DNA of 64,000 nucleotides from Cenococcum geophilum (taxonomy: Eukaryota): positions 124,001 through 188,000 of the forward strand of contig CP158635.1 of NCBI GenBank assembly GCA_050273025.1, written 5' to 3'. Under the pieces are notes generated by a model. The model was not told the origin of the DNA and made no database searches. It worked only from the letters and a program-made list of their open reading frames with translations. The translations under genes were made by a program, and so were the position numbers. This document shows positions 1 to 64,000 of this stretch, piece by piece (within the stretch, counting starts at the first letter, position 1; each line of letters starts with the position of its first letter).

Positions 1-2324
1 CTATAGTACTTTATAACTATAAAGCAATTAACGCAGCACTAAATTCGTTAGGCCGAATACCTCTTATAATTTAACTTTAAGATTATATACTAACTGGGTA
101 AACTTAATTAGAAGCCTAACGTATTAATATAATAATTATAGGACTTACCTACAAATGCTTTAGATAAACGGATTATAAATTAATTACGGATCTTATTACC
201 CCCTAAACATTTTTAAAAAACTATATCCTATATTCCTAGATATAGAACTTAATAAAAATAAATTAGAAGTTAATAAATAGGAAATAGAAATTAATAAGCT
301 AATGGAATATAAATATAAGAATAATATATAGATAATAGATATAATAAAAGCGATTTAAATAGGAAAACGACAGCATAAGGATATTATACTCGCTAAATAC
401 GAAATTTAAAATAATTGATTGTACTATTAATAAAAGATAGTAGTTCTAAATTCCAAACCTTTACAATTTAAGATACTTAATTTCATATACAACTTCCCTA
501 TAGTAGGGCATCGTAGCTATATAAAGACTTATAAGATTATTTAATAAGTATATTATTAGCCTATAATATATAACTATGTATAAAAATACATTTAAGTATA
601 TAGGATGTGTATATATAGAAAAACCTCTTATATAAAGAAGTAAGGAGTACTTTAACTACTACCAATCCCAATGCAAAGATAGCGCGATATCTTAATTAAC
701 TTTATAGTCGACTTGCCTAATAGTAACGGGTTCACAAATATTATAGTAGTTATTAACCATTTTATAAAAATGAGACATATAATACCTATAGACTTAATTA
801 ACGCAATATTAGTAGCCAAATATTTCGTTAAGCACGTCTTTAAGCTATACGGACTTTCTAACTTAATAATATCCAACTATAGAAGTTAGTTTATTTTAGG
901 CTTCTAGCAAGCAAATAAAAAAATAATTAAGTATTTAAATACAACTCTTGACTATATTTTATCTAGAAATAAATAGTTAAACTAAAATTGTAAACGCGAT
1001 TATAGAATAATACCTATAAATATACTGCTCCTACCTATAAGACGACTGGGAAAAATAGCTGCCTTTAGCTAAGTTTACTACAAATAATACAATAAATATA
1101 TTAATAGGCGTAACGCTGTTCTACGCGACCTATAAATAAGACCCTTAACTTAGATTTAAACTATAACCCGAAATTAATATAATAGGACCTATAATTAAAC
1201 GGATCCAGTTAATTAACGCGTATAACTTCACCAATTAAATAAAGCAATTGATGGAACTATTATAAAGTAAATTAATAAACGCTTAAATAGTATAGGAATG
1301 GCATATAAATAAAGAACAAGCTCCTGTATAGGACTTTAAGAAAGGTAATATAGCTTACCTAAATACACGAAATATACGGACTTAACGGCCCTTAAAGAAA
1401 CTTAATTAGAAGTTTATGGGCCTATACTAAATTAAGAAGAAACTAAGCCCATACGCCTATAAGCTTAAATGCTAACTAAGATAAAAATACACTTAGCGTT
1501 TTACGTAAGCTTATTATAACCTTTAAAAGATAATCCTATAACTCGCGAAGTGCTACTACTACCTCCTATAATTGTTAACAACGGTAACGGTTCTTACTTT
1601 ATTAACTTAATTAATAATATATAATAGAAAATACGATCTAAACGATTTAAACTTCTTGTTAAGTGGGAAGGATATAAAATATAAACTTGGGAAACCTATA
1701 ACTGGATTAAGGCTAATACGCCTTCTTTAGTAAAAGAGTTCTATAAGGACTATCCTTTATAGCCTACTCTAGCTAGATAAATACGATATAAAGGCAAATA
1801 ACTACTACCTAATATAAAGACACGAAATACAATAGTAGGAAACTTAAAATTAAAAAAAAACTTAAACTCTATTATAACGCTTATAAGGCAATAAGGTATA
1901 AATTCTTAACTAAATTAAATTGTTTTAGACCTTTAACTAAAGGGGGGGGGTACTATAATAGGACTAGCCCAGTTATAGTAGGAATATCTTAGTAAAACAC
2001 TTAATAGATAAATTCTAACGCTTTAATTAAATTCTGCCAAATTCTACTAAGTTAATTAAATTCTGCTAAATTCCGCCAACTTAATTAAATTCTACTAAAT
2101 TCTACTAATATAATAGAATTTAGTCGAAACCTATTAAAACCTATATGCGCTTATACCTACGCATCTACTGCTAAGACTCCTAAATATTTAGTTATAAGCT
2201 TCCTATATTCCTTTCTCTTCTTTATATAATATCTTATTCTCTATAAGAGCTATATACCCTTAAGTTTAGATAGAATTTATATTATTCCTTTAAATCTTCC
2301 CTAAAGTCTCTTCGCGCCCTTATA
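1..2324 (+). mobile_element. Gypsy LTR retrotransposon family A, copy 1 (3' part: RNaseH end, integrase, chromodomain, PPT, 3' LTR 1954-2324), RIP-degraded
   Basis: Closely homologous to 12680-14490. De-RIP integrase and chromodomain motifs (WRDISIDFIVDLP, LVKWEGY..TWEP). Purine tract at ~1939-1950 precedes an LTR homologous to 9139-9481 and 14830-15172. Confidence 0.92.
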
Positions 2325-4620
2325 GGGTATATAACCCTCCTTAGCTCCTATTTCATCTTCTATAAGTTATCTTTTTAGTCTATATATTTAGTATAGCGTC
2401 TAATATTCCTTACTATTCTCTATAGTTATATAGGGCCTAAGCTAGCTAGCTTATTACTAACTTCCTAGGTTTTTAGTACCAGTGGCGTAATATTAGTAGT
2501 TTAGGGGCGGTGTAGTATATAGACCCGTTATAGATTAAGCTATATATCTTTCTTAAAGGCCTGGTCCCTATATATAGCATTAGCCTAGTAAATAGTGTCT
2601 ACCTATAGTTATATAAGGTTTTCTATTATAATACTAATTTCCTTTATAAAGGAAGGTATTAAGGGTAGAGTTTTAGGCTAGATAAGCCGTCTACTCTATA
2701 TATTAAGCTATAAGCCTAAATAGGCTAGCTATTTTCTTTTTAAAATTATATTATAGCTTCCTAGGTCCGTAATAAATAAGGGAATATTATACTGCCTTTA
2801 TCCGTTAACATGGAGGTAAATCCGCAAAATAGTTATAATAGGTGGCCCTATCTGTCCGTTATACCTACAAATGGGAATTAGTTTAGGTAGTTCTTTAATA
2901 AGTACATTAAAAAAGTTAGCTAGCTTTACAGTATACTAGGTATCTATTAAGGTAAAAGTATTTACTCTAAAGTTAGCTAAAGTAGAGGTTAAAACTTAAT
3001 ATCTATTGCGGAATAAAGTATAAGGGATAGTATAGCTTCTTCTACTAACTAGCCGACCTAGATTAATATATAATATATTAATCCCTTTTAACCCTAGAGA
3101 GGAGTCTTCCTCTAAGGTTTCTCTTTTTCTAACTTTATACTATCCTCCTAAATTAATAAAACCTTACCTACTTTTATATTTATTAGGTAATTCTTTATAA
3201 TATAGCCCTTCTGGCTATAAAAGAAGCAAGCTCCTTAATCGCTAAGGGCCTATATATAGGGGTTACTATATATAGGCTAAGTATTCGCTAGACCTATAGT
3301 AGGACTAGCTATATAGTTAGCCGCTAAATTAACAGTAGGCTATATAGCTAGTACTATAGGGGTTACGGATTGTACTAGGGCACTATAGGTTGTTTTTATA
3401 GTGCTTATAGTCTGGTTTAATAGGTTTCTAGTTTTATACTATTTGGTACGTACTTTAATTTAATAAAGGCCTTAGTTAATAGCTAGGTACTAGTTTATAA
3501 GTTCCTTTAGCGTCTATACTATAGTAAAAACTAGTAATATGGCGTACTATAGGTCTAGGGTAAGCTTATTAAAGAGGTTTAGTATTAGGTCTTTATAAGG
3601 AATATAGGCTTAGCTAGCTAGGTATAGGAAGCGGGTCTAAAAGGCTAAAAAGGTCTCCGTTGTTTTTATATTAAGGGCTTTATAATTAAGGCGGGCGTTT
3701 TATATCTTAAAGGGGTCCTTATAAATAGAAGATAGGTAGTTAATTATCTCTTTTCTAGAGAGGAAGGGGTCTACTAAATCCTAGGCGTACCGCGGACGTA
3801 GGTGCGTCTATATATCCCCACTAGTGCGGCCGAAGACGTAGGCTATCTTAGCTTAAGCAGTAGGAAAGTGCTCTGTATTAACTTTAAGCTTATCTTATAG
3901 TTAAAGCTTCTAATTATTAAATATAGGATTGGTTCCGTTTATAAGTAATAGGGGGTCCGCGACCTTTGCGGACCGCGATAATACTAGTACTATATATTAG
4001 GCTAGGGTATTAAGGACTATAGCAAGTCTCTAGGTGTCTAATAACTCCTTACTAGGTATAGGGGTGTCTCTAGTTTTAAGTAGTTCTTAAAGTCGTTTAA
4101 TTTCAGTATTAGCTGCTATAAGCTCTACCTAGGGGTTCGAGTTAGTCGCTATTTTACTATTAGAGGTATTTAAAGGTCCTATAGCTGCTTTGCCAGCTAC
4201 TATATTTCTTAGTATAGTAGTAGGGGTATTAAGTAATTTCTGGTGTTTATTTATTTTTTAGGAGTTTTAGTCTATACGTGTCCTATTCTATAGGTCCGTA
4301 TTTTATTTATATTCCTTTAGTTCTATCCCGTCCTTAGGGTCCTATTTTATATCCTTATCCTATTTATAGTCCGTAGATATATTTAAATTCCTTCTTAGGA
4401 AGAAAGAGTAGTAATAAGCTTTAAATAATGTTAGCGACTTAGTCAATTAAGACATAAGTATAGTAAGAGGGTTGCGCAAGCCTATATAATTGGATTGTCT
4501 ATAAACAAAGATCTAAAGCTAGAGAAAGGAAAGGAGAAGAATAGAAGCACTGCTTAAAGTTATACACAATCTTCTAGTTACGTAATAGTAATCTAACAGC
4601 AATTTGCTAGTACCGTAATA
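2325..4620 (-). mobile_element. Gypsy family B-related element, 5' part (5' LTR 4429-4620, gag, protease), cut on the left by family A copy 1
   Basis: Reverse complement is homologous to ~54435-56540. The 192-bp LTR recurs in + orientation at 5215-5406 and shares its 3' half with the LTRs at 54208-54434 and 59961-60187. Confidence 0.88.
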
Positions 4621-5214
4621 GACTTCAATATAGGAGATAAGGTATAGGTATTAATAAAGAACTAAAAGACCTAGAGGCTAAGCTATAAGCTAGACTACTA
4701 AATAGCTAGCCCCTATAAGATCCTTAAGATCCTTAAGAAAGTAGGGCACTCTTTTAAGGTTAAGCTATTAGAGTTAATAAAGATCTACCCTATCTTCTCT
4801 CTAAACTAACTATAGAAGGCTATAGACAACCTATTACCTAGATAGTATAATAACCCCCTACTATTAATTTAGATTATAGAGGATAAGGAATATAAAGTTA
4901 AAGAGATCTTAGTAGTTAAGAAGGACTATAGTACCTTAAAATACTATATAAGCTAGGTAGGTTATAATAAAGACCTAAAATAGTACCCCGTATTTAATTT
5001 TAAGTACTCTCTCTATAAGCTATAAGATTTCTACCTAGCCTACCTAGATCTCCCTAGACTACTATATAAATTAGATAGCTAGATTAAGTGCTAGGAAGAG
5101 GGGTTAGATAACTATAATAATTTAAATAATAATAAAGAACTTAGATAAAGCCTAAAACTAGGCTTTTTTAGGAGGGGGGGGTAATATAATAGTACTAGAG
5201 TATATTACCTACTA
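4621..5214 (+). mobile_element. 3' end of Gypsy family H (integrase C-terminus, chromodomain, PPT 5171-5184, first 30 bp of LTR 5185-5214)
   Basis: De-RIP reading DFNVGDKVWVSTKNWK...LDHQMAGPYKIL. 5185-5220 matches the reverse complement of 19048-19083, the start of the H 5' LTR. Confidence 0.85.
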
Positions 5215-5406
5215 TATTACAGTACTAGCAAATTGCTATTAGATTGCCATTACGTAACTAGAAGATTGTATATAACTTTAAGCGGTACTTCCGTTCTTCT
5301 CCTTTCCTTTCTCTAGCTTTAGATCCTCGTTTATAGATAATCCATTTATATAGGCTTACGCGATCCTCTTGCTGTGCTTATACCTTAATTAACTAAGTTG
5401 CTAACA
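5215..5406 (+). repeat. LTR of the family B-related element (192 bp), inverted partner of 4429-4620
   Basis: Same length as and highly similar to the reverse complement of 4429-4620. Followed by AAGTC, the reverse complement of GACTT flanking 4620. Confidence 0.9.
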
Positions 5407-8404
5407 AAGTCTACCTTGTAATAATATTAGTTTATATCGGCCTCTTTCTTCTCTTATATTTTTTTTATAATTACTTAGGTAGTCTCCTAGGCTCTATATA
5501 TTCTTTTAGCAAATATCTAGGCCTCTTTATAGCTAAGGCGTTTACGGGCTATTATAGGTCCTATAGGTCTATCCTAATTAAAGGATGTTTATAGCTTATA
5601 TCTATAGAGTAACTTAAATAGTAATATTCCTATACTATTATAAGGGAGTATAAGCTATATATAGTCTATTATAGGTAGTAGTTCTAACTAGTTATCCTAG
5701 TAGTAATTGATAAAGGGGCGAAGTCGCTAATTAAGATATTAGTTTATAATCTCGGTTTAGCTATTAGTCTAAGGGTAGAATATAGTAGAGAGCTTAATCT
5801 TAATCTAAAGGATATAGTAAAATTTGTTTTAGAAGTCTAATGTAAATTAGGGTCTATAGTTAGAGATAATTAACTTAGGAGCACTATAGATCTAGTAAAT
5901 GTTATTAACATATATATAGGCTATATCTTTTATAGTTATAGTCTTAAAGTAGGGGAGGGAAATAGCTTACTTACTTAGTTAGTTAACTACTATAAAGGCT
6001 ATATTATAGCTATATTTATCCTTTAAGAATAATTTAAAGTCTATTATAATATACTACTAAGGGCGTTTAGGAACTAGAAGTGGTTATAACTATCTAGGGG
6101 TTTAATCCCTAGGGGTATCTACCTATTTATAAGTATAATAATTTCTAATAAATTATTCTATATTGGATAGGAGTCCTTACTAGTAGTAGTAAGGCACTAG
6201 TAGTTAGTAGGTCTTATCTTAACTAGAGTACACTATAGAGACTTAATAGTAGGCTTTATAGATTAGCTCTATTTATATATTATTAATATCTAGAACTATA
6301 AGCCGTTCTTAGTATAAAAGTAGTCTATCTTCTATTTCTAAATTAGAGTTACCTTCTATAGCTTAATTATAGAGGGCTTTTAGGGATTTAGCTATATAGT
6401 TTGCAATTAAGATATAGTTAATTAGCCCTATTAGTTTATTTAGGATCTCTCCTTCTATAGGCGCTAGCTTATTCTATTTAAAGCTTAGTTCCTTAAAAAT
6501 ATATAGGTTAAGCTATTTAGAATAGAGGAGGGTATATATTTAGCACTAAGCCTTTAGCTTATCCTATAGTTCTATATCTTATTCTCTCTAGTTAAGGGTA
6601 TTAGCTTTAGAATTTTACCTACTAGAGTAGTATATAATTGTAAAGAAAAATTAGGAGAGTATTTTAGCCTATTTAGCCTATTAACTAATAACCTACTTTA
6701 TTATTATAAAATACTTAAGGGCTTTATAATTAGTATAGACTTTAATCTAAGAGTCTATAGTTCTAAGCTCTATATATTACTAGAATAACAATTATATAAT
6801 AGCTAGTATTTTCTTATTATAATAATAACTCTTTAATTAACGTCTAATATAGATCCTACTAGCCTATATAGACTACTCCGTTATAGGGGGAAAACTTATA
6901 ATTTATATAAAGAAAACCCTATAGTTAGGTTAGGGGAGGAAAAACCCTATAAGCCACCTTAGTAGGATAAAAAAACTCCAATTTGCTATATCCGTCCATA
7001 GTAGCGGCCCTATAGGCCTATAGCTACGTCCTATCCTCCTTAAATATTTAAACTTCTTAGAAACTACTACTTTCTTCTCTAGCTTATTAAAGCTAGGGTT
7101 TACTATATCCTAGCTAGGCCTTACTAATTAACTGCTATACTATTATTTCCTATATTTTAACTATCCCCTATATACTATTTCTTAAAGACCATTGCTATAT
7201 ACCCCTTCCTCCCCCCTACTAAAGCTTTTAAAGGCATAAGGGGGATTTATCTATAACTACTATTTGATACTAAAAGGCGAGCGGGATATATATATACTTT
7301 AAGTATCTTTTATACCTAGGCCCTAGTTACTAGACCCTCTCTAAAGGTACTACTCCGTTAAGAGAAGATAAGGAAAAACTATAGGGGGTTATAATCTAGG
7401 CTGCTAGATAGTATATTGCGGTAGTAAAATAGCAAGTAACTATATACTCTATAGGTAATTACCCTAGGGCAGGTAGTTATATAGTAAAGTTTAATATACC
7501 TAATTATCTAAGCCTCTACCCTAGTTTTCTAGTAGCTTTCCCTTATCTAGGCCTAAGGGCCTAGGGCTTTCTATAAGCAGTTAGCTACTACTACTACTTA
7601 TATAGGGAATTTTACTATTCTTTTAGGTATCTTATAATAGGTTACCTAAGTGCTAATCTACCCCCTAGCAGTCTATATAAAAGTCTTCTCCTAGAGTTAG
7701 TACGCTTTTATATAGCTTAGGAGCCTTCTATAGCCTCTAGTTTTACGCCTCTTTTTATTATTTCCGCTAGTATAGATATAAGCTGCTATTTATAGGGGTT
7801 ATAACTCCTATCTTATACGCCTACTAGCGTAATCCTATAAGGGTGTTATAGCTATATCCTATAATATAGAAGCCTTAGGTACCTTCTATAGTTAAGGCCT
7901 AAATAAAACCTCTTCCGCCTAAGTAACTCCTATTTACTCCTTAAGTATATCTTACTAGTAAGCCACCCTAGAGGTAAACAGTTCCGTCTATTAATATACT
8001 AATACGTATATCCGTTCTCTTAAGCTATATAGTAATCTCTTTAGTTAGGATATAATCCTACCTACCTACTAGGTACACTAAGGGTTAGAGCCTAGTTAAA
8101 GGGTAAGGTCCTTAAAGCTAGTAATAGCTACTACGTACTACGCCCTATAGGAGGCTAGTAGTAATATAGGTGCGTAATACCCTATATGCTTTTAGTTCCC
8201 GTTTTGTATTACCTATAAGGGTCTCCCTATAATAGGCTAACTATATCTTATAAAATAGGGTTATAGACTAGGTCCTACTAGGTAACCTACTCTACCCTAT
8301 TCTACTAACTAAGCTTATACCCCCCCCTTTTATAAGCTAGCCTATATCTCTAACTATTAAGTCCTTATCTAACTAGCCTATATTTCCCTTATAGCCTCCC
8401 CTAT

Positions 8405-8712
8405 ATATATATATATTAGGTTATATATACTACGCCTATTAAGACCCTCCTATAAGTCGCCTTATATATATACGTATTAGGTTGCGTATACTATACCTAT
8501 TAAAACCCTCCTATAAGTTACCTATAAGTTAAGCGCTATAGGGCCGTTAAAGCTAGCCTATGTTTCCGCTGCCTAGAGCTTTACCTATATTTCTACCTCG
8601 TTAAGCTATCTAGTCGCCATCGCGTTACTATTGCGTTACTATTATGTCGCTATCGCTGTTAATTAGGTCGTATATACTATGCCTATTAAGACCGTCTTTT
8701 AAGTTACCTAAG
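8405..8712. repeat. Internal ~60-bp imperfect repeats within the retroposon
   Basis: Unit like attaggttgcgtatactacgcctattaagaccctcctataagtcgcct at ~8414, ~8477 and ~8662. Confidence 0.7.
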
Positions 8713-9138
8713 TATACTAGATACTAGATAGGCCCTAATAAAGGGGCCTTAATAAGTTCTTTATAGTGGCCTTAGGGCCTTAATAAGTTTTGTATAAAGT
8801 ATTTATAATATGTTAACCTTAATAAGTTCTTATAAAAGGAGGATCCCTACGCCCTTATCGCATTCCCTTTATAATCTTAGAACTAGTATAAGCCTAAGGG
8901 TGTCCTATTATACGCCTAGGATGTATCTATATTAACTAGCTAGATAAGGCTAGTTTTAGGCCTAGCTATAAGCTAGGTAGTTATATATTGGGCAGTTTTT
9001 ATATCCTAGTTTTCCTTAATAGGCCTCCCTAAATAGTAGAATAAGAGCTGTTAGTAGAGGTAGTAAGGCTCCTAGTGTTATTAAGGGCGATACTTTATAC
9101 GCGTCGCGGGCTTATTACTATAGAGTTAAATAATAGCG

Positions 9139-12100
9139 TGTAATGGGACTAGCCTAGTTACAGCAGGAATGTCTTAGTAAAATACTTAATAGATAAATTC
9201 CGACGCTTTAATTAAATTCTACTAAATTCTGCCAGCTTAATTGACTTCTGCTAAGTTCTGCCAGATTAATTAAATTTTACTAAATACCGTTAAAGACCGT
9301 ATGTATATATGCGCACGTATCGACCACCAAGACCCCTAACTATTTATTTATAAGATTCTCTTATTATTTCTTTCTCTTCTTTACGCAACGTCTTATTCTC
9401 TATAAGAGCTATACCCTTAGATTTAGATAGAATTTATATTATTTCTTTAAATCTACCCTAAAGTCTCTTTATGCCCTTATATTATGTTGCGTTAATACTA
9501 CTACCCTTAAAATAGTAAACGAACTCAAATCCGCTACGTTAACTATTATAACCCTAGTTAGGGAATAAATAATTATAATATAACAGTCCTTTATAGATGC
9601 CTTAGCCTAGTAATAAGCTATACTAAAAGCCTAGTATTAGTAATTAATTAAAGTAATATGCAAAGAACTCTATAACGCTAAAGTACTCGCGTTAGAGACC
9701 CTAACAGTAATACCTGTAAATGAGATTAAAATAACTATATCTAAACCTGGCCTATTAAATATAAACCTTAAACTAGTAATAGTAATTTAACCTATATCTA
9801 TAATAAATCTAATACCCGTTATAAAATCTAAAAAGCTTCCTAACCCTTTAATATTTAATAGAAATTAAAATAATCTACATCCCTTTATAACCAAGCTCCG
9901 TCTAAAACTTTTAATAAACTATAACTAATACCCTACTAATGCTAGCAAAATTAGCTATAGAATGTCTTATTTAAATAAGGACGCTATATAAACTATAGAT
10001 CTATTCTTTTATAATAGCACCTTTATTAATTTTAAAATCTTTATCTCTCTGCTAGAAAGAATATATAATAACGCCAGCCGCAAATATATAGCTATTACTA
10101 AACTTAAAAACCTATGATAACAGAACCAAGACTTCACCAGCTTCTTTTTAGAATTTTTAGGCCTTATTAGTAAGCTAGATTGGAATAAAGCCGCTAAAGT
10201 TGCTACTCTTTAATAAGCTATTTTGGATGAGATTAGAGCCTAGTTAGTAGGTAGGGAACTGCTAAAAGACCTACCTAAATTCGCTATAATATGTTAGCGA
10301 ATTAATAAGGACCTTTGGTATAATAAATAGACTTATTCTTTAAAGTTAACTATACTTTACGTTTAAAACTCTATAAAACTGGTATATGCTCTAAAGCGCG
10401 ATCCTTTTTTAAGACCTAAAAGCCCTATATACAACCCTATAAATCTTAATGCTACCTAATTTTATATACCCTTAGGAACTAATAAATAAAGAACCTAAGC
10501 TATAAATAGAGAATGCTTTAAATGTGGTAAAAAAGGATATATCCAAAGGAATTACCAAACTTACCCTTTTAAAAAAGTCCGCTATAGTTCCTCCCGGTCT
10601 TCAAATTATATTTACTCCTTAACTTATACTTATTTTATAAATTATACTTAAACACTATAAAGCACCTTGCTTTTGGTTAAATTAGAAAACAAATTGTTTT
10701 AGGGCCAAGTCGCGCCTTAGGATAAAAAGTGGAAGAGTATAAGTATATAGGCTCTTTTAGAGCTAATACACGACACGACTCCCTTAATGTACTTAGCAAA
10801 ATTTAAATACTTAGAAAATAGAAGGAAGTATAAATCCTTATAGACAGCGGAGCTACTAGCATAGGCTTTATTAATACGAACTACACAAAAACTTAATGCC
10901 TAAATTTAAAGAAACTTAATAAGCCCTAAGGCCTATAAGGCTTTAACGGTAAACCCTTAATATATAGCGAACTAATGTACTATACTCTTATAAAATTGTA
11001 GATAGGCGAACACCTTAAATATATTTCCCTATTTATAACTCCCTTAAAGTATTATAAAATAATACTTAGATATAGATGGCTAAAACAACATAACCCTTTA
11101 ATTAGTTGGGTTAAAGAAATACTAAAGTTCCGTACAACCTACTGCTAAAGTTATTACTTAAAATACTACTTGCCCTACAAACATATATATAACTATTTAA
11201 ATTTAATATAATACGAATTGCCTTTACTATAAACTTTAAACTAATATAATAAAGCTATGACTACCAATTATAGTAAAGAATGTAAAGATGTTTCGTTAAA
11301 ACCTTTTAAAATTCGTATAATATAAGCCGCGCCCTTTATTTTATTAGTAAGAAAATAAGATTATGAAATTTTCGCTATAATAATAGAAGATATTAAGAAA
11401 GCGCTAGAACTAAAGCAATATATTAACCCTTAACCTTTTATACTTAAAGAGTACTATAATCTAATTAACAAATTTAAAAAACAATTTATAGACTAACTAG
11501 CCCCATACCGAGATAAGTATAATTTTAAGATAGAACTTAAGCCTAGTATAACACTAAAGTTCAGTCCGCTATACGGTATATTATAAGAAGAACTGCTTAT
11601 AATGTAATAATACCTTAACAAACATCTAGAAAAAGGATTTATTCGCCCTAGTTAATCTCTATTCGCCTTACCTGTACTATTTATTAAAAAGCTAGGAGAA
11701 GGCTTAAGGTTCTATATTAATTATTAAGCTTTAAATATAATTACAATTTGAAACTAATATCTAATTCCCCTAATTTAAGAGACGCTTAACTGTTTAGTGA
11801 AGGTATGGTACTTTATAAAGCTTAATATAGTTACTACCTTTAATAAAATCCGTATATATAAAGGAGATAAGAAGTATATAGCCTTTTATATATAATAGGG
11901 ACTCTTTAAATACCTAGTAATGCTGTTTGGCGTAAAGAATGGTCCTAGTACGTTTTAGTAATATATTAATAATACGCTTTATAAATTCCTTAATATATTT
12001 ATTACCGCGTATATTAATAATATTTTAATCTACTCGTCCTTACTTTCTAAATATTAGAAATATATTAGAATAGTTTTTAACTGCCTATAAGATACGGGCT

Positions 12101-15100
12101 TATAATGCGATATTAAAAAATACAAGTTCTATGCGTCTAAAGTTACGTACTTAGGCTTAATTATATCCCGTAACAGAATTAAAATGGACCTTAAGAAAGT
12201 CGCTATAATTGTAAACTAGAAGAGTCCTAGTAGCGTATAAAATATTTAAGGATTTCTAAAATTTATAAATTTCTATTAATAATTTATTAATTACTTCTTA
12301 AAAAATTTTAACTATTAGTAAACTTAATAAGAAAAAATATAAGATTTAAATAGACTACTAAATATGAATAAGCTTTTAACGAACTAAAATATCATTTTAT
12401 AACTACTCTAATTCTCGCCTACTTTAACCCTAACCTTAAATATATTGTTAAAACAGACTCGTCTAATTATACGCTAGGGGGAGTATTATTATAATATAAT
12501 AAGAATAGCGAGCTACGTCTAGTAGCCTTTTTCTCCTGAAAACTTGCCCCTACTAAATTAAACTATAAGATATATAATAAGGAACTACTTATAATTATTA
12601 GATGCTTTAAATAATGGCGTCCTAAATTTAAAGGATTATTATTTCTAATACGCGTGTTAACGGACTATAAGAACCTGTAGTATTTTATAACTATAAAATA
12701 ATTAACGCAGCGCTAAATTTATTAGGCCGAATATCTCTTATAATTTGACTTTAAGATTATATACTAACTGGGCAAACTTAATTAGAAGCCTAATATATTA
12801 ATATAATAATTATAAGACCTACCTATAAATGCTTTAGATAAATGGATTATAAATTAATTACGGATTTTATTACCCCCTAAACGTTTTAAAAAACTATATC
12901 CTATATTCCTAGACACAGAACTTAATAGAAATAAATCGGAAGTTAATAAATAGGAAATGGAAATTAATAAGCTAATGGAATATGAATATAAGAATAATAT
13001 ATAGATAATAGATATAATAAAAGCGATTTAAATAGGAAAACAATAGTATAAGGATATTACACTCGCTTAATGCGAAATTTAAAATAATTAATTATATTAT
13101 TAATAGAAGATAGTAGTTCCGAATTCCAAACCCTTATGATTTAAGATACTCGAATTTATACACAACTCCCCTATAATAGGGCATTCTAGCTATATAAAGA
13201 CTTATAAGATTATTTAATAAGTATACTACTAGCCTATAATATATAACTATGTACGAAAATACGTTTAAGTATATAGGATATACGTGCGTAGAAAGACCTT
13301 TTATATAAAGAAGTAAGGAGTATTTTAACCGCTACCAATTTTAATACAAAGATGGCGTGATATCTCGATTAACTTTATAGTCGACTTGCCTAGTAGTAAT
13401 AGGTTTATAAATATTATAGTAGTTATTAACCGTCTTATAAAAATGCGATATATAATCCCTATAGACTTAATTAACGTAATATTAGTAGCTGAATGTTTTA
13501 TTAAGTACGTCTTTAAGCTATACGGACTTTCTAACTTAATAATATCCGACTATAGAAGCCAGTTTGTTTTAGACTTCTAGTAAGCTCTATATAAATAATT
13601 AAGTATTTAAACACAACTCTTAACTGTATTTTATCTAGAGATAGATAGTTAAACCGAAATTATGAACGCGATTATAGAATAATACCTATAAATATACTGC
13701 TCCTACCTATAAGACGACTGGGAAAAATGGCTGCCTTTAGCTAAGTTTATTGCGAATAATATAATAAATATATTAATAGGCGTAACGCCGTTCTACGCAA
13801 CCTATAGATAAGACCCTTAACTCGGATTTAAATTATAACCTAAAATTAATATAATAGGACCTATAATTAAACGGATTTAGTTAATTAATGCGTATAACTT
13901 TGCTAATTAAATAAAGTAGTTAACGGAACTATTATAAAGTAAATTAACGTACGCTTAAATGGTATAGAAATGGCACGTAAATAAAGAACAAGCTCCTATA
14001 TAGGACTTTAAGGAAAGTAATATAGTTTACCTAAGTATATAAAACCTAAAGACTTAACGGCCCTTAAAGAAACTTAACTAGAAGTTTACAGGCCTATACT
14101 AAATTAAAAAAACTAAGCCTGTACGCCTATAAGCTTAAACTGCTAACTAAGATAAAAATACACCTAATGTTTTATGTAAGCTTATTACAACGTTTAAAAG
14201 ATAACCCTACAACTCGCGAAATTCCGCCGCTACCTCCCGTAATTATTAATAACGGTAACGGTTCTTATTTTATTAACTTAATTAATAATATATAATAAAA
14301 AACACGATCTAAATAATTTAAACTTTTTGTTAAGTAGGAAGGATATAAAATATAAACCTAGGAAACCTATAACTAGATTAAGGCCAACGCGCCTTCCTTA
14401 ATAAAAGAATTCTATAAGGACTATCCTTCGCGGCCTACTTTGGCTAGATGGATATAATATAAAGGCAAATAACTGCCACCTAACACGAAGATATGAAACT
14501 TAAAAAGAACTTAAAAGATGTTATAACGTTTATAATATAATTACGTAACACGCAAGATATTAAGGAACTTTAACCGCCGGTTAAAGTTGTTTAATTAGTT
14601 AGATCTGCCTTGCCAAGACCTACTATAAAGATATTAGTTCTGCTCACCGCCTTAACTAAGCTAATAGCGATTTTCTATTTTGGGGATAGAAAATCCTAAT
14701 TAGTCCATTTAATGATAGAAACGGTAAAACTCTATACCGCCACCTAACGTAGCTATATAAATGCGATAAGTAATAAGTCTTGATTAAATTAAATTATTTT
14801 AAACCTTTAGCCTAAGGGGGGGGGGGTACTATAACGGGACTAGCCTAGTTATAGCAGGAATATCTTAGTAAAATACTTGACAGATAAATTTTAACGCTTT
14901 AATCAAATTTTACTAAATTCTACTAGCTTAATTGACTTCTGCTAAGTTCTACTAAATTAATTAAATTTTACTAAATACCGTTAAAGACCGCGTATATATA
15001 TGCGTACGTATCGACCACTAAGACCCCTAACTATTTATTTATAAGATTCTCTTGTTATTCCTTTCTCTTCTTTATATAACGTCTTATTCTCTACAAGAGC

Positions 15101-15172
15101 TATACCCTTAGATTTAGATAGAATTTATATTGTTCCTTTAAATCTACCCTAAAGTCTCTTCGTGCCCTTATA
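9139..15172 (+). mobile_element. Full-length Gypsy family A, copy 2 (gag, protease, RT, RNaseH, integrase, chromodomain), RIP-degraded
   Basis: 343-bp LTRs at 9139-9481 and 14830-15172. TSD TAGCG/CAGCG (one RIP change). Protease DSGATG ~10843, RT AYIDDILIYS ~12007, poly-G PPT ~14815-14826. Confidence 0.95.
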
Positions 15173-15211
15173 CAGCGCTATACGCGCTATAACGACTCTT
15201 TACTATCGCCT

Positions 15212-15297
15212 CTATACTTAGCTATTAAGGGGAATAGGATTTTAGATAATATTTCTATTTATGGCGATATAAACACGTATAGTAGGGCTTTATAGGC
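15212..15297 (-). ncRNA. HDV/CPEB3-like self-cleaving ribozyme fold (RIP-damaged)
   Basis: Minus strand order: P1 gcctata, J1/2, P2 ctatac, P3 gtg, L3 tttatat, P3' cgc, P1' cataaat, ag, P4 (tatta/taata), J4/2 CTAA, P2' gtatag. Reverting C>T/G>A gives P1 GCCCAUG/CAUGGGU (G.U first pair) and GCG-UUCACGU-CGC. G1 is the first base inside the TSD. Confidence 0.78.
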
Positions 15298-18200
15298 TAT
15301 TTTCTTATTATATATCTTATAGTTATACTTAGCTAGGGCTATTATCTTTAAGAAAAACGTAATAGGATACTACTTACTATCTAGGTATAACTATAAGAGA
15401 ATCCCTACTACTAATTTATTAGAGGTATCTGTTTCTAGTATTAATTTAAGGTCTAGGTTATAGTAATAGAGAATTAAGGAGGAGGTAAGTTAGTCCTTTA
15501 ACTCCTTAAAAGCTTTTATATAATTATTGTTAAAAATAATAGGCATATTATTCTTAGTTAGTTATATAAAAGGCTTAGCTATAACCCTATAGTTATAGAT
15601 AAACTAATAGTAGAAGTTATAGAAGCTAAAAAAGGACTAGATACCTTTTATAGTATAAAAGGGTTTCTAGTTATATATTGCTTTAACCTTTTTAGAGTTA
15701 ACTTTAATTCCTTTTATACTAATAATAAACCTAAGGTACTTTATTTGTTTTACTCCTAATTTATATTTCTTAATATTAACTTATAGGCCTATATTCTATA
15801 GCCTCTCTAGGACCTTTTTAATATAAACTTAGTACTTAAGTTTATTATCTAAGTATATAAAAATATTATCTAGGTATACTATGTAGAATTTATTAAGGTA
15901 GTTAAAAAGAATATTATTTATATACTATTAGTATATAGCTAGCCTATTTATTAGTCTAAAAGGAAGAACTATATATTTATAAGAATTATAGGGGGTATAG
16001 AATATTATTAGATCCTCTAATATAGGGTCTATCCTAATTTAGTAGAAAGCTTAGCGGATATTAAGCTTAGTAAAGATTTTAGCTTGGCTTAAATATATAA
16101 GGGTCTTATTAATTAGGGGGAAAGGGTAATAATATTTCTAAGTAATAGTATTTAGTTTTTAATAGTTAATATAGAAGTGGAGGCCTTTATTAGGTTTCTT
16201 TATAAATAGAATAGGGGAAGTAAAAGGGGCCTAACTTAGTTTAATAAAACCTTTATAGAGGTTATTAATTAAGTACTATTTTATAGCTTTTAGTTCTTCT
16301 ATAGTTTACTAGTAAAGGGGGCTATAGCTTAAAGAGTTATCGGTCTCTAATTAAATCTTATAATTATAGGTTTAGTAGGGGGGTTATATATCTAAGGCTA
16401 TTTTTAAGAACATATCTCTATAGTTTAAGAGGTAAGTAGGAAGAAGGCGCTTAACTAGTTCTTTATTAGTTTCCTCTACTAGCCCTTCTTTCTTCTTATT
16501 AATAATTTAGTTAATTTTATATAAGCTAGTTATAAAGACTTTATTATTCTTCTAATATATATTAAAGTAAAAACTTATAGTACTAATTACTATAATATCT
16601 ACTATAGGGGTGTTATATAGTAGTAGGGGTGTCTATAGCCTTAGGGGCTTTTAGTATATTAGTATTATGCTTACTCCTTTTAGCTTTTACTATATCTTCT
16701 AAAGGTTATCTTTTATATCCTATTAGTATATCCTCTTTTATATTAGCTAGATCTCTATAATTTAGAAGTCGTCTATATTACTATCTATTTCACTTCTATA
16801 AGTAGAGCCCTCCTTAACTATAGTACTTTAGGGGAGTATTATTATTAGTATAGAGTTTATACTAGCCTTATAGTGGGTATTTTCTTAAATAAAGGCTAGG
16901 CCTTAGTCCGTAATATTCTATTAATAGATAGGGTTAGCCTTTATAGCTAATATCTTATAGTTAGTCTAAATTTCTCTAATAAAGGAGGGTAATTTTAGTC
17001 TATTCTCTAGCTAGATAAACTATCTTTATTATATATTTAGCTAAATATTAAAGTAGAATATCTATTTTTAGCTAAGGATTATATTATAGGAACTTAGGTC
17101 TAGGATATAGAAGGGGATACTAAACTAGTATTATCTATTAATAGTAATATATAACTTTAGGATATAGGTAACCGGCTTACTAGCTTAGCTATTATAGCCT
17201 TTTACTTAAATAGGCTTCTCTAGTTAGGTAGTATTTATATTTAAGAACTTAGTAATATTATTTATATAAGAGGTATTTATAAAGGTAAAGCTATTTACTC
17301 TAGTGTTAATAAGGGTAGTTATATTAACTCTATATCTATTTTAAGATACTATATATAGAACTATAAAGTATTTTCTACCTATTAGCTAACTTAGATTAAT
17401 CTCTTTAAGATTAATAGGATACCCTAGGGGGGAGTCTTTCCCTAGGGTTCTTCTTTTCCTAACTTATTAGATAATTCTTTTTCCTCTATCCCCTTAATAT
17501 TACCTATATCCTTTAGCTCTAGGTAGGATATAATAAAGTAATTATTTTTCCGTAATTAAAGTATATAACTATAATAGGGTTAATTAGGGTATTATAATAG
17601 GTATTAGCTAAAGGTATAGTATATAGCGATTTAGATAAGATTTATAGGTAGGTAGTTATAACCGCTTTTAGTATAAGGGCGGTTATAGTTTATCTTCTAA
17701 TGCTAGTTCCTATTAGTATAGTAAATAGGTTCTAGTTACTATAGGACTTCTTTAGTTAGTTAGAATAAGTATTAATTTATTTTAGTTCTAAATCTAGTAA
17801 TAAATATTAGGCTATAAGTCTTTAGTAGGTTAGTAGGTTATCTAAAGCTACTATAATCTTCTCTTATAGTTAGACTATTAGCTTATTATATAGGTCTAAA
17901 TAGTAGTTCTTAGGGGGAACCTAGTCTTTACCTACTAGGTATAAAAATTAGGTTTAGAACTTAGTAAAGGATTAGTTTAATTTTATTATTAGGCGGTTAT
18001 AGTTATAATAGGTATTCTATACTTTATTTAGATTAATATAGATAGTAGCTAGATACTATATTATTTTATTAATAAATATAAACTAAATAGGTAACTTATT
18101 CTTAAACTTAGCCTAGAGGTATTACTAGGTATCCCTAATAGTTTAACTAAAGAGGTAGAGTATTTTAGCTTCTTTAGAGGGGAAATAGTTATAGTTAATA

Positions 18201-19671
18201 CGGAGCTTTTCTTATACTTAGATCCTCTAATTCTTAAAGGTAGGGTCTATTTTATTAGATAGTAGTTAAGGGTTAGGGAGCTTAATAGACTTTAACTGCT
18301 TTATTATTATATCTATACTCTCTAGTATATTATATTTAGTTAAGTAAATAGGTTAGCTAAGGCTTTATAAAGGGGAGGCTAGGCTATTTTATAAGGTAGT
18401 AAGGCTTTCTAGGATCTCTTTTAAAGTCTCTTATATACTTTAGGCTTAAAGATAATTAACCTTCTAATTAGCTATAAGGGTATAAATCTGCTTATATATA
18501 TTTATAATATTATTATTATCTTTAATTTCTAATTCTAATTAGATCTTATATTCCTCTTAGGTAAAAATAGGTCTTTTAAATAAGCTTACTTTAGGTACTA
18601 TTATTAGCTTTCTAAGGTTTATTAAAATTATATAATTTAGGTTTAATTCTAGGGTATAAGTTAAGTATAGTCTATTTTATAAAAGTAGGATATTATTAAG
18701 GCCTTCCTAGACGTAGTAGTATAAGTTTTTTAGTATCTAAGTATAATATATTAATACGTTATTATAGATAAAGGTCTTCTTTTAGGGTAGGATATTATTA
18801 AGGCCTTCCTAGGTAATATAGGGAGAGCTTAGTATAATATAACGGGCTTATATAAATACTTCTAAACTAAAGCTTATAGATTACTACTATATAAGAATAC
18901 TAAACTAAGGAGAAAAAGACTATTAGAGACTAATAAGATATAAGGGATCACTAAGGCACTAATAGTAAGTAGGTTAATAGTAGTGCTAGTAAAATATAGT
19001 AGAATCTAGTAGGTTGCCTAAAAATATAGTAAATTACCTTAGAAATAGTAATATAGTAGGTAATATACTTTAGTACTATTATATAATCTTTATAGAGTAC
19101 TTATATATTAATATATTCTCCTAGCCTATTCCCTACCCTTATAGCTTATTTCTTTACCTATTAGTTCTTTAAGGTAACTCTAATATCTTTACTTTTAAGG
19201 TATTAGACTATAATAGTATTATAAACCTCTTTATAAATCTCTATAAGGACTTCTATTTCTAATTATCTACTAAGCCTATCTACTTTTTCTATATTTAGTT
19301 TTATTATAAATATATACCTAGTTATTATCTTAAGGGGGTATAATATATCCCGTCTTATATTACTATATAGCTAAAAAGATAAAGAGTATTTATAAACTTA
19401 TTATAAGCGTAGCGGGATCTATTAGAAACACAGGGTGACTCACTAATAACGACTACTCGAGTAGGGTTATAGTGATATTAGTTAATTCTTTTTAATAGGA
19501 ATAAGGAAAGGGGTAAGGAACTTAAAGTTCCTTACTACGCTAGGGCCACATTAACACGTGACGGCAATATGCTTTATGCGACGGCAACTTACCTCATTTC
19601 TAATACTGGCAACTCTTCTTTTTGTAGTTGCTATATATATATATATAAACAGACAGTATATAATAATATTA

Positions 19672-19757
19672 GGCCGTCGAAAACGGACTCTATACCTATA
19701 CGTAGTGACGGCTACGAACCTAGGTCTTCGAAGTTCAGACTTAGAGCCAACGCAGAG
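19672..19757 (+). ncRNA. HDV-like self-cleaving ribozyme fold
   Basis: P1 GGCCGTC (19672-78)/GACGGCT (19707-13) with G.U first pair. P2 ctctat (de-RIP ctctgc)/gcagag. P3 acc/agt (ggt). L3 tatacgt (tgcacgt) with P1.1 partner ac (gc). 8-bp P4 ctaggtct/agacttag. J4/2 CCAAC. Confidence 0.7.
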
Positions 19758-20670
19758 ACGTCGTATAGCGTGCGATAGGACCTAGTAGTCGTGGTTATAA
19801 GCGTTGTGGGCGGTGGTAAAAAATTTTCAGATGGTGAGATCTCGAAAACCACTACTGTGGCCCTCTACAATTCAGCTACGCTACTCTCCTATTAAGGCAC
19901 CTGTACGATCTAACGTGGATATACAGCATTCGATAGCATCCCCTGACCCCCAACAGAAAGCATTAATGACCTCTTACATCAATAAATAAGTGATCGCGAA
20001 TGAGTAAACGAACAAGCAAATATACGGCCCCTCCTAACCCCTAAGGCGATCGCCCGCGGAGTATACGGTCACTCGCCGTTGACAAATACCAAATACCCAG
20101 CAGCCTAGATTGTGACCCACGGTTTTCCTTATCTCCTTTCAACGGAGTAGTAACCCTTAGAAAGGGCCTAGCTGGGGCCTAGGCATAAAAGATACCCAAT
20201 ATAACATATCCTGCTGTTAGTATTACGGTAATTAGAACGGATGAATCCCCCTTACGCCTTCAATAGGCCCTAGGGGGGGGAGGCATAGCGTATATAGTAA
20301 TGGTTAAATAAGAGATAGTATATATAGGATAGCCAAGATATGGGAAACAATAGTAAGACAGCAATTAAGTAGTAAGGCCTAGCTAGGACGTAGTAAACCC
20401 TAGCTTAAATAAGCTAGAGAAAGAAGCAGTGGTTCCTAAGGAGTTTAAACATCCAAGGAGGACAGGACGTAGCTGTAGGCCCGTAGGGCCGCTGCTATGT
20501 GCGGATATGGCAAACGGGGTTTTTTATCCTACTAAGGTGGCTTATAGGGTTTTTCCTCCCCCCCAGCAGCAAGGGTTTTTTCCCGTCAATATTACTTTTC
20601 CCTTATATACGGAGTAGTCTACATAGGGCTAGATAGCATCTGTATCAGACGTTAATCAAAGAATTATTAT
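19672..20670 (+). mobile_element. SINE-like non-autonomous retroposon (~1.0 kb) with 5' HDV-like ribozyme, inserted in the Copia 3' UTR
   Basis: 15-16-bp TSD TATATAATAATATTA(G) at 19657-19671/2 and 20671-20685/6. Tail attattat. 3' portion homologous to ~6822-7475 (minus strand). Confidence 0.82.
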
Positions 20671-23600
20671 TATATAATAATATTAGATAATATGCAACAA
20701 AACTAGATAATATATAATAAAACTAAACGATATATAACAATGCGGTAGTTAGTAGAATTTAGTAAATAACGTAAAGATAAATAGGCCGCTAAGATGCTAG
20801 TAGTAAGCGAGCTAATGGCGATTTTCTATACCAGGCATGGAAAATCCTAATTGGTTAGTAGAAGTCTATACCGCTACCTAAATTAATTAGGCATAGCGCT
20901 CTTAGCAAGGATCTAACTAATTAGATAACTTTAACCGGCGGTTAAAGTTCTATAAAATCTTAACTTCTTTAAATTTCCCTTTTAACCTAACCTTTAACTT
21001 ATATATATAGAGTATTTATATTAATAAACGTCTCTAGTGCCTTGTTTGGGTTTGCCTTCGTCATTATATCTACTAGGTTATCTTGGCCATTAATCTATTA
21101 GATCTTAAAGAGTTCTTAATACTTATAGGACTGCTAAAGTGCCATAATATCGATTATAAGACGCTTCTCCTTTATAGTACTAAGCTTGACTAAATACTTA
21201 TAGAGGGAATATAAGTTGGTGTATACAATTATAGGGATAGCGGGAAGTTTAAGCCGGTCTATAATTATCTTAAGGGTAGTTCCAATTGCAATTACTATAT
21301 TAACTCCGCCGACCATTCTATATATCTCTAATGCTAAAATGCTTTAAGTAACGCGCTTACTCTTAGTTAAGCTCTAATAGATAAGGTTACTATAGATTAT
21401 AAAGTTATTCTCTCTAGTAGATTTATTTACGATAATAATTTTATATCCTAGCTAGGAGCTAAAATCTTTATTATTTATAAACGATCTATTAACGAATACG
21501 AAGAGCTTGGCGGTAGGAAGGTTAATAAGCACATAAAGTAGTCCCCTGTTGAGGTGGTTTATTTACTAAAAAAGACGCTTATTTAGGGCAAGAACATTAT
21601 CCTTAGTTAGTTTCTGGTATTAAGCGGTAATAGAGAGATTAAAGGAAGCCTTAAGTTAATAAATAGAAGCTATATAAGCTCCGCGAGCGCGTTACTCTAC
21701 GTATCCTTACTTTAGAGAATTAACGTTAATAACGTCGATCTTCTTGCCTTAACCCTTCTGGCATAGAGTAATAGAGCCCTTATTTAGGGAGAGGATATAT
21801 CTATTAAAGAGTAATAGTATTACTAAGTTAAGTCTTTCCTTTAGCTTTGCTATAAGGTTTACCTTTACTAGCTTATCTTCTTTAAGAGCTAAGAATTAGT
21901 TATCTCCTAAGATAATTATATTGTCCGTTTATATACTAACGATTCTAAATAGAGTTCCTGTAGTTATAATAAGGAAGTAGGGATTAAATATAGAAGTAGT
22001 TATTAAAAGCTTCTCCTTATAGTGCTTACTATAGGTAGCCTACTAATAAGTTCCTGCCTCTGCGATTCTATATAATGGCTTAAGTATAACTATAATCGTA
22101 TCCTCGGGATATTAGTGGCGAATTTGCTCTGGAAGGTATACTAGTATTAAGTGCTAAAGGCGCGTCTCTAATTAGGTATAGGCCTAAGTAATATCTTATA
22201 GGTAAACCGCCATCCTATTCTTCATTAAGGAGGGAGCTAGTGTAACAATGACTTGTTAACTAGCTCGTTAAATTATAGGGGATTGTGTAAGGATTACTTC
22301 CTTACCGTTATTGTTATAACCTTAAATAACTAGCCTTGACTTCTTAAATAGGGTATTAGTAGCTTTGCCTTTAATCTTATTAACTATTCTTAACTTAAAT
22401 ATATGGACTTTATTGAACTTAGTAGGGTTATATTTCTCGAATTTGAAGACTCCTCTTATAATAAGACTGTCGATCTCCTACTTATTAGATGCTTAGAAAG
22501 GAGCTCCTGGAGTTATAATACGGCCTTCCTTTTAGAGCTGTTTTATAAGTTTAAAGTCAGCCTTCTCTTTAGCTATTATAAAGGCCATTAATAGTTTATC
22601 TCCATTCTTAATAGCGGTGACGAATTGCTCTTTGAAATTAATAAGATATTGGCGATTTTATAATCCCTTTAGGCGACCTTTACCGTGTTATAGTTACGGT
22701 ACATCTACTATAATTATATTAGAATCGCCTTCGCCTTCTAAAGTACGTTAATTGTGGTTCTTCTTTGGGGTATCCTCTGGGGTATCCTATAAAGGCTTAG
22801 AGCTATTATCCCTGTAATAGGGCTTAACAATAGTTAAGCGGAATTAAGTAGGTCTATAGGGCATCTAAAGAGTGTAAGTTTAACTATTAATTATAATAAG
22901 TTTATATAGGCCTAACTATCCTCCCTTTTTACGCCATATGCGTACCTCTGATTAGAGTGGTAGATTAAGTGTAGTTAAGGTGTTTAGGCTATTTCTTATT
23001 CCTAGTACGTTGTTAACCTAGCGCGTGGCGTAGAGATATTATACCTCCTTTATTGCCTTGCGAATAGCCTTAGCTTATTATATAATAGAGGGAGATAGTA
23101 AAAAATTGTTAGTTATTTAAGGGTAGGCGCTAAAGACTAGTAACGTAGGTACGAGCCTATCTAGGCTAGCGGTATCGTTAATAGCCTTAATAGCTATCTA
23201 TAGGATAAGCTCTTTGCTAGCACCCTCTAGTTCCGAAAAAATGATCTTATATACGCGGCGTAATGGTATATAATATTATTCTACTTTTCTAATACTATTA
23301 TATACCTTAACGGGGACTTCCTTAACCTTAATTGTTATTACCTTTGCCTGTTATTAAAACTTCGTAAATAAGAAGTTCTTTTCTATATTGTAAACGATTT
23401 AATTAGGGGGTCCTAGGTAGATATTAATTTAGTATAATTAAAGAGTATCCTATACGTTCCTAGCTGATATATCTTTTAAAAAGTGTGCGGCTTAGAAGGA
23501 GGTTAAGAAGTTAATAACTTAGAGTACTAGCTTGCCGCTAAGATATATAATATCTATAATAATATAGAAGTTAAAGTTATAGTTATCTTTAAGAGTAAAC

Positions 23601-26600
23601 TTAAATCGGCCAGGGGACTTTTAGTTCATTTGGTAGTAGTGGCAGTACTTTATAAGATATTTAATTACCTTAACCTTGACTTTATGACCTACTCGCTAAA
23701 GGACCCTAAGTAATTGGTAAATAGATAGGTAGCTAAAATAATGGTATAGTTAACGTAACTCTAACTTGGTTAGGTGGCTTTAAACAACGCTCCTTTCTAG
23801 CTGTTAAAGGAGTAACTAAGAGTAACCCTACTTGCGTATAATGGGCACCCAATTATCTCCCTAGATAAGTATATTCTTAAGGTTGTTAAGCTTAATACCT
23901 AATTTATTTATATCTTGGATGCAGAATAAGAATGGGGTGTTTGTGGGGATAATGTGGAAAGTAATATATTCTAACGGGGTTTAGACCTTAATTATACTAA
24001 GAGAGATTATAGTACCCTTGCTAAAGCGAATTGTATATTGGCCTGCTGTTAATTAGTTAATTTAAATAGAGCTATTAAGCTGCTAAAGAGCTCGAACTTA
24101 AGGCTCTCTTGCTATAGATACTCCTGCGGCTTTAGTATCTGGTATAATACTATAGAAGATATTTGCTAAGTATCTATTGTTAAAGGAGAACGCGGAACTT
24201 TCCTTTAGCTTATTAAAGATATTTAACTTTATAATAGAATGGAGTGTAGATTAGTTATTAAAGATAGCGACGGTTTGTGTACTATTTACCTTACTATACT
24301 TAGTGAAGTATTAGTTAGGAGAGTAGTCCTTAATTTCCATATCTATAAGGAGCTATTTAGCCTCGTTAACCTTACCCTTAAGATCTTTTTTGCCTTTATA
24401 TTAAACTAGGAAGTTTTAGAAGTAGGCTATAATAACCTCTTAGTTTCCGACGTTTTGTATACTCTAGCGAAACCTATTATATGCCTCCTTTTATCTATTA
24501 AGAGGGTATCTAGTTAACTAGTAATTTAGCTTCTTATAAATATAGCACTTCTTCTAATAATTGCTCTAAAGTGAACCTCCACAAGGACCTCTATAATTGC
24601 CTTATAGTTAACGTTAATTGTACCCTTTACTATATCCCCTACCATGTTCACTATATGTTTGATTAGTCCAGTTATAATTATATTGGTTAGCCGGGTTGAT
24701 TAAGGTAGGTTAGAGTTAGGCGTTAAATTACTATACTTTTTAAGAGCGTAGAGCGGTGCTAATAGAGGATCTTAATTAAGTATATACTCCTTTGTAAGTA
24801 CTTATAGGGTTAAAGAGAGTAAGATTGTATTCTTTAATACCTTAGTATATGCTAATAACTTGATTATATAGGCTAAGGTCCTCTTAATATAATTCGGATA
24901 AACTACGCTAAATTGTCTAAAGTTAATTAAAGAGCTTTTAAAGACAATTAAGCCGAGAGATACCTGGGTTTATAGCAATAATTCTTAGAAAGGTAGTCTT
25001 TCTCCACTCTGATATATATTGCTGCTTATTCTTTTCTATTTTAAAGTGGCATCTTATCTTATATATTATTCGGTTAAAATTATATCCTTTTTCTGCTAAA
25101 TAATTATAATAGAAGGTACTGGCGCGGCCCTTAAGTATAACGAAATAGGTGTTATAATATTGGTTAGGTTTTAGTCTAACCTTTTAGTAATAGTTATAGA
25201 AGATACGCAGCTTTAAATTAAGGATGTTATATAGTTCCCCGCTAAACTTCTTCTCCTAGTCCGCATAGAGCTTCGTAAGCTCTATAAGCATTTTTAAGGT
25301 GCCTCCAAGTAATATTAGACTATATTAAAATTGCATTGGAGATTAAGGTGGGGATTGCTTTATAGGCTGCAGTAAAGATATAGGGCTTAGTAGAACATAG
25401 CGTAGTACCTAATCTTCCTATAGTAGAGTTTAAAGGTTATTAAATCGCGAAGCAAGGGGATCTTACGCTTGCTCTTAAGGGGTAGTAGTTAACGTTGCTA
25501 GTTAAATTAGTGGATCCTAGGGAGCTAGAGATAGAGGTAGAAGCGATAGATATAGAACGTAAGAACTTATGCCTGGAGTAATGGAATTAGAGCGCGTCTC
25601 TATTAGCGTATTATTTAGATTCTATTATAAGTTAAGCTTTCTCTTAGTGCGTAGTTAGTGCTTAACCTCTTATAAAGTCCATTCGTGCTCTTCTTTTGCG
25701 TTAATAACTTACTCCTAGATATTGTCTCTAATGGCACCCCTATCTATAGGGACAAATACTCTATTCTCCTGAAGGAAGTTACGGAAGTCTTATATAACGT
25801 CCTTCTTCGCGAGAGCCTATATTTCCTTTATCTATTTAATAAAGTCCTCCTTTATATAACACTATAGCTTAGTATTGTTATATTTGCTATCTATATAGTG
25901 TACTATATAGTATACTAAGAATCCGTTTAGGTCCTGTTTCTTAGCATTTATAAGGTTAATATCTATATCCCACGTCTCTAGGTTAATGCTTTTCTTATAC
26001 TTCTTTAGGTAGGTTGACGCCATAGTAGGTATAAAATTAACGGGGTGTCGTACATTGAAGGTAGGTAGGGTTTTTGGCTTTATAGAATCTCGTAGGTTTG
26101 CTGTCAAAAGGTAGGCAATTAAGATATTGTTAACGCGTTTTAGACATTAACTTTGGGACCGTAGGTTTAGTAATACTTCTAACCTAAAGTACTCGACTAA
26201 ATCTTTGTATGTGTAGTTATTTAACGCGTTTCGGACGTTAATTTTGGGACCGTAGGTTTAGTAACACTTCTGACCTAAAGTACTTGACCAAATCTTTGTA
26301 AATGTGGTTATTCTGCGTAATAGACGCAACTTAGTATCTCCTAGTACTTAGTAACACTTCTATTATTAGTTTTCCGCAAGTCTAAGGTAGTATAGTATCG
26401 CCAGGATCCATTCTATATAAGCGTATATAGCACCCCTATATAAGACTGTCTCTTCTATTTAAAAACCTAGCTACTCTATAGTTGACTGTGTATTTAACTA
26501 CTAATTAGTATTAGAAACATAGGGTGACTTACCAATAACAACTACTTAAGTAGGGTTATAGTAATATTGGTTAATTCTTTTTAATAGGAATAAGGAAAGG

Positions 26601-29600
26601 GGTAAGGAACTTAAGGTTCCTCACTACGCTAGGGCCACGTCAACACGTGACGGCAATATGCTTTATACGACGGCAACTTGCCTTATTCCCGACAGGATCT
26701 AATATATATACTTTTACAATTACCTCTCCCTCTACGTACTTATTCTTAAGTGTTTACTATAGGGGTTATAAGCTAAGAGTTATACTATATATTAGTATCT
26801 TTAGTAATAAAAGCTACTTAGAGTTTAAGCTAGATTAGACTTTACTAACACCTCTTATATACCTAACCCCTATAGGTATATATTAGACTATACTAGAGTA
26901 AAGTATATAACTATTAGGGGTTAAACCCTTAACCTATTATTAATAGGCCCTATACCTAGCCCTAGTAAGTTTATAATTATAATTATAATATATCCTACCT
27001 TATATTACTATATAGCTAAAAAGATAAAAAGTACTTATAAACTTATTATAAGTGTAGTAGGATCTAATATATATATACTCTTATAAGGGGGTAGGTTCCC
27101 TATACTATAAAAGTATAGCTATAATAGCCTAGGTATAGTTTACTAGTAAAAGGGAGTTTTATTTATTTTTAATTTTATTTAGCTATTAAAGGTTTTAATT
27201 AAAGGTTTACTAAAAAGATACCTAAGGTTTACTAGACTAGTAAAGCTATTTTACTAGCTATATTAGTTTATTATAGCTAACTATTACTTCCCTCTAATTT
27301 TAGATACTAGATATATCTAATAGGCTTTATATTTTATTAGATACTTTCTTAATAGAGGTATTTCTACTTTATAGTATAGTATTTACCTATCTTTATTATA
27401 AAGGGCTATTACTAAGTATAGTTTTAGTAGTTATATATAAGTATAAACTACTATTATTTAATATATATCTCCCCTATAATATATATATCTTAGAGGGATT
27501 CTCTAGGTATTTTTTAGGGTTCTTTTAGTTAGTTTTAATCTTTTTAGGCTAGGTATAGTAAGAGCTCTATATAGTATTTAAATTATATAGTATATATATA
27601 TATCTATAATATAGTAGTAAAATAGGTAAAAGTAGGTAAAAGAAAATAAGTATTATAGTAGTATAATAAATATAAGTAGGGGGTTAGTTAAGTATTAGTA
27701 TATATATATATACTTCTATATTTAGAATAATAATTTAATATATAAATATATAAAGTAGGAATTATATTTAGTTATAGATATTATATATAGTAGTATTTAT
27801 TTAATTAAGTTAGTTAATAAAATAGTAAGGTAAAGTAAATAAAGAGATTTATATAGAAGGTTTAATAGGGGTATTTTATAAAAGAGTAATAGAGTAGTAT
27901 TATAGGGGTATATAAGTATAATAATAAAATTAGTAATATTAGTATAGTTATTTAATATAATAATAGTTTAGTTAATAGATATTAAAAAGAAGTTATAATA
28001 TTAATTAAGGTATATATATATAGTATCTAGTATCTAGTATCTAGTATCTATAATTATATATTATAGTAGTATATATATAAGGTTATATTATAAAATAGGA
28101 TTAGGTTTAAAGAATAAATATTATAAGTATTAGTAAATATATTATAAATAGAGATATATATTAGTTTAGTTAGGATTAGTATAGATAATAGATAATAATA
28201 GATAGTAGTAGTATTATATAAATTCTAAATATAGATTAGAAAATAAATTAAGTAAAAGGGTATATAGTATATTAGAGATATTAGAGATATTAGAGATATT
28301 TAAATAGATTATAAAAAAGGAATAAAAGGGAATAAATATTTTAAAGATATAGGTATTATATAGGTATTTTCTTTATATATCTAGAGGGTTATAAGTAGAG
28401 GATTTTTAGGAAGGCTTTTAGAAAAAGCCCTTTATATTATATATAGTAAGGGTTATAATCTAGTAGGTAGGTAGTATGGATATATAGTATAAGGAGTATT
28501 TTTTAGAAGGCTTTCTAATATTAATAGGCAAACTGTTTTAACTTAAAACGGTTTAAAAAAGAACTGTGGGATAAAGACTAGGGGTTGGAACGTTTTGAAA
28601 ATCCAATTAAATTGTTTTAACTAAGAATTAATATAAACTATTAGTTTAAAGGTCTAAAATACCACAACCTACTACGCCCGATTTATTGCTGCTATTGCTA
28701 TTAGGATGTGACCGCTATGTTATATATTTATAAGTAGGTTAGAGTAAGGTTATATTATAGTTATAAGGTTTGCTAAGGCAGGCTAATATAAGGCAGAGAG
28801 CTACCCCGCCCTTATCCTTTTAACGTACTAAGCCTTAATTTATAGATATAAAGAAGAGTATATATAATTTTTAGAAAGGTTTTTAGAAAATATATATATT
28901 TATTATATATATCTACAACCTAATACTACTAGAATCCCACTAACTTAAGAAATAAGTAAGGAAGAAATATCCTTAATAACTGGTATAAGATAACGGTCGA
29001 ATAGCTAGAGCACGTTGGAAAGATCTATTTTATATAGTCGATTATCGCTTATATCTTCAATAGGAAGATAAGTATAAGGTAGCTGCTAACCTATTAATAT
29101 ATTTTATATAAAGTCCTCTATTTGTTAACTAAACTTAATAGCGGCTAGGTAAAAGCGCTTAATAAGCTTAAGGAATATATTAAATACGCCTAATAAAAGG
29201 CGCTCTATAAAAGAATAAGGCATTTTAGATATAGGAATAAGAGTAAGAATACTAGGACTAAGTGTCTTCTATATATAATACTATTAATAGCCCTTTATAA
29301 AAGACTTTATAAAGTAGCGCTATTGCTTATTAGATAGAGTAGAGGAGTTAGCTAGTAATAAAGAAGGTATATTTATAGATAGGTAGAGTGCCTTAAAGAG
29401 CTACTACTTAATTAAAGAGGCGTTACTAATACCTTTACCCTATATACTTAATGGCGTATAATCTAGAAGTACTTCTATATTTTAATAACAATTATAGAGG
29501 TATATAAGATAATAGTAATAAAGAATATCTTAAAGTATTCTAGTTGCTTTAATACTGGTAATGTTAAAGAAAGCCTTTTAAAAGCCGAATAGCGCGGCGT

Positions 29601-31553
29601 TTATATTTTAGCTACTAGGGGTAAAAGTAACTAAGGACTATAAAGACAATTAGGGAGGATATAAGGATAATTAGGGAGTAGTTTGCCGGTTTAAATCTAT
29701 AGTGCTGTTTTTTCGCTAGTATATAAGTATAGCCTTAACGTTCTTAATAGCTTTACTATTACTAATAGCGCTTACCTTATAGACTAAGGTGGACGCCTCT
29801 TATTTACCTATTCCTATATAGTTAGGCTATTTAGCTAGCTAGCCAAGTTTCCTCCCATTCTCCTGTATATATATATCCTATATATTATTCTCTTTCTTAG
29901 TTATAAAGATATTAAAAAGCTTATTTTCTAACCTCTTACACCTTTCCCTTTCTTTATGCCTATTTATATTACTAACCGTTATAATATACTCTAGCTCTAG
30001 TATAGCTATATAGTTCTAAGTATGCTTAATAGGCGGTAGAGATAGAGAAGTATTAGATATACGCCTTTTACCCCTATAATAGGTACTTTTATTACTAGTA
30101 TCCCGTATACTATCTAGACTATTTTTTATAATATTAGCAGTAGACCTAAACTCTACTAGGCTACTATAGTTGCTATTATCCTCGCTTTGTAGTTAAGGGT
30201 CTAGATTAGCATTATCTATATTAACTGGTTTAGGTTTAAGTTATAGAAGCACTTTAGGCCTATAGGACTAGCGGATTTATTATAATATATCTTCTAATAA
30301 CTTTATAATAAAGAATAATAGATTAGGGTTAGTATTATTACGTACCTATACTATAGGGGTATTAGTACTAATAAATAAGGCGGGAAGTAAGCGTAGAAAG
30401 AAGGTTTATATTTTTTAAGGCTTTACGCCTAAGGCTAGAATTAATATAACTATAGTAGTAAGGTAGCTAAAACTAAAATAGGTAGTAGGAAAAACGCGTA
30501 AAGCCGGATTTTGGGTAATACTTTAGCTATATAATTTATATTCCCTATAGAAATGGAAATAAGATAATAGGTAAAGATATATAATTATCTAACGTTACGT
30601 TACCTATAGTAGCCTATAGCGTACTTATATTTCCTTATAGCCTTACGCCTAATAATAGCTCTTTAATAATTAAGTTATATTACTAGTTTATATAACTTCT
30701 TCTCTCGCTACTTCCTAAATATACCTATCTTTTATATCTAGTAAAGTCTATAACTTAATTAGGTGCTTTCCGTCGCTAACCTATAAGGCTATTATAAGTT
30801 TATCCTATCCACTTATAAGCTACTAGACTATATCTACCTAGTCCCTTAGCTTAAAAAGTAGCTAATCGTCTTTATAATCCTAAACTTATAGCCTACTATC
30901 TATTCCTCCTAATATAAGGTAGTCTTTGGCCTAAACTAGCCCCTATATAGCCTAATTATAAGCCTCTAGAGTATAGATAAGTCTTCCATTTTACTAGTCC
31001 TAGGTTTAAATAGTTCTATCTACTCTAGAAGAAACTAAGTTTTTATAAAAATTTATAAGTTGCGTAGTAACTTTAGTATAACCTTTATAGGTTATAAGAT
31101 ATATCCTTTATTAGGATTTTTTTTGGGTATATTATTGTAAGCGAAAATCGGGGTCTGCAAAACCTGCATAAGTCGCAATTTTGGCAATTTGCGGCGATTT
31201 GTAGCGATTTACTATAAATATATAGGCTACTTGTGCAAATTGCCGCAAATTACTAAACCCTAATTTTTGGCTATAATAAAAATACTATAAAAGCTCTATA
31301 TAAAGCTTTGTATAAAGCTCTATATAAAGCTCTATATAAAGCTTTATACAAAGCTCTATATAAAGCTCTATATAATATTCTATATAATACTCTATATAAA
31401 GCTCTATATAAAGCTTTATATAAGGCTCTACGGGCTCTATATAAAGCTCTATATATTAAGGCTCTATATAAGGCTCTATATAAAGCTTTATATAAGGCTC
31501 TATGGGCTTTATAAGGCTCTATATAAAGCTCTATATATAGAGGCTCTATATAA

Positions 31554-34500
31554 TGTAACGAAACCTTATAGCAGGTACTACGATAGGCTCGTTATTAGGC
31601 TAGGTGTATAGGTAAAGCAAGTTAAAGTCAATAATGTAATAATAACTGGTAGAGTGGTTGCCTAATAGATTAACTCTAATTATATTCTAAGAATTACTAT
31701 AAGGAAGGAACTATCTAGGTAGGGATTAAGGGTCCTTAAATACACGACTGTACTCCTATAAAATCCTTCTTATATATAATGTACGTCTTATATATAAGGT
31801 ATATAAGTTTCTCCTGTTCCTCTTATTTAATACGTAGCATATTATATAACCTTAGCTACTATTCCTCGTTATATAGTTCTACCGGCTCCATTCTAGACCA
31901 TGCCTAAATTAACTAACTAGCTTCTTCCGACTTTTCTCTAAGTAGTTATAGCATCGTACTTAAAGCGTTCGTAATACCATCTCCCTCCTCTCTATTTTTA
32001 TTCTTAAAGATTTCTAATATTTTTAAGTTGTTTACTAGAGGTATAATATCTATCTAATTAATTTGGTTAATATTATTGCTTATTATACCTAAAGCAATTT
32101 CTTCTTTACACGCCTAGCGTCGTGCTCGCACTATTGCTGCGATATTGTCTCTTAGTGATATTATACCGTCTCTATATTCTCGCTGTTTAAAAGAGGGGTC
32201 GATTTATATTACGTTAGTAAACCTATCTTTGCAATAACCGTCCTCTTGCTTAGAGTGCACTAAAGCAAATATTTGTTTATCCTATAACGTTTACTCTACT
32301 TCTAATGCTAAATATACGCGACCTATTACTCTTAATAGTTGTTTAGTTCCTTAATTAATTTATTTTAGGGTCTTATATTTAATCTACTGCTATATAGCTA
32401 GATAGTAAACTGTCTTAAGCTCTTACTAAATTAAAACGTTTTTAGGACGCGGAATAGAAGGCCCTAAATGCTCGTATCGCGGCATCTGCTTATTTGCTCC
32501 GTCTTAAGAAGGTTTATAAGAAGGTCCGTTTTAAGGAGTAAAAACTTGTAGAATAGGGTTTGTAGGAACTTAGTAATAAAAGAACGGATTCTCCTCTAAT
32601 AGAGAAGGAAACAGATTTAAGTACTTCGGCAACTGCTCTTCTTGGGTCCCCTTTAGGTAACTTATTCTTTAGCAATTTTTTTTTATTAATGCTTCCTGAC
32701 CTAATCTCTTCCGGTACTCCTATAGTATTCTTTAAATTCTTTAGTAGCTCCTAGGTAGTCTTAGTGTAGCCTATCCACTTAACTTTATACTATATTTTAT
32801 TGTTAATATCCTTATAGTTAATGATCTTTAAAACTTACTATTTGTTTTCTTTTTGTCCTCTATATATATCTGCCTTATAGCCTAGTAGCTTAATATTCCC
32901 ATATACTGGCTCTAGCATTGCGATATACTATATAGGGTAGATCTTTATTTTAGCTAGTAGGTTTAACTTAAACGTAATTGGTGAAATCCTTTACTTAATT
33001 TTAAAAGGTCCTAGTTTAACGTAGTCTAACTTCTTACTTAGTTATCGACTCTTAAAATTTTTGTGTAGTAGCTACACTTTATCTCCCTCCTTAAGATCTG
33101 GTCCCTTAGATCTCTTAGTATTATAATACTTTTTTATTCTTTATTGTACCGTCTTTACTATTTCTATAAGGTTTTTATAAAGATTTATTAGTGTCTCCAT
33201 TCTTTACTTAGCTGTGCTACTTATCTTTTTTACTTAATGTAGCGATAATAATGTCCTTGGCTCGTACCCGTAATTCGCCTTAAATAGTAATATACCCTTT
33301 CCTTCTTAAGGTATTATATTATATGTAAACTATATAACTAGTAATAATAATACCTAATTGTTCTGTGCGTAATTAATATAGTGCCTTAGATACTGTTCTA
33401 GTGTCTAATTTAGTTTTTCCGTTTAACCGTCTGTCTACGGATAATATGTGGTAGAAGTTGCTGCTCTAACTCCTTACTCCGCTAAGAATACCTTCTAGAA
33501 TACTACTATAAATCTTAGATCTCTATCTAATATAATTTTACTTAGTACTCTATATCTTGCAAATACTTCTTTAATATAGATTCTAGCGACAGCTTCTACT
33601 AATATCTTTTCCGTATATACTATAAAGTATCCCCACTTTATAAGCTTGTCTACTATTACTAAGATTGCGTTATAATCTTATCCGGTAATAGGGTCTTTTA
33701 ACTTTAGCAACTTAATAATAAAGTCCTATAATATAACCTCCCATAGTCTCTCTAGTATTTTAATAGGTTGTAGCCCTCTATATAGCTTATGCCTTATTAG
33801 TTTATTCCTTTAGTAATCTAGATATTTTTTTATAACTTTTCGCGCTAAGCCCTAGATTCCATCAATAATATACTCCTCCTAGAGTCTTAACACTAAGCCC
33901 GTGGCTTTATTATGTCCTTAAGTTATCCCCTTATAAAAGTCTTCTATAAATTGCTCTGCTATGCTTTTTAGGATATACATTACTTCTTAATTCTTATATA
34001 TATCCATCTATGGATCTTCTAGTTATACTTTTAGAATTCTTTATACCTAAAAGCTTTCTAGTGACTTATAAACTCTCTCTAGTTCCTCTTAAGTTGCTAT
34101 AATTTTTAGATAATTATCCCTGATTAATCCGTTTATATCCTTTCGCAGTAAAGCCCCTAATAGCTTTTTATCGTTCTATAGTTTAGCTTTCTAACTTAGA
34201 GCATCTACTCGCGTATTGTCTCTACCCTTAATGTACTAAATCTTAAAATAGTATTCTGTAAGCATCTCTGCCCATTTAACTTATCTTTAGTTAAGTTCCT
34301 TTATTATTAAGAATCCTATTAGGTTCTTATAATCCATCTTAACTATAAATAGTTTCTTTATACCTTATAAGAATGCTCTCTATTTCTTTAATGCTATAAC
34401 TATACCTAATAACTCCTTATTGTAGCTGTTATAGTTTAACTCTAGTAGTATTATCTTCCAACTATAATATGCCACTAAATGCTATCTATCTTAATGTTTC

Positions 34501-37500
34501 TATATAAAGTATACTCCTAGTATATAGTCTAATATATCTATCTTTATAACTGTCTCTAAACCTAGTTAATAGATCTTAAGAACTGGCTCCTAGGTAAATA
34601 ACTCTTTAACTTTCTTAAAGAGTTCCTACTGTTCCTCTCCCCATACCCATAGTTCTTCTTTCTTTGTTAATCGCGTAAATGGCTTAATATCCTTTAACTA
34701 TTGCGCTATAAACCTTCTATAGTAATTGCAAAACCCTAGAAACAATCTTAACTATATAACGTTCTCTAGTTTTTGCCAATTTACTATAGCCTTAATCTTC
34801 TTTAGATCTATGCTAAGTTAGCCTAGTTTAATAATAAATTTAACGAAATTAGTCTTCCTGGTAAAGAACTCGTATTTTTTAATTACTACTAGTATCTATT
34901 CTTCCTATAGTCTCCTTAAAACCCATTTAACGTATTCCCCGTGTTCTTCCTCCGTTATTAAATAGATAATAATATCATTAAGGTATACCATAATAAATTC
35001 ATCTAAGTATTCTCCTAATATATTGTTAATACGCTTCTAAAACGTTGCTGGTGCGTTTATAAGCCCAAATTATATAACTAATAGTTTATATAGTCCTTCC
35101 TTTAACCTAAAAGCTGCCTTCTATTCGTTGCCTTCCTTAATTCTAATCTAATAGTACGCCTATTTTAGGTTTATCTTTATAAAGATTTACGCATTACCTA
35201 TCCTATCTTAAATTTCGCTAATTAAGGGTAAAGGATACCTATCCTTTCTAGTAATGCTGTTTAACTGCCTATAGTTAATATACAGCCTTAGTTTGCTATT
35301 CTTCTTTAGTATAAATAATACTAGATAACCTGCTAATAACTGCGATGGTCTAATATATCCCTTTTATAGATTTTCCTAAATAAACTCCTTTAATGCTCTA
35401 CCTTCCTCTTTAGTAAGCTTATAGATTAGAAAGAACCTTAAACTTATTCCTAGTTCTAATTCTATCTTATAGTTCTATGCTATATACTCTAACAGCTTTT
35501 TACTTTCTAGTAACTATAGTTTCTTACTATACTTATAGTATCTCTTTAGTATATAACTTAGTCCCTTTTCTGTTTCTTTATAGGTTGCTCCTACTTAGTA
35601 CTATACCATCTTAGCTTATTATTACATCTTACGGCGTTAAGTATCCCTAATATTAACCTAACCTATAACCTAATTAATCTTTAGATTGTATTCCTGTAAC
35701 TAAGGCATTCCTAGTACTGCCTTATTATTTCCTAATGGTAATATATCAAAAGACATCTCGACTTGTCTCCCTTTAATAGTTAACTAAATAGGTCCTATTT
35801 TAAGGTTGATAATGCCTCCTCTATAGGCTATTAAATCTCCCGAAATTATTACTAATAAGTAAGAATGTTCCTTTTTCCTATGTGGTAAACCTATCCTTTT
35901 AACTGCTATTGGCGAGATATAGTTCCTTATTGCTCCACTATCTATTAACGCCTTAAACTATTAATCTTACCATTTAACTTGTAAATTTAGGTATTGTCCT
36001 TAAATTCCTTTAAGGGTCTAAGGCTCTACTACTGGCTCCCTCTAGTTTTATGGGCCTCCACTTTTCCTAACTATTAGCTGCTTAATTCTATTTATACTTG
36101 GTCTATCTTTAGCCAATACTTAGTTCGCTTTTTATCTTTAATATGCTATAGACACATATTCTCTAGGCATTCCTACTACTATTGTCCGTCTAGGTATTCT
36201 TCCGTAAGAAATCTTCCTAGCTAAAGTATTAAGTCTCCTAACTCCTAAACTTCTACTAGATACTAACTATATATATACTTAGCGTCTCTATACTTCTGTT
36301 CTTTTACTAGCCAATATATTCTTATAGGATATTTTTAATACTTATCCTTTAGTGCTTTATGTATATTATACATATCATCTATATATACGATCTATAATAG
36401 CGTATAATATGCCTAGTGTCTTAGGTTAACTCTCGGCTTATCTTTATCTTTAAACCTTTATCGTACTAATCTAAGCGTTGCGACTTTATTCGTAGGTACT
36501 AAGATACGCCTCTCACTTCTCTAGTCCTCTAAGCGCTCCTCTAAATCTTTTAATGTTATAATTAAGGCTCCTTTAATATAACTTATAGCCTTCTCTATAA
36601 TTAGGTGGTTTTAGATAACTTTTTCATCCAACTATATATAGAAATCTTCCCACTTATTATTATGCCTTTGCCTATACCACTTTTAGTATAGCTGCTAGAG
36701 TGTATATAGCTCGTCTATAAGGAAGTATCTTCTTATTACTACATTATAACAGCCTTTAGTATGTCGTTCCTTAAACCTAGTTAGAATCCCTAGATCCTCT
36801 TCTTATTCCAGTTTAGTAAGCCACTTAGCTCTTAGTATGCCTGCTCTAGGCCTATTAGTAATTCTTTATATAGGTACTCGATCCCTTATACGTCCTAATA
36901 TACTAGATCTCTTATCTAGTTTTTATTCTTGCTATAAGGTAATTCTTACTCTAAACTCTTCCATAGTTTCTTTCCTTTCGTGTCTTATAAGTGGATCCTT
37001 AAAGTCTTCTTACTTCTTAGTCTTAGTATTAGTCTTCTAATCCTTAGGCCAAACACTATATTCCCCTAGTAAGTCCTCTAGGTCTATATATCTATCTCCC
37101 AGTTTAGTTACTATTTATACTATAGATTCTCTAATCTATAAAGAAGCCTCTTGCCTCTTACTTATAGGTGTCTTAATTTATACTCTAAATTTTTAATCCC
37201 TTGGATTCTTTGATCCTAAGCTTACTTCCAACTTAAGCCTTACTCCTACCTTAGTTTAACTAGGCTTACTTAGTGTTTTTATCTTATCTTAAGAGTCTTA
37301 AATCTTACTTATCTTGTTATAAGAGTCTTATGCCTATAGGAAACTCTGTCCCGAGCTTATTTATATATCTTTAAACTAAGCTACTACTCTGCTCTATTAG
37401 TTTCCGTCCATTATAGGTCCTTAAGCTTGCCTTATCTTATCTTAAGAATCTTAGTCATCTCTTATTTCTTCTTAAGAATCTTAAGCCTTTGGCTTCTTGC

Positions 37501-39478
37501 CTTTATTAAGTGCCGAAGTAGTTTACTGTCCTACTTTTCTTACGTCTCATAAAGCGATAGATATTATATTTAGTGGGGTCTTAATCCTAACTAATATTCC
37601 CTATTCTATAGTGGAATTATCCTCTACCTTTAGTATAACATTTTAGAGGTCTGTATGCTCCTAGTAAGCTGCTCTTATTACCTTATTATCATGAAATATT
37701 TCGCCTTTATTAAACTTATTGTCCTTAATATCCGATCTGCGAACTGGTTTATTAGTTCCTCTATACTCTATAGATTTTGGCTCCTATAGCCAATAGCTTG
37801 CGCCGTACTTAGCGTCCTTATAAATTCGGTATGCGTTGTTATAACAAAACGTAAAACTCCTAATTGAACATTCCTTTGTTCCTTATAGTATACTATTATC
37901 CCTCTATATATATATATCTTCTACTAGTTAGGTTCCCTTTATTATATAATAACTCTAACTATCTTTATAATCCCTCGCGAAATAACCCTATTTCCCGTAA
38001 TTTATATAAGCTCCGTTTTTAAACCATTAACTTTGCTATAAAGTCCGCCTAAACGTCTTCTGCTACTAAGATCCCTAGTTTAGCCTCTGCTCCTTAGTCC
38101 TATAATTACTAGATCCTTAACCTCTAGGTTTTTATAGTTTCCTACTCCATCTCTTATAGGCTTCTTTAGTACCACTTAGGTCTATTAGCTCTGCGCTATA
38201 CCATAGTTTTTAATTTAGCTTTAGTTATTGCGTGCTCTGCGCCTTATACGACTATAAAACTCTATCCTAACCCTTCTTAGTCTATTCCCTTTAGTAAATC
38301 CAGTTATTAATCTTAATTACTTAATCTATTAGTTCCCTTAGGGTGTCCGTATCTTCCATTAGGATAATTACGTCCTAGACTTTAGCCTTAAGTCCTTATT
38401 TATACTATACCATAAGCGCCCTATTATTCCACTCTACTTACATTACTAGCGTTTAAAACTGCGTTGTATATTTAATTGCTAAGGTTCGTTATATAATGTT
38501 TTAGAGTTTTCTTTCCACTATAGTTGTTAATTCCAGGTCTCTAAATATTTACACAAGTTGTTCCGTAAACCCTTCCTAGCTTAAGAATATAAATCGCATA
38601 TCTTAATTAGTGGTTATTATTCCGTTTACCTATATCTCCATAAGGTAAGGCTTAAACTATTTAAGTGCTCTTCCTAACAAGAATAGGCCTGCGTAGGCTA
38701 TTTAATTCATAGGTATTGGTAACTTTGCCCCTTCTTGTGTGACTTTAAAGTGCATTTACGTAAGGAATCCTTTAAGCTTTAATCTTTCTTCTAAGTACCT
38801 TTTAATTAATAGTAGCTTGATCCTTGCCACACCTATCCTATTAACCCTTTCTTCTATTACTGCATTATTAGCTATTAACTAGTTAACTATCTCTTATAAC
38901 TGTCCGACCGTTATAGGTTGCTATAAGTTAGTATCTACCATATTGGTGTCACCTAACCTTAAAGTAGTTGCTGCCGTTAATAGCGTTATAGTAGCTACTT
39001 TTAGTGGCATGTTGTTTAACTTTCTATACTTATTACCGTAACTAGGTAGTAATTGTATAACGGAACCTTGTAGCAGGTACTACGATAGGCTCATTATTAG
39101 GCTAGGTATATAGGTAAAGCAAGTTAAAGTTAACAATGTAATAATAACTGGTGAAGTAGTTGCCTAATAGATTAACTCTAATTGTATTCTAAGAATTACT
39201 ATAAGGAAGGAACTATCTAGGTAGGGACTAAGGGTCCTTAAATACACGACCATACTCCTATAAAATCCTTCTTATACGTAATGTACGTCTTATATATAAG
39301 GTACGTAAGTTCCTCCCGTTCCTCTCGTTTAATATATAGCACATTATATAACCTCGGCTACTATTCCTCGTCACATAGTTCTACCGGCTCCATTCTGGAC
39401 CGTGCCTAAATTAACCAACTAGCTTCTTCCGACTCTTCTCTAAGTAGTCGTAGCATTATACTTAAAGCGTTTATAATA
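31554..39478 (-). mobile_element. Full-length Gypsy family D, copy 1 (gag, long linker, protease, RT, RNaseH, integrase, chromodomain)
   Basis: 423-bp LTRs at 31554-31976 and 39056-39478, TSD TATAA, PPT at ~31977-31992. Protease DSGA ~35935, RT VYLDDIIIY ~34965-34990, chromodomain KVKWIGY...TWEP ~32745-32790. Confidence 0.95.
32085..32754 (+). pseudogene. Antisense accessory ORF in the Gypsy D 3' region: Cys6 zinc-finger-like motif plus coiled coil, probable intron ~32312-32397
   Basis: De-RIP reading MPKAISS..RRARTVAAILSLGDIMPSPCSRCSKEG.IC.TL...QPSSCSECTKANI..SCDV, then a helical segment ARIAASA.LLRL.KV.KKVR.KEQKLVEQGLQEL. Confidence 0.6.
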
Positions 39479-39811
39479 TATAAGGCTCTATATAAAGCTC
39501 TATATAAAGCTCTATATAAAGCTCTATACGAAGCTCTATATAAAGCTCTATATAAAGCTCTATACAAAGTTCTATATAAAGCTCTATATAAAGCTCTATA
39601 TAAAGCTCTACGTATAGAGGCTTTATATAAGGCTTTACGCGAAGCTTTGCGTATAGAGGCTCTACGCGAAGCTCTGTATTAGGTCCCCGCTATATTCCCA
39701 ATAACCTCTATACATACCTTTACTAAGTATACCCCCTATATATACCTAGGTAGCCACCTTATTTTTTACCCTTCTTTATATCCTCCCTACCTAGGAAGAC
39801 ACCAAAATAAT

Positions 39812-40075
39812 AGCTAGTAGATAACTATTACTAGAGCTAAACGACCGTTATAGAAGCTAGACAACTATTGCTAGAGCTAGACAACCGTCACTAGTGCTAA
39901 ATAACTGTCGTTAAAGCTAAACAACCGTCGCCAGAGCTAGATAACTATCACTAGAGCTAAACAACCGTCGTTAGAGCTAGACAACTATTGCCATTACTAG
40001 ATAACCATCAGAGCTAGATAACCGTCGCTAGAGCTATATAACCGCTGCTAAAGCTATATAATAACCGTTTAAACG
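39812..40075. repeat. ~21-bp tandem repeat (gagctagacaaccgtcgcta-like, ~12 units)
   Basis: Periodicity directly visible. Confidence 0.85.
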
Positions 40076-40130
40076 ACTAGCTAGCAAATATAAACGATTT
40101 AATTAATTAATCGAATTAAGGTAACATAAA

Positions 40131-40340
40131 CAGGTAGGCATAGATAGGTAGGTATAGATAGACAAATAGATAAATAGATAGATAAACAGATAGATAGATA
40201 GATAGGTAGATAGATAGGTAGGTAAGTAAATAGGTAAGTAGGTAGGTAGGTAGATAGGTAGGTAGGTAGGTAGGCAGGTAGGCAAGTAGGTAGGCAGGTA
40301 GGTAGGTAGGTAGGTAGGTAGATAGGTAGGTAGGTAGATA
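40131..40340. repeat. Tetranucleotide microsatellite (TAGA/TAGG/CAGG)n
   Basis: Directly visible. Confidence 0.9.
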
Positions 40341-40770
40341 ATTTAGAGCCTCTATAAGAGGCTTCCCCCTTAATGCCTAAAGTAGATAGCTCTATATTTT
40401 ATATAGTTATAATATAAATATATTAAAAAGTATATTATAGAAATCTATAGGAATATATAATAATTTGGTTATTATATAATATAATAATAATTTATATAGT
40501 TACAATTTATACAGTTCGTACAGTTTATACAGTTTATATAGTTCGTACAGTTTACGCGCTATTTATTTATAGGGTAGCAAAAAGCTAGAATTAGTTTAGT
40601 AGTTAAGCGTTTTGCTGCAATTTGCTAGTAAATGCTGCAATTTTGTTACAAAACGCGCGGTTTGCGCGAATCGCTAATAACTATATACAACTACCTAAAT
40701 CGCATAGTTTGCAGTAAATTACCGCAATTTGCAATAACGTGTCTAAAAAGAAAATTCCTAATAAGGTATC

Positions 40771-42382
40771 TGTACTAGGGTTAAATATTTAGGTATTCTG
40801 GAGTTTAAATAAAGTTTAATTAGTACTATATACGGCAGTATAGCTAGTTGGGGTTTTAAAAGGTAGGGTTTTAGAATTAAAATTAATTATAGATTCTGTG
40901 CTCTTTTAATTATCCTTCTTTACCCCTTATTTTTTAATCTATTTAACAATGCGTTTAATCTAAGGTGTAGATAAGATCTTTTTATCTACTTCCTTTTGGA
41001 TATTTAGGTTTAGTTTCTATCCTTAAGGGCGATTATACTTAACAATATAGTAGTAGTTATTAAATTAATATATAAGGCTGTATACGCATTCCTTATACCA
41101 TTTTAAATTAGAATTAGAATTAGAATTAGAATTAGAATTGTTTTAAAGGGTTATAAAGGTAGAGTTATTAGTAGTAGAGGTAGAGGATGCTTACTATATA
41201 TGGTAGTGCTCCTTAAATTCCTTAATAAGATTGATAATAGATAGGACGTCTTCGTCCTTCTATTTTTTTTTTAATAAGGTCTACTTCTAGTGCTCCTATA
41301 AAACTAGAAGAGATAGGTTTAATTACTTAAACGAAATTATAGTGTGGCCTAAATCTCTATATATCCGGTAGCTCTAATTACTCCGTAAGCTTATAGACGT
41401 TCCGCTAGCTATTTAACTATTTATTAATGCTTTACTTTTTATTATAGGCTCTTAAAGCCGTGTATTAATTAAAGACATTATACTTTTAACTAAGGAGGTA
41501 GGGGCAAGTGCAGTCTTTAATGCTTAAAGCCGTTCGTGCACCGTATTAAGGCCGTTAATAAGTAAAATGTAAGCTATTAATATAGTACGAATGATATAGT
41601 TGCTAATATTGTTTATAGCTTATTTTTACTTCTTATATACGCGTAGATTATCCTTATATTTGGCGTAGAGCTAGTTATAGGTAGTAAGCTTAATTTGGTC
41701 TAGTTAAGCTATTAATATAGTATTAGGAAGTACGTCTACTAATATAGGTCGATGCGGTAGTTCTAGCTTTAGAAGCTTATCTTTTGTATATAGGTCGATG
41801 TATTACTATACCTCGTTGGTTTTGGCTATGTCTTAGATAATAAAGAACCATTAAGTCTAATCGGATGGCTAGTTGAGGATGAGGTTGACTTTTGATTCGT
41901 TCATAGTCGTTATTTTTAGAATTTGTGGGGTTAGGTAGGGTTTAATTGGTGGCTTGGCGAAAACCTTATTTTAACGTTCCGAACTCTTGATTTGATTTGT
42001 CAGTTCGTTTGTCGGTCGGGTACGGTTGTCGGTCGAGGTCGATCGTCCGTTTGTTTGGTAGGTGAAGAAGTTTAAGACACTTGCAAAGGTGATAGAAGTA
42101 GTGACTTCTTAAATGAGGTAGTAGCTTGATTACTTAGCAGGTAGTGTAATCCGGGCTTATAACTGTAAGCTTTGCAGTGTAGGAGAATTGAGTGAACGAC
42201 TTAATTCTAAATCTATGGAAATCGAGTGATATAAATACATAAAATAGGTGGCAAAAGGCTGATGACGACGATGTACCATTGCAGCTGAAACGATGTATAA
42301 TTGCAGCTGAATGATGTACAATTGTAGCTGAAAACAAGGGTGGTGAGTCATAAGGTAATGCGAGCCTCGGTAGTCGGTTACA
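40771..42382 (-). mobile_element. Truncated Copia element: 5' LTR 42164-42382, PBS-like motif, gag from ATG 41904 to the protease motif
   Basis: Minus strand TG...CA segment followed by GTTATAAGCCCGG, similar to the Copia PBS GGTTATGAGCCC. De-RIP MNESKVNLILNQPSDWTQWFFIIQD.AKTNEVWQYIDP (Copia gag N-terminus) and WIFDPGTD protease-like motif at ~40770-40795. No partner LTR in the window. Confidence 0.75.
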
Positions 42383-42793
42383 AATGCTAACGCCACTCAT
42401 TGCTACTCAGGTGGGGACTGGAGCAGCGCTCAACAATGGGAAGTGTGGAAAGAAGCCACGAAATTGCAAAGTAGAATTTCATTCCATCAAGGCCGGACAA
42501 GACGAAATCATGCACAGGCTGCGAACCTCCAATCCCTCATCGCGGCCGCACGTGTTGCGGACGCACCGCCTTACAGCGCTATTCTCCTCGAGCTCGCACG
42601 CATACTGCAACTCAATACGCAGAATGACTGTGATACTGTCAATCGAGCATTAGCCGTTTTGCGCCGGGCACTGGAGTGTAGTTTGTATATCGCTGAGAAG
42701 TTATTATGCGCCCCCACTCGTTATCCAAACGCCTCATCGTGTAGGGCTGCCGAGGGGCAAGCACCTAAGCTAAGCTGCAGAGTTCCATAACAC

Positions 42794-43744
42794 TTATACT
42801 ATATCATAGAGGCACCGTACCTGCTCTAGTAGCCCGCCCGTCCCATTAAATTGATTTACTGACACCTTGACCCACAACGTGCCTTCGATTCTTGGATTTG
42901 CGATGCGTTTGTCCACAATTCCTGGTATAGCATCGACCATTCGAAAGCCGCATTCCCTGATTCTCCGGGCCGCAGCATTCACAAAGTACCGCGGCGGTTG
43001 ATTGATTTGGGGCTGGGAGCACCATATTGGAGAGCATGTTTCCTTGCCACTCGACGACGGTGTCGAGCAGGATTCTCCGCACGAAGACGACTGGTCATAG
43101 CAATCCGATAGCCACCCATGAATGACGCCGTAGAGAGTGCCGTCTGCGCTTGCAAAGTGCTGATTATGTGCTGGGTTCATGTATGTGCATCTGTAAGCAC
43201 CCACAGAAGGCACTACCGATACAAGGGCTAGGATCGATATGGTTGCAGCGTTGAGGAGAGGTGTTCGGATTCCAATCCCCCTCCGGCGCTCGACGGTACG
43301 TAGTTTGGATAGCTTTTCAGTTGCGGAGTACATGACCAGGAAGATGGGCCATGCTGCAAGGCTGAGGATATAAAGACTCCTCAACCAGAATCTTTTCCAC
43401 CACAAAGCGTCGGACCTGTAGATTTCTCCAACAGATATGAGGCACTCTAAGGGGTAACGATCGGCCCACGTCCACATCTTACTAGCGTCACATACCACCC
43501 CAGATATATTCACTTTCCTCGTCATTTGGCAGGCTGCCGCAATGCTCTCCACATCTAGGCAGTCGTTGCAACCGTCGTAGCAAACCCCATATGCTTCGTC
43601 GCGAGCCATGTTGACCCAATGATCCAATCCTTCGGTAATGTGCGCGTTTGTGACTAGATGGTTGATGAAAAGAGCCCAGACAACGATGAACAGAATAGCA
43701 GCGGAGCTAGCGACGAGAGCTGATGTGGAACAATATCCGGGCAT
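42794..43744 (-). CDS. Hypothetical 316-aa membrane protein, 3 predicted TM segments and two Cys-rich extracytoplasmic domains
   Basis: Intact ATG-to-TAA ORF in GC-balanced, non-RIP DNA. Hydrophobic segments at ~aa 9-30, 121-140 and 163-183. 6 Cys in loop 1 and 8 Cys in the C-terminal domain. Confidence 0.85.
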   Translation of the reverse strand: MPGYCSTSALVASSAAILFIVVWALFINHLVTNAHITEGLDHWVNMARDEAYGVCYDGCNDCLDVESIAAACQMTRKVNISGVVCDASKMWTWADRYPLECLISVGEIYRSDALWWKRFWLRSLYILSLAAWPIFLVMYSATEKLSKLRTVERRRGIGIRTPLLNAATISILALVSVVPSVGAYRCTYMNPAHNQHFASADGTLYGVIHGWLSDCYDQSSSCGESCSTPSSSGKETCSPIWCSQPQINQPPRYFVNAAARRIRECGFRMVDAIPGIVDKRIANPRIEGTLWVKVSVNQFNGTGGLLEQVRCLYDIV

Positions 43745-44402
43745 GTTTGGTGTCTAGGGAAGATGAGGAGGATTGTGGTGTTTTCAGTCTTCCCTTGGTG
43801 GGGAATATGAGGATGAAAGTGAAGTGATTTGAGTATAAAGCGGAGTGAAGTGAGGCGGAAGTGAAGGGATGCGGCGCCCGCAGCTGTGTTTGCTTGGCAC
43901 AGCCCTGTGATATATAATTGTGTATGGGCGCACAGACGCGCGATCAATCCGTGTTAGTGGCGAACGCCCTCTGCAGAACCAGCGTGGAAAGGCAGTTTGT
44001 GTCTTCAAAGGAGAAGATACCGTTTCTAGGATGTGATGTTGATGTCGAAGTCAAAGTGCGGCTGAGGAGGGAGGTATTGACGAGCTGTGCTCCCAATAGA
44101 GAGTTTTAGCCCGCAAACACAGGAAACTATCTCTGCGCGACTGATGCCCAGGGACGACCAGTACCAACAGATCACGCTGAATTGTCGCATCCATTGGCTG
44201 AAAGCTGGGCAGCAAACCTTTTGTTCATAATACTCAGTGCGTCCCCCAAATCTCTCATCTAGGTGCTCGCTCGCTTGTCTGAACTTTCAGCCATCGGCAG
44301 GATTACTTGTCGATATGCGCTTCCTGTGCACCTCTCTCGCCACTGCATCAAAACGCACATAAGTCCACGCAGGGGTATCAGAATTGACTCCTTTTGCACG
44401 CA
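43745..44402. promoter_or_regulatory. Putative bidirectional promoter region (658 bp)
   Basis: Lies between two divergent start codons. TATA-like tatata at ~43910 and a pyrimidine-rich leader on the minus strand upstream of the 316-aa ATG. Confidence 0.5.
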
Positions 44403-46694
44403 ATGGCGACGTCTAATTTTCAATTTGGTGCCGCGATAAACCTGGACGCCGTACAGGCTGTACAGAGCATCTGGGGTACGGCTGTCGCAGTCTTCAATTT
44501 CTTTAGCAAGTCCAGCATGCAGCCTTCGGCTGTTGTATACGCGGCAAACTGCAGTATCGTCGGCGGAGAGTCAGAAGGCTGGAAGCTAACTCTCCAGTCT
44601 CTCTCTCTCCGGTCCACGACTGGAACAGTGATTGGCACGCTTCGCATTGGGTATCCTGGCTCCGGCTTTCTGCCTCACCTGGTGAACACCCAATTTGGAC
44701 CTCGATGGCTCGGAATTCTGGCGGCTTTGGCCATCGCCACAACAGAACACCAGGGAGCACGAGAGCTTCACCGCCTACTAAAGGCCATCGCGAACGCCAA
44801 GACGACACAATATCTCCTGGACGAAGAGCAGACCGAAAAGATGTGGCTCATGGGAAGAGAGCTGTTTCTCGCGTCGCCTGTCCAGATAGAATTTCAATCC
44901 ATCGTATCCCGATGCCAACAATCTAGCAAGACCAACCTTGTCAGCGCGGCATATCCGGATTCATCAACTGAGTCTTTCACTCCTATGATGTCTGCCTGTT
45001 TTCGGGCGTGGGAGATGGCCAATTCCATGCACAAGAATCAACAGCAATATCTCGGCGCGAAGATACACATACAAGGCTCGAACGGATTTGGGCAGCTTAT
45101 ACTCTATCTGACCGTAGTGTGCGGCTTCCGGGTTACCGCTCGCCTTGACCAGAATGACGTCGAATTCGGAGATGAGAATAGTCCAACAAATGTTGTGGTT
45201 GTATTTGATCGAGAAGTGGGCTCCAAGTGGCAAACAGGATATCTGATGGACAATCATTCGATTGAAGAATCTGTGCAACACTGGCTGGGCGGCGACCGGG
45301 AGTCTAGCATGGTCTTGTGGAGGCCAGGAGCATCTGCCTTCGCGCCGGTTCACCCTGGCCTTTACTCTTGCTCTACTGAGACTATAGAAGCCAACAACAG
45401 CATCAACCTCGTGGGCCTGACTTCCCTGAAGAAGCAACTATGGGAGACGGGAAACGGCATGTACGTCAGCATGTGGCTTATGAATTATTTACACACCATC
45501 ATCCGAAATACACAGCTCCTTGCCATACATAGGTCACTAGGTTCCCAAGCATCGGTATCTGCGGAGGAGATAAGGACGCCATCTCGAGACCGAGCCCTAG
45601 CGGGTCGTTTGCGTATCGCTCTTACTGTCTTCAACCCCGACTTAATTGACCCAGAGCACATCAACCTTCTATTCAAGAGAATAGCAGACGACGAATCCCC
45701 GACTCCGCTTAGCCCCCTACCTAAGTCTTTGCCGAAGGAAAAATCAAAATTGCTTTGCGACTGCGAAGCGCATGCTTCGCCTATGGCGGTATGCAAGTTT
45801 TTACACATCTCCATGATGCTGGAGGAATTTGCGTGGAAGATTTGGATTTGCGCCCATTTGGACATCAAGTCGCACGCGCTTCTTCGGGATATGGGGCCAA
45901 TCACCGAATGGAATGTAATGAACCAGCTCGGCATGATGAGTGGTGGGTACGAAATGATTCCAGCAGTCATTCCCACACAGACTTTATTATCCTGTGTCGC
46001 TACCAGGCTTGCCGGGAGACTTTTTAATATCAACGACGAGAATATCATGGGCCTTGCTGCAGGTGGTGCAGTTTCGGGGCTTAGGAGCAACGAGGACAAG
46101 TCGTTGCTTACCGATCCGGGGTACTGTCTGTACACGGTGCCTGGCTCCATGGAAACTCCCCAGAGGCGTGTTAAGGAAATGTACCAGTTCCGTTTTGCCG
46201 GCTCAGGGTTTGGGAGATGGAGCAATGCGATGGAGTTAAGCGATGTCCAACGTCCTATAGACAAGTTTGGGTCTTGCCAGTTCGAGCATGTTGTTGACGT
46301 CCTCGGAGACAAGGCCACAATTCAAACCTCGGTGAGGGTCGGAGAGAAGAGTATAGGCGTCGATATTATCAAGGCGATTAATTCGGCAGCTACCGTTCGC
46401 TTCTGGGATGGCTGCTTAGGAAAATGTGCTCAGGGCTGCCTGACGGAGGCAGAAATACGACAAGTCCAGGTTGCTGACGGAACCAACTACGGGAGCCTTG
46501 TTCAACTTGCGGGCCCGAACCAAAAGGAATTACCCAAGCTGACCGTGGTTCTGGCCCATAACAACCTAGTTATTGAGAGAGCAGTGGTGTCGCACCAAAC
46601 CAGGAAGGACGTTTGCATGATTCAGCGTGGAGACTGCACTCACTGTGCTGTTCGGGCGGCTCTAATTGAAGGGGCTAAGGTGCTATTAGACTAG
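44403..46694 (+). CDS. Hypothetical 763-aa protein, apparently intronless, with Cys/His clusters
   Basis: 2.3-kb uninterrupted ORF in GC-balanced DNA. First ATG at 44403 in good context (gcaATGG); the track start 44394 is TTG. Clusters CDCEAH..C, CLGKCAQGC and CMIQRGDCTHC. Confidence 0.9.
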   Translation: MATSNFQFGAAINLDAVQAVQSIWGTAVAVFNFFSKSSMQPSAVVYAANCSIVGGESEGWKLTLQSLSLRSTTGTVIGTLRIGYPGSGFLPHLVNTQFGPRWLGILAALAIATTEHQGARELHRLLKAIANAKTTQYLLDEEQTEKMWLMGRELFLASPVQIEFQSIVSRCQQSSKTNLVSAAYPDSSTESFTPMMSACFRAWEMANSMHKNQQQYLGAKIHIQGSNGFGQLILYLTVVCGFRVTARLDQNDVEFGDENSPTNVVVVFDREVGSKWQTGYLMDNHSIEESVQHWLGGDRESSMVLWRPGASAFAPVHPGLYSCSTETIEANNSINLVGLTSLKKQLWETGNGMYVSMWLMNYLHTIIRNTQLLAIHRSLGSQASVSAEEIRTPSRDRALAGRLRIALTVFNPDLIDPEHINLLFKRIADDESPTPLSPLPKSLPKEKSKLLCDCEAHASPMAVCKFLHISMMLEEFAWKIWICAHLDIKSHALLRDMGPITEWNVMNQLGMMSGGYEMIPAVIPTQTLLSCVATRLAGRLFNINDENIMGLAAGGAVSGLRSNEDKSLLTDPGYCLYTVPGSMETPQRRVKEMYQFRFAGSGFGRWSNAMELSDVQRPIDKFGSCQFEHVVDVLGDKATIQTSVRVGEKSIGVDIIKAINSAATVRFWDGCLGKCAQGCLTEAEIRQVQVADGTNYGSLVQLAGPNQKELPKLTVVLAHNNLVIERAVVSHQTRKDVCMIQRGDCTHCAVRAALIEGAKVLLD

Positions 46695-47199
46695 AGAGAA
46701 ATGCTGTGAAAGAGAGCCAATTGGTTCTGGCTGTACTATTGGGATTAGAGCAGAGTGGTCCGAAGAACGGTCATTCCTTTACGACGAAGCTACATGTAGC
46801 CGGCAGCGATACTGTATCTCGTACTAGTAAACTAGCTATTTAATCGACTACCTCGCTACGCGAGGTGGCGTCTTGCTGTTTGTAACGTTAGGCCGCCTTC
46901 ACGTGACAATCACATGATGTATATTCACATATATTGGTATTGACTGCCCGGCTGATCCTCGGTCAGCCGGAAAATCACGTATTTAGCCAGCCACCTAGAG
47001 CAGATACGCGTATTAAGGGCCACCTACTAATTAAGCTGCTAATTAACGTCGACTATAGGGTAATTAGGGCTATTAGGGCCCTAAGTATATATAAAAAAGT
47101 TCTCCCTACCTAATTCTTAATTACGGCAGCACGTCTACTATTATACCTACTATATAAAATAGCGCTAACTAACTATATAGAGATTAATATTACTAATAA

Positions 47200-47750
47200 T
47201 ACTAAATTATACGCTAATATATAGTATATCCTTGCCCTTATATATACTATAAGGCCTAAAAATATATTTATAATATATAATTTAAAGTAAAAGGAGTTTA
47301 AGGTTATACCCCCCCCCCTTTAAAAGTATCGCGGCCTATAGCTAACGCGTTATTAGCTTTAGGCCTTTTATAAACGGAAGTAGTATTATAATAGTAATAC
47401 TATTATAAAGGATAAGCTACTTTTCTTCTTTATTAAGGAGGTTATAAGCTAGCCCTTAACAGGGAAGAGCTATAAAGCTAATATTAATATACCATAAGAG
47501 AAGACGCGGCTCTTATAGCGGTTAGTTTATAGTTATATTACTACTTTAATAAACCTCTATTAGATATAAAAAGCTATAAAAATAAACAGCTAATAAACGA
47601 GAAGCAAGAAAGCTCTATAGAGTAAGTATTAAATTAAGTAAAATATTCTTTAGTTTTACGAGCGTTAGATAGAGCTTATACTAGGTAAAATAATAGTTAC
47701 CTTTATTACTTATCTAACGTAATATATTTAAAGAGTTAGAGACACTTAAG
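47200..47750 (+). pseudogene. Crypton-like (tyrosine-recombinase transposon) N-terminal fragment, RIP-degraded
   Basis: De-RIP RPKNT...Y.PKQKEFK [GT..AG intron ~47303-47362] AFC.RKQY.DGDTVT.DKLLFFFVEEV..RPL...SVRSYVTAL.DLY..QKA.G.NS, which resembles the N-terminus of fungal Crypton proteins as I recall it. Confidence 0.65.
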
Positions 47751-49039
47751 CCCTTATAAATTAAGTTAAATAAATTACGAAAACCATTTAATCCCTCTCT
47801 AATAGGTTTTATTTTAACTACCTCCAATCTAAAAAGATTTGCTATTGTAGGAGAACGCACTAAGAGCCACGTTAGGAGGGCCGACGTAGTAGGTAGGTAG
47901 GTAGGCGATAAGGGGAGATTAAAGAGGTAGATAGTATAATAGTAAAGATATAAGCAAGTATAGGGAGGTTGAGGATATATCGGGCGCGTCTTATAATAAG
48001 GAAATAGGTAAGGAGAAAAGTATAAGGAAGAAAGGTGCGAGCAAATGTAGGAAGGATTAAAAATTGGGCGCGGAAAAGTTAAGCCGATTTAATGTGGCTT
48101 AGACTAAGGCTTTATAGAGCTTAGTTAAATCCTAAGCTACAATAACCTAAAAGTGTAAGGAGGCAGCGTTTTCTAGTCATGCCTATTAGTTTTAGTTTAT
48201 TTTATAACGTGTAAGGCTCTTATATAGCGAGGCTAAAGGGCCTAAGTAGGTTAACTAAGGTTAGTTATATAAGCGCTAATAAATAATTATATAGCTAGTC
48301 CTAAAATAAGCTAAATCTAATATACCAAATACAGATATAGTTAACCTCTTTTTATAGCGGTTAACTGACCTATTCCTAAAAACAGGATTTAGTTTAGAAT
48401 TAAATCTAATTTTTAGAATTGCGACCTTTTTATAGTAGCTAATTAGCCTATATTTTAAACCGGAATTAGTAACTAGTCTTTAAAAGTCGCAATTTAAGCT
48501 AGAACTAAAAATATTATAGACACCAAGACTATTAAGCCGTTTGGCTTAATACTACAGCGACTTATAAAATCGGCTTCCCCTCTAACTACGCCGTTAAAAT
48601 TTTACCGCCCTAGAAGCAGATCTCTTAGCAATCGTCTTACTAAACTAAGTTAAGCGTTAAGCAACAGTGCGGTATTAAAGTATTTTTATTACCATAATAT
48701 ATTAGGTATATAAATTTAATAGCCTAAGCGCTAATATTATAAAATAAAGAGAAGGTAGATATAAGCGAGGCTAAGGTTAAAGACTAAAGTAGTAATAAAT
48801 AGCACATTCTTACACTATTAGTTATATATTTAGATATTACTATAAGTAATATAAAACAGGCATAGGATCTAGTTTACACTAAGCTATATAAACTTTAGGC
48901 CTAACTACAATCCCTTAAACCTTAACCCTACTTCTGTATCTAGCTAGCCTCTAGCTTAAACTCTATTTCTTTATATACACCTAATATATAACGGTAGGAG
49001 TATAAGCATAAGTAAATATAGATAGCGTGGTATTTAGTT

Positions 49040-49787
49040 AAATAGTACAAGGACGCAAGACAACAGTTAGCAAGAATTACTTTAGTACGCTTAATAGTAA
49101 AAATAGGCTAGTATAGACGCTTTATAAGTAGCAGAAGTATTAAAAAGTAAAAGAGATATTCCATTAAGCAGTATATAAGACAACAATCGGCAAGGATTAC
49201 TTTAGCACGCTTAATAGTAAACGTAGGCTAGTATAGACATTTTATAAGTAGCAGAAGTATTAAAAAGCAGAAGAGATATTCTGTTAAGCAGTATAAGGAT
49301 ATAAGACAACGGTTAGCAAGGATTACTTTTATATACTTAAGAGTAAAAATAGGCTAGTATAGATGCTTTATAAGCAGCAGAAGTATTAAAAAGTAAAAGA
49401 GATATTCCGTTAAGCGGTTTAAGGACATAAGATAACAGTTAGTAAGGATTACTTTAATATACTTAATAGTAAATATAGGCTAGCATAGACGCTTTATAAG
49501 CAGTATAAGTATTAAGAAGTAGAAAAGATATTCCGTTAAGCAGTATAAGAATATAAGATAATAGTTAGTAAGGATTACTTTAATACGCTTAATAGTAAAT
49601 ATAGGCTAGTATAGACGCTTTACAAATAGCAGAAGTATTAAGAAGTAGAAGAGATATTCCGTTAAGCGGTATAAGGATATAAAATAACGGTCGGCAAAGA
49701 TTACTTTAGTACGCTTAATAGCAAATATAGGCTAGTATAAACGCTTTATAAGCAGTATAAGTATTAAGAAGTAAAAGAGGTATTCTA
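49040..49787 (+). pseudogene. Array of ~6 x 126-bp (42-aa) TPR repeats of the fungal NLR/kinesin-light-chain type, RIP-killed, interrupted by Gypsy D copy 2
   Basis: Unit starts at ~49296, 49421, 49547 and 49673 (126-bp period). De-RIP unit QGRKTTVGKD(H/Y)F.TLDSK..LAQTLYKQQKY.EAEEMFRQAV. Confidence 0.8.
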
Positions 49788-52700
49788 TATTATGGACGCT
49801 TTAAGTATAATATTATAACTACTAGGAAAGAAGTTAGAAGCAGCTAGTTAGTTAATTAAGATACGGTTTAAGATAGAACTAGTAGAACTATATAATGAGG
49901 AATAGTAGCCAAGGTTATATAATATACTATATATTAAATAAGAGAAACGGGAAGAACTTACGTACCTTATATATAAGGCGTACCTTATGTATAAGGAGGA
50001 TTTCTTAGGAGTACGGTTGTGTATTTAAAGGACCACAGTCCCTACCTAAATAGTTCTTCTCTTTATAGTAAATCTTAGAATATAATTAGAGTTAATCTAT
50101 TTGGCAACTACTCTACTAGTTATTATTACGTTGTTAACTTCTTATTTACCTATATACCTAGCCTATTAATAAGTTTACCCTAGTTCCTGCTACAAGGCTT
50201 CGTTATATATTCACTACTAAGGTTATAGTATTAACAAAGTTAAACAATATACTACTAAAAGCAGTAGCCATAATAGCGTTAATGGCAGCAACTACATCGG
50301 GATTAGGTAACGACACTAGTATAGCAGATACTAACTCGCAACTAGTTACCGTTAGACAGCTATAAGAAATAGTTAATTAATTAACAGATAATAATAGGAT
50401 ACTTAAAGAAAGGATTAATGGCATCGGAGCAGCTAAGGTTAAGTTACCCTTAATTAAACAATTCTTAGAAGAGAAGTTAAAGCTTAAAGAATTCCTTACG
50501 TAAATACACTTTAAGGTTATATAGGAAGGAGTTAAACTAAGAACACCTATAGATTAAGTTGCTTACGCAGGATTGTTCTTAACGGAAAGGGCACTTAAGT
50601 GGTTTAAACCTTACCTTATGGAGGTATAGGAGTATAGTATAATAACCACTAACCAGGAGGTATAGTATATATTCTTAAGTTAAAACAGGTTTACGGAATA
50701 ATTAATATAAATATTTAGAAACCCGGAGGCAACTACTACGGTAAAGAGAAAACTTTAAAACCTAGTATAAAGAACTTCAGTAATTAAATATATAACGTAG
50801 TTTTAAATATTAGTAATATAGGTTGAATAGAATAATAAGGCGTTTATAGCACAGTATAAATAAGGACTTAAGGTAAAAGTCTAGTATATAATTATCCTAA
50901 TAGAAGATGCGGATACTCTTAGGGATTTAATTAATTAAGTAATTAAGATTAATAATAGGATTTACCAAAGAGAGCAGACTAAGAAGGGTTAGGATAGAGT
51001 TCTATAGTTATATAAGGCGTAGGGTATATAATAATAAAGCTAAAACTAAAGACTATAGTATAGCGCAGAGCTAATAGACCTAAGTAGTACTAAAGAAAAT
51101 AGAAAATGGAATAAATAATTATAGAAACCTAGGAGACAAGGATTAAGTAATTAAAGGTTTAAGGAGTAGAGGCTAAACTAGGAATCTTAGTAGTAGAAGA
51201 TATTTAGACGGACTCTATAGCAAGAAAAATAGTTTAAAGAAGGAGCTTATATAAATTATAAAAAATAGGGTTACTATATTAAAGACTATAGAAGTAGTTA
51301 GAGTTACTATATAGTAAAAGGAACGAGACTAGTGGACAACATATACGTATAAAATGACGATAGTGCACTATAAGGAATAAAAGAATATTCAATTAAGAGT
51401 TTCGCGTTTTATTATAATAATACATACCAAATTTATAAGGATGCTAAGTATAGCGTAAGCTATTAGCCGTAAGAGCCAAAATTATTGGAGTTTAGAGGAA
51501 CCAACAAACTAGTTTATAGATTGGATATTAAGGACGATAAATTTAATATAGGTAAAATATTTAGTAATAGTAAGGTAATAAAGGCAGCTTATTTGGAGTA
51601 TATAGACCTTAGAGATATTATAAAAGAGGTAAAGAATAATTCCACTACAGAATAGGGAATATTAGTAGGGGTTAAGACCCCACTAGATATAATGTCTATT
51701 GCTTTATAAAATATAAGAGAAATAGGATAGCGAACTATTTTGGCACTTAATAAAGGCAAAAGGCCATAGGCTTAAGATTCTTAGGAAGAGATATAAGATA
51801 ACTAAGATTCTTAAAATAAGATAAGGTAAGCTTAAGGACCTATAATAGATAATAACCAATAGAGTAGAGTAACGGCTTAGTTTAGTAATATATAAATAAG
51901 CTTAGGACGAAGTTTCCTAAAGGTATAAGATTCTTAAGACGAGATAAGTAAGATTTAAGACTTTTAAAATAAGATAAGAACACTATAGAAGCCTAGTTAA
52001 ACTAAGGCAGGAGCTAAGCTTAAGAGAGAAATAAGCTTAAAATTAAGAATCCTATAAAACTAAGATTTTAGTAATAGAATAAGGACTATTAAAGAAATTG
52101 CAAGTAAAGCTCGGTAATAGAATTAAAATATTAATACTATAATTAAGAAGTAAGAGAGCTTTAAGGATCTACTTATAAGATATAAACTAAAAGAAACTAT
52201 AGAAGAATTTAGGTAAAGAATTATCGCATAGTAAGAGTAGAAACTAGATAAGAGATTTAGTATGCTAGGTTGTATAAGGGATAGAGTACCTATATAAAGA
52301 ATTACTAATAGGCCTAAGGCAGGCATACTAAGAGCTAAGTAGCTTATTAAACTAGAAAACGAAAAGGATTTAGGGATCCCTACTAGATTTAAAGAATAAT
52401 ATATAAAGGGCTATTATAACGTAGTAATAAAAAGATACTTCCTTACGGACAAGCTATATATACTTTAGTAACTGTACTAAAAGTAGTATAGACAGCGATA
52501 TAACAATAAGTAGGAAGATTTTTATATATAGTTAGATAAGTAAGTTATTTAGGACCACCTAATTATAGAGAAGGCCATAACTTATATTAAAGGAGCCTTA
52601 ATTATAATGTTAAAGGATTTAGAGAAATGATTAGAGGACTAGAGAAGCAAGAAACGCATCTTAGTACCCGCGAATAAAGTTATAACATTTAGATTAATAC

Positions 52701-53590
52701 GGTAAAGGTTTAAACTTAAAGATAAAAATAAGTTAAGAGTTAACCTAAAGCACCTAGCACACTATATACTATTATAGATTATATATATAGACAATATATA
52801 CGAAATGCATAAAAATCTAAAAGAAAAGAATTGGAAATAACTAAAAAGATTCCTTACGGAAGAATACTTAAATAAATAATAGTAATAGAAATACCTAGAG
52901 AATATATATCTATGGTATATTAAAGATAAAAAGCGAACTAAATATTAGCTAAAGAATAAGCTAAGTGCAATAGGATTAAACAGCTAATAGGTAGGAAAAG
53001 TAGAGGCCTATAGGACTAGAGGGAGCTAGTAGTAGAGCCTTAGACCCTTAAAGGAATTTAAGGACAATACCTAAATTTATAAGTTAATTAGTAAGATTAA
53101 TAGTTTAAAGCACTAATAGATAGTAAAGTAACGAGAAACTATATCTTATTAGTAGCGGTTAAAAGAATAGGGTTACCTTATAGACAAAAGGAGCAACCTT
53201 ATATATTAGTAACTATTTTAAGAGATCTAATAGCCTATAGAGAAAGCATTATTAACCTTAAAACAGGACCTATTTAGATAACCATTAAAGGAAGATAAAT
53301 TAAAATGTCTTTTAATATCCTACTATTAGGACGGGATAAGGCAGTATTAAGAATGCCTTAGTTATAGGAATATAATTTAAGGATCAATTAGATTATAAGT
53401 TAGGTCGATATTAGGGATACTTAGCAACGTAAAATATAATAGCAAACTAAGTTAGTATAGTATTAAGTTAGAGCGATATATAAAGAGACTAAGCAAGGCT
53501 TAAGTTATATATTAAAGAGATACTATAAGTATAGTAAGAAACTATAGAGCCTAAAAAGTAAAAAGCTAGTAAATTATATAGTATAGGACT
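49788..53590 (+). mobile_element. Gypsy family D, copy 2 (5' LTR 49788-50207, gag, protease), interrupted at 53590 by a Copia element
   Basis: Homologous to the reverse complement of ~35475-39478. Homology stops abruptly where a TG-starting sequence begins at 53591. Confidence 0.9.
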
Positions 53591-56500
53591 TGTATAGTTA
53601 TAGCACCTAGTATACAAACGCGTATTTACGCGTTCGTGTATTAACTACCTACGTACTAACTAATTAGGGGGGGGGGCGCGTCAGTATATAGACTACGTAG
53701 TCTACCTTAATAGAATCGACAGTTACCACTATCCTAAAGAGTATACAATACTATACGTATTTCGTGCCCCGGGATATAACTCACTTATGCTATTAAATTA
53801 GTATAAACACAGATTAGTAAGCGCGTACAGATTAGCAATCACTCGACACCTCCTACTAAGCGATACTCAACAGCGACCACCCATTTAGACTCCTAGTACA
53901 ACCTACTAAAAGGTTGGAAGTTAGGGATTACAGACTATTACTAACTCTATATACTTATTTAAGTCTTAATACAGTTTACTAGAAGTTTATAAACGCGAAT
54001 ACAGACCTTTATAGAACCCCCTATCCTTAACCCCCTTAAACCTTAAACCTCTTCAGACCTTATGGAAACCCCCTACCCTTTTACAAACCGTTACGGACCC
54101 GTTAATTGCCTTTACGGACTATTATAAGACCTCTTAAACTATTACGGACTTGTTAATCGATTTTACGGACCGTTATAAGACCTCCTCCGCCCGCTATAAG
54201 CTACTACTATTACGGCACTAGCAGAACTTGGTAGAACTACGCACCGGCAAGTTGCCACCGATTGCCGCATATTGCGGTCACGTGACGCGAAGATCGTATA
54301 TAGCTTCGAGCGGCGCTCCCCTTCTTCTCCTTTCCTTTCTTTAGCTTTAGATTCTCGTTTATAGACAATCCAATCGTACAGGCTTGCGCGACCCTTTTGC
54401 CGTGCTTATATCTCGATTAACTAAGTCACTAACATTATCTAAAGCTTACTCTACTCTTTCTTCCTAAGAAGGAACTTAAATATATCTACAAAAACACAGA
54501 ATAGGACCCTAAGGACATTACTAGGACCACAAGGACAGGACCTAAAAGAAAAGAATAAAACCCTAAGGAAAGGACCTATAAGATATACACAGACCAGAAC
54601 TCCTAAAGAAATTACCCGGAATTACCTAACACCCCTACCACCATGCCACAAACTATAGTAGCGGGTAAAGTAGCTGCAGGACCCTTAAATACTTTAGACA
54701 AAGAAACAATTAACGTTTTAACCCCCTAGGCGGAGCTTACGGCTACTAATACCAAAATTAAACAATTGCGAGAGCTGCTTAAAGCTAGAGATACCCCTAT
54801 ATCTAATAATAAGTCATTATTAGACAACTAAAGACTTACTATAGTCCTTTAGGCTCTATTTTAGCGCCTTAGTAGATCTACCGAGGCCTATATAGCACTA
54901 AAGCGGTCAGCAAAGGTCGCGGACCCCCCACTACTTATAGACAAAACCGACCCTATATTTAATAATTGGAAGCTTTAATTATAGGATAAGCTTAAAGTTA
55001 ATATAGACTACTTCCCTAACGCCTAAGCTAGAATAGCTTACGTCTTCGGCCGTACTAGCGGAGACGCCCAGACGTATTTACGCTTACAATATACTAAAGA
55101 CTTAGCAGACCCCTTTATCTCTAAAGAAGAAATAATTAAATACTTATCTTCTATTTATAAAGACCCTTTTAAAGTATAAAACGCCTGCCTTAGCTATAAA
55201 AGCCTAAATATAAAAACAACAGAGACCTTTTTAGCCTTTTAAACCCGCTTTCTATACCTAGCCGGATAGGCCTAGATCCCCTAAAAAGACCTACTACCAG
55301 ACCTCTTTAATAAGCTTACCCTAGACCTATAGCGGGCTATATTACTAGCTTATACTATAGTATAGACGTTAAAGGAACTTACGGACTATTACCTAGCTAT
55401 TAACTAAGGCCTTTATTAAACTAAGGCACACGCCAACTAGCTAAAAACTAAAAACTTTATAAACTAGGCCGTAAGTACTGCGAGTATAGCCTATAGTGCC
55501 CTAGCATAATTAGCAACTCCTATAGCTAACCTAATAGCTAGCCGCGCAGCTACCCCTACTACGGGCCTAGTATACACCCGGCCTATATACAGCGACCCCT
55601 ATATATAGGCCCTCAGCAATTAAGGAGCTTACTTCTTATACGGTTAAATAGGCTACCCTATAAGGAACTACCTAATAAAGGCAAGAACAAACGAGGTCCT
55701 GTTAATTTAGGAGGATAGTATAGAGCCGGAAAAAGAGGAACCCTAAAGGAAGACTCCTCTCTAGGGTTAAAAGGGATTAATATATTATATATTAATCTAG
55801 GTCGGCTAGTTAGTAGAAGAAGCTACACTATCCCTTATACTTTATTTCGTAATAGATATTAAGTTTTAACCTCTACTTTAGCTAACTTAGGAGTAAATGC
55901 CTTTACCTTAATTAACACAAAGTGCGCTATAAAACTGGCTGACTTTTTAAATATACCCCTTAAAGAACTGCCTAAACTAATCCCTATTTGCGGTTATAAC
56001 GGACGGATAGGGCTACCTATTATAACTATCTTATAGATCTACCTCCGCGTTAACGGACGAAGGTAGTATAACATCCCCTTTCTTATTACGGACTTAGGAA
56101 GCTATAATATAATCTTAAAAAGAAATTAGCTAGCCTATTTAGGCTTGCAGCTTAAAGTACGGAGTAGACGGCTTATCTAGCCTAAAACTCTACCCCTAAC
56201 CCCTTCCTTTATAAAAGAAATTAGCATTATAATAGAAAACCTTATACGGCCCTAGATCAATACTATTTACTAGGCCGATGCTATACGCAGAGACCAGGCC
56301 TTTAAGAAGGACGTACAGCTTAACCCGCAACGGATCCGTATACTACGCCGCCCTCAGACTACTTATATTACGCCACCCGCACCAAAGACCTAGAAAGTTA
56401 GTAATAACCTAGCTAAGTTCCCTATAGAGAACCCTATAAAGCTATAAAGGAAAGTTAGGGATATTGGACGCTATACTAAACTAATAGATAGGAAGGACAA

Positions 56501-59500
56501 CTTATGGAAAATAGAACGTAAGCTAAGGAAGACTATAAACCCTATACCGTAAACTACAGCCTAACGGACGCTAAAGAAACCTACGGACCTCCTACTAGTT
56601 AATATCTGCTGTATTAGCGCTATAGGATTTTACTAGAACCTAGTTTAGCCTAATACTATTACCTTTACAACTAGCCTATATAAAATTAACTAAATAATTA
56701 AGAAAAAGGAAAGCGAGCTTAGTGGATAGGAAAGCGGGCTTATGGATAAAGAATTAGTGGAGTAAAAACTACCTAATTAATACTGGAAATTTAAGGATGT
56801 ATTCTCTAAGGCAGCGTCTAATATGCTTTTACCCCACTAACTATATAACTATAAGATCGAGATTGAGCAAGATAAGGGAAGCACCCTTAGCTTTAGCCCT
56901 CTTTACCTATAGTCTATTGCTAAATAATAGGCTATAAAGTAGTACCTTATCAATAACCTAAATAAGGGCTTTATTGAGCCTAGCTAAGCCCCTTTTAACT
57001 TACCTATTCTCTTTATTAAAAAGCTAAATAGAGGACTGCGCTTCTATATTAACTACTATAAGCTAAATAATATAACCCGCAAGGACCGCTACCCGCTACC
57101 CTTATTTAATAAGACTCTTACCCAAATATATAGAGCTAAGGTTTTTATAAAGCTTAATATCCGCTAGGCCTTTTACTAAATTAGGATAAACCCTAAGTCT
57201 AAAAATCTTACTATATTCTAAACCCGTTACGGGATATATAAATATAAGGTACTTCCTTTTAAACTAACTAACGGACTAGCTACGTACCAGCGGTATATAA
57301 ATAATGTACTCTTTAACTACCTTAACGACTTCTATACGGCCTATTTAGATAATATTATAATCTACTTGGAGAATAAACTAAAACATAAGGAGTACGTCTA
57401 TAAAGTCCTATAATAGCTCCGCAAAGCTGGCCTCTAGGCCGATATTAAGAAGTTAGAATTTAGTGTTAAGCGTATAAAGTACCTAGGTTTTATTATTAGC
57501 ACAGATAGAATTAAGGCCAACCTAGAGAAAACGACCGCAATTAACTAGTAGACGCCCCCACGGACCGTAAAGGGGGTGTAATTATTTTTAAGTTTCTATA
57601 ACTTCTACTAACGCTTTATTAAGAACTACAGCAGGATTACCTAGCCTCTTAACCGCCTTACTAGGAAAGACTAGCCCTTTTACTTTAACGCCATATATAT
57701 ACAGGCCTTTAATAAGCTTAAAAAACGGCTAGTGTTGGCCCCCTTACTTGCCTACTTTAACCTAGAACGGCCCTTAATGCTAGAAACTAATGCCTTAAAC
57801 AGCGTAATAGCCGGTATTTTTTCCTAGAAGTAACCGGATGGAGAATAGCACCCTATTATATACTATTTAAAGACTATAATAGATGCTAAACTAAACTACT
57901 ATATCTATAATAAAGAAATGCTGGCTATTATCTTTAGCTTTTAGCACTGGCGTACCTAGCTAGAGGGGACCCCTAAACCTATTAAAGTAGTATTAGATTA
58001 TAAGGCCCTAGAATACTTTATAACAACTAAGGCCCTTATAGCCTAGTAGGCACGCTAGGCGGATGTCTTATCTTAGTTTAACTTCTTAATTATATATAAA
58101 CTAGGCGCTACGAACCGTGCGGATGCTCTTACTAGGCGCAAATAAGACTTAGGTAACTATATGGCTGTGAAGATCTTATTACGGACCTAGATGCTACTAT
58201 AACTAGAGCACCTTAACCCCTAAATATAGGCAGAACTAAGTACAGACTCCTTAGGCGCCAAGATATATCCTATTAACCCTTTAGGACTTAACTTAATTAA
58301 TAAATCGCTATAGATAAACCGTACGGCCCCTTCTCTATAGAAGTACCGTAAAAAGGCAAAGAATGTTACCAGCCTATAGTCCCTTAAAAAGGGATTACTT
58401 AAGCATTAGGAATGGCTGGTAGTGGTAAAGGAACAGAACTTACGGACTTAGCTTATTGCTAAAGTATATACCTAGGTCTCTACGGCCTACTTTAGAAAGA
58501 ATAAGACCCGCAGGATTATTGGCGACCGCTACTACTGGCCCAGAATGGTTATAGATATTAACCGCTATGTACGGAACTGTAACGACTGCTATAGGTCTAT
58601 AATCCCACGAGATAAGACCCTAGGACTATTAAAACCCCTTTTAATACCTGACCGCCCCTAGTAATATATCTCTATAGACTTTTATAAGCTACCTTTAGAC
58701 CGTGACGGATATAATATAGTTATAATCCTAGTAAACCGCTTTGGCAAGCGCCCGTTCTTAATTCCCTATTATAAGAATATTAATGCTAAAGAGGCAGCCT
58801 AACTATATATTTACTACGTCTACCAAATTTACGGACTACTAGACACTATTATATCCGACTATAGGCCGCAGTTTATATCAGCCTTTTAGAATAAGTTTAC
58901 CCAAATCTTAGGCATTAAGCTAAAGCTTTCTATAGTATATTACCCCTAGATAGACGGTTAAACGGAGATTATAAATTAATACTTGGACCAGAGGCTCTGG
59001 CCTTTTGTTAACTACTTCTAGGATAACTAGGCCGAACTATTGCCCTTAATAAACTACGCCTAAGCGACCCTACCCCACGACTCTACCGGATTTGCCCCTA
59101 TTTAACTAGAAATAGGTTACCTACCCCGTATAAGCTTTAACTGGGAAAGACTAGAAGGGCCCCAGACTATACGCGAAAAACTATCTTATAAGGAAGCCTA
59201 GTAGTACGCTAAGCGCTTAGAATAAGCCTAGAAAGTAGCCTATATAAACCTAAAAAAGGCCCAGAAATTAATAAAATAGTAGGTAAATAAGCATAGGCGC
59301 GAACCTAACTTTACTATAGGTGATATAGTCTAGGTTATAATAAAGAACTAAAAGATAGAACGGCCTAGCTATAAGCTAGACTATAAGATAGTAGGACTAT
59401 ATAAGATTCTTAATAAAGTAGGCAACTCGTATAAGGTTAAGCTCCCAGACTTAATTAAAGTTCACCCTATCTTCTTACCGGATAAGCTATAGAAAGCTGT

Positions 59501-62500
59501 AAATAACCTACTACCTAGATAAAAGAATAAACCTCCCCTGCTAATTTAAGTTAACAATAATAATAAATGGGAAATTAAAGAAATACTAGCCTATAAACTT
59601 GTAAAGGGAACGTTAAAGTATTATATTAGTTGGAAAGGATATGACCCGGACCCCACTTAGTACCCTATATAGAACTTTATAGATAGCCCCTATAAGCTTT
59701 AGGAGTTCTATAGCCGTTACCCTAATAAACCCGGACCGCTAAAGTACCTAGATAAGTAGATAGAATGCTAGTATAATAAAGACGATAAGCTACTAGAAGA
59801 ATATAAGGACAAAAACGCCCTAGAAATTTCTTAGTTATATAAGGTGTTAAGATATTTAGGAACTTCGACTGGCGGTTAAAGTTGTCTAATTAGTTAGATT
59901 CTTTTACTAAGACTTTTAGCGGCAAAGCCTAAGGGCAGGCTTTTTTAGAGGGGGGGGTAATATTACGGCACTGGTAGAACTTAGCAGAACTACGTACCGG
60001 CAAGTTGCTACCAATTGCCGTATATTGCGGTCACGTGACGCGAAGATCGTATATAGCTTCGAGCGGCGCTCCCCTTCTTCTCCTTTTCTTTCTTTAGCTT
60101 TAGATTCTCGTTTATAGACAATCCAATCGTACAAGCTTACGCGACCCTTTTGCTGTGCTTATATCTCGATTGACTAAGTCGCTAACAACTACTACCTACT
60201 ACAGCTTATATAGATATACTACGCTATATAATATAGCAGATATAACTAAGCAAATTAGTAAAGGTTAAAAGAAGTAGAGTTAGGGGGTCGACCTTACGTC
60301 TACGGATAGCGTTAACAACTATATTAATTTTAAAATCCTTAAATACAGATACTATAAGCTTCTAAATAACAACCTATAGGAGTAATATAAGGAAGACTTT
60401 GTGGACTTTACGGAAGCTATTCTTAAGGCTTTTAGCCCTACTGCTATCTATAACCTACGAACCCTTTTACATTACTAAGGTATATAGATTAAAAAGGAAA
60501 AATAAGTTACTATTGCATGGTCCTTATATAATATAATATAGGAGGAGGACCAAACGGAATAGACTAAAGAGGAAATCCTAAACTAGGTTAAAGCTACTAA
60601 TAAACTCTTTACTTCTTCTAAACTTAATAGCATCGCTAGCCTTATACCTAACCTACTTAACTAAATTTGTTCTATAAACCTAAGCGATTTTAGAATTAAT
60701 CTTACGGGCTAAAAAATACCTAGTACTTAAGTTACGGACCGTAATACCCCCGTAAAATAAATACGGACTAAAACCCTCCCATTGCCTAAGCTATAGATCT
60801 ATAACCTACCTAAGTTATAAATCCGTAAACTACCTAAGTAAAGACCTATAGCAAGGAGCTAGCTAACCTAGCTAAGCTCTATACTAACGAATCCAAGTAT
60901 AGCGGTGAAAATAATAACTTTAACTTTAAACTAACTATCTTTATAAACCTCTGTCAGAAGGCTAATATTCCTAAATAGAAGTTTAGCTAAGCCTACTCTA
61001 CTATACTACGCGGCCTAGCCCTTAACCACTACTACACTAACCTTAAAAGCAACCCCCTTAGTATTCCCTTTAATAAGCTATATAAAGCTATACGCAACTA
61101 CTTTAAAGGACTAGAATATAAGTGTAATATCCTTACCTAATAGAATACAACTAAGTTATAGACCGTAATAGATAAGAATACTAAAAAATCGACTATAGAG
61201 TGCCTGTAAATCCTTATTAAAGACCTCCGCCACCTATAGCACAGTCTTAATATTAAGCTTAAACGGACGACTTCCTGTATAATAAACTTATTACAGCTTA
61301 CTAGGAAATAGAACCCTATAAATACGCCTATTACAAGCCCGTAGACACCATAGCTGGCCTTATTAACGATTTACAGTCCTCTATTATAACGTATAAAGCC
61401 TTAAACCCGCTAGGTAGTACTTAAGCCTTCATTACGGACCTATAAAATCCGTAAACTAACTTAGATGCCTACTTTACGGACCGCCACTACTACTAGCAGC
61501 ACCCGCATCGACCAGGTCCTACCCGTAACCCCTATAGTAACTCCCATATAAAAGTATACCCCTGTAGACAAACTAGCTAGAAGTGCTTTATATACGGTAA
61601 GGAAGGATATTAATCTATAAGGCATACCTAGAAAGAACATAATAAGTCTAAAAAGAGATTTAATAATTGGATTAACTAGTTTATTTTAGACTATAAAGGA
61701 AAGGAAGCAGAGGAGTCTTTTAACAAGTTAATGGAAGCCCTTATAATCGACTTTAACTTAGATACTTAGAAATAGGAGACCTTAGAGACGTTTCTAACTA
61801 CTTTTAGACCTTTTACGGACGGCTGAGCCTTTAATATTACAACCGTATTAGCCCACCGCTCCTTTATACACTTAATTACACCCAAAAACCAGCCCGTAAG
61901 CATATCTATTAGACCTATTACGGATATTATAGACCGCGAACAGGACCTATTTGTATATATTACTACAGAACGCTATACCCCTAAAGAATTCTACAGCGTT
62001 ATAATTAATATAGGTGCCTTTAAGAAGTCTACTATAGGTTACGGACAATACCTTATATATAAAACCACCACAAATAACAATACGGACATTAATACTATGC
62101 AAACTAGGGCCGTAAATGTCCAATTCGGCATTAGCTTAACAGCATTAATTAGATTAGTTAAAGTCAAAACTCCAATTAGCCTAGTTAACTTCCATATAGT
62201 AAAAGCGGATATATCTTTCCTACTCTGCCTTACGGATATAGACAGGTTATAGGTCTACTATAACAACGTTATAGACACCTTAATTAGCCCTATAACTAAC
62301 CTAGGAAGTAAGTATATTACCCTACTAATTATACAACGATTTAGACACCCGTTCCTTATATAGGGAGAGACTTTACGGACCTATATTTAGGAATCTTTTA
62401 ACTATAACCTATACTACCTTACCAGTACTGAAATCCACTACCTATACTACTGTTTTAGCTACCTGTTAGCCGAAAAGCTATATAGAGTCCTTAAACACTC

Positions 62501-64000
62501 TAGACACGACAATGTTAATAAAAAGGCAATTAACCACCTAACTAAGTACTGCTCCTTTTACCAGAAATACGGACGTTCCCTAGGCTAATTTAAGTTTACC
62601 CTTTATAAGGATCTTAATTTCAACTACTTAGTATATATAGACATTATGTATATTAACGGCAGCCTAGTATTATATATAATTAACAAGGCAACCCGCTATT
62701 AAGCCGCCCGTTAGTTATAAAATATATCTATAAAATATACTTAGGATATTTTACGGACCTACTAGATTAATATATACCTTAGACCTCCTAAGTATATTTC
62801 CTACAACGCTAGTAAGAACTTCATTAGCAAGGAATTTTAATAGTACGCTATGGCTATAGCTATTTTAACAAAAGCCGTTCTAGTTAAGGCGTACTAGTCT
62901 ATTAGGCTTATTAAGCGAGCTTACCTAGCTCTACGGAGAGCTTACTAGATTATTACGGATAAGTATAAGGACATTTAAAAGGAACTAGCTTTACAAATAG
63001 CCGTAAAAGCTATTAACAACACCGCTAGCCCTAATGAATTAGTACCTACCCTCTTGGTTTACGGAGCCTACCTAAAGATAAGTAACCTAGGCCCTTTTAC
63101 CCCATCTATTACAAAATAAGCAGCTATAATACGGAAGGCAATAGCCGAAATAGTTAAATTACGGGCTAAATAAGCTGTTAATAGCGCCTTATATTACCAT
63201 AACGGACCTAACACAACCTTAGTTCATGACCTCCCGCTTAATTCTAAAGTCTTTATATAGCGTAAGAGCGGCAACTAAACTGGACCTTATCGCTTACTAG
63301 CTATAGAAAACAAAACGTACTATATATAACTCCCTAGCGGACCGACTAGCTTTAGAAGCACGTCCGTAAAACCCTATTTTCGGCCTAAAAACACCTATAA
63401 TATCAAACCAGATAAACTAGAAGTACCCACCAAATTAAATAAATTAAAAGCACCCCTACCTACTCCGGAAGCCCCCTATAAACCCACTAAACCTACTAAA
63501 CCTACTATAAAGCGTGGCCGAGGATGCCCCTAAAAGCACCCTATAATAGAGAACCCTATAATAAAAAACCACCTAACCTTCGCAGGCACATCTGTAAGGC
63601 AATCTCCGCCTATAGATATATTAGTTCTAGTATAGGAAACCCCTTTTACAGACTTACGACGCAAAGAGATTAACGGACTTCTTAAGAAGGGCGTCTTTAC
63701 GGTTATAACGGAGAGAGACGTTCCACAAGACGTCCGCATATTTAACTTACACTTTATTAACAAAATTAAGCACCCTAGTACTGATAAAGCCTTTAAAAAG
63801 TTAAGGCTCGTTATACAAGCTTATAATGACTAGGGAAAGGACTTAGTTTTTACGCAATCATCCACAATTTAATAAGTTAGTTAATGGATTATACTTACAC
63901 TTACGCCTAGACTACAGTAAACTAAGCCCGTAGCCCTATACTTACGGGACATCTTATAAGCCTATATATAGTCTAATACCTACCTAAGTAGGGATATCTT
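53591..64000 (+). mobile_element. Copia-type element (putative 5' LTR ~53591-53872; gag, protease, integrase, start of RT), interrupted by Gypsy B and running off the window
   Basis: De-RIP KELANLAKLYTDESKYSGENDNFDFKL (~60850), DTGASKKSTVGYGQY (~62005), integrase (~62600-63080), SRRKEINGLL.KGVF (~63655). The LTR right end is inferred because the partner LTR is outside the window. Confidence 0.85.
54208..60187 (+). mobile_element. Full-length Gypsy family B element with chromodomain
   Basis: 227-bp LTRs at 54208-54434 and 59961-60187, TSD ACTAC. RT AYLDDI ~57340, integrase TDGQTE ~58950, chromodomain ~59570-59700, PPT ~59947-59957. Confidence 0.95.

What the first reader, a model, noticed from the sequence alone, without database searches (positions are those of the whole stretch)
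6822..20670. Pair of non-autonomous retroposons with different HDV-like ribozyme heads and a shared 3' module
Seen: two insertions (6822-15297 minus, 2.44 kb net; 19672-20670 plus, 1.0 kb), each with a 15-16-bp TSD and a short (ATT)n-like tail, share ~650 bp at the 3' end but show no evident similarity further 5'. Each begins at its first nucleotide with an HDV-type fold of different sequence. Established: long TSDs plus simple tails mark target-primed reverse transcription, and HDV-like ribozymes process the 5' ends of several LINE clades. Inference: these are ribozyme-headed SINE-like parasites of a fungal LINE. They could be released from read-through transcripts of the host LTR elements by self-cleavage, needing no promoter or tRNA head. 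Both sit inside LTR retrotransposons, one co-oriented and one antisense.
Basis: partly seen in the sequence, partly recalled or inferred. Interest (0 to 1): 0.88.

Follow-up and report, generated by a model that had tools for sequence, protein, structure and literature searches.

The report
Ribozyme-headed fungal retroposon and chimera
Two decayed insertions in a fungal repeat block belong to a 1-kb non-coding retroposon family and to a fused by-product of it, each starting with a different hepatitis-delta-like self-cleaving RNA fold, a design known in animals and trypanosomes that I did not find described for fungal retroposons.

Summary
Both insertions are real, have 15-bp target-site duplications, and share about 640 bp at the 3' end (76% identity).

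Element 2 (19672-20671, +) belongs to a multicopy, non-coding, roughly 1-kb retroposon family. In metagenome contigs, 62 full-length relatives start at the same nucleotide. Its last ~55 nt match the 3' end of an APE+RT LINE ("Z"), which also lies in the window. Unmutated copies fold nt 1-86 into a canonical HDV-like double pseudoknot with the cleavage site at nt 1. RNA-seq shows abundant sense RNA with a sharp 5' boundary 9-10 nt inside the element.

Element 1 is not a second family of fixed structure. It is a chimera of a 1.8-kb non-coding RNA ("X"), which has its own different HDV-like head, fused to a 5'-truncated element-2 copy. Four X chimeras have four different junctions, and each is flanked by one duplication. 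This is the signature of reverse-transcriptase template switching, as in Magnaporthe MINE/WEIRD.

Both window copies are RIP-degraded. Self-cleavage is inferred, not shown: Rfam hits to HDV models fall below the gathering scores.

Verdict: new member of known kinds, moderately interesting.

The parts
19672..20671 (+). Element 2: a RIP-mutated full-length copy of a ~1-kb non-coding, SINE-like retroposon family (the 'e2-type')
   Evidence: Sequence read. 62 full-length relatives share the same first nucleotide. 40 or more distinct DNA contigs cover each listed site in run X1. No Pfam hit in the 3 forward frames.
19672..19759 (+). HDV-like ribozyme head of element 2, decayed. Helices: P1 nt 1-7/36-42, P2 17-22/81-86, P3 23-25/33-35, P1.1 27-28/43-44, P4 48-75, and C76 in J4/2.
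   Evidence: Descriptor scans and pair counts on 63 copies. Reading alignment A2, the window copy breaks 3 of 27 pairs: A21.C82, C25.A33 and A27.C44.
19657..19671 (.). Left target-site duplication of element 2
20672..20686 (.). Right target-site duplication of element 2
20039..20671 (+). The 3' module shared with element 1. Its last ~55 nt, and a block ~250 nt upstream, are homologous to the 3' end of LINE Z. The tail is a RIP-mutated (TAC)n.
15178..15297 (-). First 120 nt of element 1, the X part. nt 1-85 (15297-15213) is the decayed second HDV-like head.
   Evidence: The window copy keeps 4 of 7 P1 pairs (read from alignment A3).
7469..9138 (-). Rest of the X part of element 1 (X nt 121 to ~1790). 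Non-coding, with internal 61-nt repeats.
6822..7469 (-). 5'-truncated e2-type part of element 1 (e2 nt ~366-999), joined directly to the X 3' end
6807..6821 (.). Target-site duplication of element 1 (3' side)
15298..15312 (.). Target-site duplication of element 1 (5' side)
   Evidence: X5 contigs begin to match here
9139..15172 (.). Later LTR retrotransposon nested in element 1. It is not part of the element.
27074..27569 (-). 5' end (nt ~1-496) of a RIP-degraded copy of LINE Z, the presumed autonomous partner
19084..19338 (-). Continuation of that LINE Z copy (nt 481-735). It is separated from its 5' end by the LTR-bounded element that hosts element 2.

Best explanation
Element 2 is a dead, RIP-mutated copy of a non-autonomous retroposon of about 1 kb with no coding capacity.

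Proposed cycle:
1. The element is transcribed. The promoter is unknown.
2. Its first ~86 nt fold into an HDV-like ribozyme that cuts immediately 5' of G1. This removes any upstream transcript and fixes the RNA 5' end (inferred).
3. Its 3' end copies the 3' end and (TAC)n tail of an APE+RT LINE (Z) in the same genome. The LINE's protein therefore reverse-transcribes it at AT-rich nicks, giving 13-17-bp duplications.
4. The cDNA usually reaches G1, so nearly all copies are full length.

Element 1 arose in a single such event. The reverse transcriptase copied an e2-type RNA up to about nt 366. It then jumped to the 3' end of a different RNA, X (1.8 kb, non-coding), and copied that RNA to its own ribozyme-defined first nucleotide.

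RIP later inactivated both window copies.
For: Shown:
- Exact common 5' ends with unrelated upstream flanks in 62 of 62 full-length e2-type copies and 6 of 6 X heads.
- Duplications of 11-19 bp (one mismatch allowed) in 48 of 55 full-length copies tested, and (TAC)n tails.
- 61 full-length copies, against 14 that are truncated or diverged inside a locus. Of those 14, 4 are LINE Z ends. A further 58 are cut by locus ends.
- A strict HDV descriptor hit 45 of 287,918 G positions in 804 kb on both strands. 25 hits were nt 1 of e2-type copies, 2 were nt 1 of X copies, and 18 were scattered singletons.
- Both heads have the same geometry: 7-bp P1 with a G1.U wobble, 6-bp P2, 3-bp P3, 7-nt L3, 2-bp P1.1, and C76 followed by N-R-A.
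- 95.4% of cells are paired in 63 e2-type heads, against 27-42% when partners are slid. For 6 X heads the figures are 91.1% against 31-55%.
- One transversion-type compensatory pair: G5-C38 in 52 rows and C5-G38 in 5 rows.
- P4 comes in six lengths (14-25 nt). It folds as a closed hairpin in 44 of 63 copies.
- Rfam on the X head: HDV_ribozyme 28.0 bits (E 0.015) and HDV-F-prausnitzii 27.7 bits (E 0.0012). Both match the full model and place the cleavage site at X nt 1. The e2-type head gives HDV-F-prausnitzii 13.2 bits (E 3.2), starting at nt 1.
- RNA-seq run X21: depth over element 2 is 487-4250, falling to 47 in the last bin (first mate on -), against 0-0.2 in the neighbouring bins. 315+239 of about 1050 molecules end at 19681/19682. 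Nearly all reads carry G at 19704, which restores the C25-G33 pair.
- LINE Z: RVT_1 hit. It is 73% and 67% identical to P0001, an intact protein of 1026 aa with RVT_1 and Exo_endo_phos domains.
- 3'-end homology scores 40-46 against a shuffle maximum of 17.
- Chimeras: the X 3' end is constant. Partner junctions lie at e2 nt 2, 241 and ~366, at Z nt 2646, and at X nt 539. Single flanking duplications measure 15, 13, 15 and 14 bp.
Against: - No cleavage was observed.
- All Rfam scores are below gathering (50 and 44 bits), and the window itself gives no hit.
- Only 25 of 63 e2-type heads and 2 of 6 X heads pass the strict descriptor. I attribute the rest to RIP damage and bulges, but that is an inference.
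- I wrote the descriptor after seeing the first fold. My first P2/P4 assignment had to be replaced.
- Nearly all changes on both sides of a pair are G-C to A-U, which RIP alone can produce.
- A 5-copy subfamily has a U.C mismatch inside P1.
- RNA ends lie 9-10 nt inside the element, not at nt 1. I explain this by the usual loss of extreme 5' ends in such libraries, which is recalled and not tested.
- RNA-seq cannot tell a transcription start from a cleavage site.
- The relatives come from metagenome contigs chosen because they carry the 3' module. Solo X copies would not have been sampled, and the source organism may not be the window's.
Confidence: 0.75

Rival explanations
1. The heads are not ribozymes. 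The common 5' ends come from an internal promoter that starts transcription at nt 1, and the HDV-like pairing is incidental or serves another purpose, for example protein binding.
For: High sense-strand RNA depth with silent flanks fits an internal promoter. Rfam scores are below gathering. RNA ends map at nt 10-11. In L1Tc the same 77 nt act as both promoter and ribozyme, so the two roles are not exclusive (abstract of PMC3383444 as listed).
Against: Two unrelated sequences both satisfy a descriptor with a background of 18 hits in about 288,000 positions, and both do so exactly at nt 1. The HDV covariance models align in register with the cleavage site at nt 1. No tRNA, 5S or 7SL head was found.
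Confidence: 0.1
2. One reading: element 1 is a copy of a second, fixed-structure non-autonomous retroposon family that owns both its ribozyme head and the shared 3' module.
For: The X head and body recur in other loci. The window copy has one clean 15-bp duplication.
Against: 4 of 4 complete X copies have different junctions and different partners: e2-type at nt 2, 241 and ~366, and LINE Z at nt 2646. One copy is tripartite.
Confidence: 0.04
3. e2-type elements inserted independently, with variable 5' truncation, into a preferred site at the end of resident X elements. These would be nested insertions, not template switching.
For: The X 3' end is constant while the e2 5' end is variable, as with site-specific elements such as R2.
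Against: The duplications flank X plus partner as one unit in 4 of 4 cases. No duplication flanks the partner alone, and no X sequence follows the partner's tail.
Confidence: 0.05
4. Both insertions are ordinary 5'-truncated or internally deleted pieces of the LINE.
For: The last ~55 nt, and a block ~250 nt upstream, resemble the LINE 3' end.
Against: Similarity to LINE Z stops there. The 5' ends are homogeneous. The LINE 5' end is different and gives no HDV hit.
Confidence: 0.03

Closest known systems
R2 SIDEs and R2/R1 hybrid SIDEs of Drosophila (PMC3414825; outline and abstract read)
   Same: A non-autonomous element made of a 5' HDV-like ribozyme plus the 3' end recognised by a LINE. In the hybrid SIDE the ribozyme does not come from the LINE whose machinery is used. 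Template jumps to other RNAs were seen there too.
   Different: Those elements sit in rDNA and are co-transcribed with rRNA. The family here is dispersed in AT-rich repeats, is 1 kb long and is fungal. Its ribozyme shows no source LINE in the data at hand.
L1Tc / NARTc / SIDER with the Pr77 HDV-like ribozyme in trypanosomatids (PMC3185411, PMC3383444, PMC4035085; search listings and abstract starts only)
   Same: The first ~77-86 nt of autonomous and non-autonomous retroposons form an HDV-like ribozyme that defines the RNA 5' end.
   Different: There the LINE and its non-autonomous derivatives share one head, which is also a promoter. Here the LINE shows no such head, and promoter activity is unknown.
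MINE (WEIRD + MGL) and tripartite chimeras of Magnaporthe grisea (PMC2104539; outline, abstract and section 5 read)
   Same: A full-length non-coding RNA sits at the 5' side, fused to 5'-truncated LINE or SINE copies with variable junctions, flanked by one 10-20-bp duplication. A tripartite form exists, and no solo copy of the 5' partner is known.
   Different: No ribozyme is mentioned for WEIRD in the parts I read. X is 1.8 kb against 1.1 kb, and sequence relatedness was not tested.
Fungal HDV ribozymes of Li and Breaker 2017 (PMC5640933; passages read)
   Same: HDV-class self-cleaving RNAs occur in many copies in ascomycete genomes. Two were shown to cleave.
   Different: The 230 variants reported there have a C-G pair at the cleavage site, an E-loop in P4 and an extra nucleotide between P2 and P3. 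The two heads here are canonical: G.U pair, plain P4 hairpin and no extra nucleotide. The words retrotransposon and transposon do not occur in that paper's main text.

Membership tests
HDV-like self-cleaving ribozyme | Nested double pseudoknot with P1, P1.1, P2, P3 and P4 in the canonical order | tested here: met
   Met in unmutated relatives of both heads (pair counts). In the window copies it is decayed: element 2 fits only with one P3 mismatch, and element 1 does not fit.
HDV-like self-cleaving ribozyme | Cleavage site 5' of a purine at the base of P1, typically a G.U wobble | tested here: met
   G1.U42 in 59 of 60 e2-type rows with letters. G1.U41 in 6 of 6 X rows.
HDV-like self-cleaving ribozyme | Catalytic cytosine in J4/2, directly after P4 | tested here: inconclusive
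   A C at nt 76 followed by N-R-A is present in both heads, and it is invariant in the 63 e2-type rows. Its catalytic role cannot be shown by sequence.
HDV-like self-cleaving ribozyme | Score at or above Rfam's gathering threshold for an HDV family | tested here: not met
   28.0 bits against 50, 27.7 against 44, and 13.2 against 44. No hit in the window.
HDV-like self-cleaving ribozyme | Self-cleavage giving a 5'-OH and a 2',3'-cyclic phosphate | not testable with these tools
   The only evidence is indirect: a pile-up of RNA ends at nt 10-11.
LINE-dependent non-autonomous retroposon (SINE-like) | Target-site duplications and a simple-repeat tail | tested here: met
   48 of 55 copies have duplications, with (TAC)n tails. 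The window copies have 15-bp duplications.
LINE-dependent non-autonomous retroposon (SINE-like) | 3' end shared with an autonomous APE+RT LINE of the same genome | tested here: met
   LINE fragments lie in the window. Pfam alone did not find the APE domain in the RIP-degraded copy.
LINE-dependent non-autonomous retroposon (SINE-like) | No coding capacity | tested here: met
   No Pfam hit. The longest open stretch is 169 codons in one copy.
Canonical SINE | Pol III head derived from tRNA, 7SL or 5S | tested here: not met
   No tRNA found by ARAGORN in 3 loci. No such Rfam family.
Template-switch chimeric retroelement (MINE type) | A full-length 5' RNA copy joined to a 5'-truncated retroposon at variable points, with one duplication around the whole | tested here: met
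   4 of 4 complete X copies

The most novel reading that the evidence does not exclude
X, and by analogy WEIRD-type RNAs, is not a housekeeping RNA caught by accident. It is a selfish, ribozyme-headed RNA with no LINE recognition module of its own. It spreads only as the acceptor in reverse-transcriptase template jumps. Its HDV-like head gives it a promoter-independent, precisely defined 5' end wherever a chimera lands. This would explain why no solo gene for such 5' partners is found.
Probability: 0.25. Interest if true: 0.8.

Novelty: new member of a known kind. Interest (0 to 1): 0.6.

Why it matters
This finding places canonical HDV-like ribozymes at the first nucleotide of a dispersed fungal retroposon family. 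It also places one at the 5' partner of MINE-like chimeras.

That gives a concrete context, namely 5'-end definition of retroposon RNAs, for multicopy HDV ribozymes in fungi. Li and Breaker 2017 reported such ribozymes with "widely variable gene associations".

It also suggests a simple test for the long-unexplained WEIRD RNA of Magnaporthe: does it begin with such a fold?

In addition, the data document a LINE/SINE pair and repeated template switching in a RIP-active genome.

Tried and rejected
- No whole genome is held for this window. The genome search could not reach the records behind the metagenome loci. Three look-ups of earlier findings returned nothing.
- A second class of copies that seemed to start at e2 nt ~565 is an artefact. 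Loci L081-L123 carry only ~300-nt flanks.
- My first HDV solution for element 2 (P2 17-21/71-75, P4 46-48/62-64) was dropped. The unmutated copies showed that 49-73 is a variable-length hairpin (P4) and that 81-86 pairs with 17-22.
- I considered that cleavage by the e2-type ribozyme in an X-e2 tandem might create the constant X 3' end. L009 does not support this. Its junction lacks G1 and looks like another template jump with GCC microhomology.
- Pfam and PDB sequence searches on the LINE's endonuclease region found nothing. The domain was placed only through the intact relative P0001.
- An 18-frame Pfam call on the host elements was too large to print. It was replaced by two frames.
- The L044 arrangement, e2-type directly upstream of LINE Z, is a nested insertion with its own duplication and not a chimera.
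- Rfam found no other family in the X or e2-type bodies at E<=1, apart from two weak microRNA look-alikes.
Full report
**Setting.** The window is an AT-rich fungal repeat block (GC 0.20-0.40), with one island of GC about 0.5 at 42-47 kb. TpA-rich transitions typical of RIP are everywhere. No ORF of 120 codons is open in the first 30 kb. No whole genome is held for this window.

**Checking the observation.**
- Element 2 runs from 19672 to 20671 (+). It lies between two copies of TATATAATAATATTA.
- Element 1 lies on the minus strand. Its first 120 nt are at 15297-15178 and the rest at 9138-6822. An LTR element at 9139-15172 (342-bp LTRs 91% alike, 5-bp duplication) was inserted into it later.
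- Element 1 is flanked by TATTTTCTTATTATA at 6807-6821 and 15298-15312.
- The last 632-648 nt of the two elements align at 76%. Nothing further 5' aligns, and the window holds no third copy.
- Neither element gives a Pfam hit in any forward frame when read through stops with X.
- Rfam gives no ribozyme hit in 6000-21500 even at E<=10.

**Sequencing runs.**
- In DNA contigs of two coded organisms, each listed site of element 2 is covered by 40-50 distinct contigs, so the family is multicopy there.
- In a raw stranded RNA-seq run (X21), depth over element 2 is 487-4250, falling to 47 in the last bin. These are reads whose first mate lies on the minus strand, which in most stranded libraries means RNA of the + sense.
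- The neighbouring bins have depth 0-0.2.
- Of about 1050 molecules, 315 end at 19681 and 239 at 19682. That is 9-10 nt inside the element.
- Most reads are less than 90% like the window copy, so they come from other, less mutated copies.
- Almost all reads and contigs carry G at 19704, where the window has A.
- Contigs of run X5 that start matching at 15298/15300 with unaligned remainders fit paralogous empty sites for element 1.

**Relatives.** I scanned metagenome contigs with a RIP-tolerant 29-mer from a block that is identical in the two 3' modules.
- BLAST found 62 full-length e2-type copies. All begin at the same nucleotide and have unrelated upstream DNA.
- Of the 3' ends found, 61 belong to full-length copies, 58 are cut by locus ends, and 14 are truncated or diverged inside a locus. 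Of those 14, 4 are LINE ends and several are chimeras.
- Duplications of 11-19 bp (one mismatch allowed) were found in 48 of 55 full-length copies tested. The unmutated tail is (TAC)n, so the window's ATT-type tail is its RIP product.
- No copy has an open stretch longer than 169 codons.
- An apparent class of copies starting at nt ~565 was an artefact of loci with short flanks.

**The ribozyme in the e2-type head.** In unmutated copies the first 86 nt form the following helices (positions counted from the element's first nucleotide):

| Helix | Positions | Note |
|---|---|---|
| P1 | 1-7 with 36-42 | GGCCGUC/GACGGCU, with a G1.U42 wobble |
| P2 | 17-22 with 81-86 | |
| P3 | 23-25 with 33-35 | |
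| L3 | 26-32 | 7-nt loop |
| P1.1 | G27-C44, U28-A43 | |
| P4 | between 48 and 75 | hairpin |
| J4/2 | from C76 | C76 followed by C-A-A |

- On 63 heads, 95.4% of 1580 cells are standard pairs, against 27-42% when the 3' partners are slid by 1-3 columns.
- Variation is mostly RIP-type. The one clear transversion-type compensation is G5-C38 (52 rows) against C5-G38 (5 rows). The same 5 rows have a U.C mismatch at pair 3/40.
- P4 occurs in six lengths from 14 to 25 nt. It folds as a closed hairpin in 44 of 63 copies. P4 is the variable helix of this ribozyme class.
- The window copy has lost 3 of 27 pairs through G-to-A changes (read from alignment A2).

**The head of element 1.** The window copy gave no HDV solution. 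Its 1.8-kb 5' part, which I call X, recurs in L005, L009 and L026. X heads also lie at contig ends in L014 and L045. All six X copies start at the same G.
- Unmutated X heads fold as follows: P1 1-7/35-41 (GCCCGCG/CGCGGGU, with G1.U41), P2 16-21/80-85, P3 22-24/32-34, a 7-nt L3, P1.1 C26-G43 and C27-G42, a P4 hairpin at 47-74, then G-C76-U-A-A.
- 91.1% of cells are paired, against 31-55% when slid.
- Rfam on one such head gives HDV_ribozyme at 28.0 bits (E 0.015) and HDV-F-prausnitzii at 27.7 bits (E 0.0012). Both match the full model, with the model's cleavage site at X nt 1.
- The e2-type head gives HDV-F-prausnitzii at 13.2 bits (E 3.2), starting at nt 1.
- All these scores are below the gathering thresholds.

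**How often by chance.** The strict descriptor requires a 7-bp P1, a 3-bp P3 abutting it, a 2-bp P1.1, P2 of at least 5 bp, P4 of at least 4 bp, and C-N-R-A.
- It hit 45 of 287,918 G positions in the loci plus the window, on both strands.
- 25 hits are nt 1 of e2-type copies and 2 are nt 1 of X copies. The other 18 are unrelated singletons, mostly AT-rich.
- The looser first descriptor hit 19-67 of 21,179 positions in the window. A RIP-tolerant version hit 206 of 42,747.
- I wrote the descriptors after seeing the first fold, so these rates are a guide and not a blind test.

**Element 1 is a chimera.** The X part always ends at the same nucleotides. What follows it differs in each copy:

| Copy | Sequence following X |
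|---|---|
| L009 | e2-type from nt 2 |
| L005 | e2-type from nt 241, preceded by a second partial X from nt 539 (tripartite) |
| Window | e2-type from nt ~366 |
| L026 | the last 1.16 kb of a LINE |

Each whole unit is flanked by one duplication, of 15, 13, 15 and 14 bp. No duplication flanks the partner alone. This is the pattern described for MINE (WEIRD+MGL) and for a tripartite chimera in Magnaporthe. There it is explained by template switching of the LINE reverse transcriptase, and no solo WEIRD copy was found (PMC2104539: abstract and section 5). My sample was selected by the 3' module, so it cannot show that solo X copies are absent.

**The LINE.** A family I call Z shares its last ~55 nt (about 88% identity) and a block ~250 nt upstream with the e2-type 3' end. 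Local alignment scores are 40-46, against a shuffle maximum of 17.
- Z is about 5.5 kb long. Three copies share a common 5' end, and several copies are 5'-truncated.
- A RIP-degraded copy gives an RVT_1 hit at 3e-9.
- Pfam and PDB searches did not find its endonuclease.
- An intact relative, P0001 (1026 aa, RVT_1 plus two Exo_endo_phos families), is 73% identical to the RT region (E 2e-185). It is 67% identical over its residues 1-227 to the Z region upstream.
- The Z 5' end gave no descriptor hit and no Rfam hit. All Z copies tested were RIP-affected.
- Z is present in the window: nt 3-496 at 27567-27074 and nt 481-735 at 19338-19084, both on the minus strand. The two pieces are split by the LTR-bounded element (19339-27069) that hosts element 2.
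- Element 1 sits in a gypsy-type pol of the same orientation.

**Literature.**
- HDV-like ribozymes at the 5' ends of R2, L1Tc, baggins and RTE, and in some non-autonomous elements of metazoans, are reviewed in PMC6765202 (passages read).
- HDV ribozymes are known in fungi. 11 are canonical and about 223 are variants, across 26 species, and two were shown to cleave. The words retrotransposon and transposon do not occur in that paper's main text (PMC5640933: passages read).
- Four full-text searches listed no paper whose title or abstract start describes an HDV-like head on a fungal retroposon. Subscription journals and supplements were not covered.

**Verdict.** The anatomy is confirmed. The ribozyme reading is well supported by structure, register and RNA ends, but cleavage is not demonstrated. 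The design is known elsewhere, so this is a new member of known kinds, with one fresh lead: 5' partners of fungal chimeric retroelements may be ribozyme-processed RNAs.

Noticed in passing
window 27074-27569 (-) and 19084-19338 (-): A RIP-degraded copy of the APE+RT LINE Z, including its 5' end. It is split near its nt ~490 by an LTR-bounded element at 19339-27069.
   Followed up: partly
window 19339-19598, 26509-26687 and 26984-27069: The LTR-like repeats of the element hosting element 2 are in a different order at the right end. The two sub-blocks have spacings of 7645 and 7089, which suggests a rearranged or compound right LTR.
   Followed up: no
window 8399-8520 and 8646-8706: Three 61-nt repeats inside the X part. 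The same region (X nt ~540-750) is self-similar in L005, L009 and L026.
   Followed up: no
window 26130-26311: Two tandem 91-nt units, 88% alike.
   Followed up: no
window 42001-47000: An island of GC 0.48-0.52 inside the AT-rich block, probably a gene region spared by RIP.
   Followed up: no
L005 7858-10897 (-): A tripartite chimera with one 13-bp duplication: full X, then X from nt 539, then e2-type from nt 241. This implies two template jumps in one event.
   Followed up: yes
window 19760-20015 (tables 4 and 5): RNA reads show several skips (59-90 nt) and small insertions relative to the window copy. Expressed copies therefore belong to subfamilies with a different variable region between the head and the 3' module.
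   Followed up: no
L036:1723, L059:6130, L064:6129, L069:2026, L040:544: A 5-copy e2-type subfamily with a changed P1 (one compensated pair and one U.C mismatch) and a 23-nt P4.
   Followed up: partly

Follow-up and report, generated by a model that had tools for sequence, protein, structure and literature searches.

The R2/R1 hybrid SIDEs of Drosophila combine an HDV-like 5′ ribozyme with the 3′ end of another non-LTR element, which supplies the enzyme (PMC3414825). On the available text of that source, they resemble the retroposon family described here (family A) in their non-autonomy, in not being Pol III elements, in the position of the ribozyme at the exact 5′ end and in their target-site duplications. 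They are specific to a 28S rDNA site, whereas family A is fungal and dispersed in hundreds of copies, has a ribozyme that is predicted, and has no autonomous ribozyme donor among the LINEs sampled. The trypanosomatid elements NARTc, RIME and SIDER, with Pr77 (L1TcRz), are also short, non-coding and dispersed; in the accessible parts of their descriptions an HDV-like ribozyme sets position +1 and its P1.1 varies among elements (PMC3185411, PMC4035085). NARTc-type elements are described there as sharing the ribozyme with their own LINE, whereas the LINE that shares its tail with family A has none. The MINE/WEIRD chimeras of Magnaporthe join a fixed non-coding head to truncated LINE or SINE 3′ parts within one target duplication, an arrangement that matches a second family in our DNA (family B); family A, in contrast, has its own fixed LINE-like tail, and the available text mentions no ribozyme in WEIRD (PMC2104539).

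HDV-like RNAs of the RF02682 family (HDV-F-prausnitzii) and of phages have in common with family A a P3 of ACC/GGU and an L3 of the form U-N-U-A-C-G-U. RF02682 also shares the inner U-A pair of P1.1 and has a J4/2 of G-C-Y-A-A with an optional fifth base, while the G-C-C-A-A-C of family A resembles the G-C-Y-A-A-C of phage HDV-like RNAs. Family A differs from RF02682 in its outer P1.1 pair (G-C rather than C-G), in its genomic role and in its score: the model aligns to the intact copy L047 at 1485-1569 with 14.7 bits (E 1.4), below the gathering cut-off of 44. The HDV ribozymes of C. briggsae and Ackermannviridae, which have been crystallised and cleave fast, have a U-A pair in P1.1 with a C·U or U·U as the second pair, according to the accessible text of PMC13635239, whereas in family A the second pair is a Watson-Crick G-C with a purine in L3. 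Since active members have U-A with C·U or U·U (PMC13635239), or a P1.1 of a single pair as described for L1TcRz (PMC3185411), a CC/GG P1.1 is not obligatory for the class.

Fungal variants described by Li and Breaker in 2017 have three marks in the available text: C pairs with G at the cut site, P4 contains a loop E, and P2 and P3 are separated by an extra base (PMC5640933). Family A has the fungal HDV-class fold in common with them and differs in all three marks, with a G1·U, no extra P2-P3 base and no AGUA/GAA motif. Webb in 2009 and Ruminski in 2011 reportedly described a few fungal HDV-like RNAs near reverse transcriptase genes. In the open-access literature we found no report of a fungal ribozyme-headed SINE-like family, and our literature search returned no paper on a 'theta ribozyme' with a P1.1.

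The window, a 64,000-nt stretch of Cenococcum geophilum DNA, holds a RIP-mutated copy of family A, a ~1.0-kb non-coding retroposon, at 19672-20670 on the plus strand. Very probably, its first 86 nt (19672-19757) represent an HDV-like self-cleaving ribozyme damaged by RIP, with which a non-autonomous retroposon mobilised by a LINE begins. A 15-bp target-site duplication at 19657-19671 (+) directly abuts the first base, G1, and recurs at 20671-20685 (+); the repeat at 19657/20671 is 16 nt if G1 is counted, the match at G1 being coincidental. The copy ends in a LINE-like 3′ end with a short (TTA)n tail at 20604-20670 (+), ~76-82% identical to the end of LINE L116.

The insert sits just inside one LTR of a minus-strand LTR retrotransposon (19420-26690; LTR pair 7089 nt apart), which is itself nested in a broken copy of a LINE, LINE-X (27567 to 19084). 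We take this host element to be copia-like from motifs in its minus-strand translation; Pfam returned no match on that translation with stops read as X. The window is repeat-rich and has a strong RIP signature (TpA/ApT 1.4-2.1 outside 42-46 kb), a pattern that points to an ascomycete, and its only un-RIPped, GC-normal stretch, 42001-47000, probably contains host genes. Tandem arrays of 12-nt, 20-nt and 4-nt units lie beside an LTR pair at 31237-31560 and 39417-40340, and account for the spurious Rfam miRNA matches in the window. Rfam gave no HDV match on the window.

The predicted fold is a nested double pseudoknot in HDV order, with a 7-bp P1, P2, a 3-bp P3, P1.1 and P4, all on the plus strand. 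P1 pairs GGCCGTC (19672-19678; G19672 is G1, and the predicted cut lies 5′ of it) with GACGGCT (19707-19713), and its 7 bp include a G1·U wobble. A 9-nt J1/2 (19679-19687) leads to the 5′ strand of P2 (19688-19693), followed by P3 with L3 (19694-19706), which in the family read ACC/GGU around a 7-nt loop, UGUACGU (19697-19703). The 3′ strand of P1.1, AC, occupies 19714-19715. J1.1/4 (GAAC) with P4 and L4 spans 19716-19744, the 8-bp P4 being 19720-27 with 19737-44, and J4/2, AGCCAAC (19745-19751), precedes the 3′ strand of P2 (19752-19757). Directly 3′ of P2, less-mutated copies have a 7-bp hairpin at 19760-19776 (+).

Compared with three close copies, the window copy shows nearly exclusively G>A and C>T changes. 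RIP has changed 19692 and 19693, leaving one broken pair and one wobble in P2, as well as 19704 in P3 and 19698 in L3, where A replaces the G that pairs with C19715. Three pairs are thus broken by RIP, with A·C mismatches in P2, P3 and P1.1, and the window copy is probably inactive as a ribozyme now. On its own it gives no strict descriptor match; 3 mismatches have to be allowed, a tolerance at which 19 of 300 shuffles also match. A looser, RIP-tolerant descriptor was set aside as too permissive, with 26 matches in the window.

The genome searched (G000; 178 Mb in 7 contigs) contains hundreds of copies of family A. With the first 129 nt as query, 634 candidates came up, and the 40 scored were all 91-100% identical from base 1 or 2. 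Across 59 distinct copies the upstream sequences are unrelated and identity starts exactly at G1; the target-site duplication, 11-18 bp long in this family, abuts G1 in 52 of them, lies 1-2 nt off in 3 and was not found in 4. Position 1 is G in 53 of these copies and A in 6; at the element's 5′ end, G1 pairs with a pyrimidine at the foot of P1. The 3′ tail has 592 matches, and among 30 of these loci that were read, 23 hold a complete copy starting at G1, 4 a truncated one, 2 an interrupted one and 1 a chimera, while none is a LINE. This sample also brought diverged subfamilies to light. The longest ATG frame in L047 has 58 codons. Family A is thus non-coding and dispersed, with target-site duplications and simple-repeat tails, as expected of a non-autonomous non-LTR retroposon. 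Two copies have unusual layouts: a head-to-tail dimer (L161, contig C3) with units 1025 nt apart, the upstream unit being without its first three bases, and a locus (L027) with just the first ~128 nt of the family, behind which lies an unrelated repeat that seems to be coding.

In copies with fewer mutations, P1, P2, P3, P4 and P1.1 are all completely paired. The bases altered in the window copy are intact in most of the 59 copies (G19692 in 55, C19693 in 53, G19704 in 54 and G19698 in 43). L047 matches the strict descriptor at 1-85, as do none of 1000 shuffles, with a descriptor that was composed after the fold had been seen. All core features tested are intact in 41 of 79 genomic copies and in 88 of 96 metagenomic copies, a metagenomic set that was selected on an intact core. 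HDV-like L3 loops are described as having U at position 1, C-G at positions 5-6 and a U·G reverse wobble (PMC6326823, available text); U19697 and G19702 correspond to the reverse-wobble positions, and both the U at position 1 and this G are present in 78 of 79 genomic copies.

An earlier note, made from the window alone, had placed an HDV-like double pseudoknot at the head of a 1-kb retroposon, and the analysis supports this. P1 (GGCCGTC/GACGGCT) and the 8-bp P4 pair without correction, as it had stated, and its J4/2 of CCAAC lies within the AGCCAAC read at 19745-51. It had counted pseudoknot-incompatible bases in less-mutated copies as evidence against the fold, and those copies pair fully. 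Its proposal that P2, P3 and P1.1 pair after TpA reversion holds for P2 and P3, as seen in other copies, and fails for the bases it assigned to P1.1. There it had supposed an L3 of UGCACGU paired with GC; exact and RIP-tolerant patterns of that kind have 0 matches in the genome, compared with 176 exact matches for the UGUACGU form. Two TpA steps had been over-corrected there.

P1.1 of family A consists instead of G19698-C19715 and U19699-A19714, both Watson-Crick. With the P1.1 positions left degenerate, the genome gave 271 matches, and all 100 of those listed read UGUACGU with AC, as do all 80 metagenomic loci examined among 120 found. The U in L3 is present in 79 of 79 genomic copies and the A in the P1.1 strand in 78 of 79; both occur in 96 of 96 metagenomic copies, and a C or G at these two positions appears in one degenerate genomic copy only. 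We infer the pairing from position and homology, there being no covariation at P1.1 within family A.

The RF02682 consensus, UCUaCGU with AG, equals the family A core with the outer P1.1 pair reversed, while the C-G/C-G of the viral consensus is replaced in family A by G-C/U-A. The earlier note was right that this P1.1 is not CC/GG and overstated its oddity, since U-A occurs in the RF02682 consensus and in two crystallised fast ribozymes; only the flipped outer G-C pair is uncommon, and the corrected P1.1 as a whole is mildly unusual. Among viral sequences, 0 of 6 matches to the flipped-core pattern fold, compared with 43 of 78 for the canonical pattern, which points to the flipped outer pair being uncommon. 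By the same comparison of sequences, L3 seems rarely to have a purine as its second base.

The catalytic cytosine is likely to be C19747, which would act as the general acid. The RF02682 alignment places it on the conserved C of GCUAA, and it is kept in 79 of 79 genomic and 95 of 96 metagenomic copies. Its neighbour C19748 is T in 12 of 79 copies, a difference that is not decisive alone as this base sits in a RIP target. The sequence after C19747, C-A-A plus one extra C, fits a catalytic C followed by N-R-A, and 11 of 43 folded phage HDV-like RNAs share the 5-nt J4/2 spacing before P2.

When only RIP-blind variation (transversions and gaps) is counted across 16 copies from diverged subfamilies, 6 of 48 columns of the core vary, compared with 581 of 1145 downstream, and of 1097 equal windows no more than 6 match the core in conservation. 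The catalytic core and J4/2 have 0 of 13 variable columns and P4 has 16 of 27. Subfamily A2, 78% identical to A1, has P1 pair 5 swapped from G-C to C-G, a U·C mismatch at P1 pair 3 and a P4 rebuilt with a UUCG loop; in other copies P4 is shorter and still paired. In 18 hand-picked rows (2 of them partial), 98.2% of 440 cells are paired, compared with 29-45% in slid controls. Two-sided pair changes number 4, with 1 in P1 and 3 in P4, some of the latter possibly twin RIP hits, and these 18 rows contain no compensatory change in P2, P3 or P1.1 within family A. The covariation across genomic copies that the earlier note proposed to look for is thin, consisting of the one P1 swap and the P4 changes.

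Folding of intact copies, which is pseudoknot-free and leaves the pseudoknot itself unscored, gives a rival structure of -28.4 kcal/mol compared with -21.4 for P1+P3+P4. In this rival, bases 3-6 and 12-15 form a 5′ hairpin and the P1.1 strand pairs with the 3′ side of L3; three intact copies have it as their predicted minimum; the region involved corresponds to window positions 19674-19719. The pairing between L3 and the P1.1 strand is possible because that strand is AC rather than GG. Folding z-scores of -0.4 to -1.3 are unremarkable, a measure that is uninformative for a pseudoknot.

A second HDV-like fold in the window, at 15212-15297 on the minus strand, has a canonical CC/GG P1.1 and is heavily RIP-mutated; we assume that it is the 'first ribozyme' of the earlier note. 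The view expressed there, of one architecture kept with different stem sequences, stands in that the stems of family A are unlike those of the 15297 fold; the two folds belong to two element families, so the comparison shows no covariation within a family. An intact copy of family B scores 29.5 bits on RF02682 (E 5e-4). Family B is a 1.8-kb non-coding module with this ribozyme at its head and a fixed 3′ boundary. Behind the boundary comes a piece, truncated to varying extents, of one of three LINE families, of family A or of B itself, and one duplication encloses the whole (L073-L092, L163, L194, L195/L197). The window copy runs from 15297 to 6822 (-), is split by LTR insertions and joins B to A(444-1015), the 3′ 570 nt of A, the chimera being enclosed in one 15-bp duplication. 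The piece at 6796-7405 was considered as the 3′ UTR of a parent LINE; that reading was rejected, since family B is followed there by a fused, truncated copy of A.

Immediately behind the fixed boundary of family B, nearly all copies have G or the A that RIP makes of it, and 4 copies have GCC. GCC is also the start of the B ribozyme, which a tandem or circular source RNA, or template-switch microhomology, could explain. A similar 7-bp hairpin with a 3-nt loop follows both ribozymes (19760-19776 for A; 7473-7520 of L086 for B), a hint that they share either their origin or a downstream signal. An RF02682 search of the genome, in which 61 of 7941 candidates were scored and which has no meaning for copy number, gave one unrelated canonical HDV-like RNA, at L128:1500-1575 (-) on contig C7. 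It has C at +1 and a CC/GG P1.1, lies in un-RIPped DNA and may be of the Li and Breaker type.

The last ~70 nt of family A are ~80% like the end of LINE L116, which carries endonuclease and reverse transcriptase domains, with patchy likeness over ~300 nt; a LINE partner closer than L116 may exist. LINE-X, with 368 start matches, has a uniform start without a ribozyme, so a fixed 5′ end alone proves little. Its full-length copies (L129-L158, L116, L159) have GGAGCTC as a fixed start. A short A-rich addition often precedes it, measuring 15 and ~35 nt in two copies of known duplication, whereas the duplication of family A abuts G1. Family A sequence lies upstream of 1 of 30 sampled LINE-X starts, at the L037 locus, and none of 20 LINE loci has a family A head; in these 20 loci and 30 starts, no SIDE in the strict sense, with its 5′ end taken from a full-length LINE, was found. 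L037 was considered as a ribozyme-headed LINE and rejected: here a LINE with a duplication of its own has landed inside an A copy, the remainder of which follows it. The features of a classical SINE head are likewise absent: 5 family A loci gave no tRNA, L047 lacks a B box, and the family A head has no 5S or 7SL match.

The element is present in 22 of 23 listed runs. Strand and ends are not readable from the contigs of runs X1, X4 and X18 that hold it; X23 is the only raw stranded RNA-seq run and comes from a related strain or species, most reads being 90-95% alike. In X23, 13,010 of 9.29 million reads (0.14%) fall on copy L030, overwhelmingly sense, and none in its flanks, giving abundant sense RNA restricted to the element. 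Molecule ends lie at +10 (315) and +11 (239; 554 together) rather than at +1. RNA-seq libraries of this kind usually lose terminal bases, and these ends are compatible with a discrete 5′ end near G1, where cleavage and initiation would look alike. The RNA has many RIP-reverted letters, with none at L3 or P1.1 in the strongest 40 rows listed (158 weaker rows exist besides), and among the joints listed none links the 3′ end to G1, as a circular RNA would.

The family A head has a real HDV-like fold as a family trait, and was probably once active as a ribozyme. A source copy, having neither a tRNA head nor a B box, would be transcribed by read-through or from an upstream promoter. The first 86 nt would then fold into the double pseudoknot, with the G-C and U-A pairs of P1.1 and C19747 as general acid, and cleave the RNA 5′ of G1. 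Recognition of the LINE-like 3′ end by the reverse transcriptase of a LINE would lead to insertion of the RNA by target-primed reverse transcription. This model builds on the fixed G1 start, unrelated flanks, duplications, repeat tails, pairable core, LINE-like tail and sense expression; from these we infer cleavage and the identity of the partner LINE.

It is unlikely that the fold is of ribozyme descent and its cutting no longer needed, with G1 as the start of transcription from an internal promoter and the first 86 nt kept as a promoter or stabilising structure, in the dual manner of Pr77 or as the rival hairpin. Pr77 of L1Tc is described as promoter and ribozyme at once (PMC3185411, available text), LINE-X starts uniformly without a ribozyme, and folding of three intact copies puts the nested rival lowest in energy. 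Yet conservation falls on the core and J4/2 (0/13 variable) and leaves P4 free (16/27), and the swap at P1 pair 5 favours P1 rather than the rival fold. L030 has no upstream read-through reads, which fits an internal start and is also predicted by fast cleavage. An internally deleted LINE, that is, a plain SIDE whose autonomous parent carries the same 5′ ribozyme, is a decidedly improbable source; R2 SIDEs and NARTc are described, in the sources available, as originating that way, and in copy L037 the ribozyme sequence leads on into ORF1 of a LINE. The nested insertion at that locus and the 1/30 LINE-X starts and 0/20 LINE loci, all from the LINE sample only, argue against such a parent. Two further places in the genome, checked for a LINE with a ribozyme head, proved to hold a family B head fused to truncated LINE-X.

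Two further explanations can be given next to no weight. An ancestral L3 of UGCACGU with GC, exactly as the earlier note had it, is a RIP-consistent reversion if the window copy is taken alone, but it conflicts with 0 genomic matches and with the U and A fixed in 79/79 (L3), 78/79 (P1.1) and 96/96 metagenomic copies. Equally hard to credit is chance pairing in RIP-degraded repeat DNA. The 26 loose-scan matches and the 19/300 shuffles that match at the window copy's tolerance would suit it, whereas intact copies match strictly (0/1000 shuffles) and always from the first base of the element, with a selectively conserved core.

The principle of a ribozyme-headed retroposon is already known, and the window copy is decayed. 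The 5′ chemistry of family A can nevertheless be tested directly, because its RNA is abundant (0.14% of reads in one run). We offer as a tentative speculation, doubtful as it stands, that fungi possess a SINE-like class in which the Pol III head has been replaced by a captured HDV-like ribozyme, that family A is a MINE/WEIRD-type chimera, of the kind family B still makes, turned self-standing and highly expressed, and that the rival hairpin pairing of the P1.1 strand with L3, which the flipped P1.1 allows, is a built-in switch that tunes cleavage. The family would provide a naturally occurring HDV-like core in which position 2 of L3 is a purine, of a kind missed by searches that fix C-G in P1.1. 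If it cleaves, ribozyme-headed non-autonomous retroposons, so far described from flies and trypanosomes, would extend to fungi, and the head in this case would not come from the partner LINE.
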